A stretch of 36,145 nt of DNA. Origin: Desulfatiglandales bacterium (GTDB taxonomy: Bacteria; Desulfobacterota; DSM-4660; Desulfatiglandales; HGW-15). The translations under genes and the position numbers were made by a program. Location: contig JAWOJI010000087.1 of assembly GCA_046481735.1 (NCBI GenBank), positions 1-36,145 of the forward strand, written 5' to 3'. This document shows, piece by piece, positions 1 to 36,145 of the stretch (its first letter is position 1; the number at the start of each line of letters is the position of its first letter). Under the pieces are notes generated by a model. That model had not been told where the DNA came from. It did no database searches and saw only the letters and a list, made by a program, of their open reading frames with translations.

Positions 1-147
1 TCCGAAAACACCATACCTGGCGATCTCCATCACATTGGTCACCTTTTCCACCTTCGCATCCACGCCGCTTTCTGCAACAGCCTCCCGAACATTCTTGTCC
101 GTCTGCTCACATCTGCGGCATCCAGGACCAAGGACTTTAATATCCAT
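1..147 (-). CDS. thioredoxin-like redox-active disulfide protein (small TM0996/MTH895-type); C-terminus cut by window edge
   Basis: Not in the ORF track because it runs off the window. Reverse-strand translation from ATG (147-145) gives MDIKVLGPGCRRCEQTDKNVREAVAESGVDAKVEKVTNVMEIARYGVFG..., with a GPGCxxC redox motif. AGGAGG (revcomp of 155-160) lies 7 nt upstream. It is co-directional with the ArsR gene upstream. Confidence 0.7.
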   Translation of the reverse strand, partial: MDIKVLGPGCRRCEQTDKNVREAVAESGVDAKVEKVTNVMEIARYGVFG

Positions 148-272
148 TGTAAAACCTCCTTCCGTAAGCACCGATCATTTGGGTACCGGAACAAACACGG
201 CCGCTCGCCTTTTCACCGAACGAATCATTTTTTAGGAACGGATATTTCTGAGAAAATTGGTATGCTAACATA

Positions 273-653
273 TCACTTTCCAGCTATGCAAGACCTTTGC
301 TTGGAGCTTTGCTTGGAGCAAAGTTTTTCCCGGTTGAGCGAAGGAATTAGTTCCCTGATGCGAACAATATCGGGTTCTTCCTCCAACCAGTGTCTCAGAT
401 TACCAAGAAGAGTTGCGACGAAGGGGTTGGCTCTACCGTCTGCAAGGTAGTAATTGACCCACAATCCATCCTTCTCAGATCGAACCAGTGCGGCCTTTTC
501 GAGAACCTTGAGATGCTTCGAAGCCGTAGGCTGCGCAACCCCGAGGGCGGCCTTGATCTCGCAGACGCAAAGCTTTTTATGCTGAAGCATTTTGAGAATT
601 CTGATCCGATTCGGGTCGGAAAGAGCCTTCATGACGGACAAAAAGGCCTGCAT
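273..653 (-). CDS. arsR: ArsR/SmtB-family metalloregulatory transcriptional repressor
   Basis: ORF 273..779. I place the start at the internal ATG at 653 (MQAFLSVMKALSDPNRIRILKML...) because GAGGAGG lies 5 nt upstream, and there is no RBS before the ATG at 779. It has a winged-HTH ArsR signature (PNRIRIL, QPTASKHLKVL) and the CVC metalloid-site motif (KLCVCEI). Confidence 0.8.
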   Translation of the reverse strand: MQAFLSVMKALSDPNRIRILKMLQHKKLCVCEIKAALGVAQPTASKHLKVLEKAALVRSEKDGLWVNYYLADGRANPFVATLLGNLRHWLEEEPDIVRIRELIPSLNREKLCSKQSSKQRSCIAGK

Positions 654-779
654 CTGTTCCTCCTCATATAGCTCTTTAGCAATATATTTGTTGAATAAGG
701 GCAAGTCAAGAGGGTTGTTGCACTTCACCTTTCCCCCAGTTGGAAGATGGGTTGGCGCCTCGGTGCCAGGTTTCCGCAT

Positions 780-1057
780 TGCTTAATATAATTAGGCAAT
801 TCTTGAAAAAATGATAAGCAAAATAAAAAACCGTAATAATAATATGCTATTATAATTCCTAATGTAAATAAGTTTCTGCTTGACAAGGGGCTTGTTATTG
901 TAAACAATGACAATTCATAAAGGAGTACTGCAGCTCAAATGAGCTTTTTTCATGGGATTTCTTAAAATCATTAGATATAGATATATGCTGCAATTATAGT
1001 GTGTTACAAGAAATATCCGGCAATCATTTCGAAGATATCCGATAAATCCTAGGCTGC
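780..1057. promoter_or_regulatory. AT-rich divergent intergenic control region between arsR (-) and tetR (+)
   Basis: This 278-bp stretch is markedly AT-rich compared with its flanks. It contains TTGACA at 880-885, the small palindrome ATTGTaaACAAT at 897-908, and a short repeat ATATCCGg/ATATCCGa at 1013-1042. No clean -10 box could be assigned. Confidence 0.35.
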
Positions 1058-1771
1058 ATGGACATGGCCAACCGTAGTACCAGAGAAGACACCAAGAACC
1101 GCATCATCGAGTCAGCCAAGAAGCTTTTTGCAGAACAAGGCTATCAAAAGACGACGGTGGTGGACATCTCAAAGCAGGCCGGCCTTTCGGAGGCGGCCTT
1201 GTACGAATATTTTCAGGGAAAAGAGGACCTGCTTCTTGCCATTCCAGATCTCTGGGTTTCGGATCTCCTGGAAGATGCCAGAGAGCAGCTCTTTGGAATC
1301 AGGGGGGCTGAGAACAAGCTGAGGAAATTCCTCTGGTGGAATCTGCGACGGATCGAACAAGCCCCGCTTGACGCCAAGATCGTCTATCTGTTTTTGAAAA
1401 CCAATGCCAATTTCATGAGCACGCCGGTTTATGCCAATGTGAGGAAGCTCTACGCCTACCTTTTGGACATTTTCGAAGAAGGGAAAAAAAGCGGAGAAAT
1501 GAAGGAGACGTTGAATACCTATGCAGCCAGGGACATTTTTGTAGGCACCATGGACCACATTGTCACCCGGTGGCTTCTGAAGGACATGAATTATTCCTTG
1601 TTTGAGAACCTGGAAGCGTTGTTCGAGCTCATGGTAGACGCTTTCAGGGCAAGAACGCTGCAGGGGAAGGAATGCAGGGCTGAAAACGGGGTCAACGGCG
1701 AAGGGCGGGAGCACCGAAGTGCGATGGTGAATGGAACAATGGAACAAAGGCGGGTTGAGGGCGTCTATTAA
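1058..1771 (+). CDS. TetR/AcrR-family transcriptional regulator
   Basis: The N-terminal HTH is typical of the family: RIIESAKKLFAEQGYQKTTVVDISKQAGLSEAALYEYFQGKEDLL. At 237 aa it has a longer C-terminal tail than usual. Confidence 0.85.
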   Translation: MDMANRSTREDTKNRIIESAKKLFAEQGYQKTTVVDISKQAGLSEAALYEYFQGKEDLLLAIPDLWVSDLLEDAREQLFGIRGAENKLRKFLWWNLRRIEQAPLDAKIVYLFLKTNANFMSTPVYANVRKLYAYLLDIFEEGKKSGEMKETLNTYAARDIFVGTMDHIVTRWLLKDMNYSLFENLEALFELMVDAFRARTLQGKECRAENGVNGEGREHRSAMVNGTMEQRRVEGVY

Positions 1772-1798
1772 CCGGTCAATTTTTCAAGGAGGGTGAAC

Positions 1799-3787
1799 AT
1801 GGCAAAGGTATTGTTTCAGTGGGACTATTCAAAATATCCCGGGGCGGAGAAATACCCCCACCTGTTCAAACCGATACAGGTCGGCGGTTTGACGGTTCCC
1901 AACCGCATCGTGTACGCGGCTACCGAGGACAATCTGAACAGTCACGACGGTTTCGTGACCGACGCGGATGTGGCCTACATGCGGAGCAGGGCTGAAGGCG
2001 TTGTGGGGGGGATGTGCTTCATGCAGGGAGTCTACATGGACCCTGAGCGTAAAGGCCAGGGATATGTGGGGCAAGCCGCATGCTGGGATGACAAGTTCGT
2101 TCCTGGATTGAGGCGTCTTGCCGATGCGATCCATGGGGAAAAAGCAATCGCAGGCTTCCAGCTCATGGATTGCGGTCGGGTGGGCGCTGTGGAGGTCCCC
2201 TTCGGCAAGGGACCCTCTGCGGTACCCCAGCGCTTGAGAATCTTCCGGCCCATGCATGAGATGACCAAGGATGAGATCAAGACCATGATCCAGCAGCATC
2301 TGGATTCTGCAAGACGCGGCCTTGAAGCCGGATTCGACGTGATCGAGATTTCCGGGATCGTGGGCTATCTCATTTCCAACTTCATCTCAAGCTACACCAA
2401 CCGCAGGACGGATGAGTATGGAGGAGATATTCGGGGCAGGATGAAAGCGGTGGTGGAAATCATTGAAGGGCTGAAAAAGATTTGTCCCAAAGATGTTCCT
2501 GTCGGGATACGCCTTTGCGCTGAGGAACTGCTTGACGATGTGCGCGGCAACACGCCGGAAGAATCGATGATGTCCTACAAGATCGCGGAGGAGGCAGGCG
2601 TCGATTACATCAGCGTTACCGCGGGCTGGCAGGAGTCTATCGTTCCGGTCATCAGCCGCGATGTCCCACAGGGAAGCTGGCTCCACTTGGCAAAGCGCTC
2701 AAAGGAAAATGTGAAAGTGCCCATCATGATGGCCTACAGGCTGTTTGATCCGGCTATTCCTCATGCAGCCGTTGAGAAGGGCGAGCTCGACATGTGGCAG
2801 ATGTGCCGCCCCATGATCGCAGACCCCCTGATGCCGAAGAAGGTGCTGGAGGGGAAGGAAAAGGAGATCCGGTGGTGTGTGGCTTGCAACCTCTGCCTGG
2901 CCCGCCTGTTCCGGGACGCTCCCATGACCTGTTACATCAACCCCCTGTGCGCCCACGAACATGATCCCAAGTTCACCAGTCCTCCGGCTGCAGAGGAGCA
3001 AAAGAACGTCATGATCGTCGGCGCCGGCCCTGCAGGGTTGGAGTGCGCCTATACGGCCGCCCAGAGGGGCCATGAGGTCCATGTCTACGACAAGAGAGAG
3101 AATCTGGGAGGGACCCTTCTGGAGGCTTCGAAAGCGCCTTACGGCGACAACGAACTCTTCACCTGCATCGACTACCAGAAAGTCATGTGTGAAAAGGCTG
3201 GTGTCAGCTTCCATTTAGGGACTGAGGTCACGGAGGATCTCATTCGGGATGAACTCCCAGACAGCGTGGTTCTCGCGACCGGCCCGGTTTACGCCAAGCT
3301 CAGTGTCCCGGGATCCGAGGGAGTGAAGGCGGTCACAGTCCTGGATGTGCTCAGGGGCGACGCCCGAGTGGGCGAAAAAGTTCTCGTGTGGGGCACCAGG
3401 AAACCCGGCATCGGTGTGGCGCTGCACTTGGCCAAGCAGGGCAAGAAAGTCACCATCGCGGGCAAGGAGAAGTCCGCAGGTTTTGACATCAACCCCTCTT
3501 TCAAATGGCGGTATATGATCTATCTGAGACAAAACGGAGTGAAGGCTTACAATGACGTTACGATCGACGAGATCCAGGGCAATGAAGCGATCCTCAAGAC
3601 CTTTGACGGGTTCCGATTCCCTGTGAAATTCGATACTCTGGTGGTGGCGGAAAGAGGGCCCAACGAGAATCTCAAGAGCGTGGTTCAGGGAGAGGGCATT
3701 GAGCTCTTCGTCATTGGTGATGCGCTTGTACCCCGCAACCTTTCCAGCGCGGTGCACGATGGATTTCGCATTGGAATAAGGATTTAA
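1799..3787 (+). CDS. old-yellow-enzyme family FMN/[4Fe-4S]/FAD oxidoreductase (2,4-dienoyl-CoA reductase / 2-enoate reductase / naphthoyl-CoA reductase-like)
   Basis: The ORF track starts at GTG 1793. The ATG at 1799 is better spaced from AAGGAGG (1787-1793). It has an OYE TIM-barrel N-terminus (PNRIVYAATEDN..., HGEKAIAGFQLMDCGR). A Cys motif CVACNLCLARLF...C...C follows, as in the FadH/enoate-reductase [4Fe-4S] site. Next comes a dinucleotide fold, VMIVGAGPAGLECAYTAAQRGHEVHVYDKRENLGG. The second Rossmann-like motif looks degenerate (VLVWGTRKPGIGVAL). Confidence 0.85.
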   Translation: MAKVLFQWDYSKYPGAEKYPHLFKPIQVGGLTVPNRIVYAATEDNLNSHDGFVTDADVAYMRSRAEGVVGGMCFMQGVYMDPERKGQGYVGQAACWDDKFVPGLRRLADAIHGEKAIAGFQLMDCGRVGAVEVPFGKGPSAVPQRLRIFRPMHEMTKDEIKTMIQQHLDSARRGLEAGFDVIEISGIVGYLISNFISSYTNRRTDEYGGDIRGRMKAVVEIIEGLKKICPKDVPVGIRLCAEELLDDVRGNTPEESMMSYKIAEEAGVDYISVTAGWQESIVPVISRDVPQGSWLHLAKRSKENVKVPIMMAYRLFDPAIPHAAVEKGELDMWQMCRPMIADPLMPKKVLEGKEKEIRWCVACNLCLARLFRDAPMTCYINPLCAHEHDPKFTSPPAAEEQKNVMIVGAGPAGLECAYTAAQRGHEVHVYDKRENLGGTLLEASKAPYGDNELFTCIDYQKVMCEKAGVSFHLGTEVTEDLIRDELPDSVVLATGPVYAKLSVPGSEGVKAVTVLDVLRGDARVGEKVLVWGTRKPGIGVALHLAKQGKKVTIAGKEKSAGFDINPSFKWRYMIYLRQNGVKAYNDVTIDEIQGNEAILKTFDGFRFPVKFDTLVVAERGPNENLKSVVQGEGIELFVIGDALVPRNLSSAVHDGFRIGIRI

Positions 3788-3801
3788 GGAGGAGGTTTAC
3801 C

Positions 3802-4326
3802 ATGGCATTTGATGCGGAAAAAGAAATTACGAAATTGTGGGGGAATCTGCGCAGCGCCCAGAGTGAGATCGGCCGCACCTATTTCAGGTGGCGGCAGGCG
3901 GCACTGGCCCTGGCGGGACCCGACGCAAACCCCCTGGATGTGAGTTTAAAGGCGGCCGAAGTAATCGGCAAAGAACTGGGAAAGCAATCCCTCCCCCGGC
4001 TCAACTGGCTGAAGGGCGAAGAAGCCTGGTTGAGGAGTCTTGCCGGAGGCATTGCCGCCCAATGGATTATGCAAGGGGCTGTCGTGAAGGTGGAAAAGGG
4101 CGAAAAGCCTACCGAAGTTTTCATTACATGGGACAGATGCCCCTGGCCCTCGTATGCCAAAGAATACGGCGTCAAGATGGAGGAGGATGTGCTGTGTTGC
4201 GACAGAATCCTTCAAAGCATCCTTCCCGATGTGAATGTCTTCTTCAACGTCAACTATAAGATTGAAACGTTAAAGGCGATTCCCAGAGGGCAGGGTGTTT
4301 GCCTCAGACGACTGTTTAAAGCTTAA
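3802..4326 (+). CDS. hypothetical Cys-containing protein, possibly ATC-hydrolase-like (PF14196-like) fold
   Basis: A strong RBS (AAGGAGGAGG) sits upstream of ATG 3802. The C-terminal pattern RCPW...(x20)...LCCD...(x40)...GQGVCLRRLF resembles my memory of the L-2-amino-thiazoline-4-carboxylate hydrolase family. This assignment is unverified. Confidence 0.55.
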   Translation: MAFDAEKEITKLWGNLRSAQSEIGRTYFRWRQAALALAGPDANPLDVSLKAAEVIGKELGKQSLPRLNWLKGEEAWLRSLAGGIAAQWIMQGAVVKVEKGEKPTEVFITWDRCPWPSYAKEYGVKMEEDVLCCDRILQSILPDVNVFFNVNYKIETLKAIPRGQGVCLRRLFKA

Positions 4327-4343
4327 TACAGAGGAGTGAAAAA

Positions 4344-4550
4344 ATGGCTGCTCAAATAGATCCCAAGAAGTGTACCATGTGTGGAGGGTTAGTCCAGCCG
4401 TTGTGTGTTGAAATATGCCCTGATTCCGCGGTCAGGGTGCAGGACAGCCGAGTGGTGGTCACGGAATTCCTGTGTGAGGACTGCAATGAGTGCGGCGTGG
4501 TCTGCCCGGACAGGGCCATAACGGTGACAGTGGATAAAGTCACTTTTTAA
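4344..4550 (+). CDS. 2x[4Fe-4S] ferredoxin (first cluster motif with extended spacing)
   Basis: Motifs are CTMCGGLVQPLCVEICP (CxxCx7CxxxCP, an Alvin-type-like insertion) and CEDCNECGVVCP (canonical). RBS is GAGGAG. Confidence 0.85.
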   Translation: MAAQIDPKKCTMCGGLVQPLCVEICPDSAVRVQDSRVVVTEFLCEDCNECGVVCPDRAITVTVDKVTF

Positions 4551-4630
4551 CACACGGTCGACGGGCCATGCCATCTCCGGCTGCACCATCCGGGGATGGC
4601 CGGCCTTCCCTTTTTCAAGGAGGCGATACG

Positions 4631-5068
4631 ATGAAGGTCAACAAGATAGATCATATCTGCATTGCGGTGAAGAACCTGGATGAAGCCAGAAAGGTCTGGG
4701 AACCCATCATGGGAAAAGCGAAGGCGGACGACGAATACATTGACGAACCCGAGAAGATCAGGGTGGCGAGGTATTGGGTTGGTGAAGTGGGTTTCGAGCT
4801 GATGGAATCCACCACGCCTGACGGTGATGTGGCCAAGTTTATTGAGAAGAACGGTGAGGGCGTGATGCTTATCAGCTTTAATGTGGACAACACCAGGAGC
4901 GCCGTTGAGGAGTTGAAAGGCAAAGGCTATCCCTTCATCCCCGACAAGCGGGGAGAGGTGGCCAGACCTTTCCGGGATTGCGAATTTGCCTTTATCCATC
5001 CCAAGAAGGTCAACGGCGTGCTCCTGGAACTCATCGACTACAAATGGGAAGAGCTTAAAAAGCGGTAG
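4631..5068 (+). CDS. VOC/glyoxalase-family protein, methylmalonyl-CoA-epimerase-like
   Basis: The track ORF starts at 4568. I place the start at ATG 4631 (MKVNKIDHICIAVKNLDEARKVWEPIMG) after AAGGAGG. The layout is epimerase-like (IDHICIAV ... GFELMES ... KFIEKNGEGVMLISFNV ... LLELIDY). Confidence 0.75.
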   Translation: MKVNKIDHICIAVKNLDEARKVWEPIMGKAKADDEYIDEPEKIRVARYWVGEVGFELMESTTPDGDVAKFIEKNGEGVMLISFNVDNTRSAVEELKGKGYPFIPDKRGEVARPFRDCEFAFIHPKKVNGVLLELIDYKWEELKKR

Positions 5069-5091
5069 CGAAAACAAACAGGACCCCTTGC

Positions 5092-5301
5092 ATGGGAAAG
5101 CAATATATTCCGTACGAAGTCTATCTGGTCTACGTCGATTTGGACAAGTGCGACGGATGCGAGCAATGCATCGTCTATTGCCCGGTCAATGTTTTTGATT
5201 TTTCCATCAAGGCTTATCCCAACCGGCCCCAAAACTGTCTGGGGTGCCGGACCTGCGAGGCGGTCTGCAAGTCCAAAGCAATCATTATTACGGAAATATG
5301 A
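5092..5301 (+). CDS. 2x[4Fe-4S] ferredoxin
   Basis: Motifs are CDGCEQCIVYCP and CLGCRTCEAVCKSKAI. Length is 69 aa. Confidence 0.8.
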   Translation: MGKQYIPYEVYLVYVDLDKCDGCEQCIVYCPVNVFDFSIKAYPNRPQNCLGCRTCEAVCKSKAIIITEI

Positions 5302-5410
5302 ACTGACGGCGCAAGGCACACGGGACAAGGCGGGGCGCTCAAACTGAACATGCAGGTGTTTGCCGCGACCCGTGCACCTTGTACCGTGCACCGCTTGTTG
5401 AGGTGAGTTT

Positions 5411-6775
5411 ATGACGGATGCAATCATGATCATCGGCGCGGGCGTTGCGGGCATTAATTGCGCCCTGAACGCCGCAAAATACGGGGCAAAAGTCTATCTA
5501 GTGGATGATACGGCGAGCATCGGGGGCATGATGGCAAGGCTCGACAAAACCTTTCCCACCAATGACTGCTCGATCTGCATTGAGGCGCCCCAAATGTACG
5601 AGGTGGACAATCACCCCAATATCGAGATCCTCACCAGCACCGAGGTTCGGAAGGTCTCGAAGGCGAACGGCGGTTTTAAAATCCGTCTTGTCAGGAAGGC
5701 GAAGTTCATCGACGAGGAGAAGTGCACGGGATGCCGCGCATGCATGGACGCCTGCCCGGTCAGCGTGCCTGATGAGATGGACGGCAAGATCGGCGGAACC
5801 CGCAAGTTGATCTACATGCCCTTTCCCCAATCCGTCCCGAACAAGGCCGTCCTGGATCCCGACTGCCGGTACGGAAAAAAGAGGTCCGAAGGATCCTGCG
5901 TTGGGGGATGCGTGGTGGATTGCAGCCAATGCCGGGAATGCCCGATTGCTCTTTGCGTTGCCGCATGCCGGAAGGAGGGGAAAGACGCGGTTCGGTTGTG
6001 GCAGGCCAACAAGAACGTGGACCTGGAAGTCAAAAGCATCGTGGTGGCCACGGGGATCATTGATGCAAAGCCTCCCAAGGGACTGCACGGATATGACGTT
6101 TACGACAACGTAATCACCAACACACAATTTGAGCGGTTGATGAATGCGGGTGGCCCTACGGCCGGTCAAATCATCAGGCCCTCGGACAAAAAACACGCCC
6201 ACAAAATCGCCTGGATCCAATGCGCCGGGAGGGGCTTGGACCACGGCACGCCCTATTGCTCCAAGGTCTGCTGCATGATAGCCACCAAGCAGGTCATTAT
6301 TTCCAAAGAGCATGACCCGTCCGTGGAGACAACCATCTATTACAATGATCTCAAAGCCTACGGCAAAGGGTTCTGGGGTTTTTATCAAAAAGCAAAGGAG
6401 CATGGAGTCAAGTATGTGCGGGCCAGGCCTTACGATGTGTTCGAGCTTCCCGAAAGCAAGAACCTGTTGATTCGCTACGAGGACCTGGATACGGGAGAGC
6501 TGAGAAAAGATGAAGTGGAGCTTCTGGTCCTGTCCACGGGGCTCATCCCGAGCGATCGAAACGAAAGGCTTGCAAAGATTTTGAAGATACGGCTTGGGAA
6601 GCTCGGTTACTTTGAAGAGAAGGATCCTTTCCTGTCCCCCCTGGAGACGGACGTGCCGGGAATCTATCTTTGCGGCGGCGCCACAGGTCCGATCGACATC
6701 TCGGAGTCGGTGGTTCAGGCTACGGCGGCGAGCATGAAAGCGATTCTCCATGGAGCCGAAAAAGCGGCGGCTTAA
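5411..6775 (+). CDS. HdrA-like FAD/FeS oxidoreductase (heterodisulfide reductase subunit A family, lacking the N-terminal Cys-cluster domain)
   Basis: It has IMIIGAGVAGINCALNAAKYGAKVYLVDD (FAD fold), DKTFPTNDCSICI (HdrA signature), CTGCRACMDACP (ferredoxin insert) and YCSKVCCMIATKQ (HdrA CC motif). RBS is GAGGTGAG. Confidence 0.85.
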   Translation: MTDAIMIIGAGVAGINCALNAAKYGAKVYLVDDTASIGGMMARLDKTFPTNDCSICIEAPQMYEVDNHPNIEILTSTEVRKVSKANGGFKIRLVRKAKFIDEEKCTGCRACMDACPVSVPDEMDGKIGGTRKLIYMPFPQSVPNKAVLDPDCRYGKKRSEGSCVGGCVVDCSQCRECPIALCVAACRKEGKDAVRLWQANKNVDLEVKSIVVATGIIDAKPPKGLHGYDVYDNVITNTQFERLMNAGGPTAGQIIRPSDKKHAHKIAWIQCAGRGLDHGTPYCSKVCCMIATKQVIISKEHDPSVETTIYYNDLKAYGKGFWGFYQKAKEHGVKYVRARPYDVFELPESKNLLIRYEDLDTGELRKDEVELLVLSTGLIPSDRNERLAKILKIRLGKLGYFEEKDPFLSPLETDVPGIYLCGGATGPIDISESVVQATAASMKAILHGAEKAAA

Positions 6776-6917
6776 GGAGAAGGAAACAGAATGCAAAAAG
6801 CGGAATACAGGAGGCAGCAGGACAACCCTCTTCATGACCCCACCAATATTGAGGGTCCATTCCATAGATTCTGTATCCAGAACTCCTGAATTCTCAGTGT
6901 TGTGCGAGGAACATTCC

Positions 6918-8978
6918 ATGAGCGAGGATTTGAGAATCGGCGTTTTCGTTTGTGACTGTGGTTCCAACATTGCAGGCGTCGTCAATGTGCCCGAGGTGGT
7001 TGAATACTCGAAAACGCTTCCAAACGTGGCATATGCCGATGAGGGCAAGTGGTCCTGCTCTGTAGACGCGTTGGGCTCAATGCAGCAGGCCATCAAGGAT
7101 CATCAATTAAACCGCGTTGTCATCGCATCCTGCACGCCGAGGACTCACGAGCCACTTTTCAAGCAGACGGTGAAGGAAGCGGGCCTGAACCCCTACCTCC
7201 TGGAATTTGTCAGCATCCGGGAGCAGGTCTCCTGGGTTCACATGAACGAGCCTGATGCAGCCACCCGGAAGGCCAAGGATCTGGTCAAGATGGGAGTGGC
7301 CAAGGCCGCGCTTCTGGAAGAAGGAGAAGAGATCAGGCTCCCTGTGGGGAAAGAGTGCTTGATCATCGGCGGCGGTGCGGCAGGAATGAATGCCGCTCTC
7401 AGTGTGGCCGCCCAGGGATTCAGGGCTATCATCGTGGAGAAAGAGCCCCGGCTGGGAGGCCTACTGAACAAAATCGGCACAGTATCGCACGAGCACGGCG
7501 AGATGGCCGCCGAGGAGATCCTGAGAAGAGCCAGGGAGGTTGTAGCGGCCGATCCGAACGTCACGGTATACACGAGCGCTGTCATCGAGGATGTGAAGGG
7601 GTATATCGGCAATTACAAGGTCAAGATCAAGGCGAATGGAACAGCGGAAAGTCTTGATGTGTCCACCATCATCGTGGCGACCGGTATGAGGGAGGTCAAA
7701 CCCGAAGGGCTGTTCCTTTACGGAGAGGATTCCCGGGTGGTCACCCAGCTTGAGCTTGAAGGCAAGCTCAAAAGCTCACAGACAGGAAACCCGAAGCACG
7801 TCGTCATGATCAACTGCGTGGGGTCCAAGAACGAGACACGAGGGTGCTGCAACATCGGCTGTCCTGTTTCTGTGAAGAACGCCCTGGCCCTGAAGCAAAT
7901 CGATCCGGACACGAAGGTTTACGTCCTTTACAGGGACCTGAGCATGGTGAGGGAGGAGCACTTTCACCTGGATGCAGCCAAGGGGGCCGGGGTGAAGTTC
8001 ATTCGCTTCCCGGATGACCGATACCCGGAAGTGACTAGGGAAAAAGGGAACCTTCAGATCAAGGTGCACGATATCCTAAGCGGGAGGGAGTTCAAATTTC
8101 CTGCCGATCTTCTCGTCCTGACCGTGGGATTTGAAGGGGACGAGACGATCGAGGCACTCAGAGGACATCTGAAGGTGTCCACCAATGCAGAAGGTTTTTT
8201 CCAGGAGCGGCACATCAAGCTGGGGCCCCTTGATTTTCCTGCGGACGGGATCGCCCTCTGCGGTTGCGCAAAGAATCCCAAGAGCTACAAGGAAACCTGC
8301 GAAGAGGGGATCGGGGCGGCAATGAGGGTGTCCATCCCCATGAAAAACGAACACATTGAAGCCGAAGGGATCGTGGCGGACATCGACCTATCGAACTGCA
8401 ATTTTTGCGGCCTCTGTCATAAACGCTGCCCCTACGGCGCCATCCTGGTGAACGAGAACAAGGAACCTTCCGTGGTAAAAGCGCTCTGCAAGGGTTGCGG
8501 TCTTTGCGCAGCCGATTGTCCAAAGGAATGTATCACCATCGTTCACTACTCGGATGAGCAGCTTTTGGCCCAGGTGGAGGCCGCATTAGAGGAGAATGCG
8601 GAGAGAAAGATCCTTGGCTTTGTTTGCCACTGGTGCGCTCTGGGCGGAGTGGACATGGCCGGCGTGAGCCGGCTTCAGTACCCGACCAACGCCCGCTTGA
8701 TCAGGGTCATGTGCTCGGCCCGGGTGCCGATCAAGCTCATCGAGCGGGCTTACGAAAAGGGTGCGGCCGGCGTCCTGGTGGCGGGGTGCGAGTTCCCTAC
8801 CTGCCACTACATCTCGGGGAATTATGCCTGCGAGACAAGGGTCAAAAGGGCGAAAAAGATTCTGGCCAGGAAGGGCTACGATCCGGAGAAGCTTTGGAAT
8901 GTGTGGTGCTCGGCCGCAGACGGTCCCAAGTTTGCGAACACCATGAGGGAGATGGCCAAGCAATTGAATCTTGTATGA
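6918..8978 (+). CDS. HdrA-like flavoprotein fused to a C-terminal MvhD (methyl-viologen-reducing hydrogenase delta subunit) domain
   Basis: The track ORF starts at 6750. I place the start at ATG 6918 (MSEDLRIGVFVCDCGSNIAG...) after GAGGA (6906-6910). It has the HdrA N-terminal Cys motif VCDCGSNI and the FAD fold LIIGGGAAGMNAAL. The C-terminal ferredoxin motifs are CNFCGLCHKRCP and CKGCGLCAADCP. An MvhD-like tail follows: GFVCHWCALGGVDMAG...RVMCSARV...GVLVAGCEFPTCHY. Confidence 0.85.
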   Translation: MSEDLRIGVFVCDCGSNIAGVVNVPEVVEYSKTLPNVAYADEGKWSCSVDALGSMQQAIKDHQLNRVVIASCTPRTHEPLFKQTVKEAGLNPYLLEFVSIREQVSWVHMNEPDAATRKAKDLVKMGVAKAALLEEGEEIRLPVGKECLIIGGGAAGMNAALSVAAQGFRAIIVEKEPRLGGLLNKIGTVSHEHGEMAAEEILRRAREVVAADPNVTVYTSAVIEDVKGYIGNYKVKIKANGTAESLDVSTIIVATGMREVKPEGLFLYGEDSRVVTQLELEGKLKSSQTGNPKHVVMINCVGSKNETRGCCNIGCPVSVKNALALKQIDPDTKVYVLYRDLSMVREEHFHLDAAKGAGVKFIRFPDDRYPEVTREKGNLQIKVHDILSGREFKFPADLLVLTVGFEGDETIEALRGHLKVSTNAEGFFQERHIKLGPLDFPADGIALCGCAKNPKSYKETCEEGIGAAMRVSIPMKNEHIEAEGIVADIDLSNCNFCGLCHKRCPYGAILVNENKEPSVVKALCKGCGLCAADCPKECITIVHYSDEQLLAQVEAALEENAERKILGFVCHWCALGGVDMAGVSRLQYPTNARLIRVMCSARVPIKLIERAYEKGAAGVLVAGCEFPTCHYISGNYACETRVKRAKKILARKGYDPEKLWNVWCSAADGPKFANTMREMAKQLNLV

Positions 8979-9015
8979 TCACCCGGCCGCGACGGTTATC
9001 AAGGAGTTGAGTGGT

Positions 9016-10755
9016 ATGGATGCGAAGCAGGCATTGGCAGAGAAATTCAGTGATGTGACCATGTTCAGAACCTGTGAGCAGTGCGGCTGTTGCAGCTCCG
9101 CATGCCCCATCACCGGCGTCAATCAGTTCAACGTGCGAAGAATCGTGCGACACATTGAACTGGATCTTCCCGAGGAGGTGGCTCAGACGGGCCTTCCCTG
9201 GGCCTGCACAACCTGCGGGCGCTGTGAGACCGTCTGCCCGAACGGCATTGCGATCCTGGACATCATGAGACCGCTCAGGGCCATGGCGCCTGAAACGGTC
9301 GTCCCCGATGAGATCCCCCCCTGCACGGCAGCCTGCCCTGCAGGTATTGATGTCCCGGGATACTTGAGATGGATTGCCCGGGGTAAACCGGAAGAGGCTT
9401 ACAAGGTGATCCTGGAAAAGATCCCCTTCCCCGGAATTCTGGGCCGGGTTTGCATTCATCCCTGCGAAACCAAGTGCCGACGGGGAGAGGTCAACCAGCC
9501 CATCGCGATTTGTGCCCTGAAACGGTATGCGGCGGATAGAGGAGGAGACCTTTTTAAAGCGGCCGCGCAGATCAAGAGAGCTACAGGCAGGAAGGCTGCA
9601 GTCATCGGGTCCGGCCCGTCAGGCCTCAGCGCCGCATTCTACCTGAGAAAAAAGGGCCACGAGGTAACGGTCTTTGAAGCAAGAGCGAAGCCTGGAGGAA
9701 TGATGCGCTACGGCATTCCCTTTTACCGTCTGCCTGAGGATGTTGTCGACAAGGAGATCCGTCAGGTTCTCAGTTTGGGAATCCGGCTTGAAACAGGCAA
9801 GGAGCTGGGCAGGGATTTTACCCTGGAGGATCTGAAAAAGGAAGGCTACGAAGCCACGTACATTGCCACAGGCCTCCAAAAGAGCCGAAAAATCGAGATG
9901 GAGGGCTCCAATCTCGAAGGCGTCCTCTGGGGAGTGGACTTTCTGTCTGAAGTGAGCGAGGGAAAAGAGATCCGGGTCGAGGGCAGGGTGCTTGTCGTAG
10001 GCGGAGGCAATGTGGCGGTGGATGTGGCTCTCACCGCTTTGCGGACAGGGGCCAAGGAAGTGACTATGGCGTGTCTGGAAAACAGGGAGGAGGTGCCGGC
10101 CAGTTCCTGGGAGATCGCGCAGGCCCTGGAGGAAGGGGTAACCCTCCTGCCTTCCTGGGGGCCGCACCGCATCGTGGGGGTAAACGGAAAGGTGAAAGCC
10201 GTTGAGCTCGTCACGTGCACGAGCGTGTTTGATGAAAAGGGCGATTTTTGCCCTGCTTTCGGGGATGAGAAAAAGATCGTTGAAGCCGACCAGGTAATCC
10301 TGGCCATAGGACAAGCTGCAGACCTTTCTTTTCTTTCCGGGGACGGCGAGATCCGGCATGAGCGAGGTCTTATCGTTATCGATGCGGAGACCCACAAAAC
10401 CGGCATGGCCGGTGTTTTTGCGGGCGGCGATGTGGGCCGCGGCGCCGGGGCCGTTATCGACGCGGTTGCCGCCGGCCGAAAGGCCGCCTCTTCCATGGAC
10501 AGAGCGCTTGGCGGAAACGGAGTTCTCGACGAGAGCTTTTCAGAGAAACTGGATGCCGCCTCCTACACAGGCAAGAGAGACAGGGGCTTTGCCGATTTGA
10601 CGAGATCCACGGCCGAAGCATTGCCTCTGGAGGAAAGGCGCAACAGCTTTAACGAGGTGGAAGGATGCTTCAGTGACGAGCAGGCTGTGGGCGAGGCCAG
10701 CAGGTGTCTTCAATGTGATTTCGAAGTCAAACTTGCCAAGCTACTCCGTTCATGA
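9016..10755 (+). CDS. fusion of an HdrC-like 2x[4Fe-4S] domain with a GltD/NfnB-like NAD(P)H-dependent FAD oxidoreductase (glutamate synthase small-subunit family)
   Basis: I place the start at ATG 9016 after AAGGAG (9001-9006). The N-terminus has CEQCGCCSSACP and CTTCGRCETVCP. The GltD-type N-terminal FeS region follows: CTAACPAGIDVPGYL...CIHPCETKCRRG. Two dinucleotide folds are present, AAVIGSGPSGLSAAFYL...GGMMRYGIPFYRLP and VLVVGGGNVAVDVA, ending with GVFAGGD. Confidence 0.85.
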   Translation: MDAKQALAEKFSDVTMFRTCEQCGCCSSACPITGVNQFNVRRIVRHIELDLPEEVAQTGLPWACTTCGRCETVCPNGIAILDIMRPLRAMAPETVVPDEIPPCTAACPAGIDVPGYLRWIARGKPEEAYKVILEKIPFPGILGRVCIHPCETKCRRGEVNQPIAICALKRYAADRGGDLFKAAAQIKRATGRKAAVIGSGPSGLSAAFYLRKKGHEVTVFEARAKPGGMMRYGIPFYRLPEDVVDKEIRQVLSLGIRLETGKELGRDFTLEDLKKEGYEATYIATGLQKSRKIEMEGSNLEGVLWGVDFLSEVSEGKEIRVEGRVLVVGGGNVAVDVALTALRTGAKEVTMACLENREEVPASSWEIAQALEEGVTLLPSWGPHRIVGVNGKVKAVELVTCTSVFDEKGDFCPAFGDEKKIVEADQVILAIGQAADLSFLSGDGEIRHERGLIVIDAETHKTGMAGVFAGGDVGRGAGAVIDAVAAGRKAASSMDRALGGNGVLDESFSEKLDAASYTGKRDRGFADLTRSTAEALPLEERRNSFNEVEGCFSDEQAVGEASRCLQCDFEVKLAKLLRS

Positions 10756-11067
10756 TTGGAATGTTGGATTCATGGAACGATGGAATGATTGACTCAGGAC
10801 TTTGTGAAAATGATATCCGCCATGCCGGATTTCATTGATCGCCCCTGCCGGGCTCTTTTCTCAGATCTCAGACCTTAGACATCTTGCTTACCTGTCAAGT
10901 AGGCCTTCGTTACAATCAAGGCATTGAACTTGTTTATCCTATGAATTGTGCTATTTTTTGAGCAGGGAAAATCGAATCGCATGATTCCGCGATTCCAATA
11001 TTCCAATTGCGGAACAAAGCGGAAGTCAGAAACGGCGGGAAGAAATCCTGGCAAGAAAGAGGGCCTT

Positions 11068-11742
11068 ATGCGCATTTTGCTGGTGGAGGATGACTTGAAG
11101 ATCGCCTCTTTTGTGATCAAGGGTCTCAAGGAGGCAGGTTTTGCCGTAGACCATGCCGTGGATGGCGAAGACGGGCTCCACCTTGCTCTTTATGAACCTT
11201 ATGACGCAGCGGTTATCGACATCATGCTTCCGAAGCTGGATGGACTCATGCTTATCGAGAGGCTCAGAGCCCAGGGGCGGAACACGCCGGTAATCATATT
11301 GAGCGCCAAAAGATCTGTGGACGATCGAGTGAGAGGTCTCCAGTCAGGTGGAGACGATTACCTCACCAAGCCGTTTTCCTTTGCCGAACTTCTCGCGCGG
11401 TTGCAAGGGCTGATCAGGCGTGCCACGCGAGCGGCGAAACCCGTTCTTCTCAAGGCAGGGGATCTCTCTTTGAGCCTCCTCACCCGGGAAGTTCGCCGGG
11501 GCGACGAAAGGATCGACCTTCAGCCGCGCGAGTTCGCACTGCTTGAATACCTGTTGCGTAACGAAGGAAACGTGCTGTCCAAGACCATGATTCTGGAACA
11601 CGTTTGGGACTACAGTTTCGATCCTCAGACCAATGTGGTTGATGTGCTGGTTTGCCGACTGCGCAACAAGGTAGACAGGGATTTCAAGCAGAAGATGATC
11701 CACACGATTCGCGGGGTGGGCTATGTTCTCAAGGCCTCTTAG
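11068..11742 (+). CDS. OmpR-family response regulator (CusR/CopR-like)
   Basis: I place the start at ATG 11068 ([13 protein letters not shown]...). It has a receiver domain with DIMLPKLDG and a winged-helix C-terminus ([25 protein letters not shown] ... [11 protein letters not shown]). Confidence 0.9.
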
Positions 11743-13129
11743 CGATCTGACGCGCACGGTGGGGTTCAGGCTCACCCTATGGTATTCCGGCATGTTCATC
11801 CTGATCATGTCCTTGCTTTTCGGATTCGTCTATTTCATGCTCTCCGCTTCACTGACAAGGCAGGACCATGAGATGATTCGCTCGCGACTCCGCGAGCTCT
11901 CAGCCGCTTATGCGCAAGGTGGGGTGGAGGGTCTGGAAATAGAGGTGACAGGGGAGAAGAAATTCAAGAAAAGCAATTCGTTTCTGGTGCGTGTTGCTGA
12001 TCCGAGGAATACCACGCTCTTCCTGATCCTCCCCTACCAGTGGGCCGAGTTTGACCTCAGGGGGCTAGAAGAAAAGCCTTCTGGTGATTGGCTCAGGGTC
12101 GCCTCAAGAACGGGAAAAGAAGTGCTCGAAGTGGCATCGACCGGTCTGGCTTTTGGTTACACCCTCCAAGTCGGCAAGAGCACGGAAGAGAGGGAGAAGA
12201 TCCTGAAGGATTTTCTCCGTATTTTCGTGGCAGCGCTGATTCCCCTGGTTCTGTTAGGTTTTGTCGTTGGGATTTTCCTCTCACGCAGAGCCCTGCACCC
12301 CATTCGCCAGCTCACCGAAACGGTGCGATCCATTACCAGCGGGAGAATCGACGCCCGCGCTCCTGCGCTTCGAAGCAGAGACGAACTCGGCGATCTGATT
12401 GATCTATTCAACACGATGGTTGGGAAAATCGAGAAACTCATCCGCGGGATGGGGGAGTCCCTCGACAATGTGGCCCATGATCTGCGGACGCCGATGACAC
12501 GGATGAGGGGGATCGCCGAAATGGCGTTGCGAACGGATGGGGACGTGGGCGTTTGCCGTGAAGCCCTTGCCGACTGCCTCGAAGAATCGGAGAGAATCCT
12601 CGAGATGCTCAACACCCTCATGGATATTTCAGAAGCTGAATCCGGCACAATGACCCTTGAACTCCGTAGGGTGAATGTTTCTGATGTTATGGATAAGGTG
12701 TCGGATCTCTACAGATACGTTGCCGAAGAGAAAGAAGTGCAAATCGAAACCGCCTGCCCCCGAGAGCTTTCCTTTGTGGTGGACCCGCTACGGGTGGGGC
12801 AAGCTCTAGGCAACCTTGTCGATAATGCGATTAAATACACGCCCCCGGGAGGTGTTGTGAGCGCGAAGGGTGAGAAGCAGGATGAAAAAGTCCTCATTGC
12901 TGTGAGCGACACGGGAATCGGCATAGGACCCGAAGAACTTCCGAGGATTTGGGATCGTCTCTACCGAGGCGATAGAAGCCGTTCCCAAAAAGGTCTCGGT
13001 TTGGGGCTGAGCCTGGTCAAGGCCATCGTGGAAGCCCACAAGGGGGAAGTGAAGGTCACCAGTGAGCCGAGCAAAGGTTCTGTCTTCACAATCTGTCTTC
13101 CGCTGGACCCGTCGTCCGTCTCCGATTAG
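11723..13129 (+). CDS. sensor histidine kinase (two TM segments, HAMP, HisKA, HATPase_c)
   Basis: It overlaps the response-regulator gene by 20 nt. It has an H-box [11 protein letters not shown], an N-box [14 protein letters not shown]1 VSDTGIGI and G2 GLGLGLSLV. Confidence 0.9.
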
Positions 13130-13294
13130 AATGCCAACCTTTCAAAACTGTAACGTTAAGGAAAGGTTTATGAAAGATTCATCGCTTAGATTTCCTTAAA
13201 ACAAAAATGAAACTCTTCCGCTTTGCCCAAGAGAAGCGTGAAGAAACGAGAGCCCGCAAGGGGGTCACAAGGGAGTCAGGAAAGGATCTAAGCG

Positions 13295-13597
13295 ATGGCA
13301 AAAGAACAAAAAAACACCGCAGAGAAAGCTCGGCTTGAACTGGTCGAATGTTCCCGTCAACCCGGAAAACTTCGACTTTCCCAATACGCTTGCGGCCGGA
13401 GATATCTTCGCGCGCAGGACAGCCTGGATGATATTCCGGAAAGCGATTTCGGCATCACCCTCAGATGGAGTCTACAGGTCTGCCGAACATGCCCTCAGGG
13501 TCTGACCCACTCCAAGAACATTCAGGTGCAATCCATTCCAACTGCAATGCCCAGGAGCAGAAGGATTCGTTTTGGAAAGAAAAGGAAAAGGAATTGA
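13295..13597 (+). CDS. hypothetical small basic protein with four Cys (possible zinc ribbon)
   Basis: This 100-aa ORF is preceded by AGGAAAGGA. Its stop lies 5 nt before the first candidate ATG of the HtrA gene (13603). I recognise no family. Its 3' part overlaps the longest version of the HtrA ORF. Confidence 0.3.
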   Translation: MAKEQKNTAEKARLELVECSRQPGKLRLSQYACGRRYLRAQDSLDDIPESDFGITLRWSLQVCRTCPQGLTHSKNIQVQSIPTAMPRSRRIRFGKKRKRN

Positions 13598-13626
13598 TTT
13601 GGATGGATCCGAGTGAAGGATGGAGA

Positions 13627-15045
13627 ATGCGCATGGGTAGAGAGGTTGAGAGTTATGGCTGGGTCCACATAGGCGTTCTTATAACAGGTTTGCTTCTTGC
13701 TTCAGTCTCTCCCTGCCTTTCAGATCCTGGCGTCGGCTCTGTAGACTTGAGAACCGCCATCAGCGATGTGGTGAGAACGAATATTCCGGCGATCGTCCAC
13801 ATCGAAGCCGTCCGAGAGCAAACCGTTTTTTTCCCCAGGGGCCCGTTTGACAACGAACCTCTGCTGCAATTCCTATACATGCTGCCGAAAAACGCCCTGG
13901 GAGAAGGAAACCCGAGAGGCACCGGGGTTATCATCGATCAAAGGGGGAACATTCTTACCTCCCATCATGTTGTCGGGGGCGCCAAAGAGATTATCGTTTC
14001 TATGGACTCGGGACAAATCTATCCGGCGACCTTGTTAGGCTCCGATCCAAAAACCGATCTGGCTGTGATCCGCGTTGTTTCGCAAGATCCCCTGCCTCAT
14101 GTCGATTTTGGAGATTCGGATAAGCTTGATATGGGTGAATGGGTCATTGCCATAGGCCATCCGAGAGACCGGGATCCCATTGTGACCAGCGGGATCATCA
14201 GGGCAAGGCATCGAAGAGGAGTCATGGATCCTGGAACGTTCAAAGATCTTCTCCAGACCGATGCGGCCATCAACAGCGGATACTGCGGCGGACCCTTGCT
14301 GAATCTTCGGGGAGAAGTGATCGGAATCAATTCGGCTCTTGTATCCGATGCGCCGGACTTGCGCGGCATCTCTTTTGCAATTCCCGGTAATGCAGCGCTC
14401 CACGTAGCAGAGAAGCTCATTGCCCAAGGGGAAATAAAACGGGGTTGGTTGGGCATTCGCATCAAGGAAGTTGCATCCAGGAGCGGCAAGGTTGGAGTCG
14501 ACACAGAAGGTGCCCTGGTCTATGATGTGCTGCAAGGAGGACCAGGGGACAGGGCGGGTTTGAAAAGCGGTGATGTGGTCATCGCTTTCCGCGGCAGGCC
14601 CGTTGAGGATGTGGCGTCGCTGCGCGATGCCGTTACAAACGCCCAGGTGGGAGAGGAGGTTCGGTTGACCGTTATCCGTCAGAACAAAGAGGAGCATGTG
14701 ACCGTCCTGATCGGAAATGCGGAGGACGGAAGCAGGATCCCAGGAACACCGATAAAAGACCATCTTGGAGCGGATATGAGGCCCGTCACTGCCGATGAGG
14801 CCAGGAAGTTCAGCATCCAGCCGCATCAGGGTATCATGATTACCTGGGTGGACCCGCAGGGACCGTTCGGCCGGGTAGGATTCGAGGCAGGGGATATCAT
14901 ACTCGAAGTGAACGGCCATGCGTTCAAGAACCCGGAAGGTTTTCTTTCTCTGCTCAGCTCCCTTGACCAAACCCAGCGGATAACGATTTTTGCCCTTGAC
15001 CACAGGAGTGGTCACAGGGGATATGTACAAGTCAAAATGAAATGA
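13627..15045 (+). CDS. HtrA/DegP-family trypsin-fold protease with two PDZ domains; nucleophile position is Cys instead of Ser
   Basis: The start is ambiguous (13465, 13603, 13627 or 13633). A signal or TM segment (VHIGVLITGLLLASVSPCLS) follows. Triad context is TSHHVVGG (His), KTDLAVIRV (Asp) and INSGYCGGPLLN. The TGC codon at 14284-14286 occupies the place where the family has GNSGGP. Confidence 0.85.
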   Translation: MRMGREVESYGWVHIGVLITGLLLASVSPCLSDPGVGSVDLRTAISDVVRTNIPAIVHIEAVREQTVFFPRGPFDNEPLLQFLYMLPKNALGEGNPRGTGVIIDQRGNILTSHHVVGGAKEIIVSMDSGQIYPATLLGSDPKTDLAVIRVVSQDPLPHVDFGDSDKLDMGEWVIAIGHPRDRDPIVTSGIIRARHRRGVMDPGTFKDLLQTDAAINSGYCGGPLLNLRGEVIGINSALVSDAPDLRGISFAIPGNAALHVAEKLIAQGEIKRGWLGIRIKEVASRSGKVGVDTEGALVYDVLQGGPGDRAGLKSGDVVIAFRGRPVEDVASLRDAVTNAQVGEEVRLTVIRQNKEEHVTVLIGNAEDGSRIPGTPIKDHLGADMRPVTADEARKFSIQPHQGIMITWVDPQGPFGRVGFEAGDIILEVNGHAFKNPEGFLSLLSSLDQTQRITIFALDHRSGHRGYVQVKMK

Positions 15046-15064
15046 TATCATCAATAAGGAGAAC

Positions 15065-16516
15065 ATGAACATGGGAAAACCATCAGGAAGAAGGATGCTT
15101 GTTGTATGGACCGTACTCTGTTTCGCCTTTGGTGCGGGCGTTGTTCCGTTGTTTAACACAGCCCATTTCACGGCCGCTTTAGTAGCGCCGGCCGAGGCGT
15201 CGACCGTTCCCGCCTCATTCGCGGAGTTGGCAAAGAACGCAAGCCCGTCGGTGGTGAACATCAGCACGGTCAAAACGGTGAGGGGAAGAGGGATTATGCC
15301 GATGCCTTTCGGTCAAGAGGATCCGTTCAGGGACTTCTTTGAGCGGTTTTTCCGCGATCAGATGCCGAGGGATTTCCGGCAGCAAAGTCTCGGAACGGGC
15401 TTTATCATCGACAAACAAGGGTATATTTTGACCAACAACCACGTGGTGGAAATGGCCGACGAGATCAAGGTGAAATTTCCGGATGGAAAGGAATTCGAAG
15501 CGGAGATCATCGGGCGGGACCCGAAGACGGATCTCGCTTTGATCAAGATTGAGTCCAATGAGTCTTTACAGCCTCTTCCCCTGGGGGATTCTGAAAACAT
15601 TGAGGTCGGGGAGTGGGTTGTGGCCATAGGGAACCCTTTCGGCCTGGGGAATACGGTTACCGCAGGGATCGTGAGTGCAAAGTACCGTCAGATAGGCGCC
15701 GGTTCGTATGATAATTTTATTCAAACCGATGCCTCCATCAATCCGGGCAACAGCGGTGGGCCGTTGCTGAACACATCCGGCGAGGTGGTCGGAATCAACA
15801 CGGCGATCTTTTCACGGGGCGGCGGAAATATCGGCATCGGCTTTGCCATTCCGGTGAAAATGGCTAAGGATTTGCTTCCCCAGCTCAAGAAAGGCCGGGT
15901 GGTACGGGGCTGGCTGGGGGTCATGGTTCAGAAAATCACGCCGGAACTCAAAGAAAAACTCAACCTAAAGGATGAAAAAGGCGCCCTGGTTGCGGACGTG
16001 ACAAAGGGAGGCCCTGCTGAAAAGGCAGGAATTGAGCGCGGGGACGTTATAGTCTCCTTCGACGGGAAGGAGATAGGAGAAATGCGCGATCTACCCTTTG
16101 TGGTTGCGGCCACTCCGGTCGATAAAGCGGTCACCGTAGAGGTGATTCGGAAGGGGAAAATACAGCGATTTGAAGTGAAAATCGGAGAATTGAAAGATGA
16201 TCAGGAGCCTGCGCTGGTTGCGGAGGCGCCGCCCCGGCTCGGCATGACCGTGGAGGAATTGACGCCGGAACTGGCAGGAAATCTTGGTTTGACGGAAGGG
16301 AGCGGCATCGTGGTGGTTCAAGTGGAGGACGATTCGCCGGCAGCAGCGGCTGGTCTTAGGCCCGGTGACGTGATCCTTGAGATCGACCAAAATCCGGTGC
16401 AAAACCTCGATGAATTCAACAGTGCGATCGAGAAATACAAAAAAGGCGACACGATCCTGCTGTTGGCAAAACGGCGGGGGGCAACGGTTTTTCTAACTCT
16501 GAGGGTTTCTGAGTGA
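15065..16516 (+). CDS. Do/DegP/DegQ-family periplasmic serine endoprotease with two PDZ domains
   Basis: RBS is AAGGAGAAC. It has a signal peptide and a canonical triad: TNNHVV, KTDLALIKI, INPGNSGGPLLN. Confidence 0.9.
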   Translation: MNMGKPSGRRMLVVWTVLCFAFGAGVVPLFNTAHFTAALVAPAEASTVPASFAELAKNASPSVVNISTVKTVRGRGIMPMPFGQEDPFRDFFERFFRDQMPRDFRQQSLGTGFIIDKQGYILTNNHVVEMADEIKVKFPDGKEFEAEIIGRDPKTDLALIKIESNESLQPLPLGDSENIEVGEWVVAIGNPFGLGNTVTAGIVSAKYRQIGAGSYDNFIQTDASINPGNSGGPLLNTSGEVVGINTAIFSRGGGNIGIGFAIPVKMAKDLLPQLKKGRVVRGWLGVMVQKITPELKEKLNLKDEKGALVADVTKGGPAEKAGIERGDVIVSFDGKEIGEMRDLPFVVAATPVDKAVTVEVIRKGKIQRFEVKIGELKDDQEPALVAEAPPRLGMTVEELTPELAGNLGLTEGSGIVVVQVEDDSPAAAAGLRPGDVILEIDQNPVQNLDEFNSAIEKYKKGDTILLLAKRRGATVFLTLRVSE

Positions 16517-16555
16517 TACCCCGCTCTTCTGTTCGAACCTAATTCCCTTCTTTTG

Positions 16556-16590
16556 AAACGGGCGCCATTTTAATGGCGCCCGTTTTACTT
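16556..16590 (+). terminator. rho-independent terminator after the second HtrA gene
   Basis: The palindrome AAACGGGCGCCATT (16556-16569) pairs perfectly with AATGGCGCCCGTTT (16572-16585). The 3' arm runs into TTTT. Confidence 0.75.
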
Positions 16591-16620
16591 GGTTCAACCG
16601 GTCGATTGGATTCAATGACC

Positions 16621-16920
16621 CGTAACGGGTTGGCTTTTTGAAATTCAGGGTTGCCGGCCCGAGCATGGGGGTCTCTCTCAAAACTGAAGAACGAAGGTGC
16701 CAGACCACCCTATTGAGCTTTGAGCAATCGGTGAGGCGGGCGGAGGTTGTCCGGGGAACCGCCAGGAATGATCAGCCCTTGAAGTGCCTGTGAAGCCTCG
16801 CCGCCGCCCGCCTTTGCTACCCGGTGTTTGCACAGTCTCCCCGCACGATCTTCGTTTTCTGTTTTGAGAGAGACCCCCATGCCTGATGCTCGTGAGGTTT
16901 TCAAAAAGCTAACCCGTTAT
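16621..16920. mobile_element. 300-bp MITE-like non-coding element with nested terminal inverted repeats and a 7-bp flanking direct repeat
   Basis: The outer arms are GTAACGGGTTGGCTTTTTGAAA (16622-16643) and the revcomp of 16898-16920 (ATAACGGGTTAGCTTTTTGAAA). The inner arms form a perfect 22-bp inverted repeat, GCATGGGGGTCTCTCTCAAAAC (16663-16684) and its complement (16861-16882). AATGACC abuts both ends, at 16614-16620 and 16921-16927. Confidence 0.6.
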
Positions 16921-17068
16921 AATGACCCCAATCCCGGCAGTGTATTTAGGTTCTTGTTGTGGATTGCAATCCTCTCCCCGCTGTGTTAGCTTGATGGCCC
17001 CTATTGCCAAGAGCCTATGCGGGGTCCAACGGCTCAGCATGTCTGAGGAGCAAAAGGAGAACAGTCGA

Positions 17069-18724
17069 ATGGGCAAATATGACGAAATGGTTGTTGCCGG
17101 GTTTGAAAGAGCCTGCGAGCTCTATCCTGACCGGGCTTCCCTTGCCTACCTTGGGGAAACCTTCTCGTACAGGAAAATGAAAGAGCTCATTCATCGGTTT
17201 GCGACAGCCCTTTTTGATTTGGGGGTGCGAGACAATGACAAGGTGATGCTTTACATTCCCAACTGCCCACAGTTCCTGATTGCCTATTTTGGCGCTCAGC
17301 AAATAGGCGCCGTTCCGGTGCCGGTTTCTCCTATATACACGCCCCATGAAATCAAGTACCTCATCAACGACTCGGAAGCGGAAACCGTTCTTTGCATGGA
17401 CACCAACTTCAGGTATGTGAAGGAGGTTTTTCCGGATACCTGTTTGAAGAGAACGATCGTTACGAACTACGTGGATCTTCTACCGCTTTACAAAAAAGTC
17501 ATCGGCACTCTGTTCGATAAGATTCCCCATGGACTGACTGAAAAAGGAAATCACATCTATTCCTTCAGACACCTGCTTAGAAAATATCCTCCAGATCCTC
17601 CCTCAATTGATATTGATCCATCCACACATCTCAGCTACATCCTCTACACAGGGGGAACAACCGGCTTTCCCAAGGGGTGCATTGCCACCCATACGGGGAT
17701 GGTCTCCTTCGTAAACGAAATCAGGAGTGTTGGAGAGGGTTATATCAGGGAAGGACAGGAAGTTTTTGTAATGGTCAACCCCCTGTTTCACCAGATGGCC
17801 GAAGGCATGATCCTGGGGATGGTCCTGACCAAGGGCAACACGGCGGTGCTCATGCCAATCCCTGTTGTGGATGCCATACTGAAGGCCATAGAAAGGTATC
17901 GGGGCACGCTGTTCCTCGGAGCTCCAACGCTGTACAGAATGATCCTTGAAAACGATCGACTTGACTTCTTCGATCTGAGCTCTTTGAGGTTTTGCTGGAG
18001 CGGCGGGGATGTGCTTCCTCTGGAAGTCTACAACCGATGGAAGGAGAAATTTCACCTTCCTATCCATCAGGTTTTTGGGGCCACGGAGGTGGGTTTCACC
18101 GCCATGAGCCCATTGGATAAGGAACCTGTTGCCGGAAGCATCGGCCGTCCCTTGACTTCGCGCGAAACAAAGATTGTCGATCCTGAGACCCTCGAAACCG
18201 TTCCCACAGGATCGGCGGGAGAACTCCTGGTCACTTCCGATTACATTGCCAAGCAATACTGGAAGAAGCCCGAGGAGACGGCCGCATCCTACGTGGAGAT
18301 TGGCGGAAAGACGTGGTATCGAATGAAGGATTACGTGAGGGTGGACGAAGACGGCCAGCTTTTCTACGTCGACAGGAGCGCGGACATTATCAAGTGCAAG
18401 GGCTACAGGGTCTCCTGCTCGGAGATCGAAGCCGTTCTTCAAGACCATCCGGCTGTTGTTGCGGCGTGCGTGGTGGGAGTCCCGGATGCCAAGGTGGGTG
18501 AGCGCATCAAGGGAATTGTTGTGCTCAAAGAAGATGTCAGAGGTGTCAGCGGTTCAGAATTGATCAAATGGTGCAATGAGCGGCTGGCTTCCTATAAGGT
18601 CCCCCAGTATCTGGAGTTCAGGGACATGCTTCCTAAGTCCAAAGTCGGGAAACTGCTCCGGAGAGAAGTTCGAGAAGAGGAGAGGCGACGGGTTGAAAAA
18701 ACAAAAAGACCGATCAGGGTGTGA
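17069..18724 (+). CDS. AMP-forming acyl-CoA synthetase / fatty-acid--CoA ligase family
   Basis: The track ORF starts at 16922, inside the repeat flank. I place the start at ATG 17069 (MGKYDEMVVAGFERA...) after AAAGGAGA (17053-17060). It has the AMP-binding motif YTGGTTGFPKG and a C-terminal ...GKLLRRE. Confidence 0.85.
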   Translation: MGKYDEMVVAGFERACELYPDRASLAYLGETFSYRKMKELIHRFATALFDLGVRDNDKVMLYIPNCPQFLIAYFGAQQIGAVPVPVSPIYTPHEIKYLINDSEAETVLCMDTNFRYVKEVFPDTCLKRTIVTNYVDLLPLYKKVIGTLFDKIPHGLTEKGNHIYSFRHLLRKYPPDPPSIDIDPSTHLSYILYTGGTTGFPKGCIATHTGMVSFVNEIRSVGEGYIREGQEVFVMVNPLFHQMAEGMILGMVLTKGNTAVLMPIPVVDAILKAIERYRGTLFLGAPTLYRMILENDRLDFFDLSSLRFCWSGGDVLPLEVYNRWKEKFHLPIHQVFGATEVGFTAMSPLDKEPVAGSIGRPLTSRETKIVDPETLETVPTGSAGELLVTSDYIAKQYWKKPEETAASYVEIGGKTWYRMKDYVRVDEDGQLFYVDRSADIIKCKGYRVSCSEIEAVLQDHPAVVAACVVGVPDAKVGERIKGIVVLKEDVRGVSGSELIKWCNERLASYKVPQYLEFRDMLPKSKVGKLLRREVREEERRRVEKTKRPIRV

Positions 18725-18835
18725 ATCCGGGAAAGACCCGGTGCAGGTTGTCTGAGGCAAAAGGAAGCCGAAGCGCTCTCATCATGCCAAAAAAAGGCGG
18801 GGGATGCGGTTTACCATGAGAACAGGAGAAAGACG

Positions 18836-20158
18836 ATGAGGAGGGAAAATGACATTCACAAAGCGGAGGGGAAACTGGGTGTGCTCATCCCGGGGATGGG
18901 AGGGGCGGTAAGCACCACATTCCTGGCGGGTGTCGAGGCAATCCGGCGGGGGAATTCCCTCCCTGTCGGTTCGCTGACCCAGATGGGTACGATTCGTCTG
19001 GGGAAACGATATGAGTATCGCATCCCGACCATCAAGGATTTTGTGCCTCTGGCAGACATGGCTGATTTGGTCTTTGCAGGGTGGGATGTTTTCCCCGAAA
19101 ATTGCTACCAGGGGGCATTGGAACCGAAAGTGCTCAACAAAGAGGATCTGGAGGGAGTACGGCCTTTCCTAGAGGGCCTGGAACCTTGGCCTGCGGTGTT
19201 CAAACAGGAGTTCGTCAAGAACCTCCATGGCTCCCACGTAAAACCGGAGCACTCTCACTTGGGGCTTGTAAATGCCCTTAAGGAGGACATGGATGCCTTC
19301 AAGATAACCCACCAGATTTCACGCTGCGTTATGATCTGGTGTGCAAGCACGGAAGCTTACCTTGCTCCGGACCAGGTCCATTCATCCCTCGAAAGCTTTG
19401 AAAGAGGTCTCAGGGAGAACCATCCGTCTATTTCACCGAGCATGCTCTATGCCTACGCAGCCTTGACGAGCGGCATTCCTTTTGTCAACGGCGCCCCAAA
19501 TCTGACCGTGGACATTCCTGCGATGGTGGAACTGTCGGAAAAAGTTAGAGTTCCCATTGCAGGAAAAGACTTTAAGACCGGTCAGACCTTGATGAAGACC
19601 ATTCTGGCCCCGGGGCTGAAGGCCCGGATGCTGGGGCTGGAAGGCTGGTATTCCACGAACATCCTCGGAAACCGGGATGGATTGGTGCTTGACGACAAGG
19701 ACTCCTTCAAGACCAAAGAGACAAGCAAACTTTCCGTGCTCGACGGAATCCTTCAGCCCGAGGTTTACCCGGAGCTCTACGGTAAATGCTATCACAAGGT
19801 GGCCATCAACTACTACCCGCCTCGAGGTGATCAAAAGGAGGGGTGGGATTGTATCGACATCTTTGGTTGGCTTGGATATCCGATGCAGATCAAGGTCAAC
19901 TTCCTTTGCAGGGACAGTATTCTGGCAGCCCCTTTGGTGCTCGACCTGGTTCTCTTCATGGATCTTGCAAGCCGGGCCGGCATGTCCGGGATCCAGGAAT
20001 GGCTTTCCTTCTATTTCAAGAGCCCCCAGTGCGGATCCAATCTTTACCCCGAGCACGACCTCTTCATCCAGTCTATGAAGTTGAAGAACACTCTGCGCTA
20101 TCTGATGGGGGAGGAGCAAATTACCCACCTCGGGCTGGATTACTACTACACCACATAA
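18836..20158 (+). CDS. ino1: inositol-3-phosphate synthase (myo-inositol-1-phosphate synthase)
   Basis: The 440-aa product reads GVLIPGMGGAVSTTFLAGVEAIRRG ... FVNGAPNLTVDIPAMVELSEK..PIAGKDFKTGQTLMKT.LAPGLKARMLGLEGWYSTNILGNRDG. This is typical of bacterial and archaeal MIPS. RBS is AGGAGAAAG. Confidence 0.85.
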   Translation: MRRENDIHKAEGKLGVLIPGMGGAVSTTFLAGVEAIRRGNSLPVGSLTQMGTIRLGKRYEYRIPTIKDFVPLADMADLVFAGWDVFPENCYQGALEPKVLNKEDLEGVRPFLEGLEPWPAVFKQEFVKNLHGSHVKPEHSHLGLVNALKEDMDAFKITHQISRCVMIWCASTEAYLAPDQVHSSLESFERGLRENHPSISPSMLYAYAALTSGIPFVNGAPNLTVDIPAMVELSEKVRVPIAGKDFKTGQTLMKTILAPGLKARMLGLEGWYSTNILGNRDGLVLDDKDSFKTKETSKLSVLDGILQPEVYPELYGKCYHKVAINYYPPRGDQKEGWDCIDIFGWLGYPMQIKVNFLCRDSILAAPLVLDLVLFMDLASRAGMSGIQEWLSFYFKSPQCGSNLYPEHDLFIQSMKLKNTLRYLMGEEQITHLGLDYYYTT

Positions 20159-20297
20159 ATCATCCAATGTCGTCCTGCCTGCGCCTCAAGGGGGAGCTTT
20201 TGCCTGCAGAGAGCCGGATTGCGGTCTCCGAAATCTCTGCTGGATGCGGGTTCCCTCCTCGTGTTGGGTACCCACACGTGGTCAAAGCAACAAGCCA

Positions 20298-20326
20298 TTG
20301 ACATAAGAGGACAATTTGAGTATACT
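20298..20326 (+). promoter_or_regulatory. near-consensus sigma-70 promoter for the 20351 gene
   Basis: TTGACA (20298-20303), a 17-nt spacer, then TATACT (20321-20326). It lies about 25 nt upstream of the AAGGAG RBS and ATG 20351. Confidence 0.6.
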
Positions 20327-20350
20327 TGCAAAAGGTAAGGAGCGGGACCC

Positions 20351-21433
20351 ATGAAAAAGCTGGTCGAATTTGTCAGGAAAATTCAATCCGAAGATCGTTT
20401 TGCGGGTTTCGACGAGGCAGCCATCAAGCAGGCCATCATTCTGAAAAGCCTGTCCCTTTTGAACTGGGACCCTTTTGACGTGGATGAGGTTCAGCCTGAG
20501 TGCGAGACCGGCAATGGCAGGGTTGATTTTGCGCTCCGGCACGACAGCAGAAATCGGGTGTTTCTCTTTGTGAAGAAGGGTGCAAAGGATTTCCAGTCAT
20601 ATCAAGACAAGCTGCTGAACGATGCAGCGCAAGGAAAAGCGGAAATGGCGATTCTCACCGACGGCCTCGTGTGGTGGCTGTTCCTGCCTTTGGAGGGGGG
20701 GCTTGCCGATGAGAGGAAATTTCATGTCATAGACATGAAGGGGCAGAGTGCAGAGGAGATCACGGAGAAACTAGAAGAGTTTCTCGCCAAGGAAAACGTC
20801 ACTTCCGGCAGAGCCCTCAAGACTGCAGAAAGCATTTATGAGGCCAGGCAAAGAAATCTGCTAATCGAGGAGCATCTGCCAAAGGCATGGCGGAAAATCA
20901 TTGAGGAACCGGAAAAGTGGCTGGTCGGCCTTCTTGCTGATGTAACCAAGGAGCTCTGCGGGTATAAGCCTGAAAGGGAAAGGGTCGAGTCGTTCCTGAG
21001 CAAAGAGGTGGAAGCCAGGGAGGACATGGAACATGCGGTGAGACCCCCGCTGACTCAACCTCTGTCTCCACCGCTGGAGAAAGCGGGTCCTTCAGGGAAA
21101 GGGGAGGATTTCGCAGGGAAATCCATTACCGCCTTTACCTTGACCGGGAAACGATATGAGGTCAAGTCATGGAAAGCCATGTTTCTCAAACTCTGTGACG
21201 TGGTTTTGCCAAAAAACAAGAAGGATGAGCTGGAGGTCCTTTTTACGATTGCCACGCCTGAAAGGGAGTTTTTCAGCAAGAATCCTTACGAGTTCCTCAC
21301 GGGGGAGAAAATCCCCGGAACAAGCGTCTACGTGGACACAAATCTGAGTGCGAGAGAGGTAGTAGATCTTTCTCACAGAATCCTCATGCTTTTCGGCCGC
21401 AAGGAAAGCGATTTGTCCATCGAGGTGAAGTGA
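20351..21433 (+). CDS. hypothetical protein with N-terminal type I restriction enzyme HsdR-N-like (PD-(D/E)xK-like) domain and an uncharacterised C-terminal domain
   Basis: The N-terminus reads EAAIKQAIILKSLSLLNWDP...VQPECETGNGRVDFALRH...VFLFVKKG...AILTDGLVWWLF. This matches the HSDR_N-type pattern (E..G.rvDyaL ... iExK ... TNG..w). The usual ExK position here reads FVK. Confidence 0.6.
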   Translation: MKKLVEFVRKIQSEDRFAGFDEAAIKQAIILKSLSLLNWDPFDVDEVQPECETGNGRVDFALRHDSRNRVFLFVKKGAKDFQSYQDKLLNDAAQGKAEMAILTDGLVWWLFLPLEGGLADERKFHVIDMKGQSAEEITEKLEEFLAKENVTSGRALKTAESIYEARQRNLLIEEHLPKAWRKIIEEPEKWLVGLLADVTKELCGYKPERERVESFLSKEVEAREDMEHAVRPPLTQPLSPPLEKAGPSGKGEDFAGKSITAFTLTGKRYEVKSWKAMFLKLCDVVLPKNKKDELEVLFTIATPEREFFSKNPYEFLTGEKIPGTSVYVDTNLSAREVVDLSHRILMLFGRKESDLSIEVK

Positions 21434-21548
21434 AGTGATGAGCCCTCAATGATGGATTGCCGCACCTTTGTGAACCGGTCTTTTTCGGTCGCTAATACAG
21501 CCACGCCGCTCTCCTTGACCGCATCATGGAACCTTGTCGGATAATGCC

Positions 21549-22049
21549 ATGAATCAAGCGGGAAGAATTATCCTGCAGATTGGTGCTGTTGTCACCTTTT
21601 CGATGATCCTGGGGTTGATGGTCAACGGGATCAGATTGGAACGGCTGCCCCTTGTCATGCCTTTTCCGCCTCAATACCAATGCCCTTCCCGGATTCCCGA
21701 AGGGCTCGCCATAGGCGTGGGTGACGCCCTAACCCGGTATAAACGCAAACAGATCCTTTTTGTGGATGCCCGTTCCAGGGAAGCTTTTGAAAAAGGCCGC
21801 ATTGAGGGGGCGATCAACCTTCCCTATTCCTTCCTTGACCCGGTGCCGGCGGAGGCGGCGGCTCGACTGAGCAAGTCCGGGAACCTGGTTGTGTATTGCA
21901 ACAGCAATCACGCCAAAAGAAGCAAACTCATGGCCGGAGAGCTTTCCGATGCAGGTCTGGAAGGAGTTTCCTATCTTGAAGGCGGATTTCTGGAGTGGGT
22001 GAAGGCAGGGGGTGCATACACGGGGCAGAAACCTGAGGAATACGAATAG
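21549..22049 (+). CDS. membrane-anchored rhodanese-domain sulfurtransferase
   Basis: The track ORF starts at TTG 21534 and the first ATG is at 21549. An N-terminal TM helix (IILQIGAVVTFSMILGLMV) is followed by a rhodanese domain: LFVDARSREAFEKGRIEGAINLP and the active-site loop VVYCNSNHAKRS. Confidence 0.75.
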   Translation: MNQAGRIILQIGAVVTFSMILGLMVNGIRLERLPLVMPFPPQYQCPSRIPEGLAIGVGDALTRYKRKQILFVDARSREAFEKGRIEGAINLPYSFLDPVPAEAAARLSKSGNLVVYCNSNHAKRSKLMAGELSDAGLEGVSYLEGGFLEWVKAGGAYTGQKPEEYE

Positions 22050-22093
22050 GGAAGAAAAGACGGTGTTGAAGAGATCTCAGGGATGGAGATGTC

Positions 22094-22846
22094 TTAAAGG
22101 CCGAAGTAAGCGGATTTCACGTCGGGATTGTCGATCAGCTCTTCAGAGGTTCCCTCCAGGACCGCGCCCCCATTTTCAAGCACATAACCGTAATGAATGA
22201 TAGGCAAAATCGGCCTGGCATACTGCTCGGCAATCAGCGTGGTGATTCCTGTCTGCCGGTTGATGTCCTTGATGGCTCGCGCAAGGATTTCTTCCATCAA
22301 AGGACTGAGCCCGAGAAGCGGTTCATCCAGGAGCAGAAGCTTGGGCTGGGCCATCAGAGCCCTGCCAATCGCGAGCATCTGCTGTTCCCCTCCACTGAGG
22401 AACCCCCCCTCCCGTTTCTTGAGGCTTCTCAAATGGGGGAAAAGGTTGAAAACATAGTCCATGGTCTTCTTCGCCTGTTCCCTGGTTGCCAGAATTCCAC
22501 CAATTTTCAGGTTTTCAAGCACCGTGCTTTCCTGAAAAATCCTGCGCCTTTCAGGGCAGAGCACGATCCCCATCCTGGCCCTTTCGCTGGCCTCGACGGC
22601 GACAATGTCCGCGCCTTCATAGAGGATGTTTCCGATGACCGTTATCCTTTCCCCTCCCCGCATTTGCTCCTTTTTCTTCACGTCCAGAATAATGCCGGAG
22701 ATGGTGTACATCAGCGTGGATTTCCCTGCGCTGTTGGCCCCGAACACCCCGGTGACCTGTCCCTTTCTGCAGGCCACGTGCACATTGTTGATGGCTATGG
22801 CATTCTCATAAAAAACCATGAGGTCTTTGATCTCCAGCAGGATCAT
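22094..22846 (-). CDS. livF: branched-chain amino acid ABC transporter ATP-binding protein (LivF-type)
   Basis: Walker A is GANSAGKST, the signature is LSGGEQQMLAIGRAL, Walker B is LLLLDEP, and the C-terminus is VKSAYFGL. Confidence 0.85.
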   Translation of the reverse strand: MILLEIKDLMVFYENAIAINNVHVACRKGQVTGVFGANSAGKSTLMYTISGIILDVKKKEQMRGGERITVIGNILYEGADIVAVEASERARMGIVLCPERRRIFQESTVLENLKIGGILATREQAKKTMDYVFNLFPHLRSLKKREGGFLSGGEQQMLAIGRALMAQPKLLLLDEPLLGLSPLMEEILARAIKDINRQTGITTLIAEQYARPILPIIHYGYVLENGGAVLEGTSEELIDNPDVKSAYFGL

Positions 22847-23619
22847 ACTCTGGTCTCCGTGCCCAGGTAGGCCTCTTTAACCGTCTGGTTATTCATGACC
22901 TCATCAGGAGTGCCTTCCGCGATTTTTTGTCCAAAGGTCAACACCACCACCCTGTCGGTGAGCCTGAAGAGTTCTCTCAGACGGTGTTCGATCATCATTA
23001 AGGTAATCCCTTCCATGCGGAGTCTTTCGATGAGGGGGATGAGAGAGGTTATTTCCGACATGCTGAGTCCCGAGAATACCTCGTCACATATAATGAGTTC
23101 CGGCTGCAGCGCCATGCATCTGCCGAGCTCCAGACGTTTCAGGTAACCGAGAGGAAGAGAACCCGCGGTCTTGTACGGGACACGGGCATCCCTCTCAAAC
23201 CCGACCTCTTCCAGGATGTCGATAGCCACTGCATCGATATCTCCCAATCTCCCCGCAGCGCTTCTTTTAACCCGGGGAGAGTTAAGGGGAACGATCAGGT
23301 TCTTAAACGCTGAGAGGCTGTGATAAGGCCTCATGACCTGAAAGGTCCTGGTGAGTCCAAGATTGGCTATCTTGTGAGGTTGGAGGCCGGTGATGTCCCG
23401 GCCCTTAAAAAGGACAGACCCTTTGGTCGGTTTTACAAAGCCCGATATCAGGTTGACGAGGGTGGTTTTCCCTGAGCCGTTGGGACCGATGATGCCCAAA
23501 ATCCGGCCTCGAGCCAGTTCAAAGCTGACGTTCATGACCGCCTGAACGCCGCCGAAGGATTTGGACAGTTGAGTGACCTGGAGGATGGGAGATTCAGCCA
23601 TGGTCAGACTTTTTCCCAT
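22843..23619 (-). CDS. livG: branched-chain amino acid ABC transporter ATP-binding protein (LivG-type)
   Basis: It has GIIGPNGSGKTT, LPLGYLKRLELGRCM, LIICDEVFSGL and a C-terminal VKEAYLG. An alternative start is ATG 23601 (MAESPIL), 2 nt after the livM stop. Confidence 0.85.
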   Translation of the reverse strand: MGKSLTMAESPILQVTQLSKSFGGVQAVMNVSFELARGRILGIIGPNGSGKTTLVNLISGFVKPTKGSVLFKGRDITGLQPHKIANLGLTRTFQVMRPYHSLSAFKNLIVPLNSPRVKRSAAGRLGDIDAVAIDILEEVGFERDARVPYKTAGSLPLGYLKRLELGRCMALQPELIICDEVFSGLSMSEITSLIPLIERLRMEGITLMMIEHRLRELFRLTDRVVVLTFGQKIAEGTPDEVMNNQTVKEAYLGTETRV

Positions 23620-24614
23620 TTTTCGAACTGGTGATACTTTCTCTCAAGGTAGTTCATGATTCCCTCGGGCTTGTACACCATGAAGGCGATCAAAATGAGA
23701 CAATAAAGAACCACCCGCAGTTGGCCGAAACCCCTGAGAGCCTCAGACATGGGGGTCAGGATAAAGGCGCCCAAAACAGGCCCTACAAGGGATCCCATGC
23801 CGCCCATCACCGTTGCGGCGATGGGAAGGATGGAAAAATCCATCGCAAAGAGGGAAATGCCCAGCCAGCCGTACAGATGGCTGAGATAGGCGCCTGCAAA
23901 GCATCCCAAGAGCGCGGCGATGAAAACGGCTTTGATCTTGTATGCGGTGACGCTGATTCCGGATGCCCTGACGGCCTGGTCGTTGTCTTTGACTCCGCGC
24001 AGGATAATGCCCATATCCTCGTTGACCAGCCTGCGAATGGCAAAGAGAGCGACAAGAACCGCGGCAAGGACGAGGTAAAGCTCCAGAGATATGCTGGGGA
24101 AGGTGTCCAGAGCGCTTATCCCTTCGGTGCCTCCGAAGATATTGAGGGCAATGATGATGTAGACGGCGAAGAGAGGCAGCATGAAACTGATGATCGCGAA
24201 ATAGATTCCCCGAAGCCTGAGGCAGGGGATGAGCACCAGGGTGCTGATGGCGGCGCCCACAACGGCTGCGGTGGGGATGGTGACAAATGGGGGGAGGTGG
24301 AGATAATGATTCAGGAGACCTGCGATGTATCCTCCACTCCCGATGAAAAGGGCGCCTCCGAGGCAGACGAGTCCTACGTAGCCGGCCAGAAAGTCGAAGC
24401 TCAGAGCGAGCAAGGCATATATCCCGGCAGAGCAAAGAACTCGCTGCCAATACATGTCGACAAAAAGGGGGATGAGGAGGAGCCCTAGAATCAAGAAAAG
24501 CCTTGGCGCAAGAAGATATGCCATCTCCCTCCAGGAAGATACGGCGTAGAGGCCCTCACACCTTACCTTGATGCTTCGGTCCAGCCTCTTCTTGCGGCTC
24601 GTCGATCCGACCAA
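23604..24614 (-). CDS. livM: branched-chain amino acid ABC transporter permease (LivM-type)
   Basis: It is a polytopic membrane protein with a LivM-like core (SFDFLAGYVGLVCLGGALF...). The longest form uses TTG 24614, 3 nt after the livH stop. An alternative start is ATG 24524. Confidence 0.8.
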   Translation of the reverse strand: MVGSTSRKKRLDRSIKVRCEGLYAVSSWREMAYLLAPRLFLILGLLLIPLFVDMYWQRVLCSAGIYALLALSFDFLAGYVGLVCLGGALFIGSGGYIAGLLNHYLHLPPFVTIPTAAVVGAAISTLVLIPCLRLRGIYFAIISFMLPLFAVYIIIALNIFGGTEGISALDTFPSISLELYLVLAAVLVALFAIRRLVNEDMGIILRGVKDNDQAVRASGISVTAYKIKAVFIAALLGCFAGAYLSHLYGWLGISLFAMDFSILPIAATVMGGMGSLVGPVLGAFILTPMSEALRGFGQLRVVLYCLILIAFMVYKPEGIMNYLERKYHQFEKWEKV

Positions 24615-24617
24615 GTT

Positions 24618-25502
24618 CTAGACCCTTTCTTCCAGCTCTTTCTGCTTTCCAAGCAGCCCCGAGGGCTTGAAAAGAAGAATGAGGATGATCGTGCCCACGA
24701 GAACCACGGACTCCCAAAGGGCCCCAAACAGAGCGGTGCTGATTTTCATGGCAAAGCCGATGACAAAGGAGGCCAGGATGGCCCCGCCCCAACTCCCGAG
24801 GCCGCCGATGATGCAGACCGCCAGAGCGTAGATGAGAACTCTGTACCCCACTTCAGCGGTGATGCTTCCAAGGGGCAGAATGATGACCGCCGCCAGGCCG
24901 GCCAGCGCAGATCCGATGGACATGGCAACCATGGCCATTCTGTCGGAATTAACCCCGAGCATCATGGCCGCTTGTTCGTCCTGGGCAATGGCCCTCAGAG
25001 AAAGGCCTGTTTTTGTATGATGGGTGAACAGGGAGAGGAGAATCACCATGGCCGCGCCTACGCCGATAATGATAAGGCGTTGATAGTCAATGAAAACGCC
25101 GAAGAGACTGATTTTTCCATCAATGAACGGCCTGAGCACGTAAAATGGGCCTATGAAGCCCTTGAAACCAGCAATCCCCTGCATTCGCAGCCCTTCCAGA
25201 ATGATCAGACTGACGGCAAAGGAAGAGATGATTTCCGACGTTGCCATACCCCGCAGACGGATGAGAACGACGCGGTAAATGAGAAGCCCCAGAATGGCGG
25301 CAATGGCGATGGAGAAAATGACTGCGAGGACATAATTCATGTTGAAGTCGTTCACAAAGCTCCAGGTCAGGAACCCTGTCAGGACATAGATGGATCCGTG
25401 GGCGAAGTTCGGAACCCGGCTCACGCCGTAAACCAGGGTGAACCCCAAGGCGATGAGGGCGAAGATGATGCTGTTGACGGTGCCGTAGATAAGAATTTCC
25501 AT
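24618..25502 (-). CDS. livH: branched-chain amino acid ABC transporter permease (LivH-type)
   Basis: MEILIYGTVNSIIFALIALGFTLVYGVSRVPNFAHGSIYVL... is the typical LivH N-terminus. Confidence 0.85.
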   Translation of the reverse strand: MEILIYGTVNSIIFALIALGFTLVYGVSRVPNFAHGSIYVLTGFLTWSFVNDFNMNYVLAVIFSIAIAAILGLLIYRVVLIRLRGMATSEIISSFAVSLIILEGLRMQGIAGFKGFIGPFYVLRPFIDGKISLFGVFIDYQRLIIIGVGAAMVILLSLFTHHTKTGLSLRAIAQDEQAAMMLGVNSDRMAMVAMSIGSALAGLAAVIILPLGSITAEVGYRVLIYALAVCIIGGLGSWGGAILASFVIGFAMKISTALFGALWESVVLVGTIILILLFKPSGLLGKQKELEERV

Positions 25503-25560
25503 GGGTTTTTGATTCTATTAACGGACAAGCCTCTCGTGCGGAGAGGCTTGTCCGGGGAGA

Positions 25561-26841
25561 CTATTTCTTCAACCAGGGCGGTATCTTGATAGTGCCCGTC
25601 GCTGCGGGCTGTGGAAAAACGGCCACTCTCTCGCCGTCCTGCCATTGGACCCAACATCCCAAGACGCTTGTGTTCGGGTCGTAGCCATAGATGATCTGAT
25701 GGTTGCTGTCGAATCGAATAGTCCCTCTAACTGCCGGGAGATTCGTTGTTCGAAGCGCCTCTATAAGTTTTTCCTTGTCCAGGGACCCGGTTCTTTCAAT
25801 GGCGTCCTTCAATACAAAGAGGGCCTCGTAAGCGCTCACACAGCCAGTGCTGCGTGGGGGAACCCCCCACCTCTGCGAAAAACTGTTGTAAAATTTCATG
25901 TGAAGGGGGGTTACGTTGCCTGGGACATTTCCTGCTTCGGAAAGGGTCACGATCGTGTACGCTCCTTTGCCGTCGGTGGCTTTCCAGAAACCGGGATCTT
26001 CCGCCGCACCGATGAAGCCGATGGGCAATGCAGGAACTTCCATGTCCGACCACTGCCTCAGAAGAATGGATGTCTCCGGTGAATAGGCCCAAATAAAAAG
26101 GATTTCGGCGCCGGACCGCTTGCATTCGTTCAGGGTCGCGGAGTAATCGGTTGCACCGATTGGGTGCTTCGCTTCACCAACGATCTCCCAGCCGTCTTTA
26201 ACGGCAAGATCGCTCACGATCTTGGCTGCCGCCCGGCACATGGCGCTGTCATCAATGGAGACGAAAATCTTCGAGAAACCATGCTCTTCCTTAATCCTGC
26301 GGAGAAGATCAATGGCCTCCTTGACATACCACTTAACGCTGCCGCTTTCCCTGAAGGAAAATCGGTATTTCTCCAGGTCCGAGCCGACCTTCTGATCCCA
26401 CGCGGGCGTGTAGCATCCGATGGAGACAATATCCAGCATCTTGTACTTCGCATAAAGATCGAGGGCGGCCATTCCGGCTTCGGACATGCATGGTCCTCCT
26501 GCAATCATGTCCACCTTTTTCTGAAGGATCAGCTTCTCGATGGCCAGCAGAACTTCGCTCGTGGGGACGCCGGGCTCCTCATCTCGAGTGTCTATGATCT
26601 CAAGTTTGATGGGCCGCATTTCATTGCCTACCTTGACGCCTCCTGCTGCGTTGATTTCCTCGGCAGCGAGAATCATGCCCCGCTCTCCGTTCTGGCCGTA
26701 AGCGCTGGCCCGAGGAACAGGGGCGCCTATCAGGATGGGTTTTCCCTCTTTCTGGGCGTGAGCCTGAGTGACCTGCAGGGAACCGATCAACGCGGCACAA
26801 AGGACAAGAATTGAAATGATGAAACCGACCTTCTTGCTCAT
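25561..26841 (-). CDS. ABC transporter substrate-binding protein (LivJ/LivK / type I periplasmic binding fold)
   Basis: A signal peptide (ISILVLCAALIGSLQVTQAHA) is followed by PILIGAPVPRASAYGQNGERGMILAAEEINAAGGV. A strong RBS (AAGGAGGG) is present. Confidence 0.85.
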   Translation of the reverse strand: MSKKVGFIISILVLCAALIGSLQVTQAHAQKEGKPILIGAPVPRASAYGQNGERGMILAAEEINAAGGVKVGNEMRPIKLEIIDTRDEEPGVPTSEVLLAIEKLILQKKVDMIAGGPCMSEAGMAALDLYAKYKMLDIVSIGCYTPAWDQKVGSDLEKYRFSFRESGSVKWYVKEAIDLLRRIKEEHGFSKIFVSIDDSAMCRAAAKIVSDLAVKDGWEIVGEAKHPIGATDYSATLNECKRSGAEILFIWAYSPETSILLRQWSDMEVPALPIGFIGAAEDPGFWKATDGKGAYTIVTLSEAGNVPGNVTPLHMKFYNSFSQRWGVPPRSTGCVSAYEALFVLKDAIERTGSLDKEKLIEALRTTNLPAVRGTIRFDSNHQIIYGYDPNTSVLGCWVQWQDGERVAVFPQPAATGTIKIPPWLKK

Positions 26842-27091
26842 GGTACCCTCCTTTTCTGAATGGCGTTTAAGTCAGGGGGCGCAAAGCGTCCAACTTCTTT
26901 TCTTCCAACCCCGTTCACTCTTTCTCTGCCAAGAGCGGAGGGAGAGAAAAAAGTGAGCAGGAAACAAAAAGGCAGAGCACAGAGGTCTGCTTTTTCGGGC
27001 AAGCACAGCAGACGGTGAGGCAGTTGCAAAGGTTCAGCGAGCCAACCCTAAGGGGTGAGTGATCCTAGGAAAAACGGCGATGGGTGTCAAG

Positions 27092-27128
27092 AAAAAAACC
27101 CAGGGGGCCTCGCCCTGACGAGGTCCTG
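27092..27128 (-). terminator. rho-independent terminator after the threonine aldolase gene
   Basis: The minus-strand RNA reads CAGG-A-CCUCG [UCAGGG] CGAGG-CCC-CCUG G UUUUUUU. The stem is 9 bp with an internal loop, followed by a U7 tract (forward A-run at 27092-27098). Confidence 0.6.
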
Positions 27129-27156
27129 CTGCGGGAGCTTACAAGTTCTGGCCTGT

Positions 27157-28188
27157 TTAGGGTTTTTTTGCTCGTGAAAAGTGATTCTTGAAAGCCCGGA
27201 TCACCTTTTCCACATCATCCCTTTTTACGTCCAGGTGGGTGACGAGGCGAACCCTGTCGCGGCCGCTGATCAGGATGCCCTGGTTTCTCATCGCTTGCTG
27301 AAGGACCGTGAAGCGGGATTTCTCCATGGAGAAAAAGACCATATTGGTCTGGACCTCTTCGGGGTCGATGGCGAGTGCATCGATTTCGGAAAGACCTACA
27401 GCAAGAAGCCTTGCATTGGCGTGGTCTTCGGCGAGCCTCTCAACATGCTCCGTTAAGGCCAAGATTCCGGCTGCAGCAAGTATTCCCGCCTGGCGCATTC
27501 CCCCTCCCAAGACTTTTCGCCAGCGCCTTGCCTGATCGATCAGTTGCCTGGGGCCGACGAGGATCGATCCCACGGGTGCGCCAAGACCCTTTGAAAGGCA
27601 TAACGAAACCGTGTGGAAGTGCTGCGCAATCTCCCTGGCCGGAACGTTGAGTTTTACGGAAGCATTGAAAATCCTTGCCCCGTCGAGGTGCATGGAAAGG
27701 CCTTGCTCCCGGGCGAGAGCGGAGGCTTCTGCAATGTAGTCCAGGGGCAAAACCTTGCCTCCCTGGGTGTTTTCCAGGCAGAGCAGCCTGGTTCTCGCGA
27801 AGTGGAAGTCATTGGGTTTAATCGCCTTGGCCACTTCACGGAGATCAAGGGTTCCGTCTTTCAGGAAATCCAGAGGCTGGGGCTGGATGCTGCCGAGAAC
27901 TGCGGCTCCGCCGCCTTCGTACCTGTATGTGTGGGCCTGCTGTCCCACGATGTACTCGTCTCCCCTTTCGCAATGGCTCATAACCGCCAGGAGGTTGCTC
28001 TGCGTTCCACTGGACGCAAAAAGTGCGGCTTCCTTGCCGAGCGTGTTTGCGGCAAGGGACTGAAGCCGGTTGACCGTCGGGTCCTCGCCGTAAACGTCGT
28101 CTCCCACTTCAGCCCGGGCCATGGCCTCTCTCATAGCGGGCGTCGGCCTGGTCACCGTATCGCTTCGCAGATCGATTGCTCTTTCCAT
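27157..28188 (-). CDS. ltaE: low-specificity L-threonine aldolase (PLP-dependent)
   Basis: The track ORF extends to 28299 and overlaps the upstream gene. I place the start at ATG 28188 (MERAIDLRSDTVTRPTPAMREAMARAEVGDDVYGEDPTVNRLQ). It is preceded by GGGAGGAATAGG and lies 1 nt after the upstream stop. Confidence 0.85.
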   Translation of the reverse strand: MERAIDLRSDTVTRPTPAMREAMARAEVGDDVYGEDPTVNRLQSLAANTLGKEAALFASSGTQSNLLAVMSHCERGDEYIVGQQAHTYRYEGGGAAVLGSIQPQPLDFLKDGTLDLREVAKAIKPNDFHFARTRLLCLENTQGGKVLPLDYIAEASALAREQGLSMHLDGARIFNASVKLNVPAREIAQHFHTVSLCLSKGLGAPVGSILVGPRQLIDQARRWRKVLGGGMRQAGILAAAGILALTEHVERLAEDHANARLLAVGLSEIDALAIDPEEVQTNMVFFSMEKSRFTVLQQAMRNQGILISGRDRVRLVTHLDVKRDDVEKVIRAFKNHFSRAKKP

Positions 28189-28189
28189 C

Positions 28190-30334
28190 CTATTCCTCCC
28201 TGGGAGGACCGGGTCTTGACAGTACAATCCTGGCATCCGCCACCACGCAACCCTGTCCCTCCGGGTACAGGATGAGCGGGTTGATGTCGAGCTCCGCAAT
28301 TTCAGGGTGATTCGAGACCATGGCCGAAAGTCTCAGAATGCAGAGCTTGGCTGACTTGATATCGGCCGCAGGCTTGCCCCGGATACCCTGGAGAACCCTG
28401 TAGGCCTTGATGGACTTGATCATGTTTTCGGCACTTGTCTCCCACATGGGCGCGAGCCTGAAGCTCACATCCTTCATGGCCTCCACAAAGATGCCGCCCA
28501 ACCCGAACATGCAGATGGGCCCGAATCTTGGATCCCTTGTGGAGCCCAAAATCACTTCGACTCCATCCCGAGCCATCTCCTGGATGAGAATTCCCCGGAT
28601 CCATGCGGAAGGGTTGTAATTTTTCGCTCTTTCGGTGATATCGCGAAAGGTCTTGGCGGCCTGCTCCAAAGACGTAACGCCCAGACGGACCCCGCCTGCA
28701 TCCGACTTGTGGAGGATGTCGGGTGAGTCAAGTTTCATGGCAACCGGAAATCCCACTTCTTCAATAGCGCTCTTGATCTCTGCGGGGTCTTGAACGAGAC
28801 GGCTTTTGAGAAGAGGGAAGCCATAGCAGCGCAAGAGCTCGTGGGCTTCCTTTTCCGTCATGAAGTATTCCTTGCGCCCCGAGAGCCTCCACGCAATGGC
28901 TGCGGCGGCTTTTTCCTGATCCTCGATGAGGCGAAAAACCTCTCTTCGCAACCCTTTGTTCGGTCTGAGGTTCTCCGCATAGCGAACCATGGCGCCCATT
29001 GTCCTTGATGCCTCTTCGGGAAAGGCGTAATTGGGGAACCCGTTCTGTTCGAGATAACGCACCCCCTCCGAAACATCGACCAAACCCATGAAGGAACATA
29101 GAATGGGCTTGTTCATATCTTTCCCAACATGGGGAACGATCCGGGCGGTTTCCATGATTTCCGTTGTTGCCGCAGGGGCCAGGATGACGATGGCCCCGTC
29201 CACGTTCTTATCTTCAAGGGTGTAACGAATGGCCGCCTCGTAACGTTTGGCGTCGGCGTCGCCAATCACGTCCACCGGGTTATGGACGCTTGCCGTGGAG
29301 GGGAGGGTGCCTCGCAGTTTCTCTTTTGTTTCTTCGGAAAGGGGCGCCATGGTGATTCCGGGCCGGATGAGGGCATCCGTAGCCATGATGCCGGGGCCGC
29401 CAGAATTGGTGACAATTGCGATTCGGCTGCCCTTGGGCAAGGGCTGGGTGGAGAAGGCAAGGGCATAATTGAAGAGTTCGCTTACGCCTTCCACCCGTTC
29501 AATCCCTCCCTGCATGAAGATGGCGTCATAGGCCGAGTCCGACCCTGCCATGGAGCCGGTGTGGGAAGCGGCTGCCCGTGCACCTTCAGGGGATCGCCCT
29601 GCTTTCAGTGCAAGTATGGGCTTTCCAGCGCCGAGGGTAATATCTCTTGCCGCTTCAATAAAGTGGTGCCCTTTTGAGATGTCTTCCAGGTACATGAGGA
29701 TGACATCCGTGTCAGGGTCATCTTTCAAATACCGGAGCAGGTCGGTTTCATCGATGTCCGCCTTGTTCCCGATGCTGACGAACTTGGAGAAACCCATGTT
29801 TCGGCCTTCGGCAAAATCCAGAATGGCCACGCACATGGCGCCGGACTGGGAAATGAGAGCGATGTTTCCGGCTTTGGGCATGAGTCTCGAGAAGGTGGCG
29901 TTCATGCGAACGTCTCTGTTCGTATTGATGACCCCGAGACAGTTGGGGCCGAGCATTCTGATGCCATGAGCCTTTGCCGCCGAGCGCACTCTTTTTTCCA
30001 GTTTCGCTCCATGTTCCCCGATTTCTTTGAAGCCCGCCGTGATCACGACGCACCCTTTGATTCCTTTGGCGGCCGTTTCTTCTATGATCTCCTCCACCCT
30101 TCCTGACGGAACGATGAGAACGGCCATGTCCACAGGGTCGGGGATATCACTGAGGGCAGGGTAGGCTTTGACTCCCTGAACGGACTTAAGCTTTGGATTG
30201 ACAGGATAGAGGATTCCCTGATAGGCGGCTTCAAGGAGGTTTCGGAAGATTGCAAGTCCCAGGCTTCCTGGTCGATTGGAAGCCCCGACAACGGCTATGG
30301 AGGCGGGGCTCAAAATGTATTTCATGTCACTCAT
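28190..30334 (-). CDS. ADP-forming acetyl/acyl-CoA synthetase (fused alpha-beta; CoA-binding, succinyl-CoA-synthetase-like and ATP-grasp domains)
   Basis: The 714-aa product begins ILSPASIAVVGASNRPGSLGLAIFRNLL...YPVNP. It has a phosphohistidine-loop region ASHTGSMAGS and a C-terminal ATP-grasp part. Confidence 0.85.
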   Translation of the reverse strand: MSDMKYILSPASIAVVGASNRPGSLGLAIFRNLLEAAYQGILYPVNPKLKSVQGVKAYPALSDIPDPVDMAVLIVPSGRVEEIIEETAAKGIKGCVVITAGFKEIGEHGAKLEKRVRSAAKAHGIRMLGPNCLGVINTNRDVRMNATFSRLMPKAGNIALISQSGAMCVAILDFAEGRNMGFSKFVSIGNKADIDETDLLRYLKDDPDTDVILMYLEDISKGHHFIEAARDITLGAGKPILALKAGRSPEGARAAASHTGSMAGSDSAYDAIFMQGGIERVEGVSELFNYALAFSTQPLPKGSRIAIVTNSGGPGIMATDALIRPGITMAPLSEETKEKLRGTLPSTASVHNPVDVIGDADAKRYEAAIRYTLEDKNVDGAIVILAPAATTEIMETARIVPHVGKDMNKPILCSFMGLVDVSEGVRYLEQNGFPNYAFPEEASRTMGAMVRYAENLRPNKGLRREVFRLIEDQEKAAAAIAWRLSGRKEYFMTEKEAHELLRCYGFPLLKSRLVQDPAEIKSAIEEVGFPVAMKLDSPDILHKSDAGGVRLGVTSLEQAAKTFRDITERAKNYNPSAWIRGILIQEMARDGVEVILGSTRDPRFGPICMFGLGGIFVEAMKDVSFRLAPMWETSAENMIKSIKAYRVLQGIRGKPAADIKSAKLCILRLSAMVSNHPEIAELDINPLILYPEGQGCVVADARIVLSRPGPPREE

Positions 30335-30376
30335 AAGAAAGCCTTTCTGGGCTGGAAATCAGGCGGGTCCCGCCTT

Positions 30377-30775
30377 TTATCTTCGGCTGTTGAGAAGGGT
30401 CAATTGGTCATTGAGGGTCCAGTAATCGTATATGTAGCCGATCAGGAAGAGACCTCCTGTCAGGAGGTAGAGGATGCCGGAAATCCATTTCCCCATGTAA
30501 AAGCGATGGATTCCAAAGATTCCAAGGAAGGTGAGCAGAATCCAGGCCACATTATAACTGTAAGGACCTGAACGAAATCGAAGATCAGCCTGGCGGTCCA
30601 TGGAGGGGATGAGGAACAGGTCCACGATCCATCCGACGAGGAACAGGCCGAAGGTGAAGAAGTAGATCGTGCCCGAAATGGGCTTCCCATAGTAAAACCG
30701 ATGGGATCCTGTAAAACCGAATATCCACAGGACATAGCCTATGGACTTGAGGTGGGTGTCATGGTGGATTTGCAT
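30377..30775 (-). CDS. TM2-domain membrane protein (two TM2 repeats)
   Basis: Two repeats are present: GSHRFYYGKPISGTIYFFTFGLFLVGWIVDLFLIP and GIHRFYMGKWISGILYLLTGGLFLIGYIYDYWTL. It overlaps the methyltransferase gene by 17 nt. Confidence 0.8.
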   Translation of the reverse strand: MQIHHDTHLKSIGYVLWIFGFTGSHRFYYGKPISGTIYFFTFGLFLVGWIVDLFLIPSMDRQADLRFRSGPYSYNVAWILLTFLGIFGIHRFYMGKWISGILYLLTGGLFLIGYIYDYWTLNDQLTLLNSRR

Positions 30776-31364
30776 AGTTCCTCTTTCCGCTCTTGAAGGT
30801 GATCAGATAATTGTAGGGTCCCACGTCGCTCATGCTGTGTGGTACAAAGCCATGGGGGGAGACCAGCCGCTCCACGTCTTGAGGAGTCAAACGAATCTTC
30901 AGGGATGGGCCGGGTGGGCCCTCCATCTTCTTGAACTCCACAACGCCAAGGATAGCGCCGGGTTTCAAGACTCTTGCCGTGTCCTCAATCGCCGCAAAGG
31001 CAACCCCTTCCCTCACGAAGTCATGGAGCACTGTGGCGATCAGGCAGACGTCCACCGTTGCGCTTTGGATCGGGAGAGGCCTCCCAACATCTCCGACTAC
31101 GGTTCTGATATTTTCCAGATTCTGAGCCTGCGCTTTTCTCTGCAGCTTGACAAGGGCCTCGACCCACATGTCCACTGCAAAGACCGTTCCTTTGGAACCC
31201 AGGATGTTTGCAACAGCAACGGCGTAATCCCCGGGCCCGCACCCCATATCCAGGAATGTCATCCCTTTGCGGAAGTTCAGTTCGCGGAAGACCCTTTCGT
31301 GATCAACCAGGTCATAACTGCTCTTTCCCGCTCCGTGGGGTTTCGAAGGATGGTGGTCGACCAT
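30759..31364 (-). CDS. class I SAM-dependent methyltransferase
   Basis: Motif I is FLDMGCGPGDYAVAV, followed by VFAVDMW and LKPGAILGVVEF. The ATG lies 3 nt after the rtcB stop (TAA CGA ATG). Confidence 0.8.
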   Translation of the reverse strand: MVDHHPSKPHGAGKSSYDLVDHERVFRELNFRKGMTFLDMGCGPGDYAVAVANILGSKGTVFAVDMWVEALVKLQRKAQAQNLENIRTVVGDVGRPLPIQSATVDVCLIATVLHDFVREGVAFAAIEDTARVLKPGAILGVVEFKKMEGPPGPSLKIRLTPQDVERLVSPHGFVPHSMSDVGPYNYLITFKSGKRNYANPP

Positions 31365-31367
31365 TCG

Positions 31368-32822
31368 TTATCCCTTGATGACACCGATCGGCTTGAGTTT
31401 AACCACTTTCCTCGCAATATCTGCACCGTGAACCACATGGACCACGTCCTCCACATCCTTGTAAGCCTCAGGGATCTCCTCCACCAGGGTAGCCCTGCTG
31501 GCTCCCCTGACCAGGATGCCGCGATCCTCCAGTTCACGGACAATGGAGCGGCCTTTGGCCGATTTCCTGGCCTGATGTCGGCTCATCAATCGACCTGCAC
31601 CGTGACAGGCTGATCCGAAGGTTTCATGGAAGCCATGCTGTGTTCCAACCAGGACATAAGAACATCGCCCCATATCGCCGGGGATGAGAACCGGCTGTCC
31701 CACGGCGCGGTAGGGCAAGGGGACTTCAGGATGCCCGGGAGGGAACGCGCGAGTCGCCCCTTTCCGATGCACGCAGAGGTTTCTTTTCCTCCCCTCCACC
31801 TCGTGGGTTTCCATCTTGGCCATGTTGTGGCAAACGTCGTAGATGAGCTCAAGCCGAAGATCGCGGGGGCTGAGCTGAAAAACCTGCTCGAAACTTTCCC
31901 TGACCCAGTGGGTGATCACCTGGCGGTTCACAAAAGCGAAATTGGCTGCGCAAGCCATGGCGGCCAAATACTTCTTGCCTTCCTGAGAGTCCACAGGCGC
32001 GCAGCAGAGCTGGGGATCGGGCAACTCAATGCCATATTTCTTGGAAGCCTGAAGCATGACTTTGATGTAATCGTCGCACACCTGGTGACCCAGGCCTCTG
32101 GAGCCGGTGTGCACCAGAACGGTCATCTGATTTTCATGAAGTCCAAACAGACCGGCAGCCTTTTCATCAAGCACCTCCTCAACGTATCCCACCTCCACGA
32201 AATGGTTCCCGGAACCGACAGTACCGAGCTGGGCGCGGCCGCGCTCCAAAGCACGCTCGCTCACACAGGCTGTGTCGGCTCCATGAATGCATCCCTGCGC
32301 TTCGATGTGCTCCATGTCTTCCGGAGAACCGAAACCGTTTTCGATGGTCCACTGCGCCCCTTTTCTCAGGACCCTTGAGAGTTCTTTCTGCCCCAGTTTC
32401 ATATCCTTCCTTTTCGATCCCACGCCGGAAGGGATGTTTTGAAAGAGGGCGGTCACAATGTCATGAATCCTTCCTTTGGCGTCTTTGGCGCTCAGACCTG
32501 AGCGCAGCAGGCGAACCCCTCAATTGATGTCATATCCGACCCCTCCTGGGGAAATGATCCCCTCTCCCGCGTCGAAGGCAGCAACCCCTCCGATGGGAAA
32601 GCCGTAACCCCAATGGATATCAGGCATGGCCATGGACTTTCCCACGATGCCGGGAAGCGTCGCAACGTTCATCACCTGAAGAAGGCTCTGGTCTTTCCTG
32701 ATGTCCTTCATCATCTTTTCGTCTGCAAACACGAGCCCTTCAGCGCGCATCTTTCCTTCCCTGGGTATGCGCCATCGCCAGTCATCGATTTTCTGGATTT
32801 TGAACTGCTGACCTTCTGTCAT
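31368..32822 (-). CDS. rtcB: RNA 3'-phosphate ligase RtcB, predicted selenoprotein (in-frame TGA at 32522-32520 read as Sec)
   Basis: Track ORFs 32520..32897 and 31368..32456 are in the same frame and are separated only by one TGA. The joined sequence reads ...[44 protein letters not shown].... The TGA sits where RtcB has the metal-ligand Cys of the DxxCG motif. Downstream motifs are intact: [23 protein letters not shown] place the start at ATG 32822 ([11 protein letters not shown]) after GGAGAGG. Confidence 0.75.
32488..32505 (-). promoter_or_regulatory. candidate bacterial SECIS hairpin downstream of the rtcB UGA
   Basis: The minus-strand RNA reads UGA-N14-GCGCUCA[GGUC]UGAGCGC. The stem is 7-8 bp and perfect. 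The apical loop starts with G and contains GU, and it lies about 21 nt after the UGA. Confidence 0.5.
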
Positions 32823-32927
32823 GGAAAGCCTCTCCAGCGAGCGAAACTGCCTCGCGAAACGATTCCCATGATGACAGCTCCCAAGCGGTTTTGTCAAATC
32901 AGATTGGATTTTCCGAGGAGAAGACCA

Positions 32928-33344
32928 TTACAGATCGAGAATGACCTGGGCCTTCCAGTCACCTTTTTCCCGGCGAATTCGGAGTTGGTGATAGGTGGCG
33001 CTCTTGACGGTGGTCTCTATGGGATGACGACTCTCATCATAAGCCTCTCCTCGAACGGTCGCTACAAGCGCTCGATCATTTAAGGAAAGAAGGTCAAATT
33101 CACGAAACAGGAGTCCCTGGGTTTCAAAAAGATAGATGAATTCATTGAGCCAGTCGACGAAAAGCTCTTCCAGGTCATTGGCCTGAAGTCTGATGGTTCG
33201 GGTTTCCCTCAATTGAATGGTTTCAGGATCGGTGATGACCCGGAAGAGAGCCTGTGCGGCATGGCGGAAGAGGTCAGGCAAGGTTTTGCCGAAGACCTGG
33301 ATGCCCTGATCTCCTGCATGATCAAGAAACTCGAACCCACGCAC
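32928..33344 (-). CDS. archease (RtcB activator family)
   Basis: It uses a GTG start after GAGGAAAT. The sequence (M)RGFEFLDHAGDQGIQVFGKTLPDLFRHAAQALF ... VKSATYHQLRIRREKGDWKAQVILDL has the typical archease N- and C-terminal signatures. Confidence 0.85.
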   Translation of the reverse strand: MRGFEFLDHAGDQGIQVFGKTLPDLFRHAAQALFRVITDPETIQLRETRTIRLQANDLEELFVDWLNEFIYLFETQGLLFREFDLLSLNDRALVATVRGEAYDESRHPIETTVKSATYHQLRIRREKGDWKAQVILDL

Positions 33345-33370
33345 GCCGTTATTTCCTCTGGATCGAAATC

Positions 33371-34318
33371 TTAACCCGGGCCATACAAGTCCCGAACCTT
33401 CCGCACCATGCCCTGGCGCTTGAGAAAGTGCCGGGGATCAGCTTCGGGGTCGGCCAGGATTTCTTCAAGGTACTTCTTATGTCTCTCGATCGCTTCTTGG
33501 TAAAGGTTTGCTGAAATGCTCCACCGGGACGCGAAGTGAGCTGTCATGAAACGTTGTACCAGGTCGGAAACAGGGGCGATTCTCTGCTTCATGTACTCCA
33601 TGAAGGCAGGGGTTTTCCTGATGAGATCCACTTCGCTTTCATATTCTCCCACGTTCCCCTCCTTGTACTCATGGTAAAGAAAGAGAAGCTTTTCGAGATA
33701 GACCCTGTCCGCCATTTGCCCCATTAAATCCGCTGCGTTGAGAAGCCTTCCGAAAAGCTCCACTGTGGGAGAAGGGTGCAGAGAATCCGGGAGGGCCCTC
33801 TTGATGTCCGTGTAAAGTATCATGGCGGCGCCGTCTTGGATCTCCTCCTTGGTGAACCCGATCTCGGGGCCGTGCCTCATGAGAAAGTCTCTGCCTCTCT
33901 TCACGTGGTAAAGGGTGAATTTGGCACCGGTGCCTTCGATGTCGTCTTTGTCCTGGATATATCCGGTGTCGTGAAAAAGAGCGGCAACGAGGGCAACCGA
34001 GATATCCCGTTCACGGAAATCCTCCTGGATGATACTTGCCCCATGAGCAAGTCTTGCCGTGGCGAGAAAAGCGTCCGTTGTGTGCCTGAGGTCGTGGTAG
34101 AGGGTCGTGCAAGACCTGTAAAGCGGGTGATTTCCGCGAAAGATCCTGAGGATCAAACGAAAGGCGGCCCGAACACGTTCAATGTCAAAATTGGGGGAAA
34201 TGAGCGCTAGAATGATGACGATTTCCTCAAAAACCGCCTCAGGGTCTTCGATTTCCACAAGGTCATGAAGCTTAATTTCCTTGAGAACGTCCCTTTTGAA
34301 CAACCGGCTCATGTCCAT
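33371..34318 (-). CDS. HD-domain metal-dependent phosphohydrolase family protein
   Basis: It has YHDLRHTTD and ALFHDTGYIQD (an H...HD...D pattern). At 315 aa it is the first gene of the co-directional block ending in TM2. Confidence 0.75.
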   Translation of the reverse strand: MDMSRLFKRDVLKEIKLHDLVEIEDPEAVFEEIVIILALISPNFDIERVRAAFRLILRIFRGNHPLYRSCTTLYHDLRHTTDAFLATARLAHGASIIQEDFRERDISVALVAALFHDTGYIQDKDDIEGTGAKFTLYHVKRGRDFLMRHGPEIGFTKEEIQDGAAMILYTDIKRALPDSLHPSPTVELFGRLLNAADLMGQMADRVYLEKLLFLYHEYKEGNVGEYESEVDLIRKTPAFMEYMKQRIAPVSDLVQRFMTAHFASRWSISANLYQEAIERHKKYLEEILADPEADPRHFLKRQGMVRKVRDLYGPG

Positions 34319-34514
34319 ACAGAGATTCTTCCAAAGAAAAGCTCTCTAACGGAGAAGAACAAAGCGTCCCCTTCTGATGAAAGGGGCAGAAGGAGAAAGA
34401 GAAACAAACTCAAAGAATTCTAACACAAACACAATGCCGAATCAATTGCAATATTCCGACTTCATAAACACAGATCCGTCTCGATTGCACCCATTTAAGA
34501 GCTTCTGGAGTAAT

Positions 34515-34685
34515 TCAGGGATTTCCCTTGATTTTCGAGTTGATCCCGGTATAAAGTTCTCTCGAATTTATGCCAAGCGTTTCGCACGCTTCAAAATGAC
34601 CACCCTGGTTTTCAACCAAAGCGATCTGCCCATCAAATGCGGGTGGATTTATCGAAAATTCCTCCAAGAATACCTTGGTTACCAT
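34515..34685 (-). CDS. small (56 aa) Fis-type helix-turn-helix protein or gene fragment
   Basis: It falls below the track length cutoff. The product is MVTKVFLEEFSINPPAFDGQIALVENQGGHFEACETLGINSRELYTGINSKIKGNP. The segment IALVENQGGHFEACETLGINSRELY resembles the C-terminal Fis-type HTH of sigma-54 activators (aL...gGN...AA..LGIsR.TLy). An in-frame stop lies 4 codons upstream of the ATG. Confidence 0.35.
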   Translation of the reverse strand: MVTKVFLEEFSINPPAFDGQIALVENQGGHFEACETLGINSRELYTGINSKIKGNP

Positions 34686-35253
34686 GGCCGGCACAGCCTA
34701 CAAAGATATCAAAGACTCCCTGATTCAGCTCTATGCGAAGGATGAACGCCCCTGGTTGGTGGGGTTCAGCGGGGGCAAAGACAGCACCATGCTCGCCTCT
34801 CTCATCTTTGACGCCGTACTCTTTGTTCCTCAGGCGGAGCGAAAAAAACCTATATCGGTTCTATGCACGCACACGCGCATAGAAATCCCTGCCATTGCCG
34901 AGATGGTCGAAGGCACGCTTTCCCGGATGCAAAGGTTTTCCCGGCAAAACGAGCTGAACATAGAGGTGAACTTGCTGAAACCGCCTCCCGAACAATCTTT
35001 CTGGGTGAACATAATCGGCCGGGGCGTCGCCCGCATCATCAACCAACAGCGGGGGATCATCATGAACGCCAATCTAACCGAGTTGAACCGTCTTCGAGAA
35101 CTGGAAGAGGAGGTTGCCCGGGAATTCGGCGTGCGTGCGGACATCTTGCGGCGCATGCTCGCAAAGGTCGAGGAATACAGCGAGAGCCACCGCGCCCATG
35201 GCCTGCCGGACGACCTCCTGAACGCTCTAAAAGATGATCTCTCCTGGCGCTAG
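34684..35253 (+). pseudogene. dndC: internally deleted dndC-like (PAPS-reductase-fold, DNA phosphorothioation) gene remnant
   Basis: The first ~115 aa read like a DndC N-terminus: DERPWLVGFSGGKDSTMLASLIFDAV...KKPISVLCTHTRIEIPAIAEMVEG...LLKPPPEQSFWVNIIGRG. After IIGRG the expected YPxP...RWCT core is absent. The ORF ends about 75 aa later, giving ~190 aa where I recall a DndC of several hundred aa. The usual DT of the PP-loop region reads HT. Confidence 0.55.
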
Positions 35254-35286
35254 GCTGAGGAAGAGAACACCACGATCCGTTAGTTG

Positions 35287-36145
35287 ATGGTAAAAAACTG
35301 CAACCATTGGTTAGGCAAAATTGCGACCCTGCGCATAGACCGGGCGCGAGGTGACCCTGCACCTCACAAACCACTCCTGCTTTTGGTCATTCTTGAAATG
35401 GTGGACAAGGGCGAAGTGACAGACCGTGAGATTGCACTCTCTGCCGATCTCGCCTTCAGGTTCAGCGTGTTTTGGTCAGTTGTAGCTCAGCGGCGTAGAC
35501 AGCCGCCCGAAGTGCGGTTACCCTTCCATCACCTGGGGTCTTCCGGCATGTGGATGCCACTGGCGGCTGACGGCAAACCGTCGCCGAATAGGATGCTGAC
35601 CACGACGATCAGGCTCGATGCAGGCTTCTTCGCATGTCTCACTGATCGCGACTTCCGCGATCAAGCGAGAAGAGTGTTGATTCAAACCGAACCCTATTTC
35701 CGGCCTGAGGAGCAAGTCGCGCTCTGCAGCATGCTGAATCTCACACCGAATCTTCCTCAGGTCCGAGAAAACCCGAGAGAGTACAGAACGAGGGTACAAA
35801 GCGGGCGTAATGCGCGCTTCCGCATCGAGGTAGTCGTTGTTGCGTACAGGCACACCTGTGCGCTCACCGGTTATCGGATGACCACATTGGACATGGAGAG
35901 CATCGTCGATGCAGTTCACATCCACGAATTCAAAGACAGCAGAAACAACGATCCCCGGAATGGTATAGCACTCAGCAAGAATGCACACTGGCAGTTTGAC
36001 CGCGGCCTGTGGTCGTTAGACGACAACTATAGGGTAATTCTCAACAGAGAGAGATTTACCGAGGAGGGTGTGCCTAGACAGCGGCTTGTCGATTTCGAAG
36101 GGAAAAGAGCTTTCTTGCCGAGTGATTCGAAGTATTGGCCAGAGC
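35287..36145 (+). CDS. HNH endonuclease (HNH_2 type) with an N-terminal ScoMcrA-like putative DNA sulfur-binding domain; 3' end cut by window edge
   Basis: It is not in the ORF track because there is no stop before the window end. I translated 286 open codons by hand: MVKNCNHWLGKIATLRIDRARGDPAPHKPLLLLVILEMVDKGEV...VRLPFHHLGSSGMWMP...NARFRIEVVVAYRHTCALTGYRM...IVDAVHIHEFKDSRNNDPRNGIALSKNAHWQFDRGLWSLDDNYRVIL.... The C-terminal half fits the HNH_2 pattern (CA.TG ... aaHI.p ... NG..L....H..FD.G). The antisense track ORF 35518..35988 is a shadow of this frame. Confidence 0.7.
   Translation, partial: MVKNCNHWLGKIATLRIDRARGDPAPHKPLLLLVILEMVDKGEVTDREIALSADLAFRFSVFWSVVAQRRRQPPEVRLPFHHLGSSGMWMPLAADGKPSPNRMLTTTIRLDAGFFACLTDRDFRDQARRVLIQTEPYFRPEEQVALCSMLNLTPNLPQVRENPREYRTRVQSGRNARFRIEVVVVAYRHTCALTGYRMTTLDMESIVDAVHIHEFKDSRNNDPRNGIALSKNAHWQFDRGLWSLDDNYRVILNRERFTEEGVPRQRLVDFEGKRAFLPSDSKYWPE

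Follow-up and report, generated by a model that had tools for sequence, protein, structure and literature searches.

A conserved operon pairing an OYE-family CoA-ester reductase with a putative HdrA-type electron-bifurcating module in a Desulfatiglandales bacterium

Type III aryl-CoA reductases include 2-naphthoyl-CoA reductase (NCR), DHNCR and AprB-E. Published work on the NCR and Apr reductases concluded that their electrons do not come from NAD(P)H; they need a protein electron donor. NCR is monomeric in vitro (PMC6502838). In class II benzoyl-CoA reductase (BCR), a double HdrA passes electrons to the CoA-ester reductase through its inserted ferredoxin domain, and the high-potential electron goes to BamD (preprint 10.64898/2026.04.10.717634). 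No paper describing the pairing of an OYE with an HdrA module was found in the literature. Such a pairing is present in the Desulfatiglandales bacterium described here, and suggests how OYE-type CoA-ester reductases unable to use NAD(P)H may obtain their electrons.

The window (the whole stretch of DNA analysed, 36,145 nt) contains an operon of nine genes, all on the + strand (Table 1). A FadR-like TetR gene comes first, and eight genes in the same direction follow it in the order OYE, p174, Fd1, VOC, Fd2, HdrA_s, HdrA-MvhD and HdrC-like/GltD-like. A sequence-only reading of this DNA had listed a TetR-headed set including OYE, two ferredoxins, VOC, HdrA and MvhD, all of which are confirmed in place; it had nine genes following TetR, where nine is the total. 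Among the first six genes the intergenic gaps measure 14-23 nt; the next two are 109 nt and 142 nt, and the GltD-like gene start overlaps the HdrA-MvhD stop by 8 nt. The OYE start is probably nt 1799, because orthologues have 661-663 aa. The true VOC start is probably M22 (nt 4631), as orthologues have 138-148 aa; that of HdrA-MvhD is probably M57 (nt 6918), since the first 56 residues are not conserved.

Table 1. Features of the operon and its upstream region
Feature	Position	Strand	Basis
AT-rich intergenic region upstream of TetR gene, likely promoter/operator	780..1057	.	GC, sigma-70-like matches
TetR-family regulator, FadR/YsiA-like (acyl-CoA-responsive type)	1058..1771	+	TetR_N, TetR_C_4
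OYE-family FMN/[4Fe-4S]/FAD CoA-ester reductase, FadH/NCR architecture, 664 aa	1793..3787	+	Oxidored_FMN + Pyr_redox_2
p174, small stand-alone 174-aa protein, divergent PF14196 (ATC_hydrolase-like)	3802..4326	+	PF14196, AF2/Foldseek
Fd1, 2x[4Fe-4S] ferredoxin, unusual first motif CxxCx7CxxxCP	4344..4550	+	Fer4 families, eight Cys
VOC-superfamily protein, methylmalonyl-CoA-epimerase-like	4568..5068	+	Glyoxalase_4, TIGR03081
Fd2, canonical 2x[4Fe-4S] ferredoxin, directly 5' of short HdrA	5092..5301	+	Fer4 families
HdrA_s, half-HdrA, 454 aa: thioredoxin-reductase-like FAD domain + inserted ferredoxin domain	5411..6775	+	5odc_A/9sfi_A alignment
HdrA-MvhD, complementary half-HdrA fused to MvhD	6750..8978	+	FlpD, 5odc_A/5odc_D
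HdrC-like di-[4Fe-4S] domain fused to NfnB/GltD-like FAD/NAD(P)-binding module	8971..10755	+	Fer4_8/Fer4_17, Fer4_20, Pyr_redox_2

The intergenic region has a GC content of 0.44, against ~0.55 in the operon, and five of nine sigma-70-like matches on the + strand fall at 763-1000, upstream of TetR. An operator was not identified in this region, where the one inverted repeat to turn up is weak, AT-rich and 10 nt long (835-857). The regulator matches TetR_N (E 2e-17) and the YsiA-like TetR_C_4 (E 2e-14). Among NCBIfam models, Bacillus-type FadR fits it best (E 8e-30, below cutoff).

The same gene order recurs in 80 species-level genomes and is conserved across many uncultured sulfate-reducer relatives. 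The set comprises species representatives; denominators are the loci long enough to show each gene. OYE, p174 (58/58), Fd1 (57/57) and VOC (56/56) are present in every scorable locus. HdrA_s is found in 45/47 loci, HdrA-MvhD in 40/41 and the GltD-like gene in 32/36. Fd2 is found in 53/56 core-family loci and is absent from relatives at 60-71% OYE identity. The TetR gene lies immediately 5' of OYE in 46 of the 61 loci with room for it. At 60-71% identity the Hdr genes stay beside OYE despite rearrangement: they are co-linear in L082 (66%), convergent in L091 (71%) and divergent in L083 and L086 (60%). The synteny expected by the sequence-only reading is thus strongly borne out, and its general idea of an HdrA/MvhD/NAD(P) module coupled to an OYE CoA-ester reductase stands. 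Because of this synteny, the association kept in other arrangements, the tight gaps and the overlap, the cluster appears to act as a unit; the Hdr module is possibly a low-potential electron supply to OYE.

Departures from the full set count against a bifurcating complex that feeds OYE. In L062, HdrA-MvhD is followed by no GltD-like gene and no HdrBC gene; the sub-lineage of L077, L080 and L071 has OYE, p174 and VOC with no Hdr genes nearby; relatives at 50-55% identity have no HdrA. The OYE-p174-Fd triad is kept in the distant relatives L085, L083 and L086. In L085 it has no Hdr genes nearby and lies beside an IorAB-type ferredoxin-reducing enzyme; in L086, an aminotransferase and IorAB share one strand run with the Hdr genes, a context consistent with reduced ferredoxin as electron source. 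FadB-like neighbours occur in 12 core loci and in L085, L087, L091 and L092. Other neighbours in relatives are thiolase/DUF35, a family III CoA-transferase and an HGD-D dehydratase gene. Together these genes suggest a pathway of beta-oxidation type, acting on an acid that is aromatic or derived from an amino acid.

OYE has an Oxidored_FMN domain (E 4e-58) and a Pyr_redox_2 domain. Its likeness to FadH, enoate reductases and naphthoyl-CoA reductase had been recognised from the sequence; what had been missed is that its best solved relative is NCR (6qkg; E 3e-131, 39% identity over 638 residues), ahead of FadH (1ps9; E 2e-80). Databases annotate it as 2,4-dienoyl-CoA reductase. In a neighbour-joining (NJ) tree, OYE falls in a superclade sister to the 2-naphthoyl-CoA reductase clade. 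Sites for FMN, [4Fe-4S] and FAD are present: C362, C365, C368 and C380 are invariant in the family alignment, and the FAD motif is VGAGPAG. A canonical NAD(P)H site is absent. The second dinucleotide motif, VLVWGTRKPGIG (residues 530-541), places GTRKPG opposite the FadH NADPH motif GCGGIG. It had been described as degenerate; it is not decayed, since G-(N/T)-R-K-P-G-I-G is invariant across 74 orthologues. OYE is best read as a catalytic terminal needing a protein electron donor, because GxRxxG invariantly replaces the FadH GxGxxG, because NAD(P)H has been rejected as donor for the NCR and Apr reductases, and because the L085 triad adjoins a ferredoxin-reducing enzyme without Hdr genes. Comparison with NCR shows that the proton-donor Tyr192 and the thioester-contact residues are kept. 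The residues that give NCR its low flavin potential are mostly changed (E341->Q, W459->L, E446->T, E541->K, F573->S), so OYE may not work at extreme potential.

Fd1 is proposed as the direct electron donor to OYE. The p174 gene always follows OYE. The protein had been noted as small and Cys-containing, which holds, with only three of its four Cys near-invariant. It matches PF14196 weakly (E 0.009); homologues adjoining related OYEs have precomputed PF14196 matches. Its family is very small, at 271 proteins in 68 representative clusters, and includes no fusions. The AF2 model has a pLDDT of 92 and, by Foldseek, resembles TRAPPC3/Bet3 and the phenol-sensor domains of PoxR/DmpR/MopR (TM 0.5-0.6); a Bet3/V4R/H-NOX-like ligand-binding fold is predicted. 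VOC matches Glyoxalase_4 (E 9e-14) and TIGR03081 (E 3e-24, below cutoff). Its PDB matches are methylmalonyl-CoA epimerases (E about 1e-10), and by homology it would act on the alpha-carbon of a CoA thioester.

The two HdrA genes, one of them fused to MvhD, had been called paralogs; each is in fact one half of a single HdrA, and the two complement each other. Among NCBIfam models HdrA2, the MvhD-fused type, fits best; the match to 5odc_A has E about 1e-116. HdrA_s aligns with residues 143-563 of 5odc_A and 145-559 of 9sfi_A. It retains the KTFPTNDCSIC motif (C53, C56) and the CC-containing four-Cys site (C271, C283, C287, C288), and its inserted domain has 12 invariant Cys at 105-186; by homology it would be the low-potential arm. 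HdrA-MvhD aligns with 5odc_A at 2-236 and 320-652, skipping the inserted domain. It consists of an N-terminal domain, a FAD domain without the inserted ferredoxin domain or DCSIC motif, a C-terminal ferredoxin domain and MvhD (E 3e-35 to 5odc_D; FlpD E 8e-42). All its cluster Cys are invariant, and homology would make it the electron-entry arm. Against a bifurcating complex that feeds OYE, the operon has no obvious donor for the MvhD arm except the small ferredoxins; the wiring is assigned purely by homology to methanogenic HdrABC and BamE, and FeS chains can conduct in both directions.

The last protein of the operon has both GxGxxG motifs. Its best PDB matches are the NfnB-like modules 9bov, 9n5u and 8oh5 (E 1e-96 to 1e-105), then NfnB (4ylf/5jca). 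The N-terminus has 35% identity (E 2e-18) to the genuine HdrC of L030. Bifurcation could also take place at the NfnB-like FAD, another point against the wiring assigned to HdrA. A domain search of all window ORFs found no CCG domain, so the reported lack of HdrB holds for the window; it fails for the family, in which L021, L030 and L037 have HdrC and a two-CCG HdrB in place of the GltD-like protein. In L083 the replacement is an HdrD-like Fer4_8+CCG protein adjoining EtfAB. HdrC+HdrB and an HdrD-like protein beside EtfAB are typical high-potential acceptors. These replacements indicate that the HdrBC arm is taken by the NAD(P) module and not by OYE, which must therefore sit on another arm. The proposal that OYE replaces HdrBC as acceptor is not supported, on two counts: it is the GltD/NfnB-like protein that carries the HdrC-like domain, and OYE coexists with HdrC+HdrB or the HdrD-like protein in the variants.

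Our tentative reading, which we rate slightly below even, is that the nine genes form one self-contained operon for a soluble HdrA-type bifurcating complex feeding the OYE CoA-ester reductase via ferredoxins. HdrA_s and HdrA-MvhD would pair into a heterodimer that corresponds to a single HdrA dimer, as does BamE, a double HdrA fused in one chain. Reduced ferredoxin would enter at the MvhD/C-terminal ferredoxin side, and electron pairs would be split at the HdrA flavin. The high-potential electron would pass through the HdrC-like clusters and the NfnB-like FAD to NAD(P)+. The low-potential electron would exit by the enlarged inserted domain of HdrA_s and travel via Fd2 and/or Fd1 to the FAD, [4Fe-4S] and FMN of OYE. 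FMN would pass a hydride to a conjugated or aromatic acyl-CoA at its beta-carbon, with the proton from Tyr192. VOC probably isomerises or epimerises the product alpha-carbon; p174 probably binds a hydrophobic or aromatic ligand; an acyl-CoA would turn the operon on through the FadR-like TetR. This Hdr wiring is favoured because the HdrA halves are complementary, the cluster Cys are invariant and the HdrC-like domain is carried by the NfnB-like module.

The same arms could run as a confurcation, which we think unlikely. NAD(P)H, through the NfnB-like/HdrC-like arm, and reduced ferredoxin, through the inserted domain, would jointly reduce the HdrA flavin; the pair would exit at about -400 mV via the C-terminal ferredoxin/MvhD to Fd1 and OYE, so that NAD(P)H covers half the cost of a reduction it cannot drive alone. 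This reverses canonical HdrA wiring with an operon-encoded partner for every arm, and an OYE without the extreme low-potential residues of NCR fits a moderately negative substrate. Class II BCR has a step in which NADH and reduced ferredoxin confurcate, but in a different module, and in the one HdrA complex so far characterised that includes a CoA-ester reductase, the reductase is on the inserted-ferredoxin arm. The HdrBC, HdrD and ETF modules of the variants would also have to be donors, an unusual direction, and available reduced ferredoxin could reduce Fd1 directly. The sequence-only reading can instead be cast in the logic of Bcd-Etf and caffeyl-CoA reductase: NAD(P)H would be the mid-potential donor, and exergonic reduction of an enoyl- or dienoyl-CoA (about 0 mV) by OYE would drive ferredoxin reduction, conserving energy. 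The FadH-like character and dienoyl-CoA reductase annotation of OYE suit this, as do its missing NCR-type residues. The FadR-like regulator, FadB-like neighbours, thiolase/DUF35, CoA-transferase and HGD-D dehydratase fit beta-oxidation or the reductive branch of amino-acid fermentation. It is nonetheless improbable: the HdrC-like domain, the mark of the high-potential arm, sits on the NAD(P) module and has no association with OYE, and variants with HdrBC or HdrD beside OYE have no NAD(P)H module and would lack a donor. The known NADH-dependent FlxABCD-HdrABC reportedly joins its NADH module through MvhD rather than HdrC.

There may also be no joint complex. The Hdr/NfnB-like genes would then encode a stand-alone Nfn- or transhydrogenase-like NAD(P)H:ferredoxin oxidoreductase that only keeps a dedicated ferredoxin pool reduced; OYE, p174, Fd1 and VOC would be a separate soluble system, co-located for co-regulation only. 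Indeed, L085, L087 and the L077/L080/L071 lineage have the OYE triad with no Hdr genes beside it, the two largest gaps fall at the border of and inside the Hdr half, and NCR is a monomer in vitro (PMC6502838). In Desulfococcus multivorans, HdrA-MvhD lies beside a pyridine-nucleotide oxidoreductase without OYE (PMC5109826). However, for a mid-potential donor to reduce ferredoxin via HdrA, a second acceptor of higher potential is needed, and nothing in the Hdr half by itself would serve. OYE and the Hdr genes also stay together through three gene arrangements, down to 60% identity. We therefore judge separate systems a poor prospect.

Among known enzymes, OYE resembles the type III aryl-CoA reductases. 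It shares with NCR (6qkg) the FMN TIM barrel, the four-Cys [4Fe-4S] linker and the FAD domain; both are without a canonical NAD(P)H motif and keep the proton-donor Tyr and thioester contacts. They differ in that most low-potential and NADPH-blocking residues of NCR are changed in the window OYE. The NCR locus has a second OYE and a NuoE/NuoF-like protein but no HdrA; other NCR-clade loci have FAD_binding_4 and CCG proteins and molybdoenzymes. The p174 and VOC partners are seen only beside the clade of the window OYE. E. coli FadH (1ps9) has the same three-domain architecture, but works alone with NADPH through GCGGIG, where the window family has an invariant GTRKPG.

The HdrA domains, clusters and MvhD of methanogenic MvhAGD-HdrABC and HdrA2B2C2 are recognisable in the window. 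Unlike these methanogen complexes, the window has HdrA split in two, neither hydrogenase nor HdrB, an HdrC-like domain on the NAD(P) module, and an OYE partner. Residues 112-585 of the GltD-like protein match NfnAB/Stn/NfnABC (4ylf, 5jca, 8oh5, 9bov, 9n5u; E 1e-72 to 1e-105), sharing the Fer4_20 clusters, FAD and NAD(P)H Rossmann motif of NfnB. It differs in having no NfnA partner, an added N-terminal HdrC-like di-cluster domain and a short C-terminal tail with invariant C579 and C582.

Class II BCR (BamBCDEFGHI of Geobacter metallireducens) also has an HdrA-type module with two thioredoxin-reductase-like FAD domains serving a CoA-ester reductase, an MvhD-type adaptor on the entry side, an inserted ferredoxin domain that supplies the reductase by way of ferredoxin-like clusters, and an HdrC/HdrB-derived module as high-potential acceptor. 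The likeness extends to L083, with its HdrD-like protein beside EtfAB. Its catalytic subunit is the tungsten protein BamB, whereas the window has a flavin OYE; its double HdrA is one fusion, whereas the window has two genes, with MvhD fused to HdrA. The window lacks the NuoEF-type input module BamGHI, and an NfnB-like NAD(P) site, rather than BamD/ETF, terminates its high-potential arm. The bifurcation reading would thus be analogous to class II BCR logic, with OYE for BamBC and NAD(P)+ for BamD/ETF.

The operon comprises nine co-directional genes (see table). The sequence-only reading had placed nine behind the TetR-family gene; the ORF listing gives nine as the total including TetR, and eight after it. 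The gene content proposed there (an OYE-family reductase, a small protein, two ferredoxins, a VOC protein, two HdrA proteins and a GltD-like protein) was borne out by Pfam and NCBIfam scans. Spacing is 14-23 nt among the first six genes; gaps of 109 and 142 nt and an 8-nt overlap follow. A promoter/terminator scan found nothing informative within the operon, a palindrome search gave no convincing TetR operator, and an Rfam scan gave no match. Pfam scans found no CCG domain in any window ORF, and hence no HdrB or HdrD in the window. There is no gene for an NfnA partner ([2Fe-2S]/FAD, NAD-binding) in the operon or the rest of the window, and AFOR (BamB-type tungsten subunit) and Complex1_51K (BamGHI-type) domains are absent among the window ORFs scanned.

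Features of the operon, the window and selected related loci (ORF listing, Pfam/NCBIfam); counts give loci with the gene/loci with room for it, from tblastn with the window proteins
Feature	Coordinates	Strand	Present/loci with room	Annotation
TetR-family gene	1058-1771	+	46/61	YsiA/FadR-like C-domain
OYE, 664 aa	1793-3787	+		Oxidored_FMN + Pyr_redox_2
p174, 174 aa	3802-4326	+	58/58	PF14196 match marginal only
Fd1, 68 aa	4344-4550	+	57/57	2x[4Fe-4S] ferredoxin
VOC	4568-5068	+	56/56	VOC/methylmalonyl-CoA-epimerase-like protein
Fd2, 69 aa	5092-5301	+	53/56	2x[4Fe-4S] ferredoxin
HdrA_s, 454 aa	5411-6775	+	45/47	HdrA-like
HdrA_s inserted domain	5723-5971			residues 105-186
HdrA-MvhD, 742 aa	6750-8978	+	40/41	HdrA-like, FlpD/MvhD domain at C-terminal end
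HdrA-MvhD N-terminus	6750-6917			non-conserved
GltD-like, 594 aa	8971-10755	+	32/36	HdrC-like di-cluster domain, then Fer4_20 + Pyr_redox_2 of GltD/NfnB type
GltD-like C-terminal tail	10666-10716			residues 566-582
Regulator, kinase and protease genes	10948-16516
Lyase and acyl-CoA synthetase genes	27157-30334	-
RtcB and archease genes	31368-33344	-
Aminotransferase insert, L057	9030-10211			example
HdrC + HdrB, L030	11809-13148			example
NCR locus, L081	10001-16284			N47-like MAG

The flanks are unrelated to the operon. An ArsR regulator lies on the 5' side on the opposite strand; on the 3' side are an OmpR/histidine-kinase pair and two HtrA proteases, and farther 3' an acyl-CoA synthetase, an inositol-phosphate synthase, a Liv-type ABC transporter and RtcB/archease. 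The genes for the OmpR-type response regulator and the HAMP histidine kinase overlap by 20 nt, and a tandem pair of HtrA/DegP-like PDZ proteases comes next; the set has the look of an envelope-stress unit with no relation to the operon. The gene upstream of a Beta_elim_lyase ORF (380 aa, TTG start) encodes an ADP-forming acyl-CoA synthetase (714 aa), and 110 nt of its 3' end are shared with the ORF; the Pfam match of the lyase starts at residue 43, so the true lyase start is probably downstream of the listed TTG. The RtcB RNA ligase is paired with archease, and its ORF matches profile positions 73-426 only, so the ORF may have been given a wrong start or the protein may have a short N-terminus.

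The OYE carries an Oxidored_FMN TIM-barrel (PF00724, E 4e-58, residues 24-357), a [4Fe-4S] linker (C362, C365, C368, C380) in register with the motif of 2-naphthoyl-CoA reductase (NCR), and, after the linker, an FAD-binding GxGxxG (VGAGPAG, residues 409-415); linker and FAD motif are both invariant in 74 orthologues. The closest solved structures are NCR (6qkg, E 3e-131; 39% identity over 638 positions) and then E. coli 2,4-dienoyl-CoA reductase, FadH (2e-80). Where FadH has its NADPH motif, GCGGIG, the aligned OYE positions read GTRKPG, and a second GxGxxG is missing. This motif had been described as degenerate. It is indeed non-canonical, but G-(N/T)-R-K-P-G-I-G is invariant across the 74 orthologues, and by sequence it is a constrained feature rather than a product of decay. 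The OYE reads as an enzyme devoid of a canonical NAD(P)H site. The aligned motif rules out an ordinary NADPH-dependent FadH and contradicts the database label, NADPH-dependent 2,4-dienoyl-CoA reductase.

The OYE and NCR both have the proton-donor Tyr (Y192 in the OYE) and several thioester contacts, and the second motif is non-canonical in both, but the blocking residue W459 of NCR is Leu in the OYE. Among the residues that lower flavin potential or block NADPH in NCR (PMC6502838), the OYE shows E341Q, V38E, F375L, W459L, E446T, E541K and F573S; only F379, R245 and D649 are kept among the potential-tuning positions. In a neighbour-joining tree of 55 sequences, which is distance-based only, the window family belongs to a superclade that is the sister of the NCR superclade, outside the NCR/DHNCR clade. 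Its members, all of 661-663 aa, are 76-96% identical, and identity to NCR-clade members is 37-42%; most members of both superclades are missing the canonical second GxGxxG. Orthology with NCR is ruled out by the 39% identity, the sister-clade position and the unconserved tuning residues.

HdrA_s aligns to residues 143-563 of Methanothermococcus/Methanothermobacter HdrA, a segment made up of the thioredoxin-reductase-like FAD domain and the inserted ferredoxin domain, and keeps the KTFPTNDCSIC motif. HdrA-MvhD aligns to residues 2-236 and 320-652 and then runs into MvhD; it has the N-terminal domain, the FAD domain minus the inserted domain and DCSIC motif, and the C-terminal ferredoxin domain. 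Judged by these alignments the two proteins are complementary halves of one HdrA, with the inserted domain in HdrA_s only, the N- and C-terminal domains in HdrA-MvhD only, and each of these three domains present once. Both halves have a GxGxxG and, beside the flavin, a CC-containing four-Cys site, all of it invariant (C271/C283/C287/C288 in HdrA_s; C356/C366/C367/C371 in HdrA-MvhD). The MvhD/FlpD [2Fe-2S] adaptor is clear (PF02662, E 8e-42, residues 621-740; 5odc_D, E 3e-35). The inserted domain of HdrA_s has 12 invariant Cys, one cluster beyond canonical HdrA; the extra group, C152/C163/C167, lies within a ~20-residue insertion relative to solved HdrA structures and is enough for a third cluster. 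The halves would pair as a heterodimer that has a single side for entry and a single low-potential exit, resembling BamE of class II benzoyl-CoA reductase, which is a fused HdrA dimer with one bifurcating FAD only (preprint 10.64898/2026.04.10.717634). As listed, the HdrA-MvhD ORF starts 26 nt within the HdrA_s gene; only 1-2 of 46 orthologues conserve the first 56 residues, C15 and C52 among them, and translation probably begins at M57 (nt 6918), giving the 142-nt gap.

In the GltD-like protein, residues 112-585 match the NfnB-like modules of Stn/NfnABC-type enzymes and NfnB itself in the PDB (Fer4_20, PF14691, E 9e-21; PF07992, E 6e-27). Both dinucleotide motifs are intact: GSGPSG for FAD and GGGNVA for NAD(P)H. 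The N-terminal 110 residues are HdrC-like and are 35% identical (E 2e-18) to the HdrC of a variant locus, L030. In the C-terminal tail C566 is present in 29/34 sequences, and C579 and C582 in 34/34; in long Stn/molybdopterin-type relatives (9bov, 8oh5) the stretch aligned with the tail is where the next domain starts, and the tail may contribute a partial cluster site or one at an interface.

Relatives of the operon were collected by scanning one genome per GTDB species, which gave 80 loci; the OYE orthologues there show 72-91% identity. All 80 are MAGs; no isolate genome with the cluster was identified. Most are labelled Desulfatiglandales, Desulfobacterales/Desulfobacteraceae, Syntrophaceae or unclassified Deltaproteobacteria, and one is the Olavius Delta1 symbiont. 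Gene order and strand recur in essentially all loci of sufficient length, and the proposed linkage of the OYE to the Hdr-like genes is strongly supported by this. The flanks outside the cluster are unconserved, which marks it as a self-contained module. The association persists at lower identity: co-linear at 66% (L082), convergent at 71% (L091) and divergent at 60% (L083, L086). At 50-55% (L085, L087) the OYE-p174(-ferredoxin) core is kept and HdrA is not adjacent. Four loci at 74-77% (L019, L022, L034, L060) come from MAGs labelled Anaerolineales, archaeon or Gammaproteobacteria; mis-binning is more likely here than true distribution. Certain p174 homologues carry a Planctomycetes label.

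The variant loci bear on the acceptor arm. In L021, L030 and L037 the GltD-like gene is swapped for those of HdrC (153 aa) and HdrB (293 aa, two CCG domains); in L083 an HdrD-like Fer4_8+CCG protein follows HdrA-MvhD and adjoins EtfBA and an acyl-CoA dehydrogenase. The OYE is kept in all four. The NAD(P) module, not the OYE, is therefore the functional counterpart of HdrBC/HdrD, and by homology its position is that of the high-potential electron arm, as in methanogenic Hdr and BamDE (preprint 10.64898/2026.04.10.717634). The sequence-only proposal that the OYE replaces HdrBC is ruled out by this co-occurrence; its description of the module as lacking HdrB fits the window but not these four loci with their CCG proteins. 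The HdrC and HdrB genes of L021, L030 and L037 precede hydantoinase A/B genes. L062 has neither GltD-like nor HdrC+HdrB, and a FadB-like gene comes directly. A sub-lineage with p174 ~75% identical (L077, L080, L071, L064, L074) has OYE-p174-Fd1-VOC with no Fd2 or Hdr genes downstream; after VOC the contig continues with unrelated genes in L071, L077 and L080 and soon ends in L064 and L074. In 15 loci of a Desulfobacterales sub-lineage an aminotransferase class I/II gene (~393 aa) lies between VOC and Fd2 (named loci: L033, L035, L038, L047, L049, L051, L053, L055, L057, L063, L065, L072).

A hypothetical protein from a Desulfatiglandales MAG matches p174 at 100% identity. For a model from a 34-sequence alignment (pLDDT 92) the Foldseek matches (TM 0.5-0.6) are Bet3/TRAPPC3, the sensor domains with which PoxR, DmpR and MopR bind phenol and, less strongly, H-NOX; the modelled fold is of a type used for holding small ligands of hydrophobic or aromatic character. 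The Cys at C113, C133 and C167 are near-invariant. The family is very small and stand-alone, with no Rosetta-stone fusions among 1.84 billion representatives. We infer that p174 could be a ligand or substrate holder, or an accessory subunit.

That the substrate is a CoA ester is suggested by the FadR-like regulator, by the methylmalonyl-CoA-epimerase-like protein and by the thioester contacts kept in the OYE. A FadB-like 3-hydroxyacyl-CoA dehydrogenase/enoyl-CoA hydratase fusion is a neighbour in 12 core loci, as it is in L085, L087, L091 and L092. Other recurrent neighbours in relatives are a thiolase with a DUF35/ChsH2-type protein, IorAB-type 2-oxoacid:ferredoxin oxidoreductases, hydantoinase A/B, an M24 creatinase-like peptidase and a family III CoA-transferase; an XDH/Hcr-like trio and an HGD-D dehydratase occur at one locus each. 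The most that these neighbours suggest is that an amino-acid-derived or aromatic acid is processed along a beta-oxidation-like route. The context of L085 hints at an indoleacetate-like pathway to 2-aminobenzoyl-CoA, which we treat as speculation only: the window is without such genes, and in Desulfatiglans anilini published work assigns 4-aminobenzoyl-CoA reduction to Hcr-like enzymes.

The case for an OYE/Hdr system is built throughout from sequence and gene context. Beside the observed domain content, missing canonical NAD(P)H site, split HdrA, HdrC-NfnB fusion with its swaps, OYE-p174-Fd1 triad and conserved neighbourhood stands our inference that the operon proteins form, or at least act as, a three-armed HdrA-type system. 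The wiring we tentatively prefer is patterned on canonical HdrA and BamE. Reduced ferredoxin would enter on the MvhD side; the high-potential electron would go to NAD(P)+ (in variants, to a disulfide or ETF); and the low-potential electron would pass from the enlarged inserted ferredoxin domain through Fd2/Fd1 to the FAD, [4Fe-4S] cluster and FMN of the OYE, from which a hydride would reach a conjugated or aromatic acyl-CoA. By arithmetic only, reduced ferredoxin at ~-500 mV and NAD(P)+ at -320 mV could in principle yield a low-potential electron at ~-680 mV. Our preference falls short of confidence because the low-potential residues of NCR are absent and no donor for the MvhD arm is encoded.

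Run in reverse, the same complex would confurcate, delivering electrons from NAD(P)H and reduced ferredoxin jointly onto the OYE; we regard this as unlikely. The Bcd-Etf-like scheme of the sequence-only reading is rather improbable: neither the place of the HdrC-like domain nor the variants free of NAD(P) can be squared with it. Two separate systems might also have no more than their regulation in common, a reading to which we give little weight. A role for the OYE as an acyl-CoA dehydrogenase in reverse Bcd-Etf-type confurcation to NAD+ was rejected on thermodynamic grounds: by our own reasoning, donors averaging ~-230 mV cannot reduce NAD+. A literature search for a dienoyl-CoA oxidase gave nothing. 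The boldest reading, a long shot, is a new reductase class for rings or other hard substrates, in which HdrA-type bifurcation would drive the OYE below ferredoxin potential and a monocyclic aryl-CoA would be dearomatised or reductively de-functionalised without ATP and without tungsten. Candidate substrates would be benzoyl-CoA analogues and ortho-substituted benzoyl-CoAs, such as 2-aminobenzoyl-CoA.

Uncultured Desulfatiglandales, Desulfobacterales and Syntrophaceae carry the cluster, in sediments and groundwater and, in one case, as a gutless-worm symbiont. With its high conservation (74-96% identity for the OYE) and wide spread, it probably serves a common step in anaerobic carbon degradation and may matter in the environment. 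Full-text literature searches found no paper linking an OYE-family reductase to HdrA/heterodisulfide-reductase modules. Varied HdrA partners, HdrA-MvhD fusions and GltD-containing HdrA are already in the literature. Papers and reviews from 2019-2026 (to July 2026) on NCR and phenanthroyl-CoA reductases still call the physiological donor of OYE-type (type III) aryl-CoA reductases unknown. For the sister clade of NCR, a dedicated ferredoxin supplied by an HdrA-type bifurcating module is a concrete donor candidate; the new-class reading, if true, would also reveal a long-sought way in which OYE-type aryl-CoA reductases can be supplied with electrons in the cell.

At NCR-clade loci the redox neighbours are different ones, and HdrA is absent. 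In L081, a second OYE (652 aa) and a NuoE/NuoF-like protein of 541 aa (2Fe-2S_thioredx + Complex1_51K) come after NCR, and a molybdopterin oxidoreductase and a FAD_binding_2 protein lie upstream; these might supply electrons to NCR itself. In L088, L089 and L090 the NCR-clade OYEs adjoin a FAD_binding_4 protein (~490 aa) and a Fer4_8/CCG protein (~434 aa), which are a separate HdrD-like redox pair. Further neighbours in this clade are molybdoenzymes and a small ferredoxin. Partners of HdrA modules to date include hydrogenase, formate dehydrogenase, Flx, MetFV and tungsten benzoyl-CoA reductase. A flavin OYE reductase would be a new one, and the operon would show a natural split of HdrA together with an HdrC-NfnB fusion that is exchangeable with HdrBC or HdrD.

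Follow-up and report, generated by a model that had tools for sequence, protein, structure and literature searches.

We describe a bacterial gene that, from comparison with its relatives, very probably encodes a full-length, functional RtcB 3'-phosphate/5'-OH RNA ligase in which codon 101, an in-frame UGA, is translated as selenocysteine (Sec). RtcB is the universal ligase of this type and acts in the splicing of tRNAs, in the repair of RNA and in the unfolded-protein response. The gene lies on a stretch of 36,145 nucleotides from a Desulfatiglandales bacterium, analysed in full and referred to below as the window.

A single RtcB frame interrupted by one UGA

32822..31368, minus strand: RtcB gene, 484 sense codons plus TAA, with predicted Sec at codon 101
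30759..31364, minus strand: SAM-dependent methyltransferase gene, beginning 3 nt past the RtcB stop, with its own TGA stop at 30761-30759

An earlier, sequence-only reading of the window had joined two neighbouring open reading frames into one RtcB of 484 amino acids, and translation confirmed it: from the ATG (32822-32820) to the TAA (31370-31368) the minus strand holds a single frame, with the TGA at 32522-32520 as its sole interruption. A ribosome-binding-like GGAGAGG is located 8-14 nt 5' of the ATG. Residues 49-484 of the product matched the whole of the PF01139 profile (positions 1-426 of 426; E = 5e-180), and the protein was matched over its full length by Thermus thermophilus TTHA1785 (PDB 2epg; E = 1e-186, more exactly 1.3e-186) and end to end by Pyrococcus horikoshii RtcB (1uc2/4dwq; E = 2e-171). 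The TGA is no read error, since the identical split, with gene calls of 100 and 362 amino acids, is found on eight JGI contigs from seven samples, which share 98.8% identity with the window across the gene. Between the window and these relatives, 15 codon differences are synonymous and 3 nonsynonymous.

Elsewhere in the window UGA is an ordinary stop, and the genetic code is the standard one. The methyltransferase gene immediately downstream ends in TGA, as do 10 of the 28 long ORFs in the window, and UGA is therefore a normal stop in the source organism. A search of the window for further cases of two ORFs linked by a TGA returned only coincidences, either antisense or between adjacent genes, and no second selenoprotein gene was visible in the 36 kb. 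The HdrA/MvhD-like and rhodanese genes of the window carry Cys.

The UGA occupies the position of the metal-bridging cysteine

32520..32522, minus strand: codon 101, a UGA within the frame and predicted to specify selenocysteine, at the position of the metal-bridging Cys (P. horikoshii RtcB Cys98, E. coli RtcB Cys78)
32506..32519, minus strand: spacer of 14 nt from the UGA to the hairpin, encoding GVRLL, a protein stretch conserved in all Sec- and Cys-type genes

Based on a structure-chain alignment, residue 101 of the window RtcB corresponds to residue 98 of the P. horikoshii enzyme, so that the UGA does fall, as had been proposed, on the Cys that ligates M1 and M2. Cys98 is a ligand of both metals, and its loss abolishes every ligation step (PMC9745838). 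With the metal ligands as assigned in the same paper, Asp95, Cys98, His203, His234 and His329 of P. horikoshii RtcB become D98, U101 (the UGA), H207, H238 and H332 in the window, four of them identical and the Cys site being the UGA. Furthermore, the guanylylated His404 corresponds to H407, and the guanine-contacting Glu206 and Lys480 to E210 and K483. At the position equivalent to the UGA, each of the 119 nearest full-length homologs in the database carries Cys.

A SECIS-like hairpin follows the UGA

32488..32505, minus strand: bacterial SECIS (bSECIS) apical hairpin, with 5' arm GCGCUCA (32505-32499), loop GGUC (32498-32495) and 3' arm UGAGCGC (32494-32488)

The hairpin starts exactly 14 nt past the TGA, has a G-first loop of 4 nt, both as described earlier, and lies in a region that codes for (L)RSGLS(A). 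A perfect stem of 7-8 bp had been reported; the 7 bp stood, and the eighth pair did not, as U17 and C36 are unpaired. The published bSECIS consensus comprises a loop of 3-9 nt, an upper stem of 4-16 bp, a G in the first two loop positions, a distance of 16-37 nt from the UGA and a minimum free energy (MFE) of -7.5 kcal/mol or lower (PMC13188914). The window hairpin agrees with it throughout (GGUC loop of 4 nt with G first, stem of 7 bp, spacing of 21 nt, -10.7 kcal/mol for the isolated hairpin), and the bSECIS check proposed by the sequence-only reading thus turned out in its favour. No other hairpin in the whole RtcB gene fits the model. In a control in which the amino-acid sequence was fixed and codons were redrawn from the window's usage (n = 5000), any hairpin fitting bSECIS appeared in 164 of the synonymous recodings, and one equally stable in 26 (0.5%), which makes a chance origin of this particular hairpin unlikely. 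It should be noted that the folding energy of the 56-nt stretch is unremarkable (z = 0.02), and the energy of the region alone is therefore no evidence. Neither a permissive Rfam scan of the hairpin region nor a scan of the whole window gave a match to the hairpin. For a short SECIS within a coding region, a match to Rfam models is not expected anyway.

Recurrence of the in-frame UGA in other lineages

Species-representative genomes were scanned for the TGA pattern, and at least 120 loci matched. Among the matches listed, 119 of 120 were RtcB genes in which precisely this codon is TGA (hereafter Sec-type genes), and at least 119 other species thus share the variant. They are distributed over at least six phyla, with representatives in Thermodesulfobacteriota, Nitrospirota, Acidobacteriota, Binatia, Gemmatimonadota, Eisenbacteria, Planctomycetota and Polyangiaceae. 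Complete or near-complete assemblies with such a gene include OZ245365.1, OZ252293.1, CP070669.1 and NZ_JMFO01. Interruption at varying positions, named in advance as the mark of a true split or pseudogene, was not what these genes showed, the codon being always the same. GVRL[LMVI] directly follows the TGA in all 119 of the listed Sec-type genes, and its conservation argues that translation continues through the TGA. The frame stays open for 378-383 codons past the TGA in 78 of the 81 complete Sec-type genes and is disrupted in the other three.

The hairpin recurs along with the codon. The bSECIS model fits 97 of the 119 listed Sec genes, as against 26% of recoded controls. Codon choice within the hairpin is strongly biased, with CGC in 50 of 50 genes, UCA in 41, GGU in 37 and AGY in all 50; UCA thus stands at 82%, compared with 10% in the background. 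In the window's hairpin class (19 related genes) 90.2% of cells are paired, versus 15-51% in slid controls, and the pair 18-35 occurs as GC, CG and AU. A second class, class B, has 90.7% paired cells (slid controls, 33-47%), both sides have changed in four of its seven pairs, and the observed score was reached in none of 500 shuffles. In other lineages, therefore, compensatory base changes have preserved the hairpin, and its conservation goes beyond coding needs. An alignment of homologs, which had been suggested as a check, accordingly yielded abundant Cys/Sec pairs and a conserved, covarying hairpin downstream.

The element is not uniform. A bulged C is found on the 3' side of the stem in 48 related genes, and the window stem is without a bulge. 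Nitrospirota genes have a longer, different hairpin, and the consensus G is missing from many of their loops; RNAalifold returned a different and uninformative consensus for this set, because two stem registers coexist in it. MFE did not differ informatively between Sec and Cys genes (p = 0.17). The signal of the hairpin resides in specific pairs, codon choice and covariation, not in regional folding energy. The same hairpin is also present in some Cys-type genes, and hence the hairpin alone cannot separate Sec from Cys genes; we read these Cys-type genes as recent Sec-to-Cys or Cys-to-Sec neighbours.

Exchange between selenocysteine and cysteine

In a UPGMA tree built on p-distances from 78 Sec and 201 Cys genes, the Sec and Cys forms are interleaved, and at least 25 changes of state are required. 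Pairs of up to 96% identity differ as TGA versus TGC or TGT. Sec and Cys forms thus interchange frequently at the site of codon 101.

RtcB as a natural selenoprotein is absent from the accessible literature and catalogues, including a 2026 table of 119 families and Peng 2016. We lean, with less assurance than for the window gene itself, towards regarding Sec-RtcB as a widespread, uncatalogued selenoprotein family, which would be the first selenoenzyme of RNA repair and ligation and the first case of a selenolate bridging binuclear manganese, would have been gained or lost on at least 25 occasions within the gene sample, and would represent nature's fix for an oxidation-prone Cys.

Searches for the selenocysteine machinery

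Neither the window nor the fetched loci (approximately 1.8 Mb in all) yielded a selA, selB, selD or tRNA(Sec) gene. With ARAGORN, the window gave no tRNA of any kind, and the 120 loci gave no tRNA(Sec). A tblastn search of the 1.8 Mb with E. coli SelA, SelB and SelD gave one weak match, in a Cys-type locus; with 28% identity, confined to SelB residues 2-207, it was taken for another translation GTPase and rejected as SelB. The Sec trait of the source organism was assumed from its relatives.

Alternative readings of the UGA

It is improbable, in our view, that the hairpin recodes the UGA for Cys or another residue, be it through a Cys-charged, SelB-compatible tRNA, through Cys on tRNA(Sec) at scarce selenium or through near-cognate read-through. 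SelB-type and suppressor tRNAs of unusual kinds are reported from bacteria that include Acidobacteria (PMC5389517), and Sec and Cys are evidently interchangeable at the site; however, our data contain no positive evidence for such an insertion, the apical loop agrees with that of fdhF, a classic SelB/Sec element, and a UGA with a SECIS is costlier than the TGC that close relatives use freely.

A split enzyme, made by termination at the UGA and a fresh start further downstream, the pieces of 100 and approximately 362 amino acids assembling without the bridging residue, is very improbable. An in-frame GTG at 32456 is indeed taken as a start by JGI, but the 21 codons from the TGA to this GTG, which would be untranslated, are conserved as in-frame protein across relatives; moreover, the sequence there varies, so that the next start codon does not keep its place, and the bridging ligand is indispensable (PMC9745838).

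That a nonsense mutation from TGC or TGT to TGA killed the gene, the hairpin being a coincidence, deserves scarcely any credence: a single base change would suffice, gene callers do divide RtcB into pieces of 100 and 362 amino acids, and 3 of the 81 complete relatives have a broken downstream frame, yet this is effectively refuted by the recurrence of the TGA at the same codon in at least 119 species from several phyla, where an intact frame and a conserved protein sequence follow it, and by the synonymous excess between close strains (15 to 3), while the catalytic residues 3' of the TGA are all conserved and a covarying structured element follows it.

Proposed mechanism

In the selenocysteine reading, which we prefer, the hairpin (7-bp stem, GGUC loop, apical CAGGUCUG) would act as the recoding signal for SelB, which would compete with release factor 2 in supplying Sec at the A site; we infer that decoding depends on SelB and tRNA(Sec). 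In the resulting product of 484 amino acids, a selenolate would replace the thiolate that bridges M1 and M2, beside the GTP phosphates, with Asp98, His207, His238, His332, the guanylylated His407, Glu210 and Lys483 unchanged. The Sec enzyme presumably partners the archease encoded just upstream.

The metal-bridging Cys of RtcB is easily oxidised to sulfonic acid, whereupon the metals are lost and the enzyme is dead (PMC9745838, PMC12263435, PMC13247085), and in the RtcB literature this oxidation-prone residue has been called the Achilles heel of the enzyme. The likeliest selective advantage of Sec would be protection of this position, since oxidised selenium is readily reduced back and cysteine sulfonic acid is not. 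Altered metal affinity or preference may be an alternative or additional effect. Given what is published on the sensitivity of the Cys, either oxidation resistance or metal tuning would be a reasonable benefit to propose.

Comparison with known systems

Cys-type RtcB proteins (P. horikoshii PH1602, T. thermophilus TTHA1785, E. coli RtcB and human RTCB) are like the window enzyme in fold, length, M1/M2 ligands, His-GMP nucleophile, guanine contacts and archease partnership; the window gene differs from them in having a UGA, predicted to specify Sec, for the bridging ligand and a SECIS hairpin within the coding region. In SECIS elements of the fdhF type, SelB contacts the G-U of the apical loop, and the upper stem has a bulged U. 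The octamer CAGGUCUG (loop and closing pairs) of the E. coli fdhF SECIS is identical in the window hairpin, whereas the window loop is 3 nt (one codon) further from the UGA and its stem is without the bulged U.

Formate dehydrogenase H (Sec-Mo) and the [NiFeSe] hydrogenases (Sec-Ni) likewise have Sec in place of a metal-ligating Cys, Cys homologs that coexist with them and a SECIS right after the UGA. They are, however, redox enzymes with Mo/W or Ni, whereas RtcB catalyses non-redox nucleotidyl transfer and ligation at a binuclear Mn site, with Sec as the presumed bridge. For the [NiFeSe] hydrogenases, the benefit of Sec is given as shielding the metal site from irreversible over-oxidation (2026 review).

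The same residue was exchanged artificially in P. horikoshii RtcB Sec98, made in E. coli by means of UAG and EF-Tu, without a SECIS, and this enzyme underwent spontaneous self-cleavage (Haruna et al. 2014, PMC4150793); Sec is therefore not trivially tolerated in every RtcB. In contrast to this construct, the window gene is natural, predicted to be SECIS-dependent and under selection in many lineages. Animals require a dedicated protector of RtcB, PYROXD1, which answers to the same weakness in metazoan RTCB, the oxidative inactivation of the active-site Cys. PYROXD1, a flavoprotein in its own right, shields an enzyme of the Cys type, whereas the Sec variant would exchange the vulnerable atom, with protection as the presumed effect.

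Significance

A natural Sec at the bridging atom offers a ready-made test of the Cys-oxidation idea, and since Sec and Cys enzymes of up to 96% identity exist, their turnover, their preference for metals and their sensitivity to oxidants and copper can be compared directly. For selenium biology, the family would depart from the usual thiol-oxidoreductase pattern, in that a non-redox enzyme would use Sec as a bridging ligand. The three differing hairpin solutions at one site provide material for broadening bacterial SECIS models. Annotation and selenoproteome counts of Thermodesulfobacteriota, Nitrospirota and Acidobacteriota are probably incomplete, because gene callers cut the gene into two fragments. 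Two-fragment calls were seen in every contig with visible gene calls, and for the remaining contigs the protein database indicates the same.

Genes upstream of RtcB

32928..33344, minus strand: archease gene (RtcB activator), directly upstream of RtcB (PF01951, E = 1e-42)
33371..34318, minus strand: HD-domain (Npun_R2479-like) gene, heading the same-strand cluster

An archease homolog is encoded at or near RtcB in at least 101 Sec-type loci, the window counted, and in 79 Cys-type loci. Apart from the near-identical contigs, only a few loci have the HD-domain gene beside archease and RtcB, and since this adjacency is rarely conserved, it is probably not part of the ligase system.

An in-frame UGA at the active-site cysteine of RtcB

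The minus-strand RtcB gene and the elements discussed here are as follows:

32822..31368, minus strand: RtcB gene, ATG 32822-32820 to TAA 31370-31368, a 484-codon frame with a single TGA
32522-32520, minus strand: in-frame TGA, codon 101, aligned with Cys98 of Pyrococcus horikoshii RtcB (PhoRtcB)
32505-32488, minus strand: bSECIS-like hairpin, 7 bp, loop GGUC, -10.7 kcal/mol

Translation gave 484 sense codons with the TGA as the sole interruption, as an earlier sequence-only reading of this DNA had described. With Cys substituted for the TGA, the product covers the whole Pfam RtcB profile (E = 5e-180), and end-to-end matches were obtained to the structures of T. thermophilus TTHA1785 (E = 1.3e-186) and PhoRtcB (E = 2e-171). 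A sequencing error is ruled out as the source of the TGA, since the codon is present in all eight JGI contigs (from seven samples) that are 98.8% identical to the window across the RtcB gene; on each of them gene callers reported RtcB fragments of 100 and 362 aa.

Structure-sequence alignment places codon 101 on Cys98 of PhoRtcB, the metal-bridging position to which the UGA had been assigned, and D98, H207, H238, H332, H407, E210 and K483 of the window protein align with Asp95, His203, His234, His329, His404, Glu206 and Lys480, respectively. Of the two active-site metal ions of PhoRtcB, M1 is bound by His234, His329 and Cys98, and M2 by Cys98, Asp95 and His203; in one RtcB structure Cys98 is oxidised to a sulfonic acid (Jacewicz et al. 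2022, PMC9745838). Because codon 101 corresponds to the residue ligating both M1 and M2, the UGA, as judged from the alignment, replaces the most critical and most fragile single ligand and leaves the rest of the active site intact. The NCBIfam model NF038162 (intein-containing RtcB) matches the window in two stretches with the break at residue 100, and the Sec codon is therefore the Cys serving as splice junction for the intein inserted in P. horikoshii RtcB (PMC4150793). The codon-101 site is thus a hotspot for two unusual events, intein insertion and Sec recoding.

Distribution of UGA-containing RtcB genes

GTDB representatives (one genome per species) were scanned with a 23-nt degenerate pattern back-translated from GYDIN-TGA-GV. 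Among at least 120 loci matched, at least 119 were RtcB genes with TGA at exactly the codon-101 site (hereafter Sec-type, as opposed to Cys-type genes with a Cys codon there). The matches listed include Thermodesulfobacteriota (Syntrophia, Desulfobacterales, Desulfarculaceae, Syntrophorhabdaceae), Nitrospirota/Thermodesulfovibrionia (including Candidatus Magnetobacterium casense), Acidobacteriota (Vicinamibacterales and others), Binatia, Gemmatimonadales, Eisenbacteria, Planctomycetota and Polyangiaceae. The sole non-RtcB locus among the 120 matches listed (L035) is flanked by stops, lacks RtcB similarity and is a chance match, which is unremarkable given a rough expectation of ~13 over the full 596 Gb.

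The TGA is followed directly by in-frame GVRL... in 119/119 TGA-type RtcB genes listed, and 378-383 codons are kept after it in 78 of the 81 genes complete on both sides, while the other three show a frameshift (two genes) or a stretch of Ns (one gene). Compared with its close relatives, the window RtcB differs synonymously at 15 codons and nonsynonymously at 3, and codons 101-125 contain none of these differences. A split gene, with a stop at the TGA and a restart downstream, would leave the 21 conserved codons from the TGA to the next candidate start untranslated, which makes it very unlikely. A pseudogene disabled by the TGA is excluded by the recurrence of TGA at one codon in at least 119 species, by the frame kept after it and by the ratio of synonymous to nonsynonymous differences; interruptions at varying positions, which the sequence-only reading had named as the mark of a split or decayed gene, were not what the genes listed revealed. 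Since TGA terminates 10 of the 28 long ORFs in the window, including the methyltransferase gene downstream of RtcB, UGA is an ordinary stop here and decoding at codon 101 needs a local recoding signal.

The hairpin downstream of the UGA

The hairpin GCGCUCA-GGUC-UGAGCGC begins 14 nt after the TGA and has a perfect 7-bp stem and a 4-nt loop; its place, loop and seven pairs are as first proposed, and the eighth pair then suggested is absent. It agrees with the bSECIS consensus in every feature checked, as expected of the bacterial SECIS element it had been taken for.

The window hairpin and the bSECIS consensus model (2026 review by Zhang et al., PMC13188914, Fig. 2A)
Apical loop: consensus 3-9 nt; window 4 nt (GGUC)
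Upper stem: consensus 4-16 bp; window 7 bp
G within the first two loop positions: consensus yes; window GG
Spacing from UGA: consensus 16-37 nt; window 21 nt
MFE: consensus <= -7.5 kcal/mol; window -10.7 kcal/mol

With the amino acids fixed and codons drawn anew according to usage in the genes of the window, 164 of 5000 synonymous recodings fitted the model and 26 of 5000 were as stable as the real hairpin; no second bSECIS-fitting hairpin was found in a scan of the whole RtcB gene. The E. coli fdhF SECIS (MG1655; UGA CAC GGC CCA UCG GUU GCA GGU CUG CAC C) shares with the window hairpin the octamer CAGGUCUG, i.e. the loop plus two closing pairs on each side, and GGU-CUG is Gly-Leu in frame in both genes; the distance from loop to UGA is exactly one codon longer in the window.

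Codon choice at the site is strongly skewed. In the 50 Sec-type genes encoding RSGLS there, Arg is CGC in 50/50, the first Ser is UCA in 41/50 (10% elsewhere in the same genes), Gly is GGU in 37/50 (17% elsewhere) and the second Ser is AGY in 50/50 (31% elsewhere). Covariation was assessed in lineages encoding different peptides at the hairpin site, with slid alignments as controls, and confirmed that the hairpin is conserved among RtcB homologs.

Base pairing by hairpin class
GAAGACC/GGUCUUC, GCGCUCC/GGAGCGC and relatives: 23 sequences; 90.7% of cells paired; slid controls 33-47%
Window's own class: 19 sequences; 90.2% of cells paired; slid controls 15-51%
Nitrospirota hairpin, longer and farther downstream: 92.9% paired (apical five pairs); slid controls 41-57%

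Four of the seven pairs in the GAAGACC/GGUCUUC class changed on both sides (AU/CG, GC/AU, GC/CG/AU, AU/UA), and the observed score was reached by 0/500 shuffles; in the window's class pair 18-35 occurs as GC, GU, CG and AU, and compensatory change in the Nitrospirota hairpin is modest. With bulges allowed, the consensus fits 97 of the 119 Sec genes listed; among amino-acid-matched Cys genes the share is 42%, and among recoded controls 26%. For BSepDB entries, the reported share with canonical SECIS elements is 87.4%.

Nitrospirota Sec-RtcB genes (L010, L018, L026, L027, L048, L051, L072, L089, L090, L100, L109 and L115) have a long bulged hairpin of about 15 bp in two registers, and its 9-nt loop lies some 30 nt downstream of the UGA. 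The UGA itself is paired within a second, small hairpin, UGAGGNGUNNGNCUCCUCA. The consensus G is absent from many of the loops, and this architecture does not fit the common bSECIS model.

Exchange between Sec and Cys forms

In a 5.8-billion-protein collection, the 119 full-length proteins closest to the window RtcB all have Cys at the codon-101 site, and the best match is only 73% identical. The nearest TGA-type gene found (L106, 83% identical) is absent as a full-length protein from the matches in this collection, in which Sec-type genes are therefore evidently stored as fragments. Average linkage of 78 Sec-type and 201 Cys-type genes gave a tree that requires at least 25 state changes; Sec-type genes are down to 52% identical among themselves, and some Sec/Cys pairs, of the kind sought to corroborate the sequence-only reading, reach 96%. 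This pattern is typical of selenoprotein families in which Sec and Cys often exchange.

The codon in close pairs is TGA versus TGC/TGT, and the Cys partners keep the hairpin, in many cases with a changed loop or a mismatch; raw folding energy consequently fails to distinguish Sec-type from Cys-type genes. Examples, up to 96% identical, are L154 vs L092, L174 vs L029 and L238 vs L023, often with a loop change from GGUU to GGGU or a stem mismatch; 18 Cys-type genes encode RSGLS, and the skewed codon choice is retained in Cys-type hairpins. From their sequences, these hairpins look like 'fossil' or incipient SECIS elements.

Proposed decoding and benefit

The codon position, the at least 119 TGA-type genes, the fit to the consensus and the covariation together support the selenocysteine RtcB first proposed, and UGA101 is very probably read via the hairpin as selenocysteine. 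SelB with Sec-tRNA(Sec) would bind the hairpin, so that UGA101 is decoded to give a 484-aa RtcB with a selenolate bridging M1 and M2. No selA, selB, selD or tRNA(Sec) was found in the 36-kb window or the locus DNA compared, nor a second selenoprotein gene within the window; we infer the Sec trait of the organism from the comparative evidence and the lineages involved. Desulfobacterota top BSepDB's list of selenoprotein-rich organisms.

The best-supported idea of the benefit is that Sec would confer resistance to irreversible oxidative inactivation. The active-site cysteine has been called the "Achilles heel" of RtcB; air, reactive oxygen species and copper all oxidise it, and in animals PYROXD1 protects it. 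In [NiFeSe] hydrogenases, the advantage of Sec has been ascribed to a metal site guarded from over-oxidation (PMC13188914). Alternatively, metal affinity or preference may be shifted, as a selenolate ligand is softer than a thiolate; PhoRtcB accepts Co and Ni, and Zn and Cu poison it (PMC9745838). An engineered Sec98 PhoRtcB cleaved itself in E. coli (PMC4150793), and natural Sec-RtcBs must avoid self-cleavage.

In the open full text searched, the engineered enzyme was the only RtcB selenoprotein found. There is no RtcB or RNA ligase in a 2026 inventory of 119 prokaryotic selenoprotein families (GenBank-annotation-only families included), no ligase is mentioned in the deep-Sep and BSepDB papers, the selenoprotein-specific models of NCBIfam release 20 cover other families and not RtcB, and a 2026 RTCB enzymology review (198,000 characters) has no word starting with "selen". 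RtcB and Sec-for-Cys recoding are each well known; their combination appears undescribed in the open papers, selenoprotein inventories and NCBIfam models searched. A non-redox binuclear Mn enzyme with Sec as its bridging ligand likewise appears undescribed. That RtcB is both Sec-decoded and a truly undescribed family we consider fairly probable.

Gene neighbourhood

The minus-strand gene order is HD-domain protein, archease, RtcB and methyltransferase, followed by a TM2-domain gene:

Methyltransferase gene, minus strand: starts 3 nt after the RtcB stop, ends in TGA
30775..30377: TM2-domain gene, overlapping the methyltransferase end by 17 nt

The 3-nt gap and 17-nt overlap (window 30377-31364) suggest a single predicted transcription unit spanning the HD-domain to TM2 genes. 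We take archease as the activator of RtcB guanylylation, and a homolog is present in 101 Sec-type loci (window counted) and 79 Cys-type loci; conservation of the HD-domain and methyltransferase genes is confined to the closest relatives. In L004, L037, L046, L065 and L082 a tRNA-Leu(CAA) gene lies a few kb from Sec-RtcB, probably as local synteny of a Syntrophorhabdus-like/'Deltaproteobacteria' clade.

Three consecutive large plus-strand ORFs at 5411-10755 were assigned by eye and presumably encode an HdrA-like flavoprotein, an HdrA/MvhD-like fusion (C-terminal FVCHWCALGG...) and a GltD-like NAD(P)H oxidoreductase, the last with ferredoxin-type Cys clusters. HdrA and MvhD often occur as selenoproteins, but no in-frame TGA was found in the HdrA/MvhD-like ORFs, every candidate position being Cys. 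An ArsR-type regulator lies at 273..779, and L248, a contig whose positions 1-1369 overlap window 1-779, places next to it, just past the left window edge, a 79-aa Thioredoxin_3 (PF13192) gene with the motif GPGCRRCE (Cys, not Sec); PF13192 includes known selenoprotein subfamilies. At the other end, past the HD-domain gene, the match to the 99%-identical JGI contigs (L241-L246) ends: they carry a 403-aa PALP-family gene and the window has short ORFs, one of which (34675..35253) has an SGGKDS motif that we take to be reminiscent of PAPS-reductase/DndC-like ATP pyrophosphatases. An insertion specific to the strain or a rearrangement breakpoint may account for this region (about 34400-36145).
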